From an uncultured Armatimonadia bacterium (GTDB lineage: Bacteria > Armatimonadota > Zipacnadia > CAVVLO01): 64,000 nt of DNA. The number at the start of each line of letters is the position of its first letter. The first letter of the stretch is position 1. The translations under genes were made by a program, and so were the position numbers. The stretch covers positions 1,088,001 through 1,152,000 of the forward strand of contig CAVVLO010000002.1 of assembly GCA_963749155.1 (NCBI GenBank), given 5' to 3'. The notes beneath the pieces were generated by a model that did not search any database, was not told the origin of the DNA, and saw nothing but the letters and a program-made list of their open reading frames with translations. This document shows positions 1 through 64,000 of the stretch, piece by piece.

Positions 1-1838
1 TCGGATTTCCCACTGGAAGCCTTGAGGCCGAAGCAGCGCCAGGGGCTCGAGGGATTTCGCGGTGTGGTGTATGAGGTACGCAAAGCGGCTTTCCAGAACC
101 AGGACGAGGAGCTAAAAGAAGAAGCCGAAAGCTATTTCCGCGAGCTGCCCTGCCCTGCCTGCAAAGGTCAGCGGCTGAGGCCCGAGTCGCGCTCTTCGAC
201 GCTTTCTGGAGTGAGTCTTCCAGAGTTTGTTGCGCTGACCCTTGAACAGGCCTCGGCGAGGCTTGAACGCGCTGGAGTTTCGCGATTCGCAGCGGTTGGT
301 CGCTGATCCGCTGGTGCGCGAGATAGCCTACAGGTTGAGGTTTCTTCTTGATGTAGGCCTGAACTACCTCACGCTGGACCGCACTGGGCCGACCCTTTCA
401 GGAGGAGAAGCCCAGCGCGTACGGCTGGCGGGTCAACTTGGCGCGGGGTTGACCGAGGTGCTCTACGTGCTGGACGAGCCAACTATCGGCCTGCATCAGC
501 GCGACAATGCGCGCCTGGTAGGCACTCTGCGCAGGCTGCGCGACCTTGGCAACACGGTTTTGGTAGTCGAGCATGACAAGCAGACCATCGAGGCGGCAGA
601 TTTTGTAGTCGATTTTGGCCCTGGGCCTGGTGTCCATGGCGGCACTGTTGTCTACTCGGGCGACTTGCCCGGTTTGCTTAAGGCCGAAGGCTCTCTGACA
701 GGCGATTATCTGGCTGGGCGCAGGCAGATAGAAGTGCCCAGGCAGCGCACCGAAACCAATGGCGCCTGGCTGAAGGTAAAAGGGGCTCGTAAACATAATC
801 TGCACGACCTGACAGTCAAGTTTCCAGTTGGACTACTTGACGGTGGTGACAGGCGTCTCGGGCTCCGGCAAGAGTTCTCTGGTCAACTATACGCTGCTGC
901 CCGCGCTTCGGGCGGTGCTGCATGGCAACCGAGTGCCCGGCTGGGTCGAATGCAAAGGGCTGGAGGGCGCCGAGAGCTTTGACAAAGTTATCGAGATATC
1001 GCAATCTCCCATAGGTCGCACTCCCAGGTCCAACCCGGCAACTTATGTCAAAGTGTTCGACCATATCAGGCAGCTCTTCTCCCAGCTGCCCCTGGCCAGG
1101 CAACGCGGTTACAAGCCTGGCAGGTTCAGTTTCAATGTGAAGGGCGGGCGGTGCGAGGCTTGCGGGGGCCAGGGTGAACTCAAGCTCGAGATGCGCTTTG
1201 TGCCTGAGGTGTGGGTCGAGTGCGATGTCTGCCATGGCAGTCGCTTTATGCCCGAGACGCTTGAGGTGCGTTACAAGGGCAAGAGCATTGCCGACGTGCT
1301 GGAGATGACCATCGAAGAAGCCTTCGAGCACTTCGAGAACCTGCCCCAAATCAACCGGCGGCTGGCTACACTGATGGAAGTGGGACTCGGCTATATGCGA
1401 CTGGGCCAACCCTCTCCAACCCTGTCCGGCGGCGAAGCACAACGGGTGAAGCTGGCGCGCGAACTGGCGAAGCTCTCTCACGGTCGCACCCTTTATATGC
1501 TGGATGAGCCGACGACAGGCCTGCATTTTGCTGATGTGCACCAGTTGCTGGAAGTGTTGCTTAGACTTAGAGACAGGGGCAATACGGTTATCGTAATAGA
1601 GCATAATCCCGAAGTGATGAAGGTCGCCGACTGGCTGGTCGATCTTGGCCCCGAAGCCGGCGAGGGAGGCGGCAGGCTGGTCGCCGAAGGCACCCCGGAA
1701 GATGTCTGCGCTTGCCTTGAATCCTTGACTGGGCAAGTCTTGTGCGAAGAACTGGGGATGAAAGCTCCCAGCCAAATCGAAAAAGGGCGGCAAGCGCAAA
1801 CGCGATGCAGGCTAAGTTCACTCCAAGTGAGACTATAG
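1..1838 (+). CDS. uvrA: Excinuclease ABC subunit A, first unit (5' truncated by the window edge; two apparent +1 frameshifts near 285 and 830)
   Basis: ORFs 22-306, 242-982 and 828-1838 join into UvrA motifs: [58 protein letters not shown], Zn finger [21 protein letters not shown]. Confidence 0.9.
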
Positions 1839-4583
1839 AGATCCACGGCGCGCGTCAGCATAATCTGAAGCATGTCAGCGTAAGCCTGCCCAAGCATCAG
1901 TTGCTTGTAATGTGCGGCCTGTCGGGTTCGGGCAAGAGCAGTTTCGCCTTCGACACCTTGTACGCGGAAGGCCAGCGGCGTTATGTAGAGTCGCTTTCCT
2001 CCTATGTCAGACAGTTTCTTGAGCAGGTCCCGAAGCCCGATGTAGATTCCATCGAAGGCCTGCCGCCTGCGGTTGCCGTTCAACAGAAATCGCCAGGGCA
2101 CAACCCGCGTTCGACTGTGGGCACGCTGACCGAGATCCACGATTATCTGCGCCTGCTCTATGCGCGCGTTGGCATGCCTCATTGTCCAGAGTGTGGCAAG
2201 CCTGTAGGCGCCCAAAGCATCCCCGAGATGGTCGAACAGGTGATGGCGCTGCCGGAGGGCACGCGGCTTCTGGTGCTGGCGCCGCTTCACTATCAGCTCA
2301 AGGGAACAGACCTTGAGCGCGCTATGAAGCAGGCCCAGCGAGAGGGCTTCGTCAGGGCCCGGCTGGATGGCGAAGAGGTCGAACTGACCGAGGCACTGGA
2401 ACTGGACTTGCGTCGCCGGCGCCAGGTCGAGATAACCGTTGACCGCCTGGTGGTGAAATCCGAGGCGCGAGCCCGGCTTGCAGATTCGTTGGAGCTTGCC
2501 TTGAGGCTCGCTCAAGGCGTCGCTGCTGTCGTTACTACCGAGGGCAAGGAGCTGCTCTTTTCCGAAGCCTTCGCCTGTGTGGAATGTGGCCTGGCTTTCA
2601 AGCAACTGGAACCAGAAAATTTCTCACCGAACAGCCCTGCGGGGATGTGCGAGGCTTGCAACGGGCTTGGCTTCGCCTGGAGCCTCGATCCTGGCAAGGT
2701 CATCCCGGATAAGCGGCTCTCGCTGGCCAAAGGCGCTGTGGTGGCGCTTGGTGACATCGCCAAAAAGCATCCAGACTGGCTTGACTGGCTTGAAAAGAGC
2801 GCGCTTGCGCTTGGATTCGACCGCAACACGCCTCTTGAAAAAGTGCCCCCTGAGGCGCTGCAAGAATTTCTCTACAACAAAGATGGCCTGATGACCGAAC
2901 TCGACCACGCCTCCAGGCATGGTAGTCCGGGCTTCAGGCGATTTCTGGGGCGGTTTGTTTCCAACCTGCCGTGTAGAGTCTGCAAGGGCGCCAAGCTGCG
3001 GACCGAGGCCATCGCGGTAACCGTTAACGGGCTCAACCTGCCCAGCTTGCAGGCGCTGACGCTGGCGGAAGCCGCAACTTTTCTCTCTGACCTCAAGTTG
3101 ACCTCCAGGCAGCAGCATATCGTGGAGGATGCCCTCGCGGAAGCCAGATCGCGGCTGACCTTCCTGCTGCAGGTCGGAGTCGGTTATCTGTCACTGGACC
3201 GAGGCGCGCCGACGCTGTCGGGCGGAGAATATCAGCGCATCAACCTGGCAAGTCAGCTTGGCTCAGGCCTCACGGGTGTACTCTACGTGCTGGACGAGCC
3301 CAGCATTGGTCTCCACCCGCGTGATACTCACCGACTGTTGGAGGCACTCATTGGGCTGCGAGACCTCGGCAACTCGGTCGTCGTGATCGAGCATGACCGC
3401 GACGTTATCGCCGCAGCCGACAGGTTGTATGAATTTGGCCCCGGGCCAGGGGAGCAGGGCGGCAGCATTGTGACCGAGGGCACCCCTGCCGAATTGGCTG
3501 CCGATGCTGACTCGCTAACCGGCAAGTATCTGTCCGGCCAGCTCACTATCGAAGGCGCGCGCGAGCGGTTGCCACTGCCCGGACGGCAAGTGGCTCGAAT
3601 TTACGGGCATAACTCATCGCAATCTCAAAGCTATTGATATAGCCATCCCGCCTGGGCGCCTGATGTGTGTGACAGGAGTCTCAGGCTCGGGCAAAAGCTC
3701 CCTCGTGCAGGAAGTCGTCTTTCCCGCCCTGGCCAACCTGCTGCTTGGTCGGCCTCGCTATGAGGTCGGTTCCTATAAAGAAATGAATCACGCCAGCCTT
3801 TTCGACCGCGTGTTAAGCGTCGACCAGGCGGGTATTGGCAGTTCTCCGCGCAGCAACGCGGCTGTCTATGTGGGAGCCTTCAGCCACATCCGGGACCTGT
3901 TTTCGCGTCTGCCCTTCTCGCGCCAGCGCGGCTGGAAGCCTGGCCGATTCTCCTTCAACGCGCCCGGCGGCCGCTGTGAGTCCTGTCAGGGGCTGGGAGT
4001 GAAGCTCGTCGAGATGCACTTCCTGGCCGATGTCTGGGTGCCTTGCGAGGTCTGCCAGGGCAAGCGCTACAACCAGGAGACTCTCCGCGCCCGTTACAAC
4101 GGAAAAAATATTTACGAAATCCTGGAGCTGACCGTGGACGAGGGGATGGAGTTCTTCTCCGAGCTGCGTGCCATCACAAACGCGCTAAGTTTTCTGCAGC
4201 AAGTAGGACTTGGCTATCTCAGGCTGGGCCAGCCTGGAAATACCCTCTCAGGCGGCGAGGCCCAAAGGGTAAAGCTTGCCCTGGAGCTTTCCAAACCTGC
4301 CACTGGTCGCACTCTCTACCTGCTGGACGAGCCCACCACCGGGCTGCATTTCGAAGACGTGCGAGTGTTGCTCGTGGCACTGGACAAACTGGTCAGTGCA
4401 GGGAACACTGTTGTCGTGATTGAACATAATCTGGATTTCATCAAAGCTGCTGACTTCCTTGTAGACCTGGGTCCAGAGGGTGGCGAAGGAGGCGGCCAGG
4501 TGGTCGCGCGAGGCACACCAGAGGAGATCGCTCAGACTGCTGGCTCCCATACAGGCGACTGGCTTGCGGGGCGGGCCAGATGA
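1805..4583 (+). CDS. uvrA: Excinuclease ABC subunit A, second unit (apparent +1 frameshift near 3580); may be the second half of a double-length UvrA
   Basis: ORF 1742-3637 has [36 protein letters not shown] and [15 protein letters not shown] 3663-4583 has [10 protein letters not shown] and [12 protein letters not shown]. Confidence 0.9.
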
Positions 4584-5143
4584 GTGAGATACGTTTCGAT
4601 TTTAGTTATAACTGGAGCGACCACAAGTTGCTGGAAAAATGGCTGGCTGAAAGTGTGCCAGCAGGCGGCGTGGTCTTCGAGATAGCCAGCGGCCCCAATA
4701 TCTGCACGCCCTGGACCCTGGCCCGGCTTGGCAGAGGCGCGCGTTATATCGCGATAGAACTAGACTGGGAGCATCTGTTACTGCAGCGCGCCAGCCTCAA
4801 TGGAGAGCCGCAGCTTTTAGTGCTCGGTGATGGCTGCAAGCTGCCCCTTGCGGATGAATCAACCGACGTTGCGGTCTTCCATCATGCGCTAGACGATGTA
4901 TTCGAGACTCGCGGAAAACCTGGGGTACGCCAGGCAGTCACTGAGGCTGCAAGGGCGCTGAGGCCCGGCGGTTATGTGATTTTTTCTCATTGCGAATTAG
5001 TCGGAGATGAAGCAACCTTCGGCATAGATTTGGACTTCGCGATGCAAGTGGGGACCGATTGTGGTTTGGTGGAGGTTCGCCGCGAGTCCGCTGCTGCCCA
5101 GGATTGGTTGCTCGTGCGTAAACCTGAGGAGGTAGTCTCTTGA
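4580..5143 (+). CDS. Class I SAM-dependent methyltransferase
   Basis: VFEIASGP motif I variant, GDGCKLPLADES, ARALRPGG; ATGA overlap with uvrA. Confidence 0.75.
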   Translation: MSEIRFDFSYNWSDHKLLEKWLAESVPAGGVVFEIASGPNICTPWTLARLGRGARYIAIELDWEHLLLQRASLNGEPQLLVLGDGCKLPLADESTDVAVFHHALDDVFETRGKPGVRQAVTEAARALRPGGYVIFSHCELVGDEATFGIDLDFAMQVGTDCGLVEVRRESAAAQDWLLVRKPEEVVS

Positions 5144-6188
5144 TCAAGCCCAGCAAGATGCTCTCTGAGATTCACCAGCAACCTGAAGTGCTGCAGGCGA
5201 TGCTCGATCAAGGCGCTCCTGAGGTCGAAGCCGCCGCGCGGCTCATCAAAGACCGCAGGCCGGCCTTTCTGGTTATGGATGCGCGAGGCACTTCCTACAA
5301 TGCCGCTCTCTACGGGAAGTATCTTTTTGAGGCTTTCGCTGGTACTGCCGGTCTGCTTTACAGCGCCTTCGCTGACGACTCTATATGGGGCGAAGGTGGA
5401 CTATTCCCGGGCAGTGATGATTGGCGTCTCCCAGTCAGGGCGCGAGTGAAGATCTCCTCGCCGCGATGGAGTCCGCCAAAGCTACTGGCGCGGGCACGAT
5501 TGCTCTTTGCAACACGGCCGGTTCAGCCTTGACGAAGCTTGCAGACGTGCAGCTAATAACTCCGGCAGGCAAAGAGCAGGCCGTTGCAGCGACCAAGAGC
5601 TTCACCTCGCAGCTTATGGGCCTGGCGCTCATCGCCGCCGAGGTTAGTGGTTCCAAGAAACTGAAAAACGCCCTGGCCAAAATACCGGCACTTGTCGAAG
5701 GAGCGCTTTCCCTCGAAGCCCAGGTGCTGGAACAGAGCCAGCGTTATACCGCGACCACCAGTTGCGCGATGCTCGGACGCGGTTTCAACCTTGCTACCGC
5801 ATATGAGGCGGCACTCAAGTTGACCGAGTGCGCTTACATCGCAGCTCAAGGCTTCTCGCTGGCCATATTCGAACACGGTCCCAAAGCGCTGGCAGCCGAC
5901 GGCTTCCCGCTGTTTGTCTACGCGGCCAAGGGAGCGGCCTACGAGCAGGCGGGTGAGGCTATCGCTGCCTATAAACAGCAGGGCGCCGATGTGATGGTCA
6001 TCGCCAACTGCCAGCGACTCGTGCGCAAGGGTACCCTTGGTCTGCGAGTGCCTGGCGAGTTCGATGAGGCGGTTTCGCCAATTGTGTTTACCCCTGTTGG
6101 TCAGCTTTTCGCCTATGGGATCGCAACCGCGAAGGGCTATCAGCCGGACGCGCCGCGACTCTTGAACAAGGTCACAAGCACCAGATAA
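5140..6188 (+). CDS. SIS-domain protein, GlmS isomerase-domain-like sugar-phosphate isomerase/deaminase (two apparent +1 frameshifts near 5344 and 5440)
   Basis: MLSEIHQQP, ARGTS, frame-corrected GVSQSG, EQAVAATKSFTSQL, EAALKLTE, EHGP, C-terminal PRLLNKVT; no glutaminase domain. Confidence 0.85.
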
Positions 6189-6206
6189 TTGGAGGCGGCA
6201 GTCACT

Positions 6207-7335
6207 GTGGACTGGCATATAAACGAACAGCGCGTGATTGAAAGCTTCCTCGAGTATGTCCAGATTGACTCGGAGACCAAACACGAGGGGCAATTCGGCG
6301 CTTATATGGCAGGCGCGCTGAACGAGCTTGGCCTGGAGGTGCGCACTGACCAGGCCCATGAGGCTTTCGGGGGCGAATACGGCAATCTTATCGCCTTCCT
6401 CCCAGGCACTTGCGAGGGTAAAAGGGTGCTTCTTTCGGCCCATCTGGACACCGTCGCACCCGGTTGCGGCATCAAGCCGAAGCTCGAGGAGGGCGTAATC
6501 ACCACCGACGGTACAACAGTCCTCGGCGCTGACTGCAAGGCGGGTATCGCGGCCATCCTCAGAGGCGCTGCGAGTGGTGAAAGAACAGGGCTTGCCGCAT
6601 CCTGATGTGCAGCTTATTCTCTCCACAGGAGAAGAATCGGGCCTGTTGGGCGCGAGGCATCTCGATCCGGCCGAACTGGCCAGTGAGGTCGGATTTGTGC
6701 TGGATATGTCGGGTGACGTGGGCAACGTGGTCAACGAGGCGGTGCGGCACGACCGTATCTACTTTGACTTCTACGGGAAGGCCGCTCACGCGGGCGTCTG
6801 CCCCGAGCAGGGCATCAGCGCCATCGAGGCTGCAAGCCGCGCCATCACCAAGATGAAACTCGGTCGGATAGATGAAGAGACTGTCGCCAATATCGGCACC
6901 ATCCAGGGCGGCGTGGCTACCAACATCGTACCGGAGCAGGTCCATGTCGCCGGCGAGGCGCGCAGCCACGATGATGCCAAGTGCCTCGCCCAGCTGGAGC
7001 ATATGAAGCAATGCGCCGAGGAGGCCGCCGCCGAAGTCGGTGCCACGGTCGAGGTGCGCCTCGAGTTCGAATATAACCATTATCTTGTGCCCGAGGATTC
7101 CACCGCGATGAGCCTGGTGCGCGCCGCTTGCGAGGCCACAGGCATCGAATGTAAAGTGCAGCGCGGCGGAGGCGGCAGCGACGCCAATATCTACAACGCC
7201 ACCGGGGTGCCCTCTGTCGTTCTTGCCTGCGGGATGCAGGAGATGCATACCAAACAGGAGTACCTCACCACCCGCGAGCTGGTCCGTGCCGCGGAGTTGG
7301 TTGTGAATCTTGTTCTCGCCGCTTGCAAAGCTTAA
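6207..7335 (+). CDS. M20/M25/M40 metallopeptidase, peptidase T-like (apparent +1 frameshift near 6565)
   Basis: SAHLDTV, LGADCKAG, GEESGLLG, GKAAHAG, GGGSDAN, MHTKQE; GGAGG RBS at 6191. Confidence 0.85.
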
Positions 7336-7357
7336 CCGGTGGCCAGGAGGAACTGAA

Positions 7358-8635
7358 ATGAAAGTTGAGTTGCTTTACGGGAGAGGCCATATCGAGGTTG
7401 AGCTGCCCGACGATAATCTGGTGCAGGTGCTGAACAAGCCCTACCTGCCGCCTCTTGCCGATAGCGGTGCCGCGATGGAAGAGGGCCTGACCCATCCCAT
7501 CGGCGCGCAGCCCCTTTCCAAGATCGCCCAGGGCAAGCGCAATGCCGTGGTTACCATCTCCGATATCACCCGGCCCGTGCCCAACAAAGTAATAGTGCCG
7601 CCAATACTGCGGACGCTGGAAGCCGCCGGTATACCTCGCGACCAGATTACAATCCTCGTCGCGACTGGTATCCACAGGCCTGCGACCGACGCCGAGTTGC
7701 TCGAGATGCTGGGCGAAGACATCGTGGCGAATTATCGCATCATCTCGCACGATGCCCGCAAAGAAGACGAGCAGGTTTATGTCGGCGACACCGAGCGCGG
7801 TACGCCCATCTGGATTGACCGGCTCTACATCGAGGCCGACCTTAAGGTCGTCACAGGGCTCATCGAACCGCACTTTATGGCGGGCTTCTCCGGCGGGCGC
7901 AAGGGTATCTGTCCTGGTCTTGTGGGCATCCCTACCGTTGCGCGCCAGCACGGGCCTGTCTATCTGGAAGATCCCAAAGCCGCAAGCGGCAGCCTGGAGG
8001 GCAATCCCTTCCACGAAGAAGCTACCGAGGTCGCTCTGGGCGCCGGCTGCGATTTCCTGGTCAATGCCGTCATTAACGAGAAGCGCGAGGTCGTCGGGCT
8101 CTTCTGCGGTGACCTTATCGAAGCCCACAAAGCCGGCGTTGAACTGTGTAAGCAGATCGTACGCGTTGAGGTCGAGGAGCCGGTCGATATTGTCGTGACC
8201 TCGGCAGCAGGCTATCCACTGGATTCCAACTATTATCAGACTGTGAAAGGGATGGTCGAAGCCTCCCGCCTGCTGAAGCCTGGAGGAATCCTCGTCGTAG
8301 CCTCCAAGTGCACCGATGGGCTGGGCAGTGAGGAGTTCCAGTCCGAGCTTGGCAAGGCGTCCTGCCTGAAGAGCTATGTGGAATCACTGTGCGAGCCAGG
8401 CTATTTCGTCGTAGACCAGTGGGAAGTCGAGATGCTCGCCAAGGCCCTGAACAGCGCCGAGGCTTACATCTACACCGAAGGTCTCTGCCAGGACGACTGC
8501 ACGCTAGGGCATATCCAACTTGTATCCAGCGTGGAAGAAGGCGTCGCGAAGGCAATTGCGAAACTCGGCGCCAAGGCGAAACTGATCGCTATCCCTGAAG
8601 GCCCCTACGTGATGGGAGTTCTGAGAAGCAAGTAG
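7358..8635 (+). CDS. larA: Nickel-pincer-dependent lactate racemase family protein (LarA)
   Basis: [56 protein letters not shown]. Confidence 0.85.
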
Positions 8636-8660
8636 AACTCGCTCACCCTTACTGGCAGTT

Positions 8661-8693
8661 GAAGCCGCCTCGTTCTGGGGCGGCTTCTCCTTT
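8661..8693 (+). terminator. Putative intrinsic terminator after larA
   Basis: GAAGCCGCCTC-gttct-GGGGCGGCTTC hairpin followed by TCCTTT. Confidence 0.6.
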
Positions 8694-8720
8694 GCGTGGG
8701 GCCTTGAGCCTTGCTATAAT
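8692..8720 (+). promoter_or_regulatory. Sigma70-type promoter for leuCD-der operon
   Basis: TTGCGT (8692-8697), 17 bp spacer, extended -10 TGcTATAAT (TATAAT 8715-8720). Confidence 0.6.
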
Positions 8721-8760
8721 GCGGCTTCAAGCCTGCTCAGGCGTTAAGAGGTGGATGCTT

Positions 8761-10029
8761 ATGCAACAACAGACCCTGGCTCAAAAAATACTGGCTGCGC
8801 ATGTTGGCAAAGACCAGGTGACTCCTGGCGAATTTCTTTATGCTTCACTTGACCTGGTGCTGGCCAACGATATAACGGCCCCTATCGCCATCAAGGTCTT
8901 CCGCAGCCTCGGCGCGGACAAAGTCTGGGACCAGAACAAGATCGCGCTTGTACCCGACCACTCGACGCCCAACAAGGACATCAAGGCGGCCGAGCAGAGC
9001 AAACTTATGCGCGAGTTCGCTCGCGAATATGGCATCGTCAACTATTTCGAAGTCGGGCGCGTCGGCATCGAGCATGTGCTGCTGCCTGATGAGGGGCTTG
9101 TGCTGCCTGGCGACCTGGTTATCGGCGCCGACTCGCACACTTGCACCTACGGGGCGCTTGGCGCTTTCAGCACTGGCGTAGGCAGCACCGACGCCGGCTG
9201 CGCGATGGCGACCGGGAAAGTCTGGCTCAAGGTGCCCGAGACGCTGAAGTTCAACATCACCGGACAATTGCCCAAGTGGAGTGGCGGCAAGGACATCATC
9301 CTCTACACCATCGGCAAGATTGGCGTCGACGGCGCTCTCTATTGTGCGATGGAATACACCGGCGACACAATTACCGGGCTGGATATGGCCGGGCGGTTCA
9401 CCATCAGCAATATGGCTATCGAGGCAGGCGGCAAGGCCGGCCTGATAGCCGCCGATGAGAAGACCCTGGAGTTTGTGAAGCCGCGCGCCAAGCGCGAATA
9501 TCACGTCTATGCAAGCGATGAAGGCGCCGAGTACAAGCAGGTCTTCGACTGGAAGGCCGAGGATATCGTGCCCCAGGTAGCCTTCCCGCATCTGCCCGAG
9601 AATACGCAGCCTATCGACGAGGTCGAGAAGCAGCGCATCCGGATAGACCAGTCGGTCATCGGCTCCTGCACCAACGGGCGCATCGAAGACTTGCGTCTGG
9701 CGGCGTCGGTGCTGAAGGGCCGCAAAATCGATCCAAACGTGCGGGCGCTCATTTTCCCTGGCACGCAGCAGATAGTACTGCAGGCCGCAAAAGAGGGCCT
9801 GCTGGATATCTTCATCGAGGCAGGCGCTGCTTTCAGCACGCCGACCTGCGGGCCTTGCCTGGGCGGACACTGTGGAGTGCTGGCCACGGGCGAACGCGCT
9901 ATCTCGACGACCAACCGCAACTTCGTGGGCCGTATGGGCCACACATCAAGCGAGGTTTATCTCGCCAACCCGGCAGTAGCCGCGGCGTCAGCCATCGCGG
10001 GCTATATCTGCTCGCCGGATTCGCTTTAA
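8761..10029 (+). CDS. leuC: 3-isopropylmalate dehydratase large subunit (LeuC/HacA family)
   Basis: [39 protein letters not shown] aconitase-family motifs. Confidence 0.9.
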
Positions 10030-10041
10030 GAGGTGACCAAA

Positions 10042-10545
10042 ATGATTCTCAAAGGCAAAGCCTTCAAATACGGCGACAACGTGGATACGGATGTCATCAT
10101 CCCCGCGCGCTATCTCAATACCAGCGACCCGGACGAGCTGGCTTCCCACTGTATGGAAGATATCGATGCGGGTTTCTGCGATGAAGTAAAGCCTGGCGAC
10201 ATAATTGTGGCGGGAGAGAACTTCGGTTGTGGCAGCTCGCGAGAGCATGCGCCCATCTCCATCAAAGCCTCGGGAGTCTCCGCGGTCATTGCCAGGAGTT
10301 TTGCGCGCATCTTCTTCCGAAATGCGCTCAATATCGGCCTTCCCTTGCTCGAATCGACCGAAGCTGCCGAGGCCATCGCCAAGGGTGATATGGTCGAGAT
10401 AGACCTTACAGCAGGCGAGATACGCGATATCACGACGGGGCAAGTCTTCAAGTCGAGTCCTTACCCCGAGTTTATGCAGAAGCTCGTAGAAGCCGGAGGG
10501 CTGGTCGAGATGACCAGACAATACCTTCGCGAAGGCACTTTCTGA
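10042..10545 (+). CDS. leuD: 3-isopropylmalate dehydratase small subunit
   Basis: [35 protein letters not shown]. Confidence 0.92.
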
Positions 10546-10555
10546 GGTTGAAACT

Positions 10556-12067
10556 ATGAAAAGAGGACGCCACAACAAGCCAACCGGCCCGAAGCTGAGG
10601 CCGCCGGGCCCACTGCCGACTGTTGCGCTAGTCGGGCGTCCCAACGTGGGTAAGAGTTCGCTATTCAATCGCCTGATTGGAGAACGCAAGGCCATCGTCC
10701 ACGAGAAGCCGGGCGTCACTCGCGACAGGCTTTATGGAGTATGCTCGCGCGATGATCGCTGGTTCAATGTCATCGATACCGGCGGGCTTGAGGTTGGCAA
10801 GGCTCTCTCCGATTATGCCTCGCTTATCCGCCAGCAAGTCCAGGTGGCTCTTGAAGAGGCTGATCTGGTGCTCTTCATCACCGAGGCGCCCTTTGGTCTG
10901 GTTGGAGAGGACTCCGAGATTGCGCGCCTGCTGCGGAAGAAGGCCAAAAAAGTAATCGTAGTCGCCAACAAGAGCGACGCAGGTCATGAAGGGGTCGAAG
11001 AACTCGAACACCTCGGGCTTGGCCAGCCTTTACTTGTTACTTCCAAGTATGGCGAAGGCATACGACGACTGTGCGCCATCATCGCCGAGCAGCTCGATAT
11101 CCAGATTTACGAACAGCCCGAGCTTGATCAAACCCTGGAGGACACAAGCGACCCCTCTGACTTCAGTATACGTTCGGCTCCCAGGGTAGAAGAACTGCCC
11201 GTTGCAATCGTAGGCAGGCCAAATGTTGGCAAATCGGCGCTTTTTAATCGGCTGGTACAGCAGGAGCGTTCGCTGGTCGCACCAATACCTGGCACCACCA
11301 GAGATTCTATTGATACGGTAATCGAAATTGATGGAAACAAATATCGTTTCATAGATACGGCCGGTTTACGCAAGCGCGGCAAGGTCACAGAATCTCTGGA
11401 ATATTATTCCACCGTGCGCGCGGCCGGAGCGCTTGAACGTGCCGAGGTTGCCCTGCTGGTGATTGACCTCCAGGAAGGCGTCACCGCGCAGGACCAGCGC
11501 ATCGCAGGGCTTGCCGAAGAACAAGGCCGGGCCATCGTCATACTGGCCAACAAATGGGACCTGGTGCGCGAGGGAGTCCGGGAGCATCTCGATAACTATC
11601 TTGAAGAGGGCGAGGCGCCTGACAAGCCAGAGTTCGACCGCAAGCTGCAACAGGCCAGGCGTGACCTGATAACTGATTTCCGCAGGCGACTCAAGTTTCT
11701 GGCATATGCTCCAGTGCTCTTCACTTCGGCTGAATCTGGCACAGGACTCCAGGTCATCTCCCGCGAGCTGGAAGCAGTCCGCGAGCAGTATGAGGTGCGC
11801 ATCGGCACTGGCGCCCTCAATCGCTGGTTGCAAGAAGCTCTTATCGCCAAACCGCCGCGGATGCGCGGCACCCGCGTGCCCAAGTTCTACTATGCCACCC
11901 AACCCGAGGTTAAGCCACCCACCGTGGTGCTTTTTGTGAACGACCCCGAACTGGTGCATTTCTCATATCGTCGCTATCTGGCCAATGCTTTCCGCGAGGC
12001 CTTCGCGCTGGACAAGACTCCACTTAGTTTCATCTTCAGGCCAAGGCCGCGCAAGGAGCGCAAATAG
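10556..12067 (+). CDS. der: Ribosome biogenesis GTPase Der (EngA)
   Basis: Two GRPNVGKS P-loops, DTGG/DTAG, NKSD/NKWD, C-terminal KH-like domain (HFSYRRYL). Confidence 0.95.
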   Translation: MKRGRHNKPTGPKLRPPGPLPTVALVGRPNVGKSSLFNRLIGERKAIVHEKPGVTRDRLYGVCSRDDRWFNVIDTGGLEVGKALSDYASLIRQQVQVALEEADLVLFITEAPFGLVGEDSEIARLLRKKAKKVIVVANKSDAGHEGVEELEHLGLGQPLLVTSKYGEGIRRLCAIIAEQLDIQIYEQPELDQTLEDTSDPSDFSIRSAPRVEELPVAIVGRPNVGKSALFNRLVQQERSLVAPIPGTTRDSIDTVIEIDGNKYRFIDTAGLRKRGKVTESLEYYSTVRAAGALERAEVALLVIDLQEGVTAQDQRIAGLAEEQGRAIVILANKWDLVREGVREHLDNYLEEGEAPDKPEFDRKLQQARRDLITDFRRRLKFLAYAPVLFTSAESGTGLQVISRELEAVREQYEVRIGTGALNRWLQEALIAKPPRMRGTRVPKFYYATQPEVKPPTVVLFVNDPELVHFSYRRYLANAFREAFALDKTPLSFIFRPRPRKERK

Positions 12068-12068
12068 G

Positions 12069-12689
12069 GTGGAACTGGCGCTACTTGCCCTGGTTGCCTA
12101 TCTGCTGGGGAGTATCCCCTTCGGGTATCTCCTGGGCAGGCTCAAGGGCGTTGATGTGCGCTCACTTGGCAGCGGCAACATCGGGGCCACCAATGTCTTC
12201 AGACTGCTAGGGCCTGGTTTCGGTGTCGCATGTTCGGTGCTTGACACTGGCAAGGGCTTTGTGGCTGTGCTGCTAGGGAAACTGCTCTTCCCCGAACTCG
12301 CCTGGGCACATCTCCTTGCCGCCGTGATGGTCCTCCTGGGGCATAGTCTCTCCGTCTTTCTGAGGTTCCGCGGGGGACGCAGCGTCGCGGCCAGTCTCGG
12401 GGTGCTGATAGCCCTGGACTGGCGACTGGGGCTGGGTGGCTTTACCTTCTTCGTGCTGCTTGTCGCGACCACCCGATATGTCTCGGTGGCCTCTATCCTG
12501 GGCGCCTTGTCCGCGCTCTTGCTGGCTGGCTGGTTTCACCTGCCGGGGGAATACATCGGGCTGTTCGGCGTAATGGTTATCCTCATAGTGGCCCGGCATA
12601 AGCCCAATATCGAACGGTTGCTGGCAGGCACAGAGCGGAAATTCGGTGACCGGAGTGAACTTGTCACTTCCGAGGAGGCCCCAGAGTGA
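12069..12689 (+). CDS. plsY: Glycerol-3-phosphate acyltransferase PlsY
   Basis: YLLGSIPFG, GSGNIGATNV, GHSLSVFLRFRGGRSVA, RHKPNIERL; der-plsY-gpsA synteny; GTG start. Confidence 0.92.
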   Translation: MELALLALVAYLLGSIPFGYLLGRLKGVDVRSLGSGNIGATNVFRLLGPGFGVACSVLDTGKGFVAVLLGKLLFPELAWAHLLAAVMVLLGHSLSVFLRFRGGRSVAASLGVLIALDWRLGLGGFTFFVLLVATTRYVSVASILGALSALLLAGWFHLPGEYIGLFGVMVILIVARHKPNIERLLAGTERKFGDRSELVTSEEAPE

Positions 12690-13735
12690 GCTCCCTCAAG
12701 CAGGTGGCGGTAATCGGAGCAGGCAGTTGGGGTACCGCGCTGGCCTGGCTACTCGGCTCGAAGGGGATCCCCGTAAAACTGTGGGGTCGGGACGCCGAAC
12801 TTGTCGAATATTTGCGTAATCGGCGTCAGAACGCCAAATATTTGCCGAATATCGAGTTGCCTGCTACAATTGAGGCGACAGGAGAACTGCACGAGGCGCT
12901 TGACAGCGCCGATGTCGCGGTTTTGGCGGTGCCGAGTAAGGGTATGAGAGCCACCCTTCGGCGCGCAGCCAACCTGCTCGGAGGCCCAAAATTACTGCTC
13001 AGCGCAGCAAAAGGGCTGGAATCCGATACAGGGCTTAGGATTTCTGAAGTAGTAAAGCAGGAACTTGGACCCGAGGCAGCGAACAGGTATGCAGTGCTCT
13101 CAGGACCCAACCTGGCGCGCGAAGTCGCAGCCGGGCTGCCATCATCGACGGTGATCGCCAGTTCCGAGGCGCGCGTCGCGGAAACTTTACAAGAGCTTTT
13201 CCGAACCAGCCGATTCAGGGTATACACCAATCCTGATGTTGTCGGCGCAGAGATGGGCGGGGCCTTGAAAAACGTGATTGCAATTGGCGCCGGTATGAGC
13301 GATGGACGAGGCTTTGGCGATAACACCAAAGCAGCCCTGCTGACCCGCGCCCTGCACGAGATAACCAGCCTGGGGGTAGCCGAAGGTGCCAGGCCCGAGA
13401 CTTTCGCTGGACTGGCTGGATTGGGCGACCTGATAGTTACCTGTGTCAGTCCCAAGTCTCGTAACTATCAACTCGGCCTCAGACTCGCCCAGGGAGAAAC
13501 TCTGGACACAATTCTTGCAAGTACGTCCGAAGTCGCGGAAGGATATCCTACCGCTGCCGCAGTATATAAGCTTGCAAACCAGCATAACCTCGATATGCCA
13601 ATTAGCACTTGTATTTACGAGATACTCTACACGAACAAACCGATTGCAGCAGGCGTGGACGAACTAATGACCAGGGCATCCAAGCCCGAGCTGGGCAGTT
13701 CATCGCCAAGAGCGTGGGCAGACCAGAGCGGTTAG
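12686..13735 (+). CDS. gpsA: NAD(P)H-dependent glycerol-3-phosphate dehydrogenase
   Basis: GAGSWGTALA, LSGPNLAREV, GALKNVIAI, GLGDLIVTC, SRN. Confidence 0.95.
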   Translation: MSSLKQVAVIGAGSWGTALAWLLGSKGIPVKLWGRDAELVEYLRNRRQNAKYLPNIELPATIEATGELHEALDSADVAVLAVPSKGMRATLRRAANLLGGPKLLLSAAKGLESDTGLRISEVVKQELGPEAANRYAVLSGPNLAREVAAGLPSSTVIASSEARVAETLQELFRTSRFRVYTNPDVVGAEMGGALKNVIAIGAGMSDGRGFGDNTKAALLTRALHEITSLGVAEGARPETFAGLAGLGDLIVTCVSPKSRNYQLGLRLAQGETLDTILASTSEVAEGYPTAAAVYKLANQHNLDMPISTCIYEILYTNKPIAAGVDELMTRASKPELGSSSPRAWADQSG

Positions 13736-13776
13736 CACTTGGAGTAGAGTAAGTAAAAAAGGGGGTGCAACCAGGC

Positions 13777-14049
13777 ATGACCAAAGCTGATCTCGTAGGT
13801 AAGATCGCTGATGGTGCGGGGATCACCAAGAAGCAGGCCGATGCGGCACTGGGCGCGATGATCGACGCCATCAAGGGGGCCCTGAAGAAAGGGGACTCGG
13901 TGCAGATCATCGGATTCGGGACGTTTGAAGTCCGTAAACGCGCTGCCCGTACAGGGCGCAATCCGCGCAGCGGCGCGGCCATCAAGATCAAGGCCGCCAA
14001 GGTTCCGGCATTCCGTGCAGGCACCGGCCTCAAGGACGCTGTCAAGTAA
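13777..14049 (+). CDS. hup: DNA-binding protein HU
   Basis: MTKADLV, GFGTFEVRKRAARTGRNP, PAFRAG. Confidence 0.95.
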   Translation: MTKADLVGKIADGAGITKKQADAALGAMIDAIKGALKKGDSVQIIGFGTFEVRKRAARTGRNPRSGAAIKIKAAKVPAFRAGTGLKDAVK

Positions 14050-14078
14050 CTTGCTAACCAAGTTTCGGAGCAGTACCT

Positions 14079-14110
14079 GAAATAGGGGCCCCCGCAAAGG
14101 CCCCTATTTC
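14079..14110 (+). terminator. Putative intrinsic terminator after HU
   Basis: Perfect 12-bp inverted repeat GAAATAGGGGCC / GGCCCCTATTTC. Confidence 0.7.
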
Positions 14111-14135
14111 GCTCTTATGAAAGGTGTTATTCACA

Positions 14136-15206
14136 ATGCAACCCACTGATTTACAGGCTGCGCTGTCCGAGGCCAAGTGCAGCAGTCCCGAGTATGTCCG
14201 GCTCAGTATGGCCGCCGCAATGGCGCTCGGTTATCGCAAGGGCTGGTTCTGGCGCGGCGCCAGATGCTGGTGTATCAACCTGCTGCAAACCTATCCCTCC
14301 GGTTGCTTGGCCAACTGTGCCTATTGTGGGCTGGCCAGACAGCGTCAGGGCGACTTCGAAGACAAGAGTTTTATCCGCGTCGAATGGCCCCTGGTGGCGT
14401 ATGAAGATGTGCTCCAGCGTATCCAGGCCAAGGGTGAGGGCGTAAAGCGGCTGTGCATCTCGATGGTGACGAGCAAGCAGAGTGCCCTGGACGTCTTTCC
14501 GATGCTGGAACAAGCGCGCCAAATCGCACCTGCTGTGCCCCGCTCGGTGTTGATAACTCCCACTGTGGTGGATAAAGCCTGGCTCGAGGCCATAAAGGAG
14601 GCTGGCGCCGATTACTGCGGGATCGCAGTGGACGCGGCCACGCCCGAGTTGTTCGACCTGAGACGTGGGGCAGGCGTAAACGGGCCTCACAAGTGGGATA
14701 CCTACTGGCAACGCGTCAGGGAAGCTGTCGAAGTGTTTGGCAAGGGCAAGCTCAGCTTGCACCTTGTGTTTGGCCTGGGCGAGACCGAGCAGGAGTTTTG
14801 CCAGGCGATGCAGCGCGTAGTGGACGAGGGCGCGCGTATCCATCTTTTTTCTTTTTACCCCGAACCAGGTTCGGCGATGGCCGATGTGGCGCCGCCCCCG
14901 ATGGAAGGATACCGCAGGATACAGCTTGCCGCTGCCACACTTGAGCGCGGGTGGGCGCGCGTCGAAGATTTCACTTTTGCCGCTGATGGGCGCCTGTGCC
15001 AGCTTGGCATCAATCCGGAGCAACTGGAGCTGCTGCTCGCTGAGGGCGCCGTCTTTATGACGCGTGGCTGCCCGGCGGTCGGCGGAGAGCTGGCATGCAA
15101 CCGCCCTTATGCCAACGAGCGACCTGATGACGTGCTTCGTAACTATCCCTTCTGTCCGAATACCGAGGATCTGGCTCTCATCCGGGAGACCGTAAAGCTT
15201 AACTGA
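14136..15206 (+). CDS. Radical SAM protein, LipS2-like lipoyl synthase subunit
   Basis: CLANCAYC radical SAM motif; C-terminal TRGCP...CNRP resembles the TxGCPxC(N/D)RP signature I recall for archaeal-type LipS2. Confidence 0.75.
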   Translation: MQPTDLQAALSEAKCSSPEYVRLSMAAAMALGYRKGWFWRGARCWCINLLQTYPSGCLANCAYCGLARQRQGDFEDKSFIRVEWPLVAYEDVLQRIQAKGEGVKRLCISMVTSKQSALDVFPMLEQARQIAPAVPRSVLITPTVVDKAWLEAIKEAGADYCGIAVDAATPELFDLRRGAGVNGPHKWDTYWQRVREAVEVFGKGKLSLHLVFGLGETEQEFCQAMQRVVDEGARIHLFSFYPEPGSAMADVAPPPMEGYRRIQLAAATLERGWARVEDFTFAADGRLCQLGINPEQLELLLAEGAVFMTRGCPAVGGELACNRPYANERPDDVLRNYPFCPNTEDLALIRETVKLN

Positions 15207-15216
15207 GCCAGCCTCC

Positions 15217-16146
15217 CTGTTTGAGGACCGCATAACGCGATTCGGGCGACGCCTGGACTGTTATATACCCTCTTTCAAACGTTACCAGGCGGGCGATTTC
15301 GACAATCGCCACTCGGTTAAGTTCGTCGGGGTCTCGCTGACGGGCACTCACTGCGAGGTGCAGTGCGAACACTGCAAGGCGAAGCTACTCGAATCAATGG
15401 TGTCTGCCGATACCCCTGAGCGACTCCTCGAACTGGCCGAACAACTGAAGGCCCGCGGTGCTGAAGGCCTGCTAATAAGTGGCGGGTCGCTTTCAGACTG
15501 CACAGTGCCTTTTGAGCCCTTCCTTCCCACCCTGGCCGAATTGACAGAGCGACTTGGCCTGGCTATCGCCGTCCATGCAAGTGTTACGACGCCCAGGCTG
15601 GCCAGGCAACTTGCCGAGGTAGGCGTGGCAAGCGCTATGGTAGATTTGGTTGGCGACGATGAGACGGCGCGCGAAGTACTGCACCTCCCAAAGGCCGGGG
15701 TTTTATGGGAATCTCTCGACAATCTGCTTGAGGCAGGCTTGCGAGTGAATCCCCACATCGTGATGGGCCTGGCCTGGGGCAGATTTCGTGGGGAGTATGC
15801 AGCGCTGGAGCAACTTGGGCACCGGGAGGTAAACGCGCTGGTGGTTGTTGGCCTTCGCCCCCTAAAAGGCACCCCAATGGAGAAAGCTCCTGTTCCCCCT
15901 CTTGAAGAACTGGTAGAATTCCTTTCCGCAGCCAGGCAGGAAAAGCTCGCAAGGCCCTTAATCCTTGGTTGCGCGCGTCCACCCGGGCGACTGGAATACG
16001 CTCTGGAGCGCGCGGCGCTTGATGTGGGTGCCGTTGGGGTGGCGTATCCGGCCGAGGAGACGCTGAATTATGCGCGGCAGCTCGGGCTTGAACCGAGAGC
16101 CCTCGAGGCTTGTTGCGCGGTGCCTTTGGGCGGAGAGGAGCTTTGA
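15217..16146 (+). CDS. Radical SAM protein, LipS1-like lipoyl synthase subunit (start uncertain; the frame is open from 15196 but has no ATG/GTG/TTG before the Cys motif)
   Basis: Extending ORF 15358-16146 upstream gives SLTGTHCEVQCEHC (CxxxCxxC); LISGG, PHIVMGL, LGCARP and C-terminal CC match LipS1-type motifs. Confidence 0.75.
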   Translation: MFEDRITRFGRRLDCYIPSFKRYQAGDFDNRHSVKFVGVSLTGTHCEVQCEHCKAKLLESMVSADTPERLLELAEQLKARGAEGLLISGGSLSDCTVPFEPFLPTLAELTERLGLAIAVHASVTTPRLARQLAEVGVASAMVDLVGDDETAREVLHLPKAGVLWESLDNLLEAGLRVNPHIVMGLAWGRFRGEYAALEQLGHREVNALVVVGLRPLKGTPMEKAPVPPLEELVEFLSAARQEKLARPLILGCARPPGRLEYALERAALDVGAVGVAYPAEETLNYARQLGLEPRALEACCAVPLGGEEL

Positions 16147-16580
16147 TGTTTCAACGCAAGCAGCCCCAACTAACAAGAGAGCAGGTGCTCTCTGCCGTGC
16201 CTCTGCGCAACCCAAAGGTTGAGGTAGAGACGAGTGAAGCAGGCCACAGGATACTGCTAGTACCTTTACGCGAAGACTGGGTAGGCAGGGCGCTTTCGGC
16301 TTATCACAAATTTGTGTTTCTCGGTCGCAAACAGGAGCCCCACCGGATCGAACTGGATGCGGTAGGCTCCCAGGTGTTTGACCTGATTGACAACCAGCGG
16401 ACTGTCGAAGAGCTGGTAAAAGAACTGGTAAAAGTTCATAAACTGGCCCGGCGCGAGGTAGAAGTCTCCCTTACGGAGTATTTGAAGACGCTGGGGCGGC
16501 GTGGTATAATCGCTTTTGCTGTACCTCAGGAGCAGAGCGAGCAGGATCCCGAGTCGCAGAACACGCAGGCCGGGGCCTGA
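16146..16580 (+). CDS. PqqD family (RRE-like) protein
   Basis: IELDAVGSQVFDLIDNQRTVEELV...YLKTLGRRGII winged-helix pattern; TGATG overlap with the upstream radical SAM gene. Confidence 0.7.
   Translation: MFQRKQPQLTREQVLSAVPLRNPKVEVETSEAGHRILLVPLREDWVGRALSAYHKFVFLGRKQEPHRIELDAVGSQVFDLIDNQRTVEELVKELVKVHKLARREVEVSLTEYLKTLGRRGIIAFAVPQEQSEQDPESQNTQAGA
16482..16510 (+). promoter_or_regulatory. Sigma70-type promoter inside the PqqD-family gene, upstream of the ABC permease
   Basis: TTGAAG (16482-16487), 17 bp spacer, TGgTATAAT (TATAAT 16505-16510). Confidence 0.5.
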
Positions 16581-16611
16581 GTTTCTCTTTCACTAGTCAT
16601 GCAGAGCAGAG

Positions 16612-17373
16612 GTGACGGCTTTGGACTGGGAGCAGGTTCAAGCTTTTATCGATCAGGATAAGATACCTGAATCAGATTTCCTGTTGATTATCCATTTCCT
16701 GGAAGGCGTACATACCAACCCTCAGTCCTCCAGTGAAGAGAAGGCGCGCGCGCATCAGGCTTTACGCTGGCTGCGCGTAAAAATCCGCGAGCGGATTTCC
16801 TTGCCTCTTTCTGAAGCCTTCAAGATCAGCCTTCGTAATATCTACATCCGACTTGGACGCGCTGCCATCACTGCGGCTGGCGTATTCCTGGGCATCGCTT
16901 TCTTTATGTACGTTTTCGTCTCGGGCGATGCCATCAATGCCATGGAAGGCAACCTGTCGGAAGTAGCTGCCCAGCGCCAGCAGTTGCTGGTGGTGCTTTC
17001 GCTGGTGGTTTGTACAGTAGGTATCTCCAACTCGATGCTGATGGCCGTAACGGAGCGTTTCAAGGAAATTGGCACGATGAAGTGCCTGGGCGCGCTGGAT
17101 GGCTTCATCATCAAGTTCTTCATCATCGAAGCAGTGCTGATGGGCTTCTTCGGGTCGCTGGCAGGGGCTATCTTCGGCTTCCTGATGGGCATCATCATCT
17201 ATATGTTCAAGTACGGCCTGAAGATTATGGGAATGCTGAACTATGGTTTGCTGGTCGAGATGATGCTTGTGGGCATTATTGTTGGGGTAGTGCTGTCGGT
17301 CGTTGCGGCAATCGGTCCTGCCTATAGAGCTGCTTCACTACCTGCAGCTGCTGCTCTGAGAGTCGAGATCTGA
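16612..17373 (+). CDS. FtsX-like ABC transporter permease (short form)
   Basis: GISNSMLMAVTERFKEIGTMKCLGA, PAYRAASLPAAAALR; about 4 hydrophobic segments. Confidence 0.85.
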   Translation: MTALDWEQVQAFIDQDKIPESDFLLIIHFLEGVHTNPQSSSEEKARAHQALRWLRVKIRERISLPLSEAFKISLRNIYIRLGRAAITAAGVFLGIAFFMYVFVSGDAINAMEGNLSEVAAQRQQLLVVLSLVVCTVGISNSMLMAVTERFKEIGTMKCLGALDGFIIKFFIIEAVLMGFFGSLAGAIFGFLMGIIIYMFKYGLKIMGMLNYGLLVEMMLVGIIVGVVLSVVAAIGPAYRAASLPAAAALRVEI

Positions 17374-17392
17374 TCGGGGAAAGGTGAGCGAA

Positions 17393-18292
<900 letters not shown>

Positions 18293-18314
18293 GCCTGCAA
18301 CAAAACAAAGAGAA

Positions 18315-18346
18315 AACGGCCTCCCTTCGGGGAGGCCGTTCTGTTT
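18315..18346. terminator. Bidirectional terminator between convergent genes
   Basis: AACGGCCTCCC-TTCG-GGGAGGCCGTT with A-rich left and T-rich right flanks. Confidence 0.75.
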
Positions 18347-18365
18347 CAGGTGGCAGAGAGCCTGT

Positions 18366-19064
18366 TCAGTCAGTGAATCGGTATTTGATAAGCGCCCACA
18401 GCGAAGGGAACCCATCCAGCCAGGTGATTTTCTTGCCTTCATCTTTATCTCGGCCGGCGTAGTAGATGGGGGTTTCGTATATCTTCGCACCTGATTTGAG
18501 CAGTTTCGCGGTCAGTTCTGGCTCTATCTCGAAGCCGGTCGAATGCAGGTTCAGATTCTTGAGCAGTTCGGCCTTTACGGCCTTGTAGCAGGTCTCCATA
18601 TCTGTCAGCACGACGTTGTAAAGCAGATTGCAGCACAAGGTCAAAAACCGATTGCCCAGATGGTGGATGATACTCGAGACTCGATGGGTACCAAACCAGC
18701 GAGTGCCATACACCACGTCGGCATCGCCGCGCAGTATGGGCGCAAGCAGACTGGGATAATCGGCTGGATCGTATTCGAGGTCGGCATCCTGGATGAGGAT
18801 TATCTGCCCGGTGGCCTCCTGGATGCCTCGCCGCACGGCTGAGCCCTTGCCCTCGTTGCGCGGCTGGAGAAATACCCTGATTGCCTCGCTGTATTCTTTC
18901 TCGAGGTCGGCCAACAACTCTCGAGTGCCATCTTTGGAGCCATCGTCGACCAGTACAAGCTCCTTGTCGACTTCGACGGCCAGTACACGAGTGACTAATT
19001 CTCTAAGGGTAGTCAGCTCGTTGTAGACCGGTATAACGACAGAAAGCAAAGGCCGTTCTGTCAC
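18366..19064 (-). CDS. Glycosyltransferase family 2 (DPM1/polyprenol-phosphate glycosyltransferase-like)
   Basis: [49 protein letters not shown]. Confidence 0.9.
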
Positions 19065-19260
19065 GAGTCATTCGCCTCCGTGCATAAAGGCTTTGGAAAG
19101 GCAGTGTAACCGCGTAGTGCGTGAAGGTCAATTTACCTTTTCGAGTATCTCCAGATTGAAACTACTTTCCTTGTGAAGGCGTCAAGAATATTCAGAGAAG
19201 CCCTTGCTTCCATAAATATGCTGTATAATCTAGCTACTTAGCCACGTGGAGGGGTCTTAC

Positions 19261-20205
19261 ATGAAGAAACTCGCCTTGCTGGTCGTACTCATGCTGGTAG
19301 TGGCCGGGGCTGCCCAGGCTGCCGACTGGTATGAGCTGCAGTACAATATGGATTCTGGTCACCAGTCATATTACAAGATGACAATGGACATGGAAGCCAA
19401 GATCCAGGCATTGGGTACCGAGATGCCTCCGATGGTGCTCCAGATGGAGCAACTGATGAGCCAGGAAGTCGTCTCGGTAGAGGATGACGAATTCACTGTG
19501 ACGTTTGAGCAGAAGCCAGTTAAGCTGATGCTCAACAACAAAGCCCAACAGCTTCCCAATATGTCGAAAGACATCCCGAAAATGTTTATCGTCTATGACA
19601 AGTATGGCGATCTGAAGAAGTTCCTGGTCGGCGAAGGAGAAGCACAGCAGGACGCCAGCGAAGCCATGAGCTCCCTGCCAACCATGCTGGGCAGCCAGTT
19701 CCCCGCTGGACTTGGAGACTTCCTTGGGCAACTGACCACTCAGGTTCAGCGTTTCATTGATGCTGATATGCCCGAACTGCCAAAAGAAGCGGTACAGGTC
19801 GGTTACAAGTGGTATTCGTACTTCCAGTCGCAGGCTGGGGAGCCAGTTACCCTTAATATGGTTACCGAGAACACTCTGATGCAGGCCAGCGACACTGCTT
19901 GCACCATCCAGACCGTAAGCAAGGCCGACTTCGCGCTGTCCGCGCCCATACCGATGCCCGATGGCAGCACCTCGCAGATGGCTATTGCTGGTACTTTCAC
20001 GGCTGCAATGTGGAGCGAGCGCGACGTGCTGACTGGCGAGATGATATCGATGACGACCCTGCCCGGCGCGCCAATGCAAATTAACCTTACAGCCAGTGGC
20101 AACATCCCGCTGGGCCCAGGCGGTCAGGCGCAGCCCATCGATGCGACAGTCGCCGTCACCGGGCAAGCTCTCAATGCTGCCAACCGAGGCTTTCACCCTG
20201 GCTGA
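19261..20205 (+). CDS. Secreted hypothetical protein, Met-rich and predicted beta-rich
   Basis: GGAGGGG RBS, signal peptide MKKLALLVVLMLVVAGAAQA-A, long ORF followed by a terminator; the extreme C-terminus may be frameshifted. Confidence 0.7.
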   Translation: MKKLALLVVLMLVVAGAAQAADWYELQYNMDSGHQSYYKMTMDMEAKIQALGTEMPPMVLQMEQLMSQEVVSVEDDEFTVTFEQKPVKLMLNNKAQQLPNMSKDIPKMFIVYDKYGDLKKFLVGEGEAQQDASEAMSSLPTMLGSQFPAGLGDFLGQLTTQVQRFIDADMPELPKEAVQVGYKWYSYFQSQAGEPVTLNMVTENTLMQASDTACTIQTVSKADFALSAPIPMPDGSTSQMAIAGTFTAAMWSERDVLTGEMISMTTLPGAPMQINLTASGNIPLGPGGQAQPIDATVAVTGQALNAANRGFHPG

Positions 20206-20240
20206 ATAGACCGACTAGTATGAAACTGATCGACTTAAGT

Positions 20241-20283
20241 AGAGCGCGGTGCTGACTCAAAAAGGCATCGCGCTCTTTTTTTT
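20241..20283 (+). terminator. Intrinsic terminator
   Basis: AGAGCGCGGTGC / GCATCGCGCTCT stem followed by a run of T. Confidence 0.75.
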
Positions 20284-20318
20284 GACTAAAGGGCTGGAAA
20301 AGGGCAGAATTACAGGTG

Positions 20319-20516
20319 ATGAAAGCGCGCACTCGGGGAACTCTCTTATTATTGGTGCTAGTGGTCTCACTGGTGCTTTGGTATGCGACTTTCCGCGTGC
20401 TTGGGCTGGCCGGCGAAGCCCAGGCCGAACCCAAGCTTGCCCCCAAGCCTGTCCCCGCCCACTTCGAGGTCGCCGAACCTGCCTGGGACAAGATCAACGT
20501 ACAGGAAGCCCTCTGA
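20319..20516 (+). CDS. Small membrane or secreted hypothetical protein (65 aa)
   Basis: Basic N-terminus plus one hydrophobic helix; fills the gap and ends 9 nt before trmFO. Confidence 0.5.
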   Translation: MKARTRGTLLLLVLVVSLVLWYATFRVLGLAGEAQAEPKLAPKPVPAHFEVAEPAWDKINVQEAL

Positions 20517-20525
20517 GGCTCCGAG

Positions 20526-21869
20526 GTGACCCCCTTGATTACCGTCATTGGCGCCGGGCTGGCTGGAGCCGAAGCGGCTTACCAGATTGCCCGGCGCGGT
20601 CTGGCCGTTCGGCTTTTCGAGATGCGTCCAGCCAAACCAACTCCCGCGCATAAGACGGCCAACTTTGCCGAACTGGTCTGCAGCAATTCACTAAAGTCTG
20701 CCAGGCCTGACAGCGCAACCGGGTTGCTCCAGGCAGAGCTGCGCCGGCTGGATAGTCTGTTGCTGCGGACTGCGGATGAAGCCGCACTGCCTGGCGGGCA
20801 GGCGCTGGTGGTAGACAGAGACGTCTTCGGCGCGCTGGTGACGGAAAAACTGCTTGCCAATCCACTAATAGAAGTCGTGCGCGAAGAAGTGACCTGCCTG
20901 CCCCAGGGGCCCGAGCCACGGCTTATCGCCTCAGGCCCTCTCACAAGTGATATGCTCAGCCAGGCTATCAGCCAGCTTGCAGGGCAGGATCATCTTTATT
21001 TCTACGACGCCGTCGCGCCCATTGTGACGCGGGATTCGGTGGATGAGACCCAGGCCTTCTGGGCAAGCCGGTATGGGCTCGGGTCAGCGGATTCCTACCT
21101 GAATTGCCCGCTCACTCGCGAAGAATACGAGGCCTTCTATCAGACCTTAAGGAACGCCGAACAGGCAAATCTGCATGATTTCGACCGCAAGGCTTTTTTC
21201 GAGGGCTGCCTTCCAATTGAAGAGATAGCCAGGCGCGGGCCCAATGTGCTGGCTTTCGGCCCGATGAAACCGACCGGCCTGGTCGATCCTGCCACCGGAC
21301 GCAGGCCTTATGCGGTCATCCAGCTTCGCCCCGAGAACGCCGATGGCTCTTTGCTTAACCTGGTAGGCTTCCAGACAGCTCTCAAGTGGGGTGAGCAGGA
21401 CCGGCTGGTCAGGCTTATCCCGGCTCTTCGAAACGCAGAAATCGTGCGATATGGCGTTATGCACCGTAACACCTACCTGCACTCTCCAGGGCGGCTTGCA
21501 GCAAGCCTGAACTGGCTTGAAGATGAGACGCTGTTTTTCGCAGGGCAGATTGTCGGCGTAGAGGGATACCTCGAGAGCATCGCGACTGGCCTGCTGGCCG
21601 GGTTGAATGTGGCGCGCCTGGCCCAGGGCCTGCCGGTGACGGTTCCGCCGCTTGAGACGATGCTTGGAGCACTCGTCCACTATGTTGAGCACGGGATGGA
21701 GCGCAGCAAGGGCTTTCCCCCGATGAACGCGAATCTGGGTATACTGCCAATGCCAGAGGGCGTACGCCAGCGCAAGGTCCAGTTGCGCGAGGCAAAGGTA
21801 GAACGCGCTCAAAAGGCGCTTGCAGAGTGGGCCACCCGCCTGGAGGAGGAGTCCGTCCTGGCACGCTAA
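20526..21869 (+). CDS. trmFO: Methylenetetrahydrofolate--tRNA-(uracil-5-)-methyltransferase TrmFO
   Basis: GAGLAGAEAA, AELVCSNS, FYDAVAPI, FFEGCLPIE, RYGVMHRNTY, FAGQIVGVEGY. Confidence 0.95.
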   Translation: MTPLITVIGAGLAGAEAAYQIARRGLAVRLFEMRPAKPTPAHKTANFAELVCSNSLKSARPDSATGLLQAELRRLDSLLLRTADEAALPGGQALVVDRDVFGALVTEKLLANPLIEVVREEVTCLPQGPEPRLIASGPLTSDMLSQAISQLAGQDHLYFYDAVAPIVTRDSVDETQAFWASRYGLGSADSYLNCPLTREEYEAFYQTLRNAEQANLHDFDRKAFFEGCLPIEEIARRGPNVLAFGPMKPTGLVDPATGRRPYAVIQLRPENADGSLLNLVGFQTALKWGEQDRLVRLIPALRNAEIVRYGVMHRNTYLHSPGRLAASLNWLEDETLFFAGQIVGVEGYLESIATGLLAGLNVARLAQGLPVTVPPLETMLGALVHYVEHGMERSKGFPPMNANLGILPMPEGVRQRKVQLREAKVERAQKALAEWATRLEEESVLAR

Positions 21870-21884
21870 GGCCGGGGCGCGAGG

Positions 21885-22866
21885 ATGAAAGTCGGCGAAG
21901 CCATAGAGAGCTTTCTGCAGTATCTGGAGCAGGCCAAAGGCGCCTCGTCCAACACGGTGCGCAGCTATGCGGCTGACCTGGCGCAGTTTGCCGAGCAGGT
22001 CGGCCCGGACCGAGACCTGGCCGAGGTAGAGGTAGCGGTGCTGCGCAAGTTCGTTGCCTGGCTCAGGCGCGAAGGCAAGCAGGATACTACTATGGCCCGC
22101 AAGATGTCCGCCGTGCGCAGTCTGATGGACTTCGCCCTGCGTCGCGGGGCGCTTGAAAGCAACCCGGCCCGCAGCCTCAGCACCCCTCTTAAACGCAAAC
22201 GTCTGCCGAAGTTTCTCTATACCGCCCAACTTGAGGCCCTACTGGCCGCTCCTGATGCCAATACGGCACTCGGACTGCGAGATAGAGCCCTGCTCGAGCT
22301 GCTTTACGCCACTGGCCTCAGAGTTTCGGAACTCTGTTCACTGGAAATAGGGCAACTTGATTTCGATTACGGCAGTCTCAAAGTAGTCGGGAAACGCAAC
22401 AAGGAGCGCGCTGTTTTCTTTGGCAAGCAAGCTGCCAGGGCCCTGGAAGAGTATCTCCAAAAGGGCAGGCCGATACTTGCGCGAGCCTCGGGCAAGCTGG
22501 AAGCGCCCAAAGCGCTGTTTCTTAACAGGAGTGGCACACCCCTTAGCTCGCGTAGCGTGGCCAGGGCACTCGAAAAGTATTGCTTGCAAGTGGGCCTTGA
22601 GGCGGGCATCAGCCCCCATACTCTGAGACACACTTTCGCAACTCATCTGCTGGAGCACGGCGCCAATCTGAGGGCTATCCAGACACTTGCTTGGGCATGA
22701 AAATCTTAGCACTACCGAAATTTATACTCATGTAACTACTCGCCAGATGCTGGCCCAGTATAAACTGGCGCACCCACTGGCGGAGGAGGACGCGGCCGAT
22801 GAGCTCAAACAGAGGCGAGATGGGTCCGATGTTGGGCACGACGATCCTGGCGGTAAGGCGAGATGA
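21885..22866 (+). CDS. xerC: Tyrosine recombinase XerC/CodV (apparent +1 frameshift near 22690)
   Basis: RDRALLELLYATGLRVSEL, SPHTLRHTFATHLL; after the shift LGHENLSTTEIYTHV restores the catalytic His/Tyr; trmFO-xerC-hslVU synteny. Confidence 0.88.
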
Positions 22867-23356
22867 CAAACTGGTCTTTGCCGGAGATGGCCAGGTCACT
22901 TTCAACAACACTATCCTGAAGGCTACCGCGCGCAAAGTGCAGCGGATGTATCACGGCCAGGTACTGGGCGGATTCGCCGGTTCGGTCGCGGACAGCCTGA
23001 CCTTGTTCGAGCGATTCGAGCGCAGGCTGGAAGAAACCAGCGGCAACCTGGCGAAAGCCGCTTATGAGCTTGCTCGCGACTGGCGCGGCGACAAGCTGCT
23101 ACGCCGCCTGGAAGCGATGTTGATGGTAGGCAACAAGCAAGACTTGCTGCTGCTGTCGGGTAATGGCGAAGTCATTCGGCCAGATGAGGAGATCGCCTCA
23201 ATAGGGTCAGGTTCGCCGGAGGCGCTTTCGGCCGCCAAGGCGCTGCTTCGCCATTCTGATCTGGACGCCGAAGCCATCGTCCGGGCCGCTATGGAAGTGG
23301 CCGCCGAGCTTTGCATCTATACCAATACCAACATCACCGTAGAGGTGCTTGACTAG
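22799..23356 (+). CDS. hslV: ATP-dependent protease peptidase subunit HslV (start could also be 22820 or 22829)
   Basis: GTTILAVRR, AGDGQVT, GFAGSVAD, IGSG, CIYTN. Confidence 0.95.
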   Translation: MSSNRGEMGPMLGTTILAVRRDDKLVFAGDGQVTFNNTILKATARKVQRMYHGQVLGGFAGSVADSLTLFERFERRLEETSGNLAKAAYELARDWRGDKLLRRLEAMLMVGNKQDLLLLSGNGEVIRPDEEIASIGSGSPEALSAAKALLRHSDLDAEAIVRAAMEVAAELCIYTNTNITVEVLD

Positions 23357-24787
23357 ATGGGCCAGCCAGAAAAACCAAATCTTACTCCGCGCCAGATAGT
23401 GGAGGAGCTAGACCGGTATATCGTGGGGCAGGATCCCGCCAAGCGAGCCGTCGCAATCGCGATGCGCAACCGCTACCGCCGCCGACAGCTTTCCGAAGAG
23501 CTGCGCGCCGAGGTCAGCCCAAAAAATATTCTTATGATTGGGCCAACGGGCGTCGGCAAGACCGAGATAGCCAGACGCCTGGCAGCGATGGCCAATGCGC
23601 CTTTTCTGAAAGTCGAGGCGACGAAATACACCGAGGTTGGTTATGTCGGCCGGGACGTCGAGTCTATGGTGCGCGACCTGATGGAAGCCTCAATCCGCCT
23701 GGTCGAGCAGCGCAAGCTGGTCGAGGTGGAGGACCGAGCCGCCATACTTGCCGAGGAAAGACTGCTTGAGCTGCTGCAACCGTCTCCCAAGCGCACTCCA
23801 GAGGGAGCTGGCTTCCTGTCAGGCTTGTTCGGAGGAGGCCCACCCCAGGCCGCAGAGGGTCAGCCCCCTGCCGATGAGGGCCACTTCCAGGAACAGGAAG
23901 AACGGGTCCAGCGCATTCGCGAGCAATTGCGCGGCAAGCTGGAGGCCGGGCAGCTTGAAGACCACGAGGTAGAGATCGAGATCGAAGCGGGCTCCTCTCC
24001 AATGATAGAGATCTTCTCACCCCATGGCAGCGAGCAGATGGGCGTCGATATGCAGGATCTGTTCGGTTCGATGATGCCCAAGCGCACGCGCAAGCGCCGC
24101 GTCACAATCGCCGAAGCCAGGGAACTCCTCAAACGGCAGGAAGCAGAAAAACTGATAGACCGAGACGCGGTCATCCGGGAAGCCCTGGATTCAGCCGAAA
24201 ACGATGGGATTATTTTCCTCGATGAGCTGGACAAAGTGGCAGGGCGAGAGGGCGTTCAGGGGCCAGACGTTTCGCGAGAGGGCGTCCAGAGAGACATCCT
24301 GCCGATAGTTGAGGGTTCTACTGTCAACACGAAGTATGGCCCGGTCAATACTCAGCATGTGCTTTTCATCGCGGCGGGAGCTTTCAATGTCAGCAAGCCA
24401 AGTGATCTCATTCCCGAGCTTCAAGGGCGTTTCCCGATCCGGGTAGAGCTTGCCAGCCTGTCAGCCGACGACTTCAAACGCATCCTGACCGAGCCGGAGA
24501 ACTCTCTGGTGCGCCAGTATACCGAGTTGCTCGCAACCGAAGGGCTCGAGGTGCTCTTTGGAGAAGACGCCGTCGAAGAGCTTGCTCAGGTTGCCCAGAA
24601 GGTTAACGACCAGACCGAGAATATCGGCGCAAGGCGCCTGCACACGGTAATTGAAAAACTGCTCGAAGAAGCGTCTTTTTATGCGCCCGAACTGTCCGGT
24701 CAGCAGCTTGTTGTAGACAGAGCCTTCGTTAAGCAACGTCTGGCTGATCTGGCCGAAAACGCTGATCTCAGTCGGTACATCTTGTAG
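23357..24787 (+). CDS. hslU: ATP-dependent protease ATPase subunit HslU
   Basis: [55 protein letters not shown]. Confidence 0.96.
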
Positions 24788-24812
24788 CTCCAAGCTTCGG
24801 GGGGAGAGGGTT

Positions 24813-27800
24813 ATGAAGACCATCGTTTGGCTGGTCTTGCTCCTGGGTTTGCTTTTTAGCAGTCTGGTGGGGGCGACATCTTTGGAGAAGCCCTGGATAA
24901 CCGACACCTTCTTCTACTGGTATGGCTGGGATTATGAAGCCCAAAAGGGCAGTTGGATTGGCGGCGTGTATTGGACCCCCTTGAACGGCTACTATGATTC
25001 GGCCACCTACAAGGATAACTACGACCGGCTGAAGCTGGCCGCCGATTGGGGCGTCACTGGCCATTTTATGGATTACTGGGCGCCCAACTGGCTCGACCGC
25101 GAGGGCAAGCCTCGCGAGGGCTTGCTTATGCGCGCCAGCGAGCAACTTTCTAGTGAAGGCTACGATGTCTTTATGTCCTATTATCAGGACGGCGAAGACT
25201 TCGACCAGAAAGATTTCGCGCGCAATATGGATCCGGGCCGAGATGTCTATCTGATGCTCGAAAGGTCTGCTTCCTCCCCCGTCTATCCCAAACTCGAAGG
25301 CAAGCCCTTCCACGTCGTATATGCGCGTAACGGGGTGCCGGCGCTTACCACAGACAACGAAGGCTTCCGCAGTTGGGCGCTTGCGCGATACCACGACCTG
25401 GCCGGCCTTAACGAGGCCTGGGGGACCAGTTTCAGTGAGCCGAACGAGATAAAACTGGATTTTGGATCCGGCGTCTGGCGCGCCGACAGCATCAGGTTCC
25501 AGATTGCCGAATGGAAACGGCAGTGGGCTGAGCTGGATGACCGCATCAAGCAGCGGTTCGGCTTCGAGGGACTCTACTCGGCCCAGGATGTCGGGTATGC
25601 GCCCTTCCGTGGATTTCGGCTACACGCCGCTTTTCGAAGCGCTTGCAGGCCCGCAGTCTTATGGGGGGATATTCGGGCAGCCCCACGACCAGGATGAGGA
25701 CCGGCTGAATCCAGTCGCTGGTGTCGAAATACTATCCAACCCCTTTCTTCGACTGTTGGAAGAACAATTACTGCGACTGGGAGATACGTCTCCAGGGAGT
25801 TAATTACCGCCCTGATCCCTTCATCTTCGATCGTTTCTTCGTGGGCGACCTGCTGCGTTATAACGAAGCGATGCTTCATATGTCTTTCAACGAGTGGTGG
25901 GAAGGCTCGCCCCTCGAGCCGACCCAGGAGAATGGTAAAAAGTTTCTCGAGAAGACACTGCAGTATTCGACGTTGATGCAGCTTTGGTTCTCGGCGCTCA
26001 AGCACCCGATGCAAGAAGCCGAGGTAGCAGTAATCCTTTCGGACTGGAGCTATATGGTCGGTGCTATCGGGCAGGCGGAGCAGAAGGCCTTGCTACAGGA
26101 GCTACGCCGGCTGAACGTGCCTTTCCGTCTGATACCGGACACTTTGTTCAAGCCCGAGCTTCTTGAAGGCTGTAAAGTGGTAATCGCCCCGACTTGTGGG
26201 GCAGACCTTGGGCAAAACTTCGAAGGCAAGGCCATCGGGCCTGAGCTGACCGCCTGGGTGAAAGCCGCGCCCGACCGGCGCCTGGTGGCTTCGCGCAGCG
26301 CTTTCCTCTCAAAGCAACTAGGCGCGCGTCTCCTTGGAGGGGCTACAGTGGCTGCTGGGCCAGACCAGCATTTCGTGCTGGATGTCGGCGCAGCAGGCGA
26401 TGAGCGTTATCTGCTTTCGGGCTACAGCGGGCCTGAGACCTGGGGCTGGATTGAAGAAGACCCAAGTGTGCGCTGGACGCCGGCTGTCAGCCCAACCACG
26501 AAGGTATTGATTCCAGTCAGTCCAGGTCGCGACCAGGAGGTCCGGGTTTTGGGCTCGGCGACCTGGGCCAACACCCTCGAGCTGTCCTTCGAAGGCCAGC
26601 CCGTGGGCAGTTTTGTTATTCAAACCGGTCTGGTGGATGTGCGGGCAGAACTGCCAGCCAACCTGGTTGGGGGACGGACTGCCGGCGCTCTTGAAATCTC
26701 CTGGGCGAAGTCTAACGTGCCCGGCGAGCTGGCCCCTGAGCAGTATCCTAACGAGCAGCGGATATGCAACCTGGGCCTGTCACGTATAGAGGTTGTGACT
26801 AGCGGCACGGGCTTCGATTCGCCCGTCCAGTATGAGGCGCCCCAGACCCGTTTGACTGGCCAACCCGCAGCGAAAGTTATTCGGCTTCAAGCCTGGCAAG
26901 ACGCTCCAGCTTGAGGGTTACGAGGCTCACGACTACATGACTCTGGGCCAGGTACTCGCCACATATGCTCAGGACGGCCTGCCTTATGCAATGGAAAGGG
27001 CCCTTGGCCAGGGAAAAGCGCTTTACACCAACGGGAGCCTGAGCGCCCTGCTGGCTGCCGGCAGCCTGGCGCCAATCCTGGAAAACTGGGCAGGCGTTAA
27101 GGTGCCACGCGAGATAACCGGTGAGGATGTACTTGGCACAGTGCTGCCAGGCCAGGGTTCTGACCTGGTACTCGCTTACAACTACAATGTGTTCACCCGG
27201 CCCAAGGTCGAGTTTGCCCTCCAGGCGAAAACCGGCTTGCCGCTTGCCGAAGTGATGGCAGTCAGCGTGGATGGAGAACGCTACGAAGAGGTGCCGGCAA
27301 AGGTCAGCGAAGGTCGTGTTCGGTTCTCGGACAAGTTTGGATATTTCGGCATCTATGACCTGAGCTATTGCAAAGTGAAGCCGACAACCCCCGCGCTTGC
27401 TTTGTGTCCAGGCGAGCGCGCCAACTGGCTTGTCAAATTGACCAACCTGACCGATACGCCAGTGGAGGGCACAGCCCAACTCATCTCGGTCATCCCGACA
27501 CTCGGGGGCGAGACGTTGCGTTTCAGTCTGGCAGCCAGAGAAAGCCGCACTGTCGAGGTGCCGGTGGCCGCGCGCGCAGATTGCGACTGGGGCTACAAGA
27601 CCGCCGTGCTTAGGCTCACACTGGAAGGTGTGCAGACCGACTTCCTGCGCCGGATAATCATCGAGCAGGCGCCAGAACTCAAGCTCGCAACGCCCAGTGC
27701 TGGACGCCGCCAGTCCGACCTGACCCTCGAAAACGCCGCGTCGCGCTTCTCGCCGCGCTCCTCTGCAGGCGCTGTCGTCGTGCAGGCCCCTGGCGGGAAG

Positions 27801-29942
27801 GCCTCCCTCGGCGAAGTGAAGCCTGGTGAGCAGGCAACTGGCCTACTCAGTGGGCTGGCTCTCGGTCAGACCGATGTCCACAAACTGACGCGAGTTCCTT
27901 TAACAGCCCAGTATTCCACTCGAGGCGAGGCCACGAAAGCTGAATTAGAGGCCTGGGCAGCTTCTCTGCCTGAGGAATATAAAGCGCCTGAAGGCGCACT
28001 GTATCCCCTTGCGGTTGCCAACGCCTCAGACAATTCGCTGGATAACTGGCTTTGCGAGTGGAAACTGACCGCTAAAGAACCCAGGCAACTCTACGTTGTC
28101 GCCGAGTCTGGAGTGCCAGTACCAAGTCAGGTCTGTGAAACGAAAGAAGGCCGGTCGCTCTACTTTATTGCCCAGGCGCCGGCGCGAGGTGTGGCGTATT
28201 ACTTTGTATGCGAGGGCGCGGGGCCGGCAGTTTCAACCGACCTGGTGGCGGAAAAACCTGGCGAGGCTGGGCCCATCGACCTGGCTACCGGGGAACTGGC
28301 CTTCACAGTAGACGGCCTCTGCGGCGGTACGTTGACACAGCTCAAGAGCCGCGCAACCGGGCTGGATTATGCCTCCAGGACTTCAGGTACCTTCGGGGCG
28401 GGTTATGGCGTGTTCGGCCAGTACCAGCCTGATCGGCCACTCGAGCGAACCGAGACTTATGTCCAGGACAAGCTCACCTGGCAACGCGACAAGCCTGCCG
28501 AAGTGCGCCTGGTCGAATCGGGCCCTGTGCGCGCGGTCGTCGAGGTGACCTGGGAAGATGCAGGAGTCGCTGTGAAGCAACGCTACGAGGCTTTCGCTTA
28601 CCAGCCCTGGTTCACAGTGGAAACCGAGCTTGTGCCGAAGCAGCTTCCCGAAGGCGCAGAACTCGTAGCGCAGGATGCCCGTTTTGAGCTGAACAATCTG
28701 ACCAAGACCTTCCCCAACTTCGTGGGCGAGGTCAAGAAAGACACAATTGAGGCGCAGTTCGGCTGGAGGGAAGCCAACTGGGTACCCCCCTTCATCAGCT
28801 TTATGACGCCGCCTGATTATCTGGAGAGCCTCTCGGTCGTGAAGCTCGAGGCCACCGGGCTTAATTTTATCCGGCAGGGCTTCTGGACGGCCAAACGTCC
28901 AGAGCGTGGCCATGCGCGCTGGGCTGAGGCGGAATTCGTTGCTCGCGATTATCTGGGCAGTGGCCTGCCAAAGCGAATCCATCTGAAGACTGCCTGCCTG
29001 CTGCATCAGGGCCACCAACCAGTAGCCGCCGAGTGGTTGCAACAGGTTCAGGAGAATGTTATTCTGCTGCGGCCAGGCAATTGGCGAGCAACTGATGAAC
29101 GCCTGGCACTCCCAGAGGTAGCGCCTGCTCTGGTAAAACCGGCCTGGTGGAGTCCTGAATGGCCTCTGCGCGCCGAAATCAGACAGGGGGGAGAGGCTGG
29201 GCCTTTCCTGGCTATCAAAGCAGCGGTGGATGAGCTGGCTACTCAGCTCGGTAGTAGTGGTCTGGAAGCGAAAGTGGTGTGGCTTGATACTGCAGGCCAC
29301 CTGCTCGGTGCTACCACCGCTTTTCCCCTCGACTACGGCGTTCATGGGCGGTATCTTGCCTCTGCCAGGTCAGATGAACCAGCGTCCACGGCCTGGCTTT
29401 ATCTGCGCCCTTCCAGTCGGCCTCTTGCCCCACCTCGCGCAAGTGGTATTACCGATGGCAGCTTCGCGCTAGGGCAGTGGACCTATGGGGCTGGGACTGG
29501 CCCGAGTGAGGAAGGCAGGACAGACAGTGCTTCGGCCAGGCTGGATACTCGAGGGGCAACCCCTGCCCAGATGGCCTATCCCCTTTTCGACCCGCTGCCC
29601 AACAGCGAATATGAGGTGCGGTTTTGGGCCAGGTCTACTGAAGGAACTGGCATACTTTGGCTTAACTTTTTCGGGGGAGCGCATACTGACTTCGGCCAGC
29701 TTGGAGTTTCCATCGAAGCAGGCCAGCCCTGGAAGCAGTATACTGTGACATCACCCGTGGGCGATTTCCTGCCCGCTGGGTGGCTTGGCGCCTCGGGCGA
29801 AAGGCCTGGACTGCGCTTCTTCGTGCGCGAGGCTGGTCTGCAGTTGCTGGTGGATGATGTGGAAGTGGTTCCGTTCAGAGAGGCTGATCCCTGGGCAAAA
29901 GTGCCCCTGGCTGAACTGGGCGGATTGCAGCGTGTATACTGA
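24813..29942 (+). CDS. Large secreted multidomain glycoside hydrolase-like protein with N-terminal GH99/GH71-like barrel (three apparent +1 frameshifts near 25610, 25710 and 26860-26910)
   Basis: Signal peptide; FFYWYG, GYYDS and SFNEWWEGSPLEP resemble the GH99 SFNEWxEG motif; LNEAWGTSF is GH42-like; SGPVRAVVEV beta-supersandwich-like segment; C-terminal CBM-like segment (PNSEYEVRFWAR...VDDVEV). Confidence 0.65.
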
Positions 29943-30458
29943 GTGACTCAAAGGGAAGGCGCGGAGGCCTTGCTGGGAGATTCTGGGGGTGCAGTTTCAT
30001 TGCCGGATGTAAATGTATTGGTGTTAACGGGAGTTGCCACAAAAGATGCGCAGCTAAGACCAAAAGCCTCTGGCCAGGTCAAGGCCGAGTTCAGTTTTGA
30101 AGTCGCCAGGCCTTTCTTCAGGGCAGATGGCGAAGCCGTATCCGACCTGTTTCTCATTGACGCCTGGGGGCCACTGGGTGAATGGGCCTATGCCAATGTA
30201 AAACAGGGAGTACGTCTATTCATCATTGGCACGTTGAACAAAGAAAGCTACATCACTCGTCACGGCGGGAAAGAGCATCTGACCGTTGTCAAAGCTAAAG
30301 AGATACGTCCTCTCGAACGCGATGCTCTCTCTGAGACACCTCTCGATTTCGGCGAAGTGCGCAAGGATCACTGGCATGAGGACCTGATCGACGCCCAACT
30401 CGAACTGGTGCGTCAATTGGCTTCCGAGGTCACAAGTCCAGCCCTCAGCCTCGAATAA
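29943..30458 (+). CDS. Single-stranded DNA-binding protein-like OB-fold protein
   Basis: VNVLVLTG, FSFEVARPF, DLFLIDAWG, VKQGVRLFIIGTL follow the SSB pattern; lacks the acidic DDIPF tail. Confidence 0.65.
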   Translation: MTQREGAEALLGDSGGAVSLPDVNVLVLTGVATKDAQLRPKASGQVKAEFSFEVARPFFRADGEAVSDLFLIDAWGPLGEWAYANVKQGVRLFIIGTLNKESYITRHGGKEHLTVVKAKEIRPLERDALSETPLDFGEVRKDHWHEDLIDAQLELVRQLASEVTSPALSLE

Positions 30459-30487
30459 GGCTTCCAGCCAAAGCTGGAGTGGAACAA

Positions 30488-30892
30488 ATGAGCGAGCAAG
30501 AACTGAGCTCGGATGGTTGGTGCTTCGCTTGTGGAGACGCCAATCCGGCCGGGCTGCACCTTCATTTCGAGCAGACTGAAGAAGGGTACGAGACTCTCTT
30601 TGAGACTCGTCCCGAGCACACTGGCTATGCCGGCATCGTGCATGGGGGATTGATCGCAACTGTCCTCGATGAGGTAGCCGCAAGGTATACCTGGGTACTC
30701 GGTGATCCGGCCGTGACCGCCAGGATGGAACTGCGATATCGTCAGCCTGTAAAGGTAGGCGAGAAGCTGAATATCAGGTGTCGGCTTACAGGAAGCAAAG
30801 GCCGGCTCACTTTCGCTGAAACCACTGCTCATAACGAGCAAGGAGAACTGGTCGCAGAGGCGAAAGTTACTCTCTCCAGACTCGAGGCTTAG
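30488..30892 (+). CDS. PaaI family (hotdog-fold) thioesterase
   Basis: CFACGDANPAGL, GIVHGGLIATVLDE. Confidence 0.88.
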   Translation: MSEQELSSDGWCFACGDANPAGLHLHFEQTEEGYETLFETRPEHTGYAGIVHGGLIATVLDEVAARYTWVLGDPAVTARMELRYRQPVKVGEKLNIRCRLTGSKGRLTFAETTAHNEQGELVAEAKVTLSRLEA

Positions 30893-30903
30893 GGGGAACC
30901 CCA

Positions 30904-32430
30904 ATGACCTTGCCACGTTTGCTCCAGGAGCAGGCAGTTTTACACGGTGCGAAAACACTGTGGAAGAACAGCGAGCGCTCTGTGACATATGCTGAAGCCG
31001 ACCTACTTACCAACCGGCTGGCCAACTGGTTTCTGGCTCAGGGAATCAAACCTGGCGATCGGATAGCAATCCAGATCCCCAACAGCCCGGAATTCCTGAT
31101 TGCATATTTCGCGGCAGGCAAGGCTGGAGCGATAGCGATGCCCGTTAGCCCCCTGCTGCATCCAGAGGAAGTTGCTTATGTCCTCTCAGATGCGGAAGCA
31201 GTGGCGCTTGTTTCTTATTCGCCTCTGCTCGACAAGGTTCGAGAGGCTAATTGTCTGCCTGACTGCGTGAAGCTGCTGGTTTCAGAAGCTCCCCGAGAAG
31301 GCGCAGCCTTGCTGTCAGAGATACTAAGTCAAACCGGTTTCTCGGCGCCGCCAGTCACTGCCAGTCAGGTAAAACCAGACGATACAGCGGCTTTTATGTA
31401 TACCTCGGGCACGACCGGACGCCCCAAGGCGGCAATGCTGTCTCATGACAATCTGCTCTTCGATGCGAAGTCCGCCGTGGACTTCATACAGATGCGAGAA
31501 GAGGACGTCTTTCTTTGCGTGTTGCCTCTTTTCCACTCTTTTGCGGTCACTGTCTGCAGTATCTGTTCGCTGGTGACTGGGGCAACAGTCTACATAATGC
31601 CAAGTTTCGTGCCCCATGAAGTGCTGGAAGTACTGGCAACCGAGCATGTAAGCGTCTTCCCTGCGGTTCCGGCAATGCTTGGGGCGCTGCTGCAGCGGGA
31701 GGTTGAGCCTGCCATCTTCCAGTCGGTGCGACTAATCGTATCTGGAGGCGCACCGCTGCCGGTCGCAATCTTTGAGGCCTACAAGCAGCGCTTCGGCGTC
31801 GAGATAATTGAGGGTGATGGCCCTACCGAGTGTAGTCCAATCACCTCGGTCAACCCCACCCATGGCGTGAAGAAGCCCGGCAGTATCGGCCTGGCGTTGC
31901 CTGGCACCCAGATGCAGATACGCGATGAGGCAGGCCTCGAGGTGCCCTCTGGGCAAGTTGGCGAGATCGTCGTCCAGGGTCGGCACGTGATGCAGGGCTA
32001 CTGGAATCAACCTGAAGCTACCACCGAGACAATCCGGGATGGGTGGCTCTATACAGGCGATCTGGGCTATGAAGATGAGGAAGGCTATTTCTTCATAGTC
32101 GACAGGAAGAAAGATATGCTTATCACCGCGGGGATGAACGTCTACCCGCGCGAGATAGAAGAAGTGCTTTATCGCCATCCCGCAGTCAAGGAATGCGCCG
32201 TCATCGGGCGTTATGATGAGCAGCGAGGCGAGGTGCCCGTTGCCGTTGTAGCGCTGAAAGAAGGTAGCACCGCGACCGACCGCGAGCTCATCAACCACTG
32301 TCGAGGCAGTCTTGCCCGCTACAAGATTCCCAAAGCGGTCATCTTCATGGACGCCTTGCCGCGGACCACCTCAGGAAAAATCCAAAAACGTCTGCTGACC
32401 AAGGAGCTGGACCTCTCCAAGGGCGACTGA
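30904..32430 (+). CDS. Long-chain-fatty-acid--CoA ligase (AMP-binding family)
   Basis: YTSGTTGRPK, LPLFHSF, GWLYTGDLG, VDRKKDM, NVYPREIEEVL, SGKIQK. Confidence 0.92.
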   Translation: MTLPRLLQEQAVLHGAKTLWKNSERSVTYAEADLLTNRLANWFLAQGIKPGDRIAIQIPNSPEFLIAYFAAGKAGAIAMPVSPLLHPEEVAYVLSDAEAVALVSYSPLLDKVREANCLPDCVKLLVSEAPREGAALLSEILSQTGFSAPPVTASQVKPDDTAAFMYTSGTTGRPKAAMLSHDNLLFDAKSAVDFIQMREEDVFLCVLPLFHSFAVTVCSICSLVTGATVYIMPSFVPHEVLEVLATEHVSVFPAVPAMLGALLQREVEPAIFQSVRLIVSGGAPLPVAIFEAYKQRFGVEIIEGDGPTECSPITSVNPTHGVKKPGSIGLALPGTQMQIRDEAGLEVPSGQVGEIVVQGRHVMQGYWNQPEATTETIRDGWLYTGDLGYEDEEGYFFIVDRKKDMLITAGMNVYPREIEEVLYRHPAVKECAVIGRYDEQRGEVPVAVVALKEGSTATDRELINHCRGSLARYKIPKAVIFMDALPRTTSGKIQKRLLTKELDLSKGD

Positions 32431-32462
32431 TTAGTGCGATATAAAAGTAGGTTAGTATTTCT

Positions 32463-32494
32463 GCTCCCTGTCCGGTTCTCGGGCAGGGAGCTTT
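32463..32494 (+). terminator. Putative terminator hairpin
   Basis: GCTCCCTGTCCG / CGGGCAGGGAGC stem followed by TTT. Confidence 0.55.
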
Positions 32495-32542
32495 CCTTGG
32501 AGGCAGAAGTCAAATAGGAACACGTTGCCAGGAGGATTCCTA

Positions 32543-32806
32543 ATGCGCAAAGAAGACCTCGTGTTGTTGTTCGAACCCGAAGATGATGTCGCCGCGATGA
32601 TACTGCAGAGCATGCTGGAGGAGGCCGGGGTTGCAGTAATGCCTCGCCCTTTCGAGGATAAAGCTCTGGATGGCCTGGTTGAGCTTCAGGAAGGCGGCCT
32701 GTGGGGCCAGCTTTATGTGAACGCCGAACAGCAGGAAGAGGCCAGGCAAGTCCTTCAGGATTTCCTTGATAGCCGGGAGGAGGGCTCGGACGAGGAAGCA
32801 GACTAG
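32543..32806 (+). CDS. DUF2007-like putative signal-transducing protein
   Basis: AGGAGG RBS; AMILQSMLEEAGV...LYVNAEQQEEARQVL pattern. Confidence 0.65.
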   Translation: MRKEDLVLLFEPEDDVAAMILQSMLEEAGVAVMPRPFEDKALDGLVELQEGGLWGQLYVNAEQQEEARQVLQDFLDSREEGSDEEAD

Positions 32807-32928
32807 TCCCCTTGTATCGGCAATTAGACGGAAAGAAAAGCCAGGCAGATACCAGGTCAAGGCAGGCAAAGCAGGCTAGTTTGGCGTAGTTGTGGCATCC
32901 AGCCGCAGGCAATCTCTAGAGAAACTAA

Positions 32929-32994
32929 CCCCAATAAATAGGGGGGGTAGTTCGTTGACCCTCCATATATTGGGTGGTAAACTAAATCTTGACA
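32929..32994 (+). promoter_or_regulatory. nrdR-nrdD promoter overlapped by tandem NrdR boxes
   Basis: Boxes cccCAATAAATAGggg (32929-32944), cctCCATATATTGggt (32960-32975) and aaaCTAAATCTTGaca (32979-32994) versus consensus acaCwAtATaTwGtgt; -35 TTGACC (32955-32960), 17 bp spacer, TGgTAAACT (-10 at 32978-32983). Confidence 0.75.
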
Positions 32995-33016
32995 TCACAC
33001 GCGGGTGGGCTTGCTG

Positions 33017-33529
33017 ATGAAGTGTCCTCGATGTGGCTCTGAGGAAACCCAGGTGAAAGATTCACGACTGACCTCCGCAGGAAAGGTCGTCAGGCGCCGC
33101 CGTTTCTGCTCGCATTGTGAGTTCCGGTTCACCACGCGCGAATACGCTAGCCTGCCCACTATCCTGGTCACCAAACGCAACGACCGCAGAGAACCTTTTG
33201 ACAAACAGAAATTACTTTCAGGTCTGGAAAAAGCTTGCGTCAGGCGGGCAATCAGTCCTGCGGATATGCAAGATTTCGTCGAGCAAGTCGAGGAAGACTT
33301 GATTGAGTCCGGTGTGACAGAGGTCCAAAGCCGCGCTTTGGGCTCCCGAGTCCTCGAATGGCTTGCCCGCAAAGATCCTGTAGCCTTCCTGAGATTCGCC
33401 TCCGTATTCGCGGATTTTGATAGTCCCGATGACTTTGTAAAATGGGTAGAGCATCTGGTGCATGAAGAGGCCGAAGAAAGGGCCCAGACCAGTGACGAAG
33501 GTCAGCTCCCCTTGATGGAAATCCAGTAA
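33017..33529 (+). CDS. nrdR: Transcriptional repressor NrdR
   Basis: MKCPRCG, VKDSR, RRRRFCSHCEFRFTTRE, ATP-cone, VAFLRFASV. Confidence 0.95.
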   Translation: MKCPRCGSEETQVKDSRLTSAGKVVRRRRFCSHCEFRFTTREYASLPTILVTKRNDRREPFDKQKLLSGLEKACVRRAISPADMQDFVEQVEEDLIESGVTEVQSRALGSRVLEWLARKDPVAFLRFASVFADFDSPDDFVKWVEHLVHEEAEERAQTSDEGQLPLMEIQ

Positions 33530-33575
33530 AAGCCTAGTCAGTCGAACCAACTACACCAGGGGGGGTCCAAGTATC

Positions 33576-35705
33576 GTGATCGAACAAGACATCCAACTCT
33601 CACCGGAGCCTCAACCCAAATTATTCGAAGCCCAGAGCAGCGCAACTGATATGTCGCTGTTCGTCCGGACCTCCGAAGAAAAACTCGCCAACTGGGATAG
33701 AACTTATATCGTGGAGGCCCTGCTGCGCGAGACAGGGCTTTCGCTGGAACTGGCAGAGACAATTGCTGTAGAGGTCGAGCAGCAGCTCAAAGCTGCCGAG
33801 GTTAGTTCTATCTCGGCGCCCCTGGTGCGAGAGCTGGTCAACGCGAAACTTATAGAGAGAGGCCTGGAGACCGAGCGCAAGCAGCATACGCGCCTTGGTA
33901 TGCCAATCTACGACGTGCGGTGCCTGCTGGCCGAGGCCAACAAAGAGAACGCCAACCTTCCGCATAACCCCGAAGCTACAAATCTGGCCCTGGCGGAACG
34001 CATCAAAAAGGAATTCGCGCTGCTTGAGGTCTTCTCACAAGATGTCGCCGACGCGCATATGAACGGCGAATTGCACCTGCATGACCTGGGTTTTATTGAC
34101 AGGCCATATTGTTCAGGCCAGTCACTCGAGTACGTCAAGAAATTCGGCCTCGACCTGCCCAATGCTCTCTCCAACGCCAAACCCGCCAAGCATCCCGAAG
34201 TTCTGCTTGCCCATATGGTCAAGTTTTCGGCAGCTCTTCAAGGCCATTTCGCGGGGGCAATAGGCTGGGATGCAGTTAACCTTTTCTTCGCTCCATATCT
34301 CGAAGAGATGCCCGATGGAGAGCTGGAGCAGCTAGCCCAGATGCTTATCTTCGAGTATTCCCAGCAGGCCGTCGCAAGAGGCGGACAGGCCATCTTCTCG
34401 GACATCAACCTGTATTGGGAAGTGCCAAAGCACTTCCGTGATGTCGAGGCGATCGGGCCTGGCGGTCAGTACACGGGCAAGACCTATAAGGAATATGAGA
34501 AGACCGCTCAGCGGTTTTTATGGAAGCTATTCGAGGTCTATATGGGGGGCGATGCGGCGGGCCGGCCTTTCTTCTTCCCCAAGCCTCTCGTCCATATGAC
34601 TGAGGATTTCTTTGCCGCAGAGGGCAATGAGAAGTTCCTGGAGTTTATCAGTGAGGTAGCCACCGTCAAGGGCAATACTTATTTTGTGTTTGACCGAGGC
34701 GAGACGGCCAAAATCAGCGAATGCTGCCGGCTGAGTTTCAAACTGGAGAAGTCTGACCTGGACGATGCCAAACAACCCTGGCGGATGCGTTATAGCGCCC
34801 TGCAAAACATCACTCTCAACCTGCCTCGGGCGGGCTTGCAATCAGGCCAAGATGACTCGGTGTTGATGACCCGACTTGATATGCTGCTCGAGCTGACCGC
34901 GAAGGCGCATATCCAGAAGCGCCGTTTCATTGAGAAATCTCTGGCGCAGGGGCAGGACGGCCCGTTGGCCTTGCTTGCAATGCAGCGCGATGGCCAGAGT
35001 TATCTGAGGATGCACCGAGTCAGTTATCTGATTGGGATGCTCGGGCTCAATGAGCTTGTGCAAGCGCATACAGGCCAGCAAGTTCATGAATCACGCGAGG
35101 CCCTGATGCTCGGGCTGCGCGTCATCGCCCATATGCAGCGCAAGTGTCAGGAGATGAGCGCCAGGTACGGGATGCACTTCGTGCTGGAGCAGACGCCTGG
35201 TGAGTCGACGGCTTACCGCTTCGCCAAGCTGGATCATCGGCAGTATGGCGCGAAGGCCGAACCGCTGCTACGGGGCGAGCTTTCCAATAACCAAATCTAC
35301 TATACGAATTCGACTTATCTCAACAATGGCTTATTTATCGACCCGATAGAGCGGGTGGCCATCGAGGGCAAGTTCCACCCGATGATCGAAGCAGGTGCGC
35401 TTACTCACGTCTGGCTTGGCGAGTCGCAGCCTTCGGCAGCCTCGGTAGGCAACTTTGTAAAGAAAACGTTCAGACAGACGGAGAACGCCCAAGTGGCGTT
35501 TTCGCCGGAGTTTACTTTCTGTGCTGGTTGTGGCAAAACTATACGAGGACTTCACCAGTTGTGTCCGAATTGTGGCTCAGAGAATACCGAAGGTATCACC
35601 CGTGTAACAGGATATTTCTCTAAGGTAACAGGATGGAACGACGGGAAGCTCGGAGAGCTGAAGGACAGATACAGGAATCACCATTATTTCGGCTCCAAGA
35701 CCTGA
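33576..35705 (+). CDS. nrdD: Anaerobic (class III) ribonucleoside-triphosphate reductase
   Basis: N-terminal ATP cone, HLHDLG, ECCRL finger loop, EQTPGES, YYTNS, CAGC/CPNC Zn site, glycyl radical motif RVTGYF. Confidence 0.95.
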   Translation: MIEQDIQLSPEPQPKLFEAQSSATDMSLFVRTSEEKLANWDRTYIVEALLRETGLSLELAETIAVEVEQQLKAAEVSSISAPLVRELVNAKLIERGLETERKQHTRLGMPIYDVRCLLAEANKENANLPHNPEATNLALAERIKKEFALLEVFSQDVADAHMNGELHLHDLGFIDRPYCSGQSLEYVKKFGLDLPNALSNAKPAKHPEVLLAHMVKFSAALQGHFAGAIGWDAVNLFFAPYLEEMPDGELEQLAQMLIFEYSQQAVARGGQAIFSDINLYWEVPKHFRDVEAIGPGGQYTGKTYKEYEKTAQRFLWKLFEVYMGGDAAGRPFFFPKPLVHMTEDFFAAEGNEKFLEFISEVATVKGNTYFVFDRGETAKISECCRLSFKLEKSDLDDAKQPWRMRYSALQNITLNLPRAGLQSGQDDSVLMTRLDMLLELTAKAHIQKRRFIEKSLAQGQDGPLALLAMQRDGQSYLRMHRVSYLIGMLGLNELVQAHTGQQVHESREALMLGLRVIAHMQRKCQEMSARYGMHFVLEQTPGESTAYRFAKLDHRQYGAKAEPLLRGELSNNQIYYTNSTYLNNGLFIDPIERVAIEGKFHPMIEAGALTHVWLGESQPSAASVGNFVKKTFRQTENAQVAFSPEFTFCAGCGKTIRGLHQLCPNCGSENTEGITRVTGYFSKVTGWNDGKLGELKDRYRNHHYFGSKT

Positions 35706-35732
35706 GCCGCATGGCGAAGGTTTTGAGCATAA

Positions 35733-35807
35733 AGGGTTGATCGACACTCGTTCCTCCAAGCAGAGTGCAAGAGCGGAATGGGCAGCCGCTCACGCACGAA
35801 CAACCCT
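35733..35807. ncRNA. Candidate structured RNA (three-way junction) downstream of nrdD; family unknown
   Basis: P1 AGGGTTGaTCG/CGAaCAACCCT, P2 CACTC/GAGTG, P3 GAGCGG/CCGCTC, directly before a terminator. Confidence 0.35.
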
Positions 35808-35810
35808 AAG

Positions 35811-35845
35811 AGAACGGCCCCCCCATCGGGGGGGCCGTTCTTGTT
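35811..35845. terminator. Bidirectional terminator between nrdD and the TPM array
   Basis: AGAACGGCCCCCCC-atc-GGGGGGGCCGTTCT perfect inverted repeat. Confidence 0.75.
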
Positions 35846-35913
35846 AGAACCAGTTGATGCCGGCGGCCCATGCCAGACCAGTTGGGCGCCTTCACAAGCC
35901 TATTCCGGACCGG

Positions 35914-36495
35914 TCACTCGCCGATGTCGCTCTCTGGTGCTTCATTTTCCGAGATTTCACCAGTGACCTCGCCTTCGTGAGCCTGAGCATAGTCCACCAG
36001 GAAACTAATCAGTGCCCGCGCGCCTTGTTCAGCGGCCTTGGAGAAGTCTCCTTTGGCGAGATAAGGCACCATTACCTCGACCAACAGCTTCTCGGATTCT
36101 TCATCGGTGAAGATATGCTCCAGCCCATAGCCGACTTCGGACTCGACCCGGCGTTCATCAAGGGTTATCAGGAAGAGGATGCCCAGGTTCTGCTCCCCAC
36201 CCAGGTCCCAGGCGTTATGCAGCCAGAAGACATATTCCGAGGGCTTGAGGGGCCCAGTTGTCTGCACGAGCGCGAACACGAGTTCAGGGCCAACCTCTGC
36301 CTTGAAAGCCGCCAGCTCGCTCTCAAGCAGCTTGGCTGTCTTGGCGCTCAGCTTGCCCACATAGTCATTGACAAAGCCCAGGCGCTCAGGCGGCGCCTTG
36401 CCAGCAAGACTTGCCAAATCGTCACTAGAGAAACCGCACTGCTCGCACTTGGGAAGGGCATCGTTTATCTCCACACCACAACGTGGACACTTCAT
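35914..36495 (-). CDS. TPM-domain protein with N-terminal Zn ribbon, no signal peptide (paralogue 5)
   Basis: MKCPRCG...KCEQCG, then GFVNDYVG, NAWDLG, RRVESEVGYGLE; GAGGTG RBS. Confidence 0.8.
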   Translation of the reverse strand: MKCPRCGVEINDALPKCEQCGFSSDDLASLAGKAPPERLGFVNDYVGKLSAKTAKLLESELAAFKAEVGPELVFALVQTTGPLKPSEYVFWLHNAWDLGGEQNLGILFLITLDERRVESEVGYGLEHIFTDEESEKLLVEVMVPYLAKGDFSKAAEQGARALISFLVDYAQAHEGEVTGEISENEAPESDIGE

Positions 36496-36515
36496 CCGAC
36501 TCACCTCTTCAGAAA

Positions 36516-37388
36516 TTAGAAACTTGCGCCACCGCCACCGCCACCTGAGGAGCCACCGCCAAAACCTCCGCCCCCTCCGCCGCCGCTCCCACTTCCACTT
36601 CCGCTGTAGAAACTGTGCGCCAGGGGACTATAATCGTCCAGATATTGCTTGCGGCTTACCCGTTTAGTGGCGCCGCAGCTGGGACATTCATACAGGAATC
36701 TTGTGGCTGTGCTCTCAGCCTTATTGCGTTTCATCCTGGTTTTACAGTGTGAACACCTCACACCGCGTATCCAATAGAAAAGGGGGCCAACAAGAAAGCC
36801 CCAGAGGAAAACACCGGCCATTAATAAGGCTACGAGACAACCACAGACGTTCGAAAGCCCTTCCTTGAAGCGATCCCAGCCAGAGGGCTTCCACTCCTCT
36901 CCCGTTTCCAGCACCTCGACAAGGGCTGGCATAAGTGCCGCAAGGCCACTGTACCAGTCGTCATCTTTGAAGTGGGGCACTGCGTATTCTTCGAGCAGGC
37001 GAGTACAGAAGATATCCGGCAGCACCCCTTCCACGCCATAGCCAGTTATTATCTCTACTCTCCGCTCCCCGATACACAGCACCACGATTACACCGTTATC
37101 GAGACCGGCCTTCCCCACACCCCAGTTATCAAAAAGTCCCTGGGCAAAATCGCGTGTATCAGCGAAGCCCTCGGGCAACGCGCTGGTGATGACGAGGGCT
37201 AACTCGTCCCCATGACGTTGCTCCAGGCCTTCGACCAGCGACACAAATTCGGCTTTCTCGGAGGCAGACAAGACGCCCGCGAAATCGTTGATGTAACCTT
37301 CAGGGGCTGGCACCTCGCGCAACGCCCAACCAGGCAGGGCAAATATAAGGAAACAGAGCACGAGCAGCGCCAGGTTAGAAACTCGCAC
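36516..37388 (-). CDS. TPM-domain membrane protein with C-terminal Zn ribbon and Gly-rich tail (paralogue 4)
   Basis: GTG start overlapping the upstream gene's tail; signal peptide; GYINDFAG, FDNWGVG, RRVEIITGYGVEGVLPD; TM helix; CSHC...CPSC; ends GGGGASF. Confidence 0.82.
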   Translation of the reverse strand: MRVSNLALLVLCFLIFALPGWALREVPAPEGYINDFAGVLSASEKAEFVSLVEGLEQRHGDELALVITSALPEGFADTRDFAQGLFDNWGVGKAGLDNGVIVVLCIGERRVEIITGYGVEGVLPDIFCTRLLEEYAVPHFKDDDWYSGLAALMPALVEVLETGEEWKPSGWDRFKEGLSNVCGCLVALLMAGVFLWGFLVGPLFYWIRGVRCSHCKTRMKRNKAESTATRFLYECPSCGATKRVSRKQYLDDYSPLAHSFYSGSGSGSGGGGGGGFGGGSSGGGGGGASF

Positions 37389-38274
37389 CTGCGCCACCTC
37401 CTCCTGATGAGCCTCCCCCAAATCCACCAAAGCCTCCTCCAAAACCGCCTCCCCCAAATCCGCCACCACTTGAACCTGAATCCCAATCCCACCAGTGCCC
37501 ACTTTCATCTTCGACTAGCAGCTCTTCGCCACAAGCAGGACAGATGAACCAGCGACCCTTTGGATGCAGCTTGTCCCAATTGCGCTTCGTCTTGTGGTTG
37601 CAGGCGGGGCACCGGGGCCGTGAAAAGACTTTCCACAACCAGATTGGGACAAAGAGCACTAGGAACCACAAGTCTGGCCAGTTGGCCAGCAAGCTCACCA
37701 GACTACGCCAAAATCTGACAGGGGCATGAGTAATCCAGTAACCGACTCGCTGGGTCCAGGAAGGCTCCCAAGGTTCGGCAGCCCTCATTATCGGCAAGGT
37801 GGCGTTAACCAGCGCTGTCAGTCCCCCTGCCCAGTTACTGTTGCGAAACTGGGGAGTGGCATACTCCTCCAGCAAGCGGATGCAAAGCTGATCAGGCAGG
37901 ATTGCTTCCAGACCATACCCGGTTGCCATCTCGACACGTCGCCCCGCGATGTCGAGGTAGATAAGCAGCCCATTGTCTGCCCCTTGCTTGCCAATGCCCC
38001 AACTGTCGAAGATAGCTTGCGCACGGTCTTTGGACAGCCCCGGGCCGCCCTCAGGGGCTGCTTCGATGAAAATCGCGACCTCGACTGCGGTCTCCTGGGC
38101 GAACTGCCCAAGCTGAACCTCAAGTTGCTGGCGAGTTCCTGGATCAAGTGCGCCCGTGTAATCGTTTACCCAGCCGACTGGGCGTGGCACTGGTTGGGCA
38201 TACCCCGTCAAGGCCAGGCAGGCGATCAACAGCGCCGTGAAACCGACAGCGTAGCGAGAGGCGCATCGAAGCAT
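37375..38274 (-). CDS. TPM-domain membrane protein with C-terminal Zn ribbon and Gly-rich tail (paralogue 3)
   Basis: Signal peptide; GWVNDYTG, FDSWGIG, RRVEMATGYGLEAILPD; CPAC...CPAC; ends GGAGASF. Confidence 0.85.
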   Translation of the reverse strand: MLRCASRYAVGFTALLIACLALTGYAQPVPRPVGWVNDYTGALDPGTRQQLEVQLGQFAQETAVEVAIFIEAAPEGGPGLSKDRAQAIFDSWGIGKQGADNGLLIYLDIAGRRVEMATGYGLEAILPDQLCIRLLEEYATPQFRNSNWAGGLTALVNATLPIMRAAEPWEPSWTQRVGYWITHAPVRFWRSLVSLLANWPDLWFLVLFVPIWLWKVFSRPRCPACNHKTKRNWDKLHPKGRWFICPACGEELLVEDESGHWWDWDSGSSGGGFGGGGFGGGFGGFGGGSSGGGGAGASF

Positions 38275-38289
38275 AAGGTGTTCCCGAGG

Positions 38290-39198
38290 TCAGAAGCTGG
38301 CCCCAGCGCCACCTCCTCCCGAGCTGCCTCCTCCGAAGCCACCGAAGCTGCTACTACTGCTGCTGCCCGAGGAAGAGCTGCCTGACCAGCTCGACCTGCT
38401 CGAGGACGAACTGGAACCTGAACTCGGAGAGGGCGGTGGGACATATTCCCATTGCTGGTGACCACAGGAAGGGCAGATATACTTCACATAGCGAGGCAGG
38501 CGCGTCTGCTCTTCCTTGGGAGCTTTCCTGGTCTTCTTCTTGCACTCTTCACAGTAAACGGTCAAAACCCAGCGGAAGAAGAGGATGACCAGGACGATGC
38601 CACCGAAGAACAACAACCTGTAGAACCAGGTCAGCCAGAGGGGTGTGAGTTCGGGCTCTTCGCTCTCCTCAGCGGCATAAGCCTCGTCCTCTTCATAGGC
38701 TTCGCCTTTCTCCAGCACCTCGATGACAGCGCCGGCAAGCGCGGTGAGGCCGCCAGCCCAGTCTTCCTTTTTAAAGGCAGGCACTGCGTATTCCTGGAGC
38801 AACTGACCGCAGCGCACATCGGGCAGAATACTCTCAACTCCATAACCAGTTTCGATTTCAACGCGCCTTGCCCCGATACACAGCAATATGAGGACGCCAG
38901 TATCATTGGTCGCCTCACCCACGCCCCATTCGTTGAACAGAGCGGTCGCCAACTCCTTGGAGTCCTCGTAATCGGCAGGCATCTCATCGAAGATGGCGAT
39001 CGTAAACTCGTAGGGGGTGGTGTCTGATAGAGTGGCGAGACGGTCGTTCAGTTCGACTCTGACGGCCGGGTTGAGCACATCGGCAAAGTCGTTAACATAA
39101 CCGATAGCCTCAGGCAGGCTGGTTTGGGCCCATCCTGAGAAGGCCAACAGTAAAAGCAGAACACCAACTAGCAGGAGTCGCAAGCTAGAAGCTGGCAC
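38290..39198 (-). CDS. TPM-domain membrane protein with C-terminal Zn ribbon and Ser/Gly-rich tail (paralogue 2; alternative TTG start at 39183)
   Basis: Signal peptide; GYVNDFAD, FNEWGVG, RRVEIETGYGVESILPD; CEEC...CPSC; ends GGAGASF. Confidence 0.82.
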   Translation of the reverse strand: MPASSLRLLLVGVLLLLLAFSGWAQTSLPEAIGYVNDFADVLNPAVRVELNDRLATLSDTTPYEFTIAIFDEMPADYEDSKELATALFNEWGVGEATNDTGVLILLCIGARRVEIETGYGVESILPDVRCGQLLQEYAVPAFKKEDWAGGLTALAGAVIEVLEKGEAYEEDEAYAAEESEEPELTPLWLTWFYRLLFFGGIVLVILFFRWVLTVYCEECKKKTRKAPKEEQTRLPRYVKYICPSCGHQQWEYVPPPSPSSGSSSSSSRSSWSGSSSSGSSSSSSFGGFGGGSSGGGGAGASF

Positions 39199-40057
39199 CT
39201 CCGCCACCCCCTCCGGATGACCCACCGCTGAAACCGCCCCCGCCGCCCCCACCACTGGAACCACTCGAGCTGAAGCTGGAGCCCGAATAACCCGAGCCCG
39301 TTGCCCGGCTGCTCATCGCACGGCGGTAGACGGTAGTGCCACATACGGGGCATTTATAGACCATACTGTTGCCGATGGTCTTCTCATACTTGAGACGCGA
39401 CTTGCAGTTGGGGCACTTGGCCCAGAGGAACTTGCCCGCTATCACGAGGGCAATGATGATAAAAGGCAGCAGCATAATCCCGCCGAAAAACAGACTTATG
39501 AGGATTCCAAAAACGACAGGTACGGTCCCGCCACTTGAGGAGCCAGTAGGACTCTCATAGGCCTGACCCGACTCCAGAACCACGCAGACAGCCTCAAGTG
39601 CCTTCTGCAGGCCCTCGCCCCAGTTGCCCTGTTTGAAGGAGGGAACGGCGTGGTCTTCGAGGAGGCGCGTGCAGAGCTGGTCGGGCAGAAGACCTTCTAC
39701 GCCATAACCGGTCTCGATTTCAACGCGTCTGGGACCTACTGCAAGCAGCATCAGGACGCCGTTGTCTGCGCCCTTCTTGCCGACACCCCACTTGTTGAAA
39801 AGCGCAGTGGCAAGTTCTTTCGGGGTGCTGATATCTTCAGGCAAGTCCTGCACGACCACAACGGCAATCTCGCCGCCGGTTTGAGCCTCACAGGTGGTGA
39901 TACGACTTTGCAGGGCGGCTTCTTCATCAACCGAGAGCAAATCGGCGAAGTCATTCACCCGACCGACAGGGTCAGGCAGGTCAGCCGACCAGGCCAGAAC
40001 AGCCAGCAACAACCCAGCCGCCAGCAACACGGCCACCAGGTACGCGGAGCGGGTCAT
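39185..40057 (-). CDS. TPM-domain membrane protein with C-terminal Zn ribbon and Gly-rich tail (paralogue 1)
   Basis: Signal peptide; GRVNDFAD, FNKWGVG, RRVEIETGYGVEGLLPD; CPNC...CPVC; ends GGGGASF. Confidence 0.85.
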   Translation of the reverse strand: MTRSAYLVAVLLAAGLLLAVLAWSADLPDPVGRVNDFADLLSVDEEAALQSRITTCEAQTGGEIAVVVVQDLPEDISTPKELATALFNKWGVGKKGADNGVLMLLAVGPRRVEIETGYGVEGLLPDQLCTRLLEDHAVPSFKQGNWGEGLQKALEAVCVVLESGQAYESPTGSSSGGTVPVVFGILISLFFGGIMLLPFIIIALVIAGKFLWAKCPNCKSRLKYEKTIGNSMVYKCPVCGTTVYRRAMSSRATGSGYSGSSFSSSGSSGGGGGGGFSGGSSGGGGGGASF

Positions 40058-40069
40058 CGCGCCTCCCCC

Positions 40070-40708
40070 CTATTGGTGGTGCGGGCTAGTTTCGAAGCTG
40101 ATCTCCGGCACCTTTTCGGCGCCCTCGGCCATCTCGAAGTATTCCTTCTCGGTATCAAAGCCCAGGATACCGACGAAAAGCTTCATTGGCAGAGCTTTGG
40201 CAGCCCGGTTATAGTTGTTTACCGATTCGTTGTAGCGCTTGCGCTCTACCGTGATGCGGTTCTCGGAGCCTTCAATGGCAACTTGCAGATCCCGGAAGTT
40301 TACGTTGGCTTGCAGTTGAGGATAGGCCTCGGTAATGGAGAGCAACTGCGACAGCGCCTGGGTGATCTGGTTGTTGGCCTGACTGGCGTCCTGTACAGTG
40401 CGCGCCGCCATAGCTTTCGAACGCGCCTCGGCCGCGAAGGTGAAGATCTCCTTCTCGTGCTTGGCATAACCCTTAACAACCTGCACGAGCTGGGGGATCA
40501 TATCCGCGCGACGCTGAAGGACATTCTCCACCTGCGCCCAGGATTTGCTGACATCCTGATCCATATTTACGAGGGAGTTGTAGGCGCCGAAAACGAAAAG
40601 TGCCAGCGATATGAGCACTAGCGCCAGTATGGCCGCACATCCCCCAAAGAGCATACAGCTTTTACTGCGCCCTCCTGAGGGCTGGTCTGTGGGTTGGACT
40701 TCTCTCAT
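40070..40708 (-). CDS. lemA: LemA family protein
   Basis: TM helix then YNSLV, WAQVENVLQRRADMIPQLV, EAYPQLQAN, ENRITVERKRYNESV; TAATG coupling to the MazG gene. Confidence 0.92.
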   Translation of the reverse strand: MREVQPTDQPSGGRSKSCMLFGGCAAILALVLISLALFVFGAYNSLVNMDQDVSKSWAQVENVLQRRADMIPQLVQVVKGYAKHEKEIFTFAAEARSKAMAARTVQDASQANNQITQALSQLLSITEAYPQLQANVNFRDLQVAIEGSENRITVERKRYNESVNNYNRAAKALPMKLFVGILGFDTEKEYFEMAEGAEKVPEISFETSPHHQ

Positions 40709-41010
40709 TATTTTGCCTCCCTGTTGGTGTTGGGGCAGTTGCACGGGCTCTCGTGGCACTTGGGACAACCTTCGGCATAACGCTGGATGGCATCCTCCAG
40801 CCGGATACCGAGCTGCGAGGCGACGGTCGCCGTCCAGGCGAGCACGTCGCTGAACTCGTGCAGCAATTCGGCGCGCTCGCACTTGCGCAAGGCCTTGGCC
40901 AGTTCGCCGACTTCTTCTACCAGCCAGGTGAAGTTGGTCGTGACTGGCCTGGCGCCATCTCGGGCGCCATAAGTGGCTTCGATAACTTTTTGGAACTCGT
41001 CAAAGGTCAT
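40708..41010 (-). CDS. MazG-like nucleotide pyrophosphohydrolase
   Basis: WLVEEVGELAKAL, HEFSDVLAW, C-terminal CPKC..PCNC. Confidence 0.85.
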   Translation of the reverse strand: MTFDEFQKVIEATYGARDGARPVTTNFTWLVEEVGELAKALRKCERAELLHEFSDVLAWTATVASQLGIRLEDAIQRYAEGCPKCHESPCNCPNTNREAK

Positions 41011-41012
41011 AC

Positions 41013-42455
41013 TTACTTCCTCTTCGGTATTTTCGGCCTGGAGATTGATATGCCTTCCGCGCCTGGCTTGAATCCGTAAACCGTTATGGTCGCAGGCAAC
41101 CCTTGTTCGCCATGTAACTTCTTGTCGTTTGACAGTATATCAAAGTCTTTCTGGGCAGCCTCAAGCGCGATAAGGACATCTGCATCGGTGCGCGCGGGAG
41201 CTTCTCGGAGCAGTCGGCGATTGACCAGGCGGTCGTATGCCTCCCGGTCATCCACCTTGTGCCTGAGAGCAGCGTCGGCGATGACCTCGATTGGGAAGAA
41301 TCCCGCCGCCAGTGCCGCTTCGCGGGCACTTTCGATATAGTCAACGCGCGCCTTCGCCTGCTTGGCCGAGTGCGCGACATTGCTCGCGTCGATGATGAGG
41401 CCGCGCGCTTGCCCAAGCAGCACGCGCACCAGAGGACTGCCCTCTTCCTTCAACTGCCGCAGAGCGAGCTCGCCGACGGGAGTCTCCAGTTCTTGTTTAA
41501 CCCGCTCGAGAGCCTTCGGACTGCCACTTTGCAAGGCGCCGTCGAGGCGCGCAAGGAAGAGCTCAAGGTGCTCGAAACTCTCGTCCAGCAGCTCGGAGGT
41601 GAGCTCAAGAGGGAGACTCTTCTCCACTGGAGGGGGTTGTTCAGATTCAGCCTCAGTCCTAGGCACAGGGCTGGTTTCTCCCTCACTCACACTGAGTCCA
41701 AAAGGCGCATACAGGCTGCCAAGTTCGCGAGTCAGGCGGGTGAAGAAGCCTTCGAGTTGCTCTTTGCGGTGGTCGGCTTCGCGCAGCTTGCCGCGCAAAT
41801 CGTCGTTGGAGTCTTTGGCTTGCTTGCACTTGGCAGCGAGCTGGTCAGCAAGGGCTTGCTTCTCCTCCAGCTCGCCGCGCAGATGGTCTCGCTCGCTTTC
41901 CACAGCGCGCAGAGTGCCCCTAAGGTCTTCCAGTCTGGATTCGAGACCGCGCAACTGACGCTGCAGCGACCGAGTTTCGCCGGATTCCGCGGCTGGCGGG
42001 GCAACCTGGCGTTCTTCGACAACAGAGGGCGCCTGCGAGGGAAGGGGAGCACCAGGCGTCCACAGCGCGTGGGGCAACTCGGCCAGGGATGCCAGCGCGC
42101 TGGCATCACCGCGCAGTTCGAGAGCGAGCTGGACGTGGGCCAGGTGCTCGGGCTGGGCACTGGCAACGCTCAGTGCAGCCTGGAAGACCGACTCAGGAGG
42201 AGCTTCCAGAATTGATTTGACTAAGGGGGCATAACAGGTTGTCCACAGCAGAGTCAGATGGCTTCCAAAGACTTCATCTTTGGCTACGGCGTGGAGAAGA
42301 CGGCTCAGGAAGACGGGATCTTTCATCCCTTCAGCATTCGCCCGCAGCCCCTTCAGGAGAGGCTGGGCAGCTCTGCGCTCCACTTGCAGGAACTCTTTCC
42401 TTGTCTGAACAGGCAAGGATTCCCATAAAGCGCGCCAGGCTTGCTCGCTTAACAA
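41013..42455 (-). CDS. Coiled-coil protein with C-terminal NYN/PIN-like RNase domain
   Basis: Central heptad-rich coiled coil; C-terminal IIDASNVAH, IADAALRH, DADVLI and ILSND acidic motifs typical of Zc3h12a-like NYN domains; AGGAGG RBS and TTG start. Confidence 0.65.
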   Translation of the reverse strand: MLSEQAWRALWESLPVQTRKEFLQVERRAAQPLLKGLRANAEGMKDPVFLSRLLHAVAKDEVFGSHLTLLWTTCYAPLVKSILEAPPESVFQAALSVASAQPEHLAHVQLALELRGDASALASLAELPHALWTPGAPLPSQAPSVVEERQVAPPAAESGETRSLQRQLRGLESRLEDLRGTLRAVESERDHLRGELEEKQALADQLAAKCKQAKDSNDDLRGKLREADHRKEQLEGFFTRLTRELGSLYAPFGLSVSEGETSPVPRTEAESEQPPPVEKSLPLELTSELLDESFEHLELFLARLDGALQSGSPKALERVKQELETPVGELALRQLKEEGSPLVRVLLGQARGLIIDASNVAHSAKQAKARVDYIESAREAALAAGFFPIEVIADAALRHKVDDREAYDRLVNRRLLREAPARTDADVLIALEAAQKDFDILSNDKKLHGEQGLPATITVYGFKPGAEGISISRPKIPKRK

Positions 42456-42469
42456 AGAGGCCTCCTGGG

Positions 42470-43267
42470 CTAGGGATGGCAGACATTACAGGGCTTGAAG
42501 CCCTGCTTTATGGCTTCTTCTCTGGACTGCAGATACCTTGCATTGGAGCGGCTGGGCAGATATTTGCAGTCCAGCCGGTGGAATTTCATCGAGCGCGTGT
42601 TGCCAACGTATTTATGACCAGCAGGCGCATCCGCTTTGGTAGTCGCGGTCTGGGCTTTCTGGCGTTCTTCCTGGGAGGCGTGAAGGGCGCGCTTGCCCTG
42701 ATCAAAGTCTTCGGGCGTCTTGTATTTCTGCCAGGCGCCAAGTTTGGCCTCTCGGGCGCGCTGTTGATCTGGCATCCACTTGTTGGGGTCGGCGGGCGAG
42801 GTGCTATAGACCGAGACGATAGCCCAACCTGAGGCGACCATTGCCTGGTTGATAAGCAGCCATTTGCCGTCTTTCTGGACATAGAGCAAGGCTCGGGTGC
42901 GGTCATATTTGTCTTTGGGATTCTTCGCATCGATGAGCAGGGCAAGCTGCTTGCCCTTGGCCAGGCCAGCCAGATACTGCCGCGCATCATCGTAGCCATA
43001 CCAGCCTGATTCGGGGGAGTCAATGCCAATAAGACGGATCTCGCGCTTGCCGTTAGTGACTAGAGTATCGCCATCAACGACTTTGGTGCATTCCTCCAGC
43101 ACAGCACCCTTGGGGGGGGCGACCTGGGTTGCAGGCTGAGTTGGCGCAACCTGGGCTGCTGATACTGATGGGGTCGGCGCAATCGCAGCCGGCTCGGGCT
43201 TGCAGCCAGCAAGCGGCAGCAACAGAACGAGCAGGAGTGGCCAGAATACTCGGATCCTCATAGGCAT
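42470..43267 (-). CDS. Thermonuclease (SNase) family lipoprotein with C-terminal Ada-type metal-binding domain
   Basis: Lipobox LAGC; VVDGDTL, IRLIGIDSPE, DKYDRT, AREAKLGAW; C-terminal KFHRLDC...GFKPCNVCHP. Confidence 0.88.
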   Translation of the reverse strand: MPMRIRVFWPLLLVLLLPLAGCKPEPAAIAPTPSVSAAQVAPTQPATQVAPPKGAVLEECTKVVDGDTLVTNGKREIRLIGIDSPESGWYGYDDARQYLAGLAKGKQLALLIDAKNPKDKYDRTRALLYVQKDGKWLLINQAMVASGWAIVSVYSTSPADPNKWMPDQQRAREAKLGAWQKYKTPEDFDQGKRALHASQEERQKAQTATTKADAPAGHKYVGNTRSMKFHRLDCKYLPSRSNARYLQSREEAIKQGFKPCNVCHP

Positions 43268-43355
43268 GGCTCCCGAAGCACAGACTGGACGCCAAATTTC
43301 ATTTGCGACGCCCAGTCCAGTTTATCGCTTTGGTGCTTGAAGCTCAAGACGCGGT

Positions 43356-44495
43356 CTAGCGTTCAATGCCCCTGGCGGCCAGGTACGCCTCTACTTCGGA
43401 AAGTGGCATATCGCCCATCGGCTTGCAACCGGGCGGGGGCCAGCCGCGTTCGGCGTGGAGGAAAAGCCGTGTGTCGGGCTGCAACTGGTCGAAGACGTAG
43501 TCGAGATAATCAAGAGGCGTGTCAAAAGTGCGGTCTTTGGTCAGACCTACCCGGATGCTTATCGCGATATCGGCAGGGGTGAAAACTTCGACCGCTTTTG
43601 CGAAGTCAGCCTCGCCTGCCGCCATATCGGCGCAGTAAAGGCCCTCGGTCGCCGCCATATGCTCGAAGTTGAAGGCGAACTCGCCGCAAGAATGCACTGA
43701 TAACCCGTTGAACTCGCGCGCCAGGCGTTCGTTGCAGGGCTTGGCAAATTCTTCATACAGGTTGGGCGAGACCGTAGCGAGCAGGTCTTCGCTGATGGAG
43801 AGGCCCTTCCCCGGCGGTACCCAGAAATCGGGGCAGTGCATTTTGACGAACTCGCCCTGGACGACTTCTTCCTGCAGCTTTACGAAGTCGACGATAAGCT
43901 GGGTGACCATATCCAGCACCTGGGCGACGGCTTCGGGCGCCTCGTAGAAGGAGGTCATAAAGTCGGTGTAGTCCCAGATGAGGGAAGCGGTATCGAGCGG
44001 CCCCTGGATATCAGTGACGCGGACGGGCAGTTGCCAGTCAGTAGCCTCGCCGAGGAAGCGGGTGAACTCCAGCACCTGGCCGAGTTGGCCTTCGGTAGGC
44101 TCGGGCTGGCGCAGCTTGCTGACATCGTCAGGGCAGCGGACGATAGGACGGGTCCAGGGCTGATCCCAATCGGGGAAGGTTACCTCGCAGCCAAAGGCGG
44201 AGGCCAGCACCCCAGTGCCGAGATAAGGGAAAACCATCGGCACCCAGTCGTCGCGGAACTGGGCGCGAGCGCGGCAGGTGGCAAGCTGGGCCTGGAGATT
44301 GTAGTCCCAGTCCCAGAAGGCCTCGCGAGTATTTTTACCCGTGGGATATTTGGCATCGAAGCCCTCGGGCCAGGGCCAGCCAGACTTGTGCAGGGCGGGA
44401 GCCTTGCTCTCGCCGCTCCAGAAAGCCCTGAGGCGGGCCTTGCGTTCCTCTATCATCGCCTGGCTGAAGCCAGTCTGCTGCTCAAGGTTGAACAT
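43356..44495 (-). CDS. Uroporphyrinogen decarboxylase (UroD/MtaA-like) family protein
   Basis: ASAFGC, TDIQGPLDTASLI, SEDL..VSPNLYEEFAKP, VHSCG; AAGGAG RBS. Confidence 0.75.
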   Translation of the reverse strand: MFNLEQQTGFSQAMIEERKARLRAFWSGESKAPALHKSGWPWPEGFDAKYPTGKNTREAFWDWDYNLQAQLATCRARAQFRDDWVPMVFPYLGTGVLASAFGCEVTFPDWDQPWTRPIVRCPDDVSKLRQPEPTEGQLGQVLEFTRFLGEATDWQLPVRVTDIQGPLDTASLIWDYTDFMTSFYEAPEAVAQVLDMVTQLIVDFVKLQEEVVQGEFVKMHCPDFWVPPGKGLSISEDLLATVSPNLYEEFAKPCNERLAREFNGLSVHSCGEFAFNFEHMAATEGLYCADMAAGEADFAKAVEVFTPADIAISIRVGLTKDRTFDTPLDYLDYVFDQLQPDTRLFLHAERGWPPPGCKPMGDMPLSEVEAYLAARGIER

Positions 44496-44507
44496 ACCAG
44501 GCTCCTT

Positions 44508-47043
44508 CTACTGCTTCACATACTCGCTGATGGTGAGTTGGGCAGCGAGGTCGGCCGGAGCGCCGCTGGACCTTCAGCCGGCGGGTCTCGCCGGGCAGCA
44601 GGTCGAAGTAGTTGTCTTCGAGCCACAGCTCATCGGGGCCTTCGATAGCCACTGTGCGCACCAGGCGCGGAGCGGAGACGGTCAGTACGCCCTCTCCCTC
44701 ACCCCCTGGCGTAAAACTCCAGGTCACTTCCGGCTCTCCGAGGGCCATATCGCGCAGCTCCGAGAAGTAGTAGAGGGCTCGAGCGAGTTCCTTCCCATCG
44801 GCTTCGAGCTTCGCAACCAGCAACTGGCAGGTCGGCTCGGTGATGGCGTCAGTTGGTAGTGCGAGGTCCGGGACTACCCGGCCGTTGGCAGGGACGGTCA
44901 AGGGCTGCGAGACCTCAGCCAGCACTTCTCCCTCGTAAGTCAGCGCCTGCACCTTCAGAGTGCCAGAAACCGGCTCCGGGGCATCGTTCACCGCGTGGAG
45001 GACGAGTTCAGGCACATCCTGGAAGGTGAGCAGCAGCGGAGCATAGGCGCGCCGGGCCGCGTAGAAGGCGGGCTTTGGGCGGCGATAGTAGTCGATTATG
45101 CTCCAGCTTGTCACGGGCCAGCAGTCCTCGAACTGCCAGAAGAGACTGCCCGCACAGTGGAACTTGAGACTGCGGAAGTGCTCTATGGCGCACTTCAGGC
45201 CTTCCATATGCATAACCTGGGCCTGCTTCACGAAGCGCTCGAAGTCATCTCCCGCGGGGTTGAAGTAGCCGTCCACAAGCAGCTGCGTCCGAGAGTGGCC
45301 GGCGTCGTGCTTGTTGTGGAAGAGATAGACTTCGCTATCCAGGCGCAAATCTTCGGGGGCTGACCAGGCCTCGATGGTCTTCAGCACCGGAGGCGACTGG
45401 ATGCCGTATTCGCCGTAAAAGCGCCCGTGCTCGAAGCGATAGCCGCGGATGTCTACTTTCTCGAAAGTGGCGGTCCAGTCGGCAGGCTCGCCGGGCTTTA
45501 CATCGGGCGCAGCGCCCCAGGGCAGATACGCGTGGCGAGAGCCGGAATCCTGTGAATTGGGGTCGAGTGCGCCTCCCCAGGGACTGCTCGGACGGTAGGG
45601 GCGTGTCGGGTCCAGCACCGCACAGTGAGCTGGAATCAGCTTGTGATACAGGATATGGGCACGATGGGGGAAGGTCGCATCACCGCACCAGTTCTGATAG
45701 AAAGCCCAGTCGTTCTCGTTGTTGCCGCACCAGCAGGCGATGGAGGGATGGTTGCGCAGCCGGCGCAGCACGGACTGGACCTCGGTATCCACCGCCAGGA
45801 CGAACTCGTGGTCATCGCCTGGGTAATCGGCGCAGGCGAACATAAAATCCTGCCAGACGAGTATGCCAAGCTCATCGCACAGCTCGTAGAAAGCGTCCTG
45901 CTCGTAGATGCCTCCGCCCCAGATACGCAGCATATTCATATTGGCATCGAGGGCCATCTGCAGCAGGCGCTCATATTCGGCGCGGCCCAGGCGCGGCAGG
46001 AAGCTGTCAGCGGGAATCCAGTTGGCGCCTTTGCTGAATATGGGCCGACCGTTAAGCTCCAGGATGAAGCTGCTGCCGGACTCATCAGGGTCGGGCGTCT
46101 CGTCGAAGCGGACTTCCCGTATCCCGAAGCGGGTGCTTGTCAGGTCTTCCTGGGCCCCGTCCACGGAGAGCTGACAGTTAAGGGTATAAAGGGGCTGATC
46201 GCCCTGGCCGGCGCACCACCAGAGGTGCGGGTCCTCCACGCGGAAGGTCTCGATGAGGCGACTCTTGCCCTCGGCAGAGAAAGGTGTTTGTTGCTGCCAG
46301 ACCAGCTTGCCGGCTTCATCGGTCGCGGTGAGGGCAAGTTCGGCGAAGTGGGCGCCTTCGGTCAGCGCCTCGACCTCGACAAAGACAGTAACCTGGGCAG
46401 CGCCGTCAGCCAGCAGGCGAGTGCGGACGCAGGTGTCAGTGAGGCGCAGGTTGCGGAAGCCAGCAAGGTAGACGTCCTTCCACACCCCGCAGGTGGCAAG
46501 CCGCGGACCCCAGTCCCAGCCGAAGCTGTACTGCGCCTTGCGCAGATACTGGCGTTTGCTCTCGGGTTTGAAGGCCCAATAGCGATCGGCAGGTTTATCT
46601 CGCAGCGCCCACTTGGGCGGGGTGAAGCGGACCAGCAGTTCGTTGTCTGGCTTCAGCAGCCCGGTGACATCGGCCTCGTGAGCGATGAACATATTGGCAA
46701 AGCTGGCAAGCTCCAGGCCGTTGAGATAGACGGTGGCGAGCGTATCCAGGCCTTCAAAAACCAGCTTCAGCGGCCCTGAGGCGTTCGGCGGGTCGTAGTG
46801 GAAGCGGGTGCGATACCAGAAAACCTGATCTTCAAGCCAGTAAGAGTCCTCTTCCTGCTTGCGGAAGAAGGGATCTGCCAGCCTGCCGGCGGCCATCAGG
46901 TCGGTGTGAGAGCAGCCTGGGACGGTAGCGGGCAGCCACTCACAGTTCGCCAGGTCGTCAGGACGTTCGAGTACCGTGGGGTCACCGAAAGCAAGCTCCC
47001 AATCGGCGCCGGAGAGGTTGATCAGGATATTACTGGTTCTCAT
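44508..47043 (-). CDS. Glycoside hydrolase family 2, beta-mannosidase-like (probable +1 frameshift near 44570; uncorrected ORF ends at 44482)
   Basis: FEGLDTLA, RKAQYSFGWDWGP, KGANWIPAD, NMLRIWGGG, WQDFMFAC, WCGNNE, EYG, DNYFDLLPGE. Confidence 0.9.
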
Positions 47044-48098
47044 TGGAAGCCTCCGAGGACGCCTCAGGCGGCTCGCAGCCGGCCTCGGCGGTCGGGGGCT
47101 GGGGCTCTCCCGAGGCCTCGGCCAGTGCAGAGAGCTTGAGGTGCATCAGGTTTAGATAATAGAGGCCAATCATTGTAATGGGCACAAAAATGACTGTGTG
47201 AAGTATCAGTGCATACGAGGCAGCCTGGGCTGCAGTCACAACTTCAGGCCTGGCAACAGTCTGGGCCATATGGGTGGTGAAAAATTCAAAGGGCCCAACG
47301 AAACCGGGCGATGAGGGCACCATAATGCCGAGATTGGTAACAATCGCGGTAAGTGCCGAGGCGAAGTAGTTCAGCGGAAGCTTCAAGGCCTGGGCGACGA
47401 AATAGAAAGCGGCGCCTTCCATAAACCAGATGACAAGTGACCAAAGACTGACTTTGAGCAAGAGAACTGGATTGCGCAGGCAAGCAAAGCCGGCGAGCAT
47501 CGAGGGGATCTTGTAACGCACCTGGTCGCGCAGGCGGGCAGGCAGGAAGCGCGCAAGCGCATTGGCGAGACGCTCAGTGCGACTGGGCGAAAAAGCAACA
47601 ATAAGGACGGCCAGGGCAAGCCCTAGCAAGATCAGGCTGGCCAGCAGCAAATAATGCCTGATATCCGGGGGCAAGGGAAAAAGCAACAGGCTGACAAAAG
47701 CGAGTACCAAGCAGGCTGAGGCCATCGAACATACGCTCTACTACGATGGTGGTGAAGACTGTAGTTTTTGACAGGCCGACCTTGCGACCGAGGACATAAG
47801 CCCGGGTGAACTCTCCAGCGCGCAAGGGCAGGACATTATTTACTGCAAAGCCGATAGCGACAGCATGCCAGAGATCCGTAATTTCTATACGCTGGACAGG
47901 TTCGAGAAGGACACGCCAGCGCAGAGTCGGCAAGTAGAGGCGGGTCAGGTCGACAACCACAGCGACGGCCAGCAGCGGGAGCGAGACCTGACGCACAGTC
48001 TCGAGCAGTTCCGCGAAGTCTACCTTATGGAAAGCCAGGTAGAGCATCACGAGGCTGATTATCAAGCCTATCAGGATTGACCGGCTGCGATGCTTCAC
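47030..48098 (-). CDS. Lysylphosphatidylglycerol synthase TM-domain (UPF0104/flippase-like) membrane protein (apparent +1 frameshift near 47725)
   Basis: RWRVLL, NNVLPLRAGEFTR, VVERMFDG, then PSSPGFVGPFE in the next frame. Confidence 0.82.
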
Positions 48099-49210
48099 AG
48101 GTCGGCAGGCTCCTCTCGAGCTAGTTCTGGCATCTGGGGTAAAGCCAAATGCGCGGGTGGCTCGTAATCAAAGGTCAGATTTATACCCAGGCTGCGCCGG
48201 ACCAGCCGTTGCAGGGCAGCCAGATGGGCCTTGAAGGTCAACTGACGCCTTGCGAAAAGCGCAGCTTCCTGCCCCAGAGCAGTGGCTTCTTCTGGCTGGC
48301 GCCACAGATAATTCAAAGCTTCGGCAAGTTGCTCGGGCTGACTCGGTTCGACCAATAAACCAGAGCGCCCATGCTCGACATAATCGCCCATACCCCAGGT
48401 GGCCGAGGCAACGACAGGCCTGCCCAGGGCTAGCGCGTTAGCTAGAACGGACAGACCAGCCACCCAGCTTACAGGCTTGAGGGGCATCGCGACAAGCCGG
48501 CTGGTGGCGAGGCGTTCGCGAAACTCCTGGCCGGAAACAGGCCCAAGCACGGTAAGGTTGCCCGGAGGACGCTTGGCAGGAAGTCTGGCGGGCTCAGTGA
48601 CGACCTCGATAGGCGCCTCGACAAGCCTGGCCGCCTCATAGAGAGTCTCGAAATCACGCTGATAGATGCCCCCACAAAAGATTACATCGCGCACAGGGCG
48701 CGTCTCCTGGGCATAGCGGAACACCGTTGGCGAGGCATAATGCCTGACAAGCCCAAGCCTGGCAGGATCGGCTCCCAGCAATCTTTGAAAGCGGGCGATA
48801 TCCTCGCTGGCAAGACAGCCAAGGCCTGCCTGACCGAGTACGAGCCTGGTGAGTTGACGCTGCAAGCGCCATCTCAGGTTGGGGGCCATCTCGGGGGGAT
48901 AATGGGCATCCACGGCAACGAAGGGGATCTCTTTCAAACCCAGCAAGCGGAAGATGCTTCCAGCGACAAGCAGCTCGAGAGCGCCTTCTGAGACCAGCAG
49001 GTCGGCGTTTTCACGAACAGCCAGATGAGCAGCTCGGGCGGCAGCCAGCACATAGTTGGGCAGAACACTGGCAGCACTAGGAGGATGGCCTCGGGTGGGC
49101 AATTTGGGCAAAGCGCGCACCACCAGGGCATTGCGAACCCAGGCCCAGGTCTCGGGTGCGCCATAGGCTGCCGATACAACAACTCTGGCCGGTTGCTTAA
49201 TGCCTGGCAT
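48095..49210 (-). CDS. Glycosyltransferase family 4
   Basis: RDFETL, GLSVLANALALGRPVVAS, GLLVEP. Confidence 0.78.
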   Translation of the reverse strand: MPGIKQPARVVVSAAYGAPETWAWVRNALVVRALPKLPTRGHPPSAASVLPNYVLAAARAAHLAVRENADLLVSEGALELLVAGSIFRLLGLKEIPFVAVDAHYPPEMAPNLRWRLQRQLTRLVLGQAGLGCLASEDIARFQRLLGADPARLGLVRHYASPTVFRYAQETRPVRDVIFCGGIYQRDFETLYEAARLVEAPIEVVTEPARLPAKRPPGNLTVLGPVSGQEFRERLATSRLVAMPLKPVSWVAGLSVLANALALGRPVVASATWGMGDYVEHGRSGLLVEPSQPEQLAEALNYLWRQPEEATALGQEAALFARRQLTFKAHLAALQRLVRRSLGINLTFDYEPPAHLALPQMPELAREEPADL

Positions 49211-50300
49211 TGGGGGCGACTCCTTCAAGCAGGTCGAGTTCGCGTTCAAGCAGGACTTCCAACTCGTAGTTCTGGACGATGAAAGCTCGGGCGGCAGCAC
49301 CAAGCTGTCTCGACAGATTGTCATCTTCGAGTATGCGTTCTAGCGCCACAGCCAGCTTTTTGGGGTCATCAGAAGCCACTAGTAGCCCTGTTTGGCCATC
49401 TACCAGCACATCTCGGGTGCCTGGCACATCAGCCCCGACGCAGGGCAAGCCGATGGCCATAGCCTCAAGCAGAGCTTTGGGGTGACCTTCCCATTTACTT
49501 GGCAGGACGAAGGCTTTGGCCTGGCGCAGCAGGTCAGGCAACTCGGGGTGAGGCACGACACCAAGGAAGCGGACCTCGAGGCCAAGTTCGGTGGCAAGCT
49601 GGCGAAGGTCAGGCTCAAGTGAGCCAGCGCCTACCAGTGTGACCGGAACAGGCTTCGGGAGCAACGCGACGGCCCGCAGCAAGAGGTCGAGGCGTTTCTG
49701 AGGGGCCAGGCGGCCTATATAGATGAGCCCTTCACGCGGGGCATCAGGCGCGGCCGGGTGGAACAGGGCTGTATCCACGCCATTAGGGATGAGGTGGACA
49801 CGCTCAGCCGGCACAAAGCCCTCGAGATAACGCTTCAGGATGGGCGTCGTTGCGATCAGTGCGTCGGCAAACTGGATAGTCAGGCGTGTCGTGAAGGAGG
49901 CAAGCATCGCGCGCAGAGGGCCCTTGTCCTGATAGGCCGCGCGCGAGTAATGGAACCCGTATGATGCGACATAGGGCGTGCCCAGAAAAAGCTTCGCCAG
50001 AACCGCTGGCAGGCCCCCTTCAGCCTGAGTGACCCGGATAACATCACACTGGCGTAGTTGACGCCACCTGAAGAAGGGCATCAGGAAGCTGTAAAGGATA
50101 CGCTTGCCAAGAGGAGCGCCAGGCAGCAGCGTAAGGCCTGGCAGGCTAACATCCTGCGGGTCATATGAAAAGTAGAAAACCTGGTCGAAGCGGCGGTGAT
50201 ATGCAGCCAGATAAAAACTGGCAAAGCGAGGCAGTTGGCCTGCTTTTGCCAGGTCTTTCAGCGAGCCCCCTGGAGGTGGTATCAGGCCGAGGATTGGCAA
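49197..50300 (-). CDS. Glycosyltransferase family 4
   Basis: IPNGVD, IGRLAPQKR, PSKWEGHPKALLEAMA. Confidence 0.9.
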   Translation of the reverse strand: MPILGLIPPPGGSLKDLAKAGQLPRFASFYLAAYHRRFDQVFYFSYDPQDVSLPGLTLLPGAPLGKRILYSFLMPFFRWRQLRQCDVIRVTQAEGGLPAVLAKLFLGTPYVASYGFHYSRAAYQDKGPLRAMLASFTTRLTIQFADALIATTPILKRYLEGFVPAERVHLIPNGVDTALFHPAAPDAPREGLIYIGRLAPQKRLDLLLRAVALLPKPVPVTLVGAGSLEPDLRQLATELGLEVRFLGVVPHPELPDLLRQAKAFVLPSKWEGHPKALLEAMAIGLPCVGADVPGTRDVLVDGQTGLLVASDDPKKLAVALERILEDDNLSRQLGAAARAFIVQNYELEVLLERELDLLEGVAPNARH

Positions 50301-51398
50301 GAGACCACCTTCTTAAGCCCTTCCATCACCTGGGCTACGGTTATTTGCTCCAGGCAGTCACATTTGGCAAGGGGTGGATTTCTATGCCAGGGAGTCTGAA
50401 TACAAGGCGAGCAAGGCGCTGGCGACCGGATTATGACATGGTCCCCTCCAACTGGGCGGCCTGGCAAGTCATCCCAGGGGCCGAAGAGAGCGACAACCGG
50501 GCAACCAACAGCCGAGGCGAGGTGACATAGCCCCCCATCGGTCGAGAGCAGGGCCTGACAGCAAGCGAGCAGCGCGCCCGACTGCGCCCAGGAGGCAAGG
50601 GGAGCCAGCACAGGAGAGCCGGGCAGGGAGCGCGTCACGCACAGCCTCAACCTCAGGGCGTTCTTCTGGAGAGCCAAGCAAGACCAAGCCGAAACCTTCG
50701 CCAAGTAGATTTATGGCAACTTCAATATAACGCTCCACAGGCCAGCAAAATTGATAAGCCTGGCCCGGATAATCTCGCGGTTTGCTCTTGCCGCTGCCAG
50801 GCGCAATTGCAATAAAAGTCTTTGGTTCAAGAGGCGCAATTTGCGACGCGGCCCAAGTCACTGCTTCCTCAGAGGGCACGAAGACTTCTCGCAGAAGCGG
50901 GGCATCAGGCACGGACAAGCCAGCCTGCCTGGCAAGGTCCAGGAAGACCTCCGAATAATGGCGCGGAGCGCCCCAGTCAGCAGGATGTGAATCCAGACAG
51001 GCGGTATCACCTCCGCCAAGTGAAGCTCGGATCGGCGTCCTGGCAAGCCGGGCGGCAATCCGGGCGACAGGATTTGCCTCAAGCATCAGAGCGATGTCGG
51101 GTTTGAAACGCCGGATGGCACGGATTAAAGCCAGTCGACCGGCAGGGCCAGGCTGTTCGACAAGCAATTCATCTACATAAGGGTTATTCTGTATAGCTGC
51201 CAGCGCGGAAGGCGCAACGAGATAAGCCAGCTTCAGATCAGGACTGGCCTGCTTGAGCCCGGCAAGCAAAGGAGTCGTCATCAGCACATCTCCCAGCTTG
51301 CCGCGTCGAGTGATTAGTATCCGAGCAGGCTGTCCCGTCAATTTGCGAGGAGGAAAGAGCGCCGCAAGCAGATTATAAGCGAGGTGTTTCAGGCTCAC
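50282..51398 (-). CDS. Glycosyltransferase family 9 (heptosyltransferase-like; apparent +1 frameshift near 50620)
   Basis: LGDVLMTTP, NNPYVDE, WPVERY, then TDGGLCHLASAVGCPVVALFGP in the next frame. Confidence 0.82.
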
Positions 51399-52582
51399 AG
51401 GCTGCCCTCCTCAGGATGCCAGCCAATCCCTGCTCGCGGTTTGAAACGCCATAACCTGCGAGCTTCCTCAGGCCACAGCATCCCATCCACAAGCGCGAGA
51501 GAAAGCAATCTGAACCAGGTGCTGAAGGCATCACTAGTATTGAAAGGCACAGTTATACGCCGCCATTCGGTCTCGAGGGCAGGTGGGCGAGTAAACCAGC
51601 GTTTCTTGCGCGAGGCCCACTGGCGGAGAGAGACTTTCCCTGAGAGCGCTCGTAAAGCCTGAAAGATACAGGGCGGGGTAATCAGGCAGTAAGGGAAACC
51701 GCCATCTCTGCGTTGTAGTCTGAGCAGCGCCTTGCGCGCTTTGAGCAGAGCAGGTCGGGCTTCTGCAAGCAATTCGGGGCAGAGCAGCAGGCCTTTGGCG
51801 ATGACATCAATCGCATCTAGGTCTTCGCAGGAGCCTCCCCCGCCTCCAGGCGCGAAAAGACCATCCCACTGTTGCATAGCCAGAGTATTGCTCACCATTG
51901 CGGCGGCGGCAACAGGCAAGTGGCCGTGATACATGGTAATCGGCAGATGATGAAAGGTCGCAGCCATGCCATTGAACAGCGTGGCGCCATGTGGAGGACC
52001 CCAATAACCAGTGGTCCTGTCCTGATCCTCATCCAGCCAGGCAAGCAGGGCGTCCAATCCAGGTTGTGCCTGTAACTCACCTTGCTCTACTTGCCAGGTT
52101 AGCAGAAAGCCCACGAAGAGCACCAGGTTGCTCTGCAGCCAGGCGTTGCGCCAGTCAAGCCCTACTAGCCAGTTGCGGACGGCCTCGGGCGAGTGCCAGC
52201 GAGTCATATAAACGAGCGGGTGAGAGGGTTGGGCGCCCAGGGCAGCCAGGGCATCCACGCAGAACATGGTAGCCTGCAGCCGTATGTATTCGCCGCCATG
52301 GAAAGGAGCTTCTTCCTCGCGAAAACGCGGATCAACAAATAAACCCGTGTCAGCCTGCTGGAAGGTTTTCAGGAAAGTTACAGTGGCCTGGCACTCAGTC
52401 TCGGAGAGTGACTGGAGCTTTCCTAGCAACTCCAGAGCAAAGACGGTATAACAGGTCGCAAGATAATAAGGCTCTCCACCTGGCGCAAGAGACGAGGCGC
52501 CGTCTGGACGTCTTAGCTGACGCAAGAAATCTTGTGCGCGCTGCCTGATGGCGCGCGACTCATCAAGGTTGTCTGGGCTCAT
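51395..52582 (-). CDS. Prenyltransferase/squalene-oxidase-repeat-like (alpha/alpha toroid) protein
   Basis: Repeated QxxDGxF/W-like motifs (QQADTGLF, QDRTTGYW, QQWDGLF, QRRDGGF); coupled to both neighbours. Confidence 0.6.
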   Translation of the reverse strand: MSPDNLDESRAIRQRAQDFLRQLRRPDGASSLAPGGEPYYLATCYTVFALELLGKLQSLSETECQATVTFLKTFQQADTGLFVDPRFREEEAPFHGGEYIRLQATMFCVDALAALGAQPSHPLVYMTRWHSPEAVRNWLVGLDWRNAWLQSNLVLFVGFLLTWQVEQGELQAQPGLDALLAWLDEDQDRTTGYWGPPHGATLFNGMAATFHHLPITMYHGHLPVAAAAMVSNTLAMQQWDGLFAPGGGGGSCEDLDAIDVIAKGLLLCPELLAEARPALLKARKALLRLQRRDGGFPYCLITPPCIFQALRALSGKVSLRQWASRKKRWFTRPPALETEWRRITVPFNTSDAFSTWFRLLSLALVDGMLWPEEARRLWRFKPRAGIGWHPEEGSL

Positions 52583-53879
52583 ATCGCGAAGCTAGTTCGC
52601 GGTAGAAGGCCTCATAACCTGCCAGGAGTGCTGTTTCCGTAAAATCAGCCCGGTTGCCTTTGGCAGCGCCCTGGCTCAATTGTGCAGCCAGTTCTGGGTC
52701 CTGGGCGAAGGCAAGCAAGGCTTCGGCTAGCGCGGCCGCATCGCCTGGAGGCACCAGCAAGCCGTTCTCCCTGTCCGTGACAGTCTCGGGAATCCCACCC
52801 CAGGCGGTGCCAATTACGGGCACGCCTAGCGCCAGCGCCTCCAGAGGCACCCTCCCATGAGGTTCTGGCCAGACTGAAGGGAATACGACAGCATCTGCCG
52901 CTCCAAGCAGTTGCAAGGTTTCAGGGTAAGACCGCTTGCCAACGGTCTGGACGCGCGCATCATCAGGAAGCAGAGGCTCAACCGTAGAGGTCACCTCGCC
53001 AACCAGCACGAAACGTGCCGTCGGCACCTGCTCAAGCACCCTGGGGATAGCTTTGAGCAGCACGTCGGCGCCCTTGCCAGCGCTTGCTTTGCCAGCATAA
53101 ACAAAGAGGGGACCTTCTTCCACGTCTAAAGAGGCGCGCACAGAGGCCCGGGTGGATTTGTCCAGGGGCGTCTGGGTCGGCGGGAAGTTGTAGAGCACCT
53201 GCCGTGACGGGCCAGGGGGCAGTGTTCCACTTGTCTCATAAAGCTGCTGGATTGCGTGACTGATGAAGATCAATCCGTCACATTTGTGCGACGCCCAAAG
53301 GGCAGCGGCGCGCGTTATATAGCGGAAAAGGAAGTCAGTAATAATATATCTGACAAGGGCCAGCCCTTTCAGGCGCTTGCCCCGAGACCGAACAAAATTG
53401 AGCGCGCAACCTGCCTGGCGACCAAAGCCACATGGAGAATTTGGCACATGGCCCCCTTCAAGACAATGCGCCGTCGTACAGAGCAAGCCGTAATCGCGCA
53501 CAGTGAAGGCCAAGGGGAACTCGTAGGCCAGCCGCAGAGCGCCACAGGCTGTCAGCGCGAGCTTGTCCTGAGCATGGACGACATCAGGGCGAAAAGCCAG
53601 CAGACTGCTACGCAGGTGGCTTACATAATAGGCGCGGAAGGGGGGCAGCACCTGAGCGCGCAGCCTGAAACGCTCGCTAGTTTGAAAGCGCGAGGGCAGG
53701 GGCAAGCAGAAGACAGTCAGGCCAGGCTGAGATTGGTAGCAGCCTTTGCCGTAACCAAAGGTGACAAGGCCGACTTCATGGCCGGCGCTTATAAGGCGCA
53801 GAGCCAGTTGTTCTGCGCTCTGCTCAGTGCCGCCCATCACATAAGGCGGGAAGAAAGTCGAGACCAAAAGCACTCTCAT
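52563..53879 (-). CDS. Glycosyltransferase family 4
   Basis: FPPYVMGGTE, RDYGLLC, KGADVL, PSVWPEPHGRVPLEALA, GGIPE. Confidence 0.88.
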   Translation of the reverse strand: MRVLLVSTFFPPYVMGGTEQSAEQLALRLISAGHEVGLVTFGYGKGCYQSQPGLTVFCLPLPSRFQTSERFRLRAQVLPPFRAYYVSHLRSSLLAFRPDVVHAQDKLALTACGALRLAYEFPLAFTVRDYGLLCTTAHCLEGGHVPNSPCGFGRQAGCALNFVRSRGKRLKGLALVRYIITDFLFRYITRAAALWASHKCDGLIFISHAIQQLYETSGTLPPGPSRQVLYNFPPTQTPLDKSTRASVRASLDVEEGPLFVYAGKASAGKGADVLLKAIPRVLEQVPTARFVLVGEVTSTVEPLLPDDARVQTVGKRSYPETLQLLGAADAVVFPSVWPEPHGRVPLEALALGVPVIGTAWGGIPETVTDRENGLLVPPGDAAALAEALLAFAQDPELAAQLSQGAAKGNRADFTETALLAGYEAFYRELASRYEPRQP

Positions 53880-54643
53880 CAGGCACTCTTCTTCTTTTTA
53901 CGGGCGACGAGGCGCCAGCCTGTAGTCTCCTCGGAGAAACGCTGGGCAAACCGTTTGCGGAAGCCCCCCCAAGACAGGAACAGTCTGGGCCAGAGGGCAC
54001 TGAGGAGGCTAATCAGCCCATTGCCAGGCAGGTCGGCGGTGATAGTAACTGGTGCTGAAACAAGCTCAAGTCCTGCCTCGTCAAGCAGCTTCCTCACCTG
54101 GACAAGAGAATACTCACGTTTGTGATCCGGATCCTGATAAGCAAATAGCCCAAGCCTGCGCCGAGCAAGTTTCCAGTGAGTGTCGCGGTTCGGGAAGGTG
54201 ATAAAGAGCAGTCCCTCTGGTTTCAAGGCTCTGACCGCCTCAGCCAGCGCGAATCGATCATCCTTGAGATGTTCGATTGAGTCAAGCAGCAAGACCAGAT
54301 CATAGGTTTCGGCTGGCACTGGCCAAGGTTCTTCGGCATTGGCAACCTGGATTGTCAGGAAGTCCGCAAGCCCGGAAATCTTGGCAGCCCGGATAGTCTC
54401 TATCAGGCCCTGCGGATTATGATCAATAGCGACAACCCGAACTCCCCTGGTGGCAAGCGCCAGGCTGTGCACCCCCGATCCGGCGCCGATGTCGAGAGCA
54501 GACTGCCCGGATTTTACCCAGGGTAAAATCCATAAGTGGTCCAGGCTTGAAAACAAGTGCTTGGGATGCAGCGGTCTGTCGCTGAAGCCAGCGAGCTGGG
54601 TGAGGCGCAAAGTTGGTTTGGCCAGCGCGCCTTCAAGACTCAT
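53879..54643 (-). CDS. Class I SAM-dependent methyltransferase
   Basis: ALDIGAGSG, YDLVLLLDSIEHL, ALKPEG, DPDHKREY; ATG at 54643 within a TGATG junction. Confidence 0.8.
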   Translation of the reverse strand: MSLEGALAKPTLRLTQLAGFSDRPLHPKHLFSSLDHLWILPWVKSGQSALDIGAGSGVHSLALATRGVRVVAIDHNPQGLIETIRAAKISGLADFLTIQVANAEEPWPVPAETYDLVLLLDSIEHLKDDRFALAEAVRALKPEGLLFITFPNRDTHWKLARRRLGLFAYQDPDHKREYSLVQVRKLLDEAGLELVSAPVTITADLPGNGLISLLSALWPRLFLSWGGFRKRFAQRFSEETTGWRLVARKKKKSA

Positions 54644-55508
54644 CACGGCTTCCACAAGCCAGCGGCGCGCCCCAAGCAACCTGCCGCCTGCTCTGGCAAG
54701 ACGTCTCTTGATAGCATACTTCCGCCATTCAGCCTGGCCTGTTCGATTGCAGTAATGGTAATCAAAAACTGCACCAGGCAGTGCATCGGCAGCCAGGACC
54801 CAGACCCGGTGGCGTAAAGCTGACGGCATCACTTTTTCAAGAGAATGAGCCCCGCGCAGATAACGGTCGAAAATCTCAACAGGCAATTCCAGATGGCTAT
54901 GCCTGGACGATGGCAGCAGGCTGCTGGACGGCTTTCCAGCCACGCGCGAGGAGTTGCTGTAGCCAGAGGAAATCTTCGCCCCCGCCGGCAGCTTCTTCAA
55001 AGGGGAGTTGCTGCCAGACGCTACGACGTATAGCGGCGTTGTCATTTCCAAAATAACCAGATTTGCGTGGAGGAATCGCCGAGGGGATTGCACCTGGTTG
55101 GCACTTGCCTGCCGCGCGCTTGTCGAAAGGATCGGCGTCCTCCCAGGGGACGTAAGCGCCACCAACTGCAGCGACTTGCTTATCAGTAAAGGGCTCAAGC
55201 AGGTTCTCCAGCCAGTAGTTGTCCACAGGGACGGCGTGGCCGGAGAGATTCACCAGAAACTGGCCTTTGGCCAGGCTGGCCCCGATGTTGAGAGCGCGCC
55301 CAAAAGTGAAGGCAGAGTGCGGCAGATGGACAATCCGGACTGGCCAGCGGCGAGCAATATCAAGGGTAGTGTCAGTAGAGCCAGAATCTACAAGGATCAC
55401 TTCGAAGGAGTTCTCCGACTGATTGAACAGCGCCTCGAGCACGAGAGGCAGACGCGCCTCTTCGTTGCGAGTGCGAATAATAATAGAAGCCCTGGGTACT
55501 GCTGCCAT
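54643..55508 (-). CDS. Glycosyltransferase family 2, rhamnosyltransferase-like (apparent +1 frameshift near 54900 and probably a second one before 54645)
   Basis: SIIIRTRNE, VDSGSTD, FTFGRALN, NAAIRRSVW, ED; HSH motif continues in the next frame. Confidence 0.75.
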
Positions 55509-55606
55509 AGACTGTTCCTCGCTAGAGTGAACTAATCGTAAGAGGGAAGCGGTTTCGTGTCAAATAGAGACGCCTTTACCATAAGGCTGGCAAAGGGCAC
55601 TTCACC

Positions 55607-55635
55607 TTGACGCGACAAGGGGTCATGGCTATAAT
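55607..55635 (+). promoter_or_regulatory. Sigma70-type promoter of secDF
   Basis: TTGACG (55607-55612), 17 bp spacer, TATAAT (55630-55635). Confidence 0.75.
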
Positions 55636-55723
55636 CTGGTGGCCAAATAGCGCGACCGCGGCTTCGGGCTTCCGGAGCCGTTCGTTTTGTGTCGGCGCAT
55701 CAAGTAATAGGGGGAGCCAGCTT

Positions 55724-57643
55724 ATGGCGACCAAGACGCGCACCTGGACCATAATGGTCCTCGTCGTGATCGTATTGTCCTTATGGACTTTGTTCCAGCC
55801 AATCCGATGGGAGGGTGGCAAGGAGGCAATCTCCAACAGGCTCGAGTTCAAGACCGAGCAGCCACTCATAACGGATGAGTCAGCCGCGGGTCGCGAAACC
55901 CAGCAGGTAGAGCTTGCCAAGCAACTCACCGACCAGATCGGCAAGGCGAATATCATCATAGACCCCAAGGGCGTCGAAGTAGTGCCTCCGGACATTATCC
56001 GGGTGCCAACACTATCTACGACCCGCGAGCAGTTCAAGGCTGAGCATGATTCCATATATGCCGAACTGTCCAAGACCTATGCCAACCTGAAGGACCTCTC
56101 CTACAAGTATGAATCCAAAGAGGGGACGGTTGTCGCGAAGATTGGACCTCTGGCTATCTACAAGCCGAAGCTGCACGTGCGGCTTGGGCTGGACCTGCAG
56201 GGTGGTTCTCACGTATTGCTGCAGTGCATGCCCAAAGCAGAGTTCCAGATCCGCTCCAAGACGCCGATGGCTGAAGATGCTGAAGCCAAGAACACCCTGC
56301 GCGAGACAATCTTGCGCGCCCTCGAGATGAGTGGGGTCAAGGATGTCAAGGTCGAGGTGCCAGATTCTGACTTGCTGATCGTCAGTTCACAGCCCAAGAC
56401 CGAAGAGGACGCCCAGAGAGAGGAAGATCTGCTCAAGGCTACCTTCGAGACCAGGCTAGGCCAGGGAAACTTCGAGCTCGAGAAGCAGGTAGTAGTCCTT
56501 AATCCTGAGACTCTAAATATCGTGCGCAACATTATCGAGCAGCGCGTGAACAGCCTGGGACTTACCGAGCCTATCGTGCAGACGCAGGGAGTCGACCGGA
56601 TCATCGTTGAGATGCCTGGTATCGATAATCCTGACGAAGCCATCGCGCTTATCGGCAAGACGGCTTCACTGGAGTTCAGGGCTATACCCCTTGAATATAC
56701 TGCGTATCCTGACGAGCAGGGTGTTGTCACTTTCGAGCGTAATGGCGAGACCGTAGACAATGACACTGTCATCTCCCAGAGCAAGGTCATCATCACTGGC
56801 GCCGACCTGAAGAACACCAACCAGGTCGTTACAGGCCAGATGAGTCAGCCGGTTGTAAAGTTCGAGATCAAGGCCGAGAAATCTGGTGTATTCTCGAGCT
56901 TCACACAGAAAGCCGCTCGTGATGAGCAACTCCTGGCAATCGTCTTTGACGGGAAGGTTGTAAGCGCGCCCGTCGTAAAGGCTCAGATCGTCGGTAGCGG
57001 TGTCATCGAGGGAATGGAAAGCCTGACTGAAGCGCGCGACCTGGCGATGCTGCTGAACGCTGGCGCGCTGCCGGTGCCGGTTGAAGTCGCCGAGGTGCGC
57101 AGTGTAAGCGCAACGCTGGGCGCCGACTCGATCGCGGCCAGCCTGAAAGCGGGTCTCCTCGGGCTACTGCTGGTTGCTGTTTTCATGATGTTCTACTATC
57201 GGCTGCCTGGCATCATGGCGGTGCTGGCGCTTTCCATCTATTTGATTCTCAGCCTGGCGGTACTCGTAGCGCTGGGCGCGACGCTGACCCTGCCTGGTAT
57301 CGCTGGTTTCATTATGACGATAGGTATGGCCGTGGATGCGAACGTGCTTATATTCGAGCGACTTAAAGAAGAGCTACGCACGGACAAGAGCATCAGGATG
57401 GCGATCGAGGCAGCCTTCCACCGTGCGTGGACAGCAATCCTCGATGGGCATGTGACCACCTTCCTGGTTGGTCTGGTGTTGTATTCGCTGGCCACCGGCA
57501 CGGTAAAAGGTTTCGCTGTTACCTTGCTGGTAGGTATCGTCTGCAACCTGTTCAGCGCGATGATTGTGACCAAGTTGCTAATGAACCAGGCAATGAAGCT
57601 CCCGGCCGGCAAGAGCAAGGCCGCGTATGGTGTGACCGACTAA
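55724..57643 (+). CDS. secD: Protein translocase subunit SecD
   Basis: LGLDLQGG, RVNSLGLTEP, LNAGALPV, GMAVDANVLIFER, GTVKGFA; GGGGAG RBS. Confidence 0.95.
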   Translation: MATKTRTWTIMVLVVIVLSLWTLFQPIRWEGGKEAISNRLEFKTEQPLITDESAAGRETQQVELAKQLTDQIGKANIIIDPKGVEVVPPDIIRVPTLSTTREQFKAEHDSIYAELSKTYANLKDLSYKYESKEGTVVAKIGPLAIYKPKLHVRLGLDLQGGSHVLLQCMPKAEFQIRSKTPMAEDAEAKNTLRETILRALEMSGVKDVKVEVPDSDLLIVSSQPKTEEDAQREEDLLKATFETRLGQGNFELEKQVVVLNPETLNIVRNIIEQRVNSLGLTEPIVQTQGVDRIIVEMPGIDNPDEAIALIGKTASLEFRAIPLEYTAYPDEQGVVTFERNGETVDNDTVISQSKVIITGADLKNTNQVVTGQMSQPVVKFEIKAEKSGVFSSFTQKAARDEQLLAIVFDGKVVSAPVVKAQIVGSGVIEGMESLTEARDLAMLLNAGALPVPVEVAEVRSVSATLGADSIAASLKAGLLGLLLVAVFMMFYYRLPGIMAVLALSIYLILSLAVLVALGATLTLPGIAGFIMTIGMAVDANVLIFERLKEELRTDKSIRMAIEAAFHRAWTAILDGHVTTFLVGLVLYSLATGTVKGFAVTLLVGIVCNLFSAMIVTKLLMNQAMKLPAGKSKAAYGVTD

Positions 57644-57656
57644 GGAGGGCACGACG

Positions 57657-58865
57657 TTGGATCTCTTCAGATACAAGCAGTGGAATATCGTCGGCAAACG
57701 AGGCCTGTTCTACCTGCTGTCGGTCCTTGTAACCGTGGTGGCGCTTGTCCTGGTATTTTCACATGGACTCCAGATATCGAAAGCGTTCAACCTGGGCATC
57801 GACTTTACGGGAGGCAGCCAGTATGTGGTGGGCTTCCCCCAGCAGATAGCAACAAATCGCGACGGGCAGATTCAAGTGATTAGCGAAGCCAGGCAGGCAC
57901 TGGAAGCGGCAGGCATCAAGTCGCTGGACGTACAGGTGCTTGGGAGTGATGCGCTGCAGATTCGCACGGACGGGCTGACTAACGAGGCAAAGCAGCAACA
58001 GGAAGACCAGTTGCTGACGCAGCTTTCAAGCTCTATGGGCAGCAAATATGGGCAGCCTTCCATCATCCAGAGCGAGCTTGTAGGGCCAGTCATCGGTAGC
58101 GAGCTGGCTAGAAAAGCTGTCTGGGCTCTGCTGATTGGTTTTGCGCTTCAGCTTGCCTATATTGGTATCCGGTATACGATGCCCGGCTCTAATGGATTGC
58201 GGTTCGGTCTGACAGCGGTTGTGGCGCTCATCCATGACGTGTTTCTGCTGCTCGGACTGGTAATCGTGCTGAAAATCCAGATCAACTCCTGGTTTGTGGC
58301 GTCACTGCTGACAGTGGTTGGTTACTCAATCAACGACAGCGTAATTATCTTCGACCGCATCCGCGAAAACCTGAAGAACAAGCGCCGCGAACCGTTTGAC
58401 CGGGTAGTAAACGCCAGCCTTCTGCAGACAATGGCGCGTTCGGTGAACACTGTGATGACAACCGAATTCGCGTTAGTGGCAATCTGGCTCTTCGGTGGAG
58501 AGTCACTGCAGCCCTTCGCGCTGACCCTGGCAGTCGGTATGTTGACTGGAACCTATTCGTCCATCTTCATCGCGAGCCCGCTGGTTGTTAGCTGGCGCCT
58601 CAAGGATGAAAAGAAACTGAACTTGCGCACACCAGATGGCAGGCCTATCTGTGTGTCGCTTGCAGCAAGTGAGGGTAAAGTGGTCGAGTCCTCGATGACC
58701 CTTGAATATGCGCCAGAGGAAGTTGTGGTTGCCTCGGAGGAAGAGGAGCAGGGAGAAGAGACCGCTGCCACTTCCAAGGTTCAGCCCGGCGCAGTAGCCA
58801 AAGAGCAGGCAGAGAAGAAAGACCTGACCGGGGCTCGCAAGCCAAAACGCGCGCGCCGTCGCTAG
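57657..58865 (+). CDS. secF: Protein translocase subunit SecF
   Basis: LGIDFTGG, VGPVIG, ALIHD, GYSINDSVIIFDRIREN, GTYSSIFIASP. Confidence 0.95.
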   Translation: MDLFRYKQWNIVGKRGLFYLLSVLVTVVALVLVFSHGLQISKAFNLGIDFTGGSQYVVGFPQQIATNRDGQIQVISEARQALEAAGIKSLDVQVLGSDALQIRTDGLTNEAKQQQEDQLLTQLSSSMGSKYGQPSIIQSELVGPVIGSELARKAVWALLIGFALQLAYIGIRYTMPGSNGLRFGLTAVVALIHDVFLLLGLVIVLKIQINSWFVASLLTVVGYSINDSVIIFDRIRENLKNKRREPFDRVVNASLLQTMARSVNTVMTTEFALVAIWLFGGESLQPFALTLAVGMLTGTYSSIFIASPLVVSWRLKDEKKLNLRTPDGRPICVSLAASEGKVVESSMTLEYAPEEVVVASEEEEQGEETAATSKVQPGAVAKEQAEKKDLTGARKPKRARRR

Positions 58866-58888
58866 TCTGATTTGCAACACCAAAAACG

Positions 58889-58923
58889 AGCCGGGCGTCC
58901 AATTGGACGTCCGGCTTTTATTT
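58889..58923. terminator. Terminator between convergent secF and response regulator
   Basis: AGCCGGGCGTCC-aatt-GGACGTCCGGCT stem followed by TTTATTT. Confidence 0.72.
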
Positions 58924-58952
58924 GGTCCTCAGAATAAAAAGGAATCAGGGCT

Positions 58953-59354
58953 TCAGCAATAGGAGCTTGTTGATGAAGGTTGTTCTGTAAGAGTCTGGAT
59001 GGCTTTGAGCAGTTCGGCCAAAGAATATGGCTTAAGCATATACAGATCAGCGCCAGCGTCCCTGGCGCGCTGCATATCATCTTCGGTGCCTTTGACGGTA
59101 AGCATCATAACCTTCGTTGCGGGTAAATTGGCTTTAAGCTCCTGGCAAAGGGTGACGCCGTCCATTTCGGGCATCATAACGTCGAGAATAGCCACATCAG
59201 GATGCTCGAGCTCGGCCAGGTCATAGGCCTCTTTCCCATCTCGAGCAAGCAACACATCATATCCCGCCCTGGTAAGATTGAGCTTCATAAGCCAGCGAAC
59301 TTTGTCATCATCGTCCGCGACCAGCACTCTGGGACAGCCCGGCTCGTTGCTCAT
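58953..59354 (-). CDS. Stand-alone response regulator receiver protein
   Basis: VLVADDD, ILDVMMPEMDG, MLT, GADLYMLKPY; no output domain. Confidence 0.9.
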   Translation of the reverse strand: MSNEPGCPRVLVADDDDKVRWLMKLNLTRAGYDVLLARDGKEAYDLAELEHPDVAILDVMMPEMDGVTLCQELKANLPATKVMMLTVKGTEDDMQRARDAGADLYMLKPYSLAELLKAIQTLTEQPSSTSSYC

Positions 59355-59468
59355 CTTGCACCTCCCCGCGGAGTAGAATCCTCCACCTAGATAAATGGTA
59401 TCATTAAATTCCGAAATAAAGCCCCAATAATTCCAGAGCGTTGTTATCTACACGTAAGACAAGAATAT

Positions 59469-60506
59469 CTAATCGACTGCTTTTAGAACCAATTCGGCAA
59501 GTTCTCGTGCCGGCAGTTCTGGGCCGACATAATCGGCCAGTGCCAGTTCGATACGGGCGGTCACTTCGACGATGTCGGCGCGCAAGCCTTTGAGTGAGGC
59601 TTCAAGTCGATTCACTTGTTCCTCTGTAAGGAGGAAATCACCGGTGAAAACCACCTGATCTAGGATACCGCCGGACTTGCTTGCGTAAACACGAACTAAT
59701 CCACCTGGTAGCTTCGACTCGGACTGTCCCAAAGCCTTCTTCGGATGGCGCTGTTCGAAAACCCATTCCTGCGTGCCATATCGTGAATCAACCAAACCCT
59801 GGATAGCTTCACGTTCCCAGTCGCCGAAGCTAGTCTCTATCGGCGCCAAATCAAGGCCCTGGGCAAGCGCCGGGACTATCAGATCAGCCACTTCATCAAC
59901 AGTCAGCGCTTCTCCAACAACCTCGCGCAGGGTCGTGACGCGCTGAGAGGCGGATTCGAGCTGGCGACCTTCCAACTTGGCAAGAGGGATGTTGAGCACC
60001 TGGAGCATCAAATCCAGATCCAGGTCTACCAGAACGCTTGCATGAAAAAGGAAAACTCCCTCGTCATGGCTAGAGGAAGCAAGTCCCGCGATTTTCCTGC
60101 CCTCGACTTCCAGGTCATTTTTGGGACGAAAATGAGCTTCGATGCCAGCCTCGCGCAGGCCCGTCGCCAGTGCTTCCGCAAAACGCACGAAAAGCTGCCA
60201 GGCGGCGGCGGGAGAAGGCTCACACGGGACGGCAAGGGCGATACCAAGTTGGTCAGGGGTCATCAGGATAGCGCCCCCGCCGGTGGCGCGCCGATTCACA
60301 GCAACGCCAAGGCGCTCACAGACTTCCAGGTTGGCTTCTGCATAAGCATCCTGGAAATACCCCAGGATGACAGAAGGCTGAAAACTGTAAAGGTGGAGGC
60401 TCGGTGGGATGCGCCCCTCACTGAGCGCCCGGCTAAGATGCTCGTCAACTGCCAGCCCCCAAGGAGCGGGGGTCTCCCGCTCCCGGAGGACCCTTAGGAC
60501 ACCCAT
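59469..60506 (-). CDS. Lipoate--protein ligase family protein (catalytic domain plus C-terminal accessory domain)
   Basis: LAVDE, LGYFQ, RRATGGGAI, RPKNDLEVEGRKIAG, FHASVL; C-terminal FTGDF..LEASLKG. Confidence 0.88.
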   Translation of the reverse strand: MGVLRVLRERETPAPWGLAVDEHLSRALSEGRIPPSLHLYSFQPSVILGYFQDAYAEANLEVCERLGVAVNRRATGGGAILMTPDQLGIALAVPCEPSPAAAWQLFVRFAEALATGLREAGIEAHFRPKNDLEVEGRKIAGLASSSHDEGVFLFHASVLVDLDLDLMLQVLNIPLAKLEGRQLESASQRVTTLREVVGEALTVDEVADLIVPALAQGLDLAPIETSFGDWEREAIQGLVDSRYGTQEWVFEQRHPKKALGQSESKLPGGLVRVYASKSGGILDQVVFTGDFLLTEEQVNRLEASLKGLRADIVEVTARIELALADYVGPELPARELAELVLKAVD

Positions 60507-61613
60507 CTAGACCAGCCTTTGGAGGATTAGTGGTAGATCCTGGACAGTAATCTCGGACTCAATCGATTTGGCGCCATCGCGGAGGGTGACCATGCACTGG
60601 CCGCAGGAGGTAACGATGAGTTCAGCCCCTGCATCATCGGCTTCCTTGATGCGGTCCGCAGCGATTTTTTGAGCCAGATCGGGATTGCTCGCAGCAAGTG
60701 GGCCACCACAGCAAGCGGCGTCTTCCCGGTTGCGAGGGAACTCTATCAGGTTGATGCCGGGGATAGCCTTCAGTATCTCCCGCGGGGCGTCATATATACC
60801 CATATGCCGCCCGAGATCGCAGCCGTCGTGATAGGCGACGACCTTGTCCAGCGACTTGCTGAAGGTCAGTGTGCCATCGGCGACAAGCTGAGCGAGCAGC
60901 TCGGTTACATGCACGAACTCAAACTCGTCGGTAGGATAATGATGGCGGAAAGCACCCACACAGCCAGGGCAAGTCGAGAAGACTCGCTTGACTCCCAGCT
61001 CTCGCCACTTGGCGATATTAGCCTCACGTAGCGCTTCGAAACCTTTACGGTCGCCAGCACGCCACAAGGGGTCTCCACAGCAGGTCTCTTCACTACCGGC
61101 CGCAGTGTAGTCAAAGCCAATCTTGTCAAGAATGCGGAAGAGCGACTTGGCAATCTTGTTGGAGCTATAGGACACATTGCAACCTGCGAAATAGAGGTTC
61201 TCGCTGGGCTTGCCCACCATATCGGCATCCAGCCAGGAGCCTCGCTCGTCGCGCGGCTGGCCGAAAGGATTGCCTTCTTCGTTGATACCCTTGCGAACTG
61301 CTTGCAGGCCTTCAGGCAACTCGGCGCCACTCTCGACCAGCTCTGCCCGAGCATTAGCAAGCACATCGGCGGTTTCGACTAGTGCTGGACAATGAGAGGT
61401 GCAGGCTCCACAGAAGGTGCAAGCAAAGATAGCATCGACGGCTTCCTGGGGCTCTATCTCGCCTTCTTGCAGAGCTTTGGCAAGCCGGATCTTTCCGCGC
61501 GCCACCTGGGACTCGCGACCAATCTGCTTGTATACGGGGCAGACAGCCTGACATTTGCTGCATTTCATACAGCGTACGATTTGTTCTTCAGATATGACCT
61601 TGTCCGTCATCAT
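60507..61613 (-). CDS. (Fe-S)-binding CCG-domain protein, GlcF/HdrD-like
   Basis: CMKCSKCQAVCP and CTFCGACTSHCP ferredoxin motifs; YFAGC, ETCCG, YHDGCDLGR, CCGG, TSCGQC. Confidence 0.88.
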   Translation of the reverse strand: MMTDKVISEEQIVRCMKCSKCQAVCPVYKQIGRESQVARGKIRLAKALQEGEIEPQEAVDAIFACTFCGACTSHCPALVETADVLANARAELVESGAELPEGLQAVRKGINEEGNPFGQPRDERGSWLDADMVGKPSENLYFAGCNVSYSSNKIAKSLFRILDKIGFDYTAAGSEETCCGDPLWRAGDRKGFEALREANIAKWRELGVKRVFSTCPGCVGAFRHHYPTDEFEFVHVTELLAQLVADGTLTFSKSLDKVVAYHDGCDLGRHMGIYDAPREILKAIPGINLIEFPRNREDAACCGGPLAASNPDLAQKIAADRIKEADDAGAELIVTSCGQCMVTLRDGAKSIESEITVQDLPLILQRLV

Positions 61614-61636
61614 TCCACCTCAGCGGGCCGGTACAA

Positions 61637-63011
61637 CTAATCTATAAGTTTGCCCGGATTCATAATGCCCTTGGGATCAAGAGCCTGCCGGACACGCTTG
61701 AACGTAGCCAGAGTCGCGGGCGAGAACTCCATAGGCAGGTATTTCTTTTTCATAACGCCGATGCCGTGTTCACCACTGATGGTGCCCTCGAGTTTCATTG
61801 CGGCTTCGAACAACTCATCAATGGCAGCCTCGACTCGGGAGAACTCTTCCTTGTCCCGGACATCAGTAAGGAAGGTTGGGTGCAAGTTGCCATCGCCTGC
61901 GTGGCCAAAAGTACCAACCTGGACGTTATACTTTTTCGCGATCTCATCTACGGCGCGCAGCATGGCAGGGATGCGGCTGCGCCGTACAGTGGCATCCTCG
62001 AGCACGACCGTCGGACGCAGATTCGCGAGAGCGGAAAGAGCAGTGCGTCGACCGGACCAGAGCGCATCACGTTCGGCAGCGGTCTCGGCCTTACGGACCT
62101 CGCGGGCACCCGAGTTTTTGCAGACACCAATGATCTCGGCGGCTTCCTGGATAGCGGCTTCCTTCACCCCATCGGCTTCGATAAGCAAGACGGCGCCAGC
62201 ATCGGTAGGGAGGCCACAGGACTTAAAGTTCTCAATCGCATTTATTGTGGCGTTATCGAGGAGCTCCAGCGTGCAGGGGATGATGCCAGCCTTGATAATG
62301 GCAGCAACAGCCATCCCGGCAGCTTCGGCTGTCTCGAAGACGGCGAGCATGGACTCGGTATGCTTGGGCAGCGGGCAGTAGGTTGAGGCTGGCTTCTGTG
62401 ATGATGCCCAGAGTACCCTCAGAACCAACCATCAGTTGCTGCAGGTTGTAACCGGAGACACTCTTAACAGCCTTGGAGCCACAGCGAATTATCTCGCCTG
62501 TAGGCACGACAACCTCAAGTTCGAGTACATAGTCGTGCGTAACGCCATACTTCAGGCCGCGCAAGCCACCAGCATCCTCGGCGATGTTACCGGCGATGGT
62601 AGAGGTCGCATTGCTTGAAGGGTCAGGCGGATACATCAGACCGAAGGGCTTGACCGCATTGTCAACATCGATAGTGATCGCGCCTGACTCGCAGACCAGA
62701 TAGAGATCGTCAGTGTTGACCTCTTTGATGCGGTTCAAGTCGGTGATGACCATCACCAGGCCACCCTCGGTGGGCACACTGCCGCCCGAAAGGCCACTGC
62801 CGGCGCCACGAGGCGTCACTGGGATGAGTTCCCGGTTGGCGAACTGCATCACCTGACTGATTTCCTCGACTGAATGCGGATAAAGGACCGCTTCAGGCAA
62901 GTGCTCAACTATAGTCGCATCGTACCCATAACAGAGCAGGTCAGCTTTACCCGTGAGGACATTATCGGGCCCAACTATCGACCTGAGCTCTGCAATCTGC
63001 TGCTCAGTCAT
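61637..63011 (-). CDS. glcD: FAD-linked oxidase, GlcD/LctD-like glycolate or D-lactate dehydrogenase subunit (apparent +1 frameshift near 62380)
   Basis: PRGAGSGLSGG, YPPDPSS, GLKYGVT, GSEGTLGIIT, EDATV, GHAGDGNLHP, GTISGEHGIG, DPKGIMNPGK. Confidence 0.85.
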
Positions 63012-63037
63012 CCAGGTTCACTCCAGATTGGGGGCGG

Positions 63038-63478
63038 TTAGCCCTGCTTTTCTTTCTCGGCCTTGGCGATCTCGGCCTCAATCCATTCTGTAACAGCGTC
63101 CTCGCCGTGGAAGAGCTCTTCAAGTTCGGCTTCAAGGTCGCTGGGATCAATCTTCATAATCCAGCCTTCCCCATAAGGGTCGCTGTTGATAAGTGTCGCG
63201 TCGTCCTCGAGTTCTTCGTTGACCTCGACAACTTCGCCACTGATGGGCGAGAAAAGTTTCCCAATCCACTTGCTGGATTGAAGTTTGCCGCAGACTTCAT
63301 TCTGAGCAACTTCGTCGCCATCGAAAGGCAGGTCGATATAGACGATATCGCCGCCCTCTTTGGCGTAGAACTCGCTCATACCAACGAGCACTTTGCCATC
63401 ATCCAATACCTTGGCCCAGCTATGCTCCTCGTGGAAAAACATCTCATCGGGCATCTCATAACCTTTAATCTTGGCCAA
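63038..63478 (-). CDS. gcvH: Glycine cleavage H protein / lipoate-binding protein (GcvH/LbpA-like)
   Basis: EHSWA, GDIVYIDLP, lipoyl-Lys motif QSSKWIG, SPISGEVVEVN, INSDPYGEGW; TTG start with AGGGG RBS. Confidence 0.85.
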   Translation of the reverse strand: MAKIKGYEMPDEMFFHEEHSWAKVLDDGKVLVGMSEFYAKEGGDIVYIDLPFDGDEVAQNEVCGKLQSSKWIGKLFSPISGEVVEVNEELEDDATLINSDPYGEGWIMKIDPSDLEAELEELFHGEDAVTEWIEAEIAKAEKEKQG

Positions 63479-63491
63479 CCTGGTTTCCCCC

Positions 63492-64000
63492 TTACTTAAG
63501 GATGAAGTCTTCTGGATCCTGAGCGGAATGTTCCGACAGAACAGGTTTTTGGTCGCTGGCGGAACCAGACCGGTAATTGAACGCGGTCAGGCTAGTTTCC
63601 TCCAACCGTTTATTGAAAAGACGCAAGTCAATACCAACAGGACAAGCCCGCGAGCAGGCGCCACAGTCTACACACCGGCCCGCAAGGTGAAGGGCGCGCA
63701 GTATATGATAGACGTGGTTGTCAGATGGCTCACTCGCATTGCGCACATAGACAGGGCTCTTGCAGCCTGCGAAGCACTCATCACAGTAACACAGTGGGCA
63801 AGCATTACGACAGGCATAGCAACGCAGGCAACGTTCGGCGATTGACTCGAAGAGCTGCCAGCGATCTTGAGCAGGGAGAGCCTCTACAGCGGCGATTTGC
63901 GAAAATTCTTCGGCAACCGGCTCGTAGGCGGGGCCTTCGAGCACGTGATCAGCTTCAGGGGAAGTGCGCAGATTGCACTCGCGGCAGTTGTTCTGCCAGA
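63492..64000 (-). CDS. 4Fe-4S dicluster protein, Flx/FdhB-like subunit (5' truncated by the window edge)
   Basis: CLRCYACRNACPLCYCDECF and RALHLAGRCVDCGACSRACP motifs. Confidence 0.75.
   Translation of the reverse strand, partial: WQNNCRECNLRTSPEADHVLEGPAYEPVAEEFSQIAAVEALPAQDRWQLFESIAERCLRCYACRNACPLCYCDECFAGCKSPVYVRNASEPSDNHVYHILRALHLAGRCVDCGACSRACPVGIDLRLFNKRLEETSLTAFNYRSGSASDQKPVLSEHSAQDPEDFILK

Follow-up and report, generated by a model that had tools for sequence, protein, structure and literature searches.

Why should genes for a lipoyl-domain H protein and a lipoate ligase flank those for a hydroxyacid dehydrogenase and a CCG-type iron-sulfur protein? The question arises at the end of the window, by which we mean the whole stretch of 64,000 nucleotides analysed, from an uncultured, anaerobic Armatimonadia bacterium. 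The initial annotation had described five packed minus-strand genes there with gaps of 0–26 nt, and these are indeed present (gaps of 13, 26, 23 and 0 nt), their family assignments being backed by Pfam and NCBIfam profile matches. It was also right that the window holds no gcvP, gcvT, lpdA or 2-oxoacid dehydrogenase gene: the genome's gcvT/H/PA/PB genes and an lpdA-like gene (378 bits, cut-off 409) all lie outside the window, and E2, DsrC, AprA, ETF and OsmC were not found in the genome. The sequence past position 64000 was inspected as well. The cluster runs about 9 kb further (mvhD, hdrA, mvhD, hdrA pieces, hdrB, hdrC), an extension that had been missed, with predicted hdrABC, for a heterodisulfide reductase of methanogen type, and mvhD directly upstream and no gcvT, gcvP or lpdA in the cluster. 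Its 12 minus-strand genes (hdrC-hdrB-three hdrA-two mvhD-flxC-H-glcD-CCG-lplA; Table 1) are all tightly packed behind a single consensus promoter site, the window's five forming the 3' end. The Hdr-Flx complex postulated earlier stands in part: hdrABC, mvhD and flxC are there, but with flxC and the flxD-like mvhD only, and no flxB or flxA, the cluster is not a complete Hdr-Flx. Within it we also found no NADH-binding subunit, sulfurtransferase or membrane-anchor gene. At another site the genome carries a complete hdr-flx cluster that has no H gene; the FlxC-like protein encoded there is 38% identical to that of the present cluster.

Table 1. Genes and sites of the cluster, and LipS-like genes outside it. 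Positions are those of the window, or of G000:C2 where so marked.
Feature	Position	Strand	Remarks
Lipoate:protein ligase, fused Lpl(AB) type, 345 aa	59469..60506	-	LplA-B_cat + Lip_prot_lig_C
HdrD/TfrB-like CCG protein, 368 aa	60507..61613	-	4Fe-4S dicluster (2x[4Fe-4S]) + two complete CCG motifs
GlcD/LctD-family FAD D-2-hydroxyacid dehydrogenase	61637..63011	-	FAD_binding_4 + FAD-oxidase_C
H protein, K-W subfamily, 146 aa	63038..63478	-	GCV_H 7e-36
FlxC-like 2x[4Fe-4S] gene, 3' part	63492..64000	-	start about G000:C2:1152454, past window edge
mvhD/flxD-like	G000:C2 1152442-1152897	-	outside window
Two-FAD hdrA, 1008 aa, type II architecture	G000:C2 1152884-1155910	-	outside window
Second mvhD with C-terminal extension	G000:C2 1155922-1156689	-	outside window
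hdrA piece	G000:C2 1156686-about 1158371	-	outside window
hdrA piece	G000:C2 1158368-about 1159651	-	outside window
hdrB, ten Cys, subtype accompanying K-W H protein	G000:C2 1159653-1160555	-	outside window
hdrC	G000:C2 1160552-1161091	-	outside window
Putative sigma-70 promoter, 12/12 consensus	G000:C2 1161130-1161158	-	consensus match only
LipS2-like radical SAM protein	14124..15206	+	219 bits, cut-off 270; outside cluster
LipS1-like radical SAM protein	15358..16146	+	170 bits, cut-off 230; gene probably starts further upstream; outside cluster

The H protein is acidic (pI 4.1), with a putative lipoyl lysine, Lys70, and a single cysteine, Cys63. In the best tree it stands apart from canonical GcvH and LbpA (support 99/96, 100/99 and 100/99); an AU test did not reject its placement with canonical GcvH (p = 0.106). 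The likeness to LbpA pointed out by the initial annotation holds for the K-W motif, common to both, but not beyond it, as H has neither of the terminal cysteines and belongs to a different clade; an identity as LbpA was rejected for these reasons. An identity as the genome's glycine-cleavage GcvH was likewise rejected, that protein being encoded in a separate operon. Judged by its sequence, H belongs to a K-W subfamily of its own, neither GcvH nor LbpA.

The neighbourhood of K-W H genes recurs in other phyla, as a survey of gene order found. Comparing 41 non-LbpA K-W loci with 142 other H loci, we saw Hdr or CCG genes adjoining H in 21 and 4, respectively, the window-type ligase in 19 and none, GlcD in 11 and none, and gcvT/P in 1 and 37. 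Ten of the 41 have none of Hdr, CCG, GlcD or ligase, and only two combine HdrA, GlcD, CCG and ligase; at three loci GlcD and CCG are fused in a single ORF. Of 20 genomes that encode a K-W H protein, ten have HdrB of the type found here (window-type, at least 44% identity) and ten do not; this HdrB occurs in none of a further 300 genomes from the phylum, which are also without the core H subfamily. In the closest H subclade all six tested genomes have it (one as contig-end fragments only, one partial), and it groups with HdrB of five other H loci (support 100/98).

The CCG protein, initially called GlcF/HdrD-like, is HdrD/TfrB-like and not GlcF-like: all ten cysteines are kept, compared with nine in E. 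coli GlcF and GlpC, and Gly217 occupies the position of EtfD's blocking His. Ten cysteines plus Gly217 are found in 71 of 75 homologs; wire-type EtfD/EMO proteins, according to the accessible parts of the sources, have a His at the equivalent position and have lost one Cys (PMC13083937; bioRxiv 2026.08.18.745454). The best NCBIfam match is TfrB (185 bits, cut-off 385), and the closest solved fold is EtfD, an electron wire. Complex prediction for H and CCG, run on custom alignments, gave a score of 0.69 versus 0.01 for the best control of a set without canonical GcvH, where the mark applied is passed by 116 of 157 solved pairs and 2 of 215 mismatched pairs and can be passed by close cousins. 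The runs agreed in at least 92% of contacts, with partner pLDDT of at least 88. H is predicted to dock on CCG through residues flanking Lys70, meeting CCG segments just past the cluster ligands C145 and C340 and conserved basic residues; Lys70 itself lies outside the confidently placed residues.

H proteins, ligase-family genes and lipoyl-synthase types are each represented twice in the genome. The cluster ligase keeps the catalytic Lys and is 26% identical to E. coli LplA and 37–40% to ligases adjoining related H proteins, and the LipS2-like protein is, by sequence, a candidate for the enzyme that inserts sulfur for H.

We consider it probable that lipoylated H is a soluble two-electron relay, shuttling electrons as dithiol/disulfide between GlcD-CCG and an HdrABC-MvhD complex predicted to bifurcate them. 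Lipoate would be put on Lys70 by the cluster's Lpl(AB), probably aided by the LipS1/S2-like pair. Electrons would enter HdrA via MvhD/FlxC, probably from NADH through FlxBA, whose genes lie at another genomic site, and HdrA would divide them between ferredoxin and HdrCB, which would reduce the lipoyl disulfide. Dihydrolipoyl-H would then bind CCG in the predicted manner and be re-oxidised at its two non-cubane clusters, from where the cubanes would pass electrons to the FAD of GlcD for reduction of a 2-oxoacid, e.g. pyruvate, to a D-2-hydroxyacid. The net reaction, 2 NADH + 2-oxoacid + Fd(ox) -> D-hydroxyacid + Fd(red), would equal the overall reaction of Acetobacterium LctBCD, with Hdr and the lipoyl protein standing in for ETF, and is near equilibrium. 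The initial annotation had proposed the opposite flow, with lactate or glycolate reducing the lipoyl disulfide of H. The predicted H-CCG binding fits that proposal, but standard potentials put electron transfer from lactate to the lipoyl disulfide about 19 kJ/mol uphill, which gives the opposite direction at least an equal likelihood. The potential of lipoamide is -290 mV; for CoM-S-S-CoB the revised value is -281 mV. NADH bifurcation to lipoamide and ferredoxin is uphill by 13.5 kJ/mol (standard state) unless GlcD-CCG holds H oxidised. The product of the genome's lpdA-like gene could short-circuit the carrier. Standard potentials slightly prefer 2-oxoacid reduction; we give this direction a little better than an even chance, and hydroxyacid oxidation somewhat less than one.

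The reading frame of glcD is broken near 62376 by one extra base in the assembly, a feature missed by the initial annotation. Further window genes also look frameshifted, as expected from assembly indels. If glcD were a pseudogene and flxBA had been lost, the cluster would be decaying and the relay no longer at work in this organism, but this is hardly credible: the extra base is absent in two near-identical strains (X1 and X2 contigs; two further runs have no contig across the site), one such contig covers the entire stretch with only one gap, and catalytic motifs are intact.

A rather unlikely reading is that H serves one disulfide-type site only, most likely GlcD-CCG, with Hdr using another thiol or direct Fe-S wiring and the two modules merely lying side by side. 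The family is indeed modular, in that, of the ten genomes that have no window-type HdrB, seven carry GlcD and/or CCG adjoining H and several loci pair H with Hdr but not GlcD, and our complex model covers the H-CCG pair only. Against this stand the consistent presence of window-type HdrB in the closest subclade and its grouping with other H loci, and a carrier with a single partner would still need a second enzyme for recycling. Alternatively, H and the genome's Lpd might serve as the cluster's NAD(H) port in place of the missing FlxBA (NADH to Lpd to lipoyl-H to GlcD-CCG and/or HdrB), which we find quite unlikely. H occupies the place that flxB and flxA take in the related loci L018, L027 and L128 (flxC-flxB-flxA); the genome has an lpdA-like gene, lpdA adjoins H-CCG-ligase at locus L038, and for LbpA the available text of PMC6067878 proposes re-oxidation by Lpd. 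However, intact flxBA coexist with H in the same three loci, so H is not simply a FlxBA substitute; lpdA adjoins H in only 1 of 46 K-W-clade loci, and its ordinary client is the glycine cleavage system. It is very unlikely that H acts as a sulfur carrier, in a lipoate relay or in defence against peroxide, with GlcD-CCG wired by Fe-S to quinone or another acceptor like GlcF, LutA and EtfD. The motif shared with LbpA, OsmC-like genes adjoining H or its ligase in four archaeal loci (DsrE-like in two), the EtfD fold match and three UbiA-family genes, which leave quinone synthesis possible, speak for it. Weighing on the other side are the missing terminal cysteines, the failure to find OsmC or the MqnA/D family in the genome, the cluster's lack of sulfurtransferase and membrane-anchor genes, the catalytic-type ligand set of CCG and a complex prediction that favours direct H-CCG contact.

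The proposed relay between GlcD-CCG and HdrABC shares features with several known systems. The order hdrC-hdrB-hdrA-flxD-flxC is reportedly that of Desulfovibrio FlxABCD-HdrABC, where, as Ramos and colleagues are said to have described in 2015, DsrC plays a role; the present cluster shares this order but has no flxB/flxA, carries four HdrA FAD modules, and belongs to a genome in which no DsrC was found. As for TfrAB, whose TfrB CCG matches best in NCBIfam, the available text describes electrons from the thiols CoM/CoB passing via a catalytic CCG domain to reduction of an organic acid, fumarate (bioRxiv 2026.08.18.745454); here the flavoprotein is of GlcD type and the thiol would sit on a protein. 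LctBCD of Acetobacterium woodii has a homologous dehydrogenase (PDB 7QH2) and an equal predicted net reaction, and uses ETF according to the part of the source available (PMC5861303), whereas none was found here. The sHdr-LbpA-sLpl(AB)-LipS1/S2 sulfur oxidation system, as far as the consulted portions go, likewise places a lipoyl H-like protein and dedicated ligase beside Hdr-like genes, with LipS1/S2-like synthases in the genome and a K-W motif after the lipoyl lysine (PMC6067878; PMC10332631; bioRxiv 2026.10.01.755906). It differs from our cluster, which has an acidic H protein of a separate clade, a ten-cysteine HdrB, HdrA modules with E356/K409 and a hydroxyacid dehydrogenase as partner, and no TusA/DsrE genes.

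In the literature searched we found no characterised example of this combination, as the initial annotation had supposed, but GcvH as an Hdr disulfide carrier is an idea already in print: in the non-methanogenic Culexarchaeia a GcvH-like gene lies, as here, inside an Hdr cluster (Ehe hydrogenase/HdrB/HdrA2B2C2), and GcvH was suggested to coordinate a disulfide for HdrB or HdrA2B2C2 (Kohtz et al. 2022, PMC9723716). That sequence-based suggestion concerns an archaeal membrane hydrogenase cluster, and the accessible text names no ligase or GlcD-CCG partner, nor the subfamily analysis and model given here. Lastly, Bathyarchaeia, Methanomethylicia, Korarchaeia and Archaeoglobus have GlcD next to a CCG protein resembling HdrD, together with HdrABC/MvhD in one genome, and lactate-heterodisulfide coupling was proposed for them; in the sections available, CoM-S-S-CoB is named as the disulfide or its identity is left open (PMC10667645, PMC6421429), and conservation of HdrD/GlcD in MCR-less lineages is called puzzling (PMC10667645). 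Here, in a bacterium, the GlcD-CCG pair lies between a candidate carrier and the ligase for it, and a lipoyl carrier is likely to be the unknown disulfide of these Hdr-type enzymes outside methanogens.

The five genes at the end of the window proved to be the downstream part of a 12-gene minus-strand cluster, hdrC-hdrB-three hdrA-two mvhD-flxC-H-glcD-CCG-lplA, in which H encodes a lipoyl H protein, CCG an HdrD/TfrB-like protein and lplA a lipoate ligase. As the best explanation of this arrangement we consider it somewhat probable that the lipoyl-H protein shuttles electrons between GlcD-CCG and HdrABC-MvhD, as a relay. The tight packing of the five genes described in the initial annotation was confirmed, with gaps of 13, 26, 23 and 0 nt and families as stated, and the sequence beyond position 64000, named there as the place to look for hdr and mvhD genes, indeed carries hdrA/B/C and mvhD directly upstream. 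The suggested Hdr-Flx complex held in part: hdrABC, flxD and flxC are in the cluster, but flxB and flxA are missing, so this is not a complete Flx-Hdr. H follows flxC with no flxB/flxA in the 13-nt gap, and a contig from a near-identical strain shows the same junction. No RNA data set was listed as containing the stretch, which has no bearing on whether it is expressed. Ahead of the cluster lies a 12/12 sigma-70 site, which is a match to the consensus and no more; promoter-like sites numbered 4 vs 6.1 expected, and 19 terminators were predicted vs 12.4 +/- 3.9 in shuffles, none of which we relied on. On the same strand, 114 nt downstream of the ligase gene, lies a stand-alone response-regulator receiver gene.

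Features of the cluster and of related loci. Plain numbers are window positions; G000:C2 is contig CAVVLO010000002.1 of the source genome, on which the window covers G000:C2:1088001-1152000
Feature	Coordinates	Strand	Remark
hdrC, hdrB, two further hdrA pieces, second mvhD, two-FAD hdrA, mvhD		minus	upstream of the window genes; two-FAD HdrA 1008 aa
flxC-H-glcD-CCG-lplA	59469..64000	minus	last five genes of the cluster
H	63038..63478	minus	lipoyl H protein
CCG	60507..61613	minus	HdrD/TfrB-like
lplA	59469..60506	minus	ligase
Response-regulator receiver gene	58953-59354	minus	stand-alone
uvrA-like genes	242-4583		overlapping frames
LarA-like, then leuC-like gene	7310-10700
LipS2-like and LipS1-like genes	14124-16146
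Glycosyltransferase-like gene	50282-51398		overlapping frames
Second hdrC-B-A-flxD-C-B-A cluster	G000:C2:1240247-1247105		complete
flxBA-like genes	G000:C2:1240247-1242152
Second cluster with nuoL/M/N-like genes (L209)	G000:C2:1240247-1252000
NiFe hydrogenase cluster (L210)	G000:C2:806812-817040		group 4-type
LbpA-like locus (L212)	NZ_CP082239.1:14401-18104		Acidithiobacillus ferrooxidans plasmid

In this assembly glcD is broken into two frames near position 62376. Of four public runs compared over 59300-64000, X1 and X2, from near-identical strains, cover this position and the other two have no contig there; the X1 and X2 contigs (~97-98% identical) have one base fewer at 62376. That glcD is a pseudogene is thus unlikely, and we read the break as an assembly error. 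A single X1 contig covers all of 59300-64000, and X1 possibly has a link to the source sample. Frameshift-like breaks are also present in further window genes; the overlapping frames in the uvrA-like and glycosyltransferase-like genes (names by eye) are consistent with assembly indel errors.

Lys70 of the H protein occupies the position of the lipoyl-bearing Lys in solved H proteins; the pair it forms with the following Trp71 (K-W below) is found in all 36 aligned homologs, and identity to H is 57-96% among the 120 listed of 922 homologs. H scores 123 bits against the GCV_H profile PF01597 and 119 against TIGR00527 (cut-off 116), and its DLPF stretch is acidic as in GcvH. Behind the K-W motif, H has a basic residue at one position where GcvH has Asp. 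The best tree of a careful 64-row analysis separates H from canonical GcvH, but an AU test did not reject joining it to GcvH (p=0.106); the groups are a core with the window H (16 rows, 99/96, delimited from an earlier 199-row tree), LbpA-like proteins (8 rows, 100/99) and GcvH (18 rows, 100/99). In that quick 199-row tree, H fell within a 53-row K-W group including LbpA-like proteins (SH-aLRT 97), and Trp follows the lipoyl Lys in 50 of the 53 rows vs 0 of the 146 others. The genome's own GcvH, 34% identical to H, is encoded in a gcvT-H-PA-PB operon ~50 kb away, while gcvT and gcvP, whose presence would have spoken for glycine cleavage, are absent from the H operon. On this separate operon, and on the single K-W relative among 41 that lies near gcvT/P, we reject canonical GcvH as the main role, though the AU test is compatible with it.

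Membership in LbpA, the sHdr lipoate-binding protein to which H had been likened, is rejected on cysteines, pI and tree; the lipoyl lysine and the K-W motif are shared. H has one Cys, Cys63, and lacks the terminal cysteines that PMC6067878 gives as an LbpA feature, with exceptions among archaeal LbpAs; LbpA has a higher pI and a basic ligase-facing surface, whereas H has a pI of 4.14; and H lies outside the 100/99 LbpA-like group, whose rows were chosen by terminal Cys and tree position rather than as characterised proteins and come mostly from metagenome loci. Nor is H encoded in an shdr cluster with sulfurtransferase genes. The CCG neighbours of three LbpA-like loci (L152/L158/L161) have degenerate motifs, unlike that of the window. 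On an Acidithiobacillus ferrooxidans plasmid (L212), an LbpA-like gene has an Hdr-related Fe-S gene, hemerythrins and hcp in its vicinity. Three Asgard H proteins (L052, L066, L073) combine a canonical motif with cysteines near both termini, and their genes are oriented divergently from a cluster of hdrC/hdrB/CCG/hdrA/mvhD (in L073 no hdrB was seen).

We then compared the neighbourhoods of related H genes, using loci from two scans (80 of 442 and 80 of 590 confirmed) plus 29 short loci from relatives. Locus groups were fixed by tree before neighbours were counted by tblastn with the proteins of the source genome; excluded were five loci of LbpA type and one that lacks the motif, together with a duplicate, a locus whose extraction failed and the row for E. 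coli. Among the loci listed, Hdr or CCG genes adjoin 21 of 41 K-W loci vs 4 of 142 others, and the neighbourhood recurs across several phyla. The same 41 loci have a window-type ligase in 19 cases, GlcD in 11, GlcD with CCG in 9, and gcvT/P in 1; for the 142 others the counts are 0 (ligase), 0 (GlcD) and 37 (gcvT/P). HdrA, GlcD, CCG and ligase occur all together in 2 of the 41 listed K-W loci, and 10 have no redox or ligase neighbour gene. With listed loci of at least 8 kb only, Hdr/CCG genes were found in 16/26 K-W vs 3/68 other loci. Because the control loci are rich in Bacillales and in short loci, and kin are not independent, we attach no p-value to these counts. The K-W loci include archaeal ones, and the phyla represented are in part Thermoplasmatota, Thermoproteota, Thermodesulfobacteriota, Actinomycetota, Bacillota, Planctomycetota and WOR-3.

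GlcD and CCG are fused as a single ORF in L029, L126 and L128. A profile scan of 74 neighbour ORFs, mostly chosen from 174 unannotated ones, found LarA-like genes in four loci, OsmC-like genes in four, and ligase-plus-lipS genes in L018 and L132. The LarA-like genes adjoin H-GlcD-CCG (L035, L037, L126, L128); the window itself has a LarA-like racemase gene (437 bits against a LarA cut-off of 460), after which comes a leuC-like gene of the aconitase family (by eye). In four archaeal loci (L016, L017, L019, L050) the OsmC-like gene adjoins the K-W H gene or its ligase, and the OsmC-like protein is possibly a second client of the dihydrolipoyl carrier; as a reductant in the source genome it drops out, none having been found there. 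In L133, genes for fumarate hydratase subunits come after K-W H, then hdrA-mvhD, hdrC, hdrB and a gene for an SdhA/TfrA-like flavoprotein, possibly making up a lipoyl-linked fumarate reductase. Ethanoperedens and Argoarchaeum (L024, L025) have K-W H without redox neighbours, placed in L024 after rpl10e and a translation-factor gene.

The HdrB of the cluster groups at 100/98 with HdrB sequences from five K-W loci and is separate from the second HdrB of the genome, in a tree whose sample was H-linked by construction. HdrB matches of at least 44%, a threshold set once the gap was visible, were found in 10/20 genomes with a K-W H protein, in 6/6 genomes of the closest H subclade (one as fragments, one partial) and in 0/300 further genomes from the phylum; 120 of these 300 carry HdrB-like genes, none above 37%. 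Seven of the ten genomes without window-type HdrB have GlcD and/or CCG beside H. No H match was found in the 300 other genomes at E 1e-38 (a cut of ~130 bits; core H members score 138-261), which points to a patchy, probably horizontal spread of core H.

The cluster cysteines of the CCG protein are complete, ten in number (C145/178/179/215/218 and C265/301/302/337/340); nine are invariant among 75 homologs and one is kept in 73/75. Position 217 is Gly (71/75 homologs; His in 2). In EtfD/EMO a His caps the open iron site, and loss of one Cys together with the capping His marks EtfD as non-catalytic (PMC13083937; bioRxiv 2026.08.18.745454). By its cysteines and lack of a capping His, CCG has the motif set of the catalytic HdrB/HdrD type. 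Its earlier label as GlcF-like did not hold, as it scores 91 against the GlcF model (cut-off 333) and E. coli GlcF, like GlpC, has only nine Cys; glcE of the GlcDEF glycolate dehydrogenase is also absent from the cluster. The best NCBIfam match is TfrB, under cut-off, and the CCG tree places the window protein without support. Its predicted structure (pLDDT 95) matches the fold of EtfD best, then LutA and HdrB. Solved-structure relatives of GlcD include 'glycolate oxidase', LctD and D-lactate dehydrogenase.

A predicted H-CCG complex scored 0.69, with 0.01 for the best control; the mark, a rough one for which own alignments were used, was reached by 116/157 solved and 2/215 mismatched pairs, and close cousins can pass. 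At least 92% of the contacts agree between runs, with partner pLDDT of at least 88. In the model, H would contribute residues 46-52, 62-72 and 91-95, with Lys70 flanked but absent from the contact list, and CCG the segments immediately after ligands C145 and C340. CCG residues 153, 156, 345 and 349 are basic (Lys/Arg in at least 63/75 homologs) and would lie opposite acidic H residues by the contact list. Judged from the listing, PDB sequence searches gave no plainly alike complex among the entries listed.

For the HdrA side, equivalents of E356 and K409, associated with HdrA electron bifurcation in PMC12054007, are kept in all four FAD modules, one aligned directly to 5ODC and the other three to that one. 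The fused two-FAD HdrA has the same form as the type II of PMC12054007, described there as unstudied.

The source genome (rated 100% complete, 5.9% contaminated) has, besides the gcvT-H-PA-PB operon, lipA, an lpdA-like gene under cut-off, and a second ligase-family member, here called LipM-like because of its length and because relatives have it next to gcvH (no NCBIfam match at 1e-15). The LipS2-like and LipS1-like genes each score under their curated cut-off; this pair plus lipA and the LipM-like gene would make two lipoate assembly routes for two H proteins. The only further biotin/lipoyl domain resembles a biotin carrier. By this inventory two lipoyl acceptors are matched by two candidate routes of lipoylation, of which the cluster's ligase with the LipS1/S2-like pair would probably serve H. 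The cluster's ligase is a fused AB form that keeps two of the five basic E. coli contact residues, without R47, R140 and K143. Besides the LarA-like gene, the genome has two LDH/MDH-family genes and a dnaA-dnaN-recF-like region (by eye), from which we take the host to be a bacterium. The second, complete hdr-flx cluster, with no H gene adjacent, lies immediately after nuoL/M/N-like genes of the same strand, an arrangement suggestive of a membrane arm of complex I type connected to Hdr-Flx. The genome has one NiFe hydrogenase cluster, of group 4 type, which also holds an Fdh-like gene and a pair resembling AsrA/AsrB (FlxB/A). Genome searches found no E2, DsrC, FeFe hydrogenase, OsmC, haem-copper oxidase, MqnA/D, ETF, lactate permease or AprA. 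LctBCD-type ETF coupling is set aside as no ETF was found, and a Qmo (QmoAB-HdrBC) role as neither AprA nor DsrC was found.

The initial annotation had lactate or glycolate oxidation reducing the lipoyl disulfide, with Hdr-Flx re-oxidising it. With lipoamide at -290 mV (PMC6067878) and pyruvate at -190, NAD at -320 and ferredoxin at -420 mV (PMC5861303), reduction of the lipoyl disulfide by lactate costs +19 kJ/mol, and we slightly favour the reverse direction. We computed -6 kJ/mol for 2 NADH to pyruvate plus ferredoxin and +13.5 kJ/mol for 2 NADH to lipoamide plus ferredoxin. By these energies, the relay can run only if all its steps are coupled, and then, like LctBCD, close to equilibrium. 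Since no oxidase, sulfate pathway or lactate permease was found, we lean, if only slightly, towards NADH-driven 2-oxoacid reduction with ferredoxin gain, in which NADH input would come in trans from FlxBA of the second cluster. CoM-S-S-CoB is clamped between two non-cubane clusters; for the lipoyl ring disulfide such clamping is putative. The potential of CoM-S-S-CoB has been revised to -281 mV (PMC12054007).

HdrABC-MvhD and HdrD/GlcD genes are common in anaerobes without methanogenesis, and their disulfide there is called unknown in PMC10667645 and PMC9723716; the former discusses HdrD/GlcD with an unknown disulfide and the latter suggests GcvH as an Hdr disulfide carrier. Our literature search, with most subscription papers outside its scope, turned up no case in which such a carrier was characterised biochemically together with HdrABC or HdrD/GlcD. 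A named candidate carrier is here encoded in one unit with its ligase and with two active sites of the disulfide type, both complete, and searches of the same genome for DsrC, E2 and ETF found none; the cluster thereby makes the disulfide question open to a direct in vitro test with few soluble proteins. Tentatively, and with less confidence than in the shuttle itself, we put forward a joint reading: the widespread K-W lipoyl H subfamily may be a general thiol/disulfide currency of the Hdr/HdrD/Tfr-like class in non-methanogenic anaerobes, a protein-bound stand-in for CoM-S-S-CoB of near-equal potential, and the cluster a bifurcating 2-hydroxyacid oxidoreductase built on it, self-contained, without ETF and with a lipoylation route of its own. 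If this holds, lipoate would also act as an electron shuttle of the respiratory type, and many of the 'orphan gcvH' genes of anaerobes would have been misread as glycine cleavage.

Beyond the earlier suggestions, our analysis contributes a single cluster that would hold both enzymes of a complete cycle, motifs of the catalytic type, the co-distribution of subtypes and a complex model that passes the mark. By the features compared, the cluster is not a member of the sHdr-LbpA, GlcDEF, complete Flx-Hdr or Qmo systems; as judged here from its genes, its mode of action is best likened to a methanogen Hdr combined with a thiol-driven TfrAB-like reductase.
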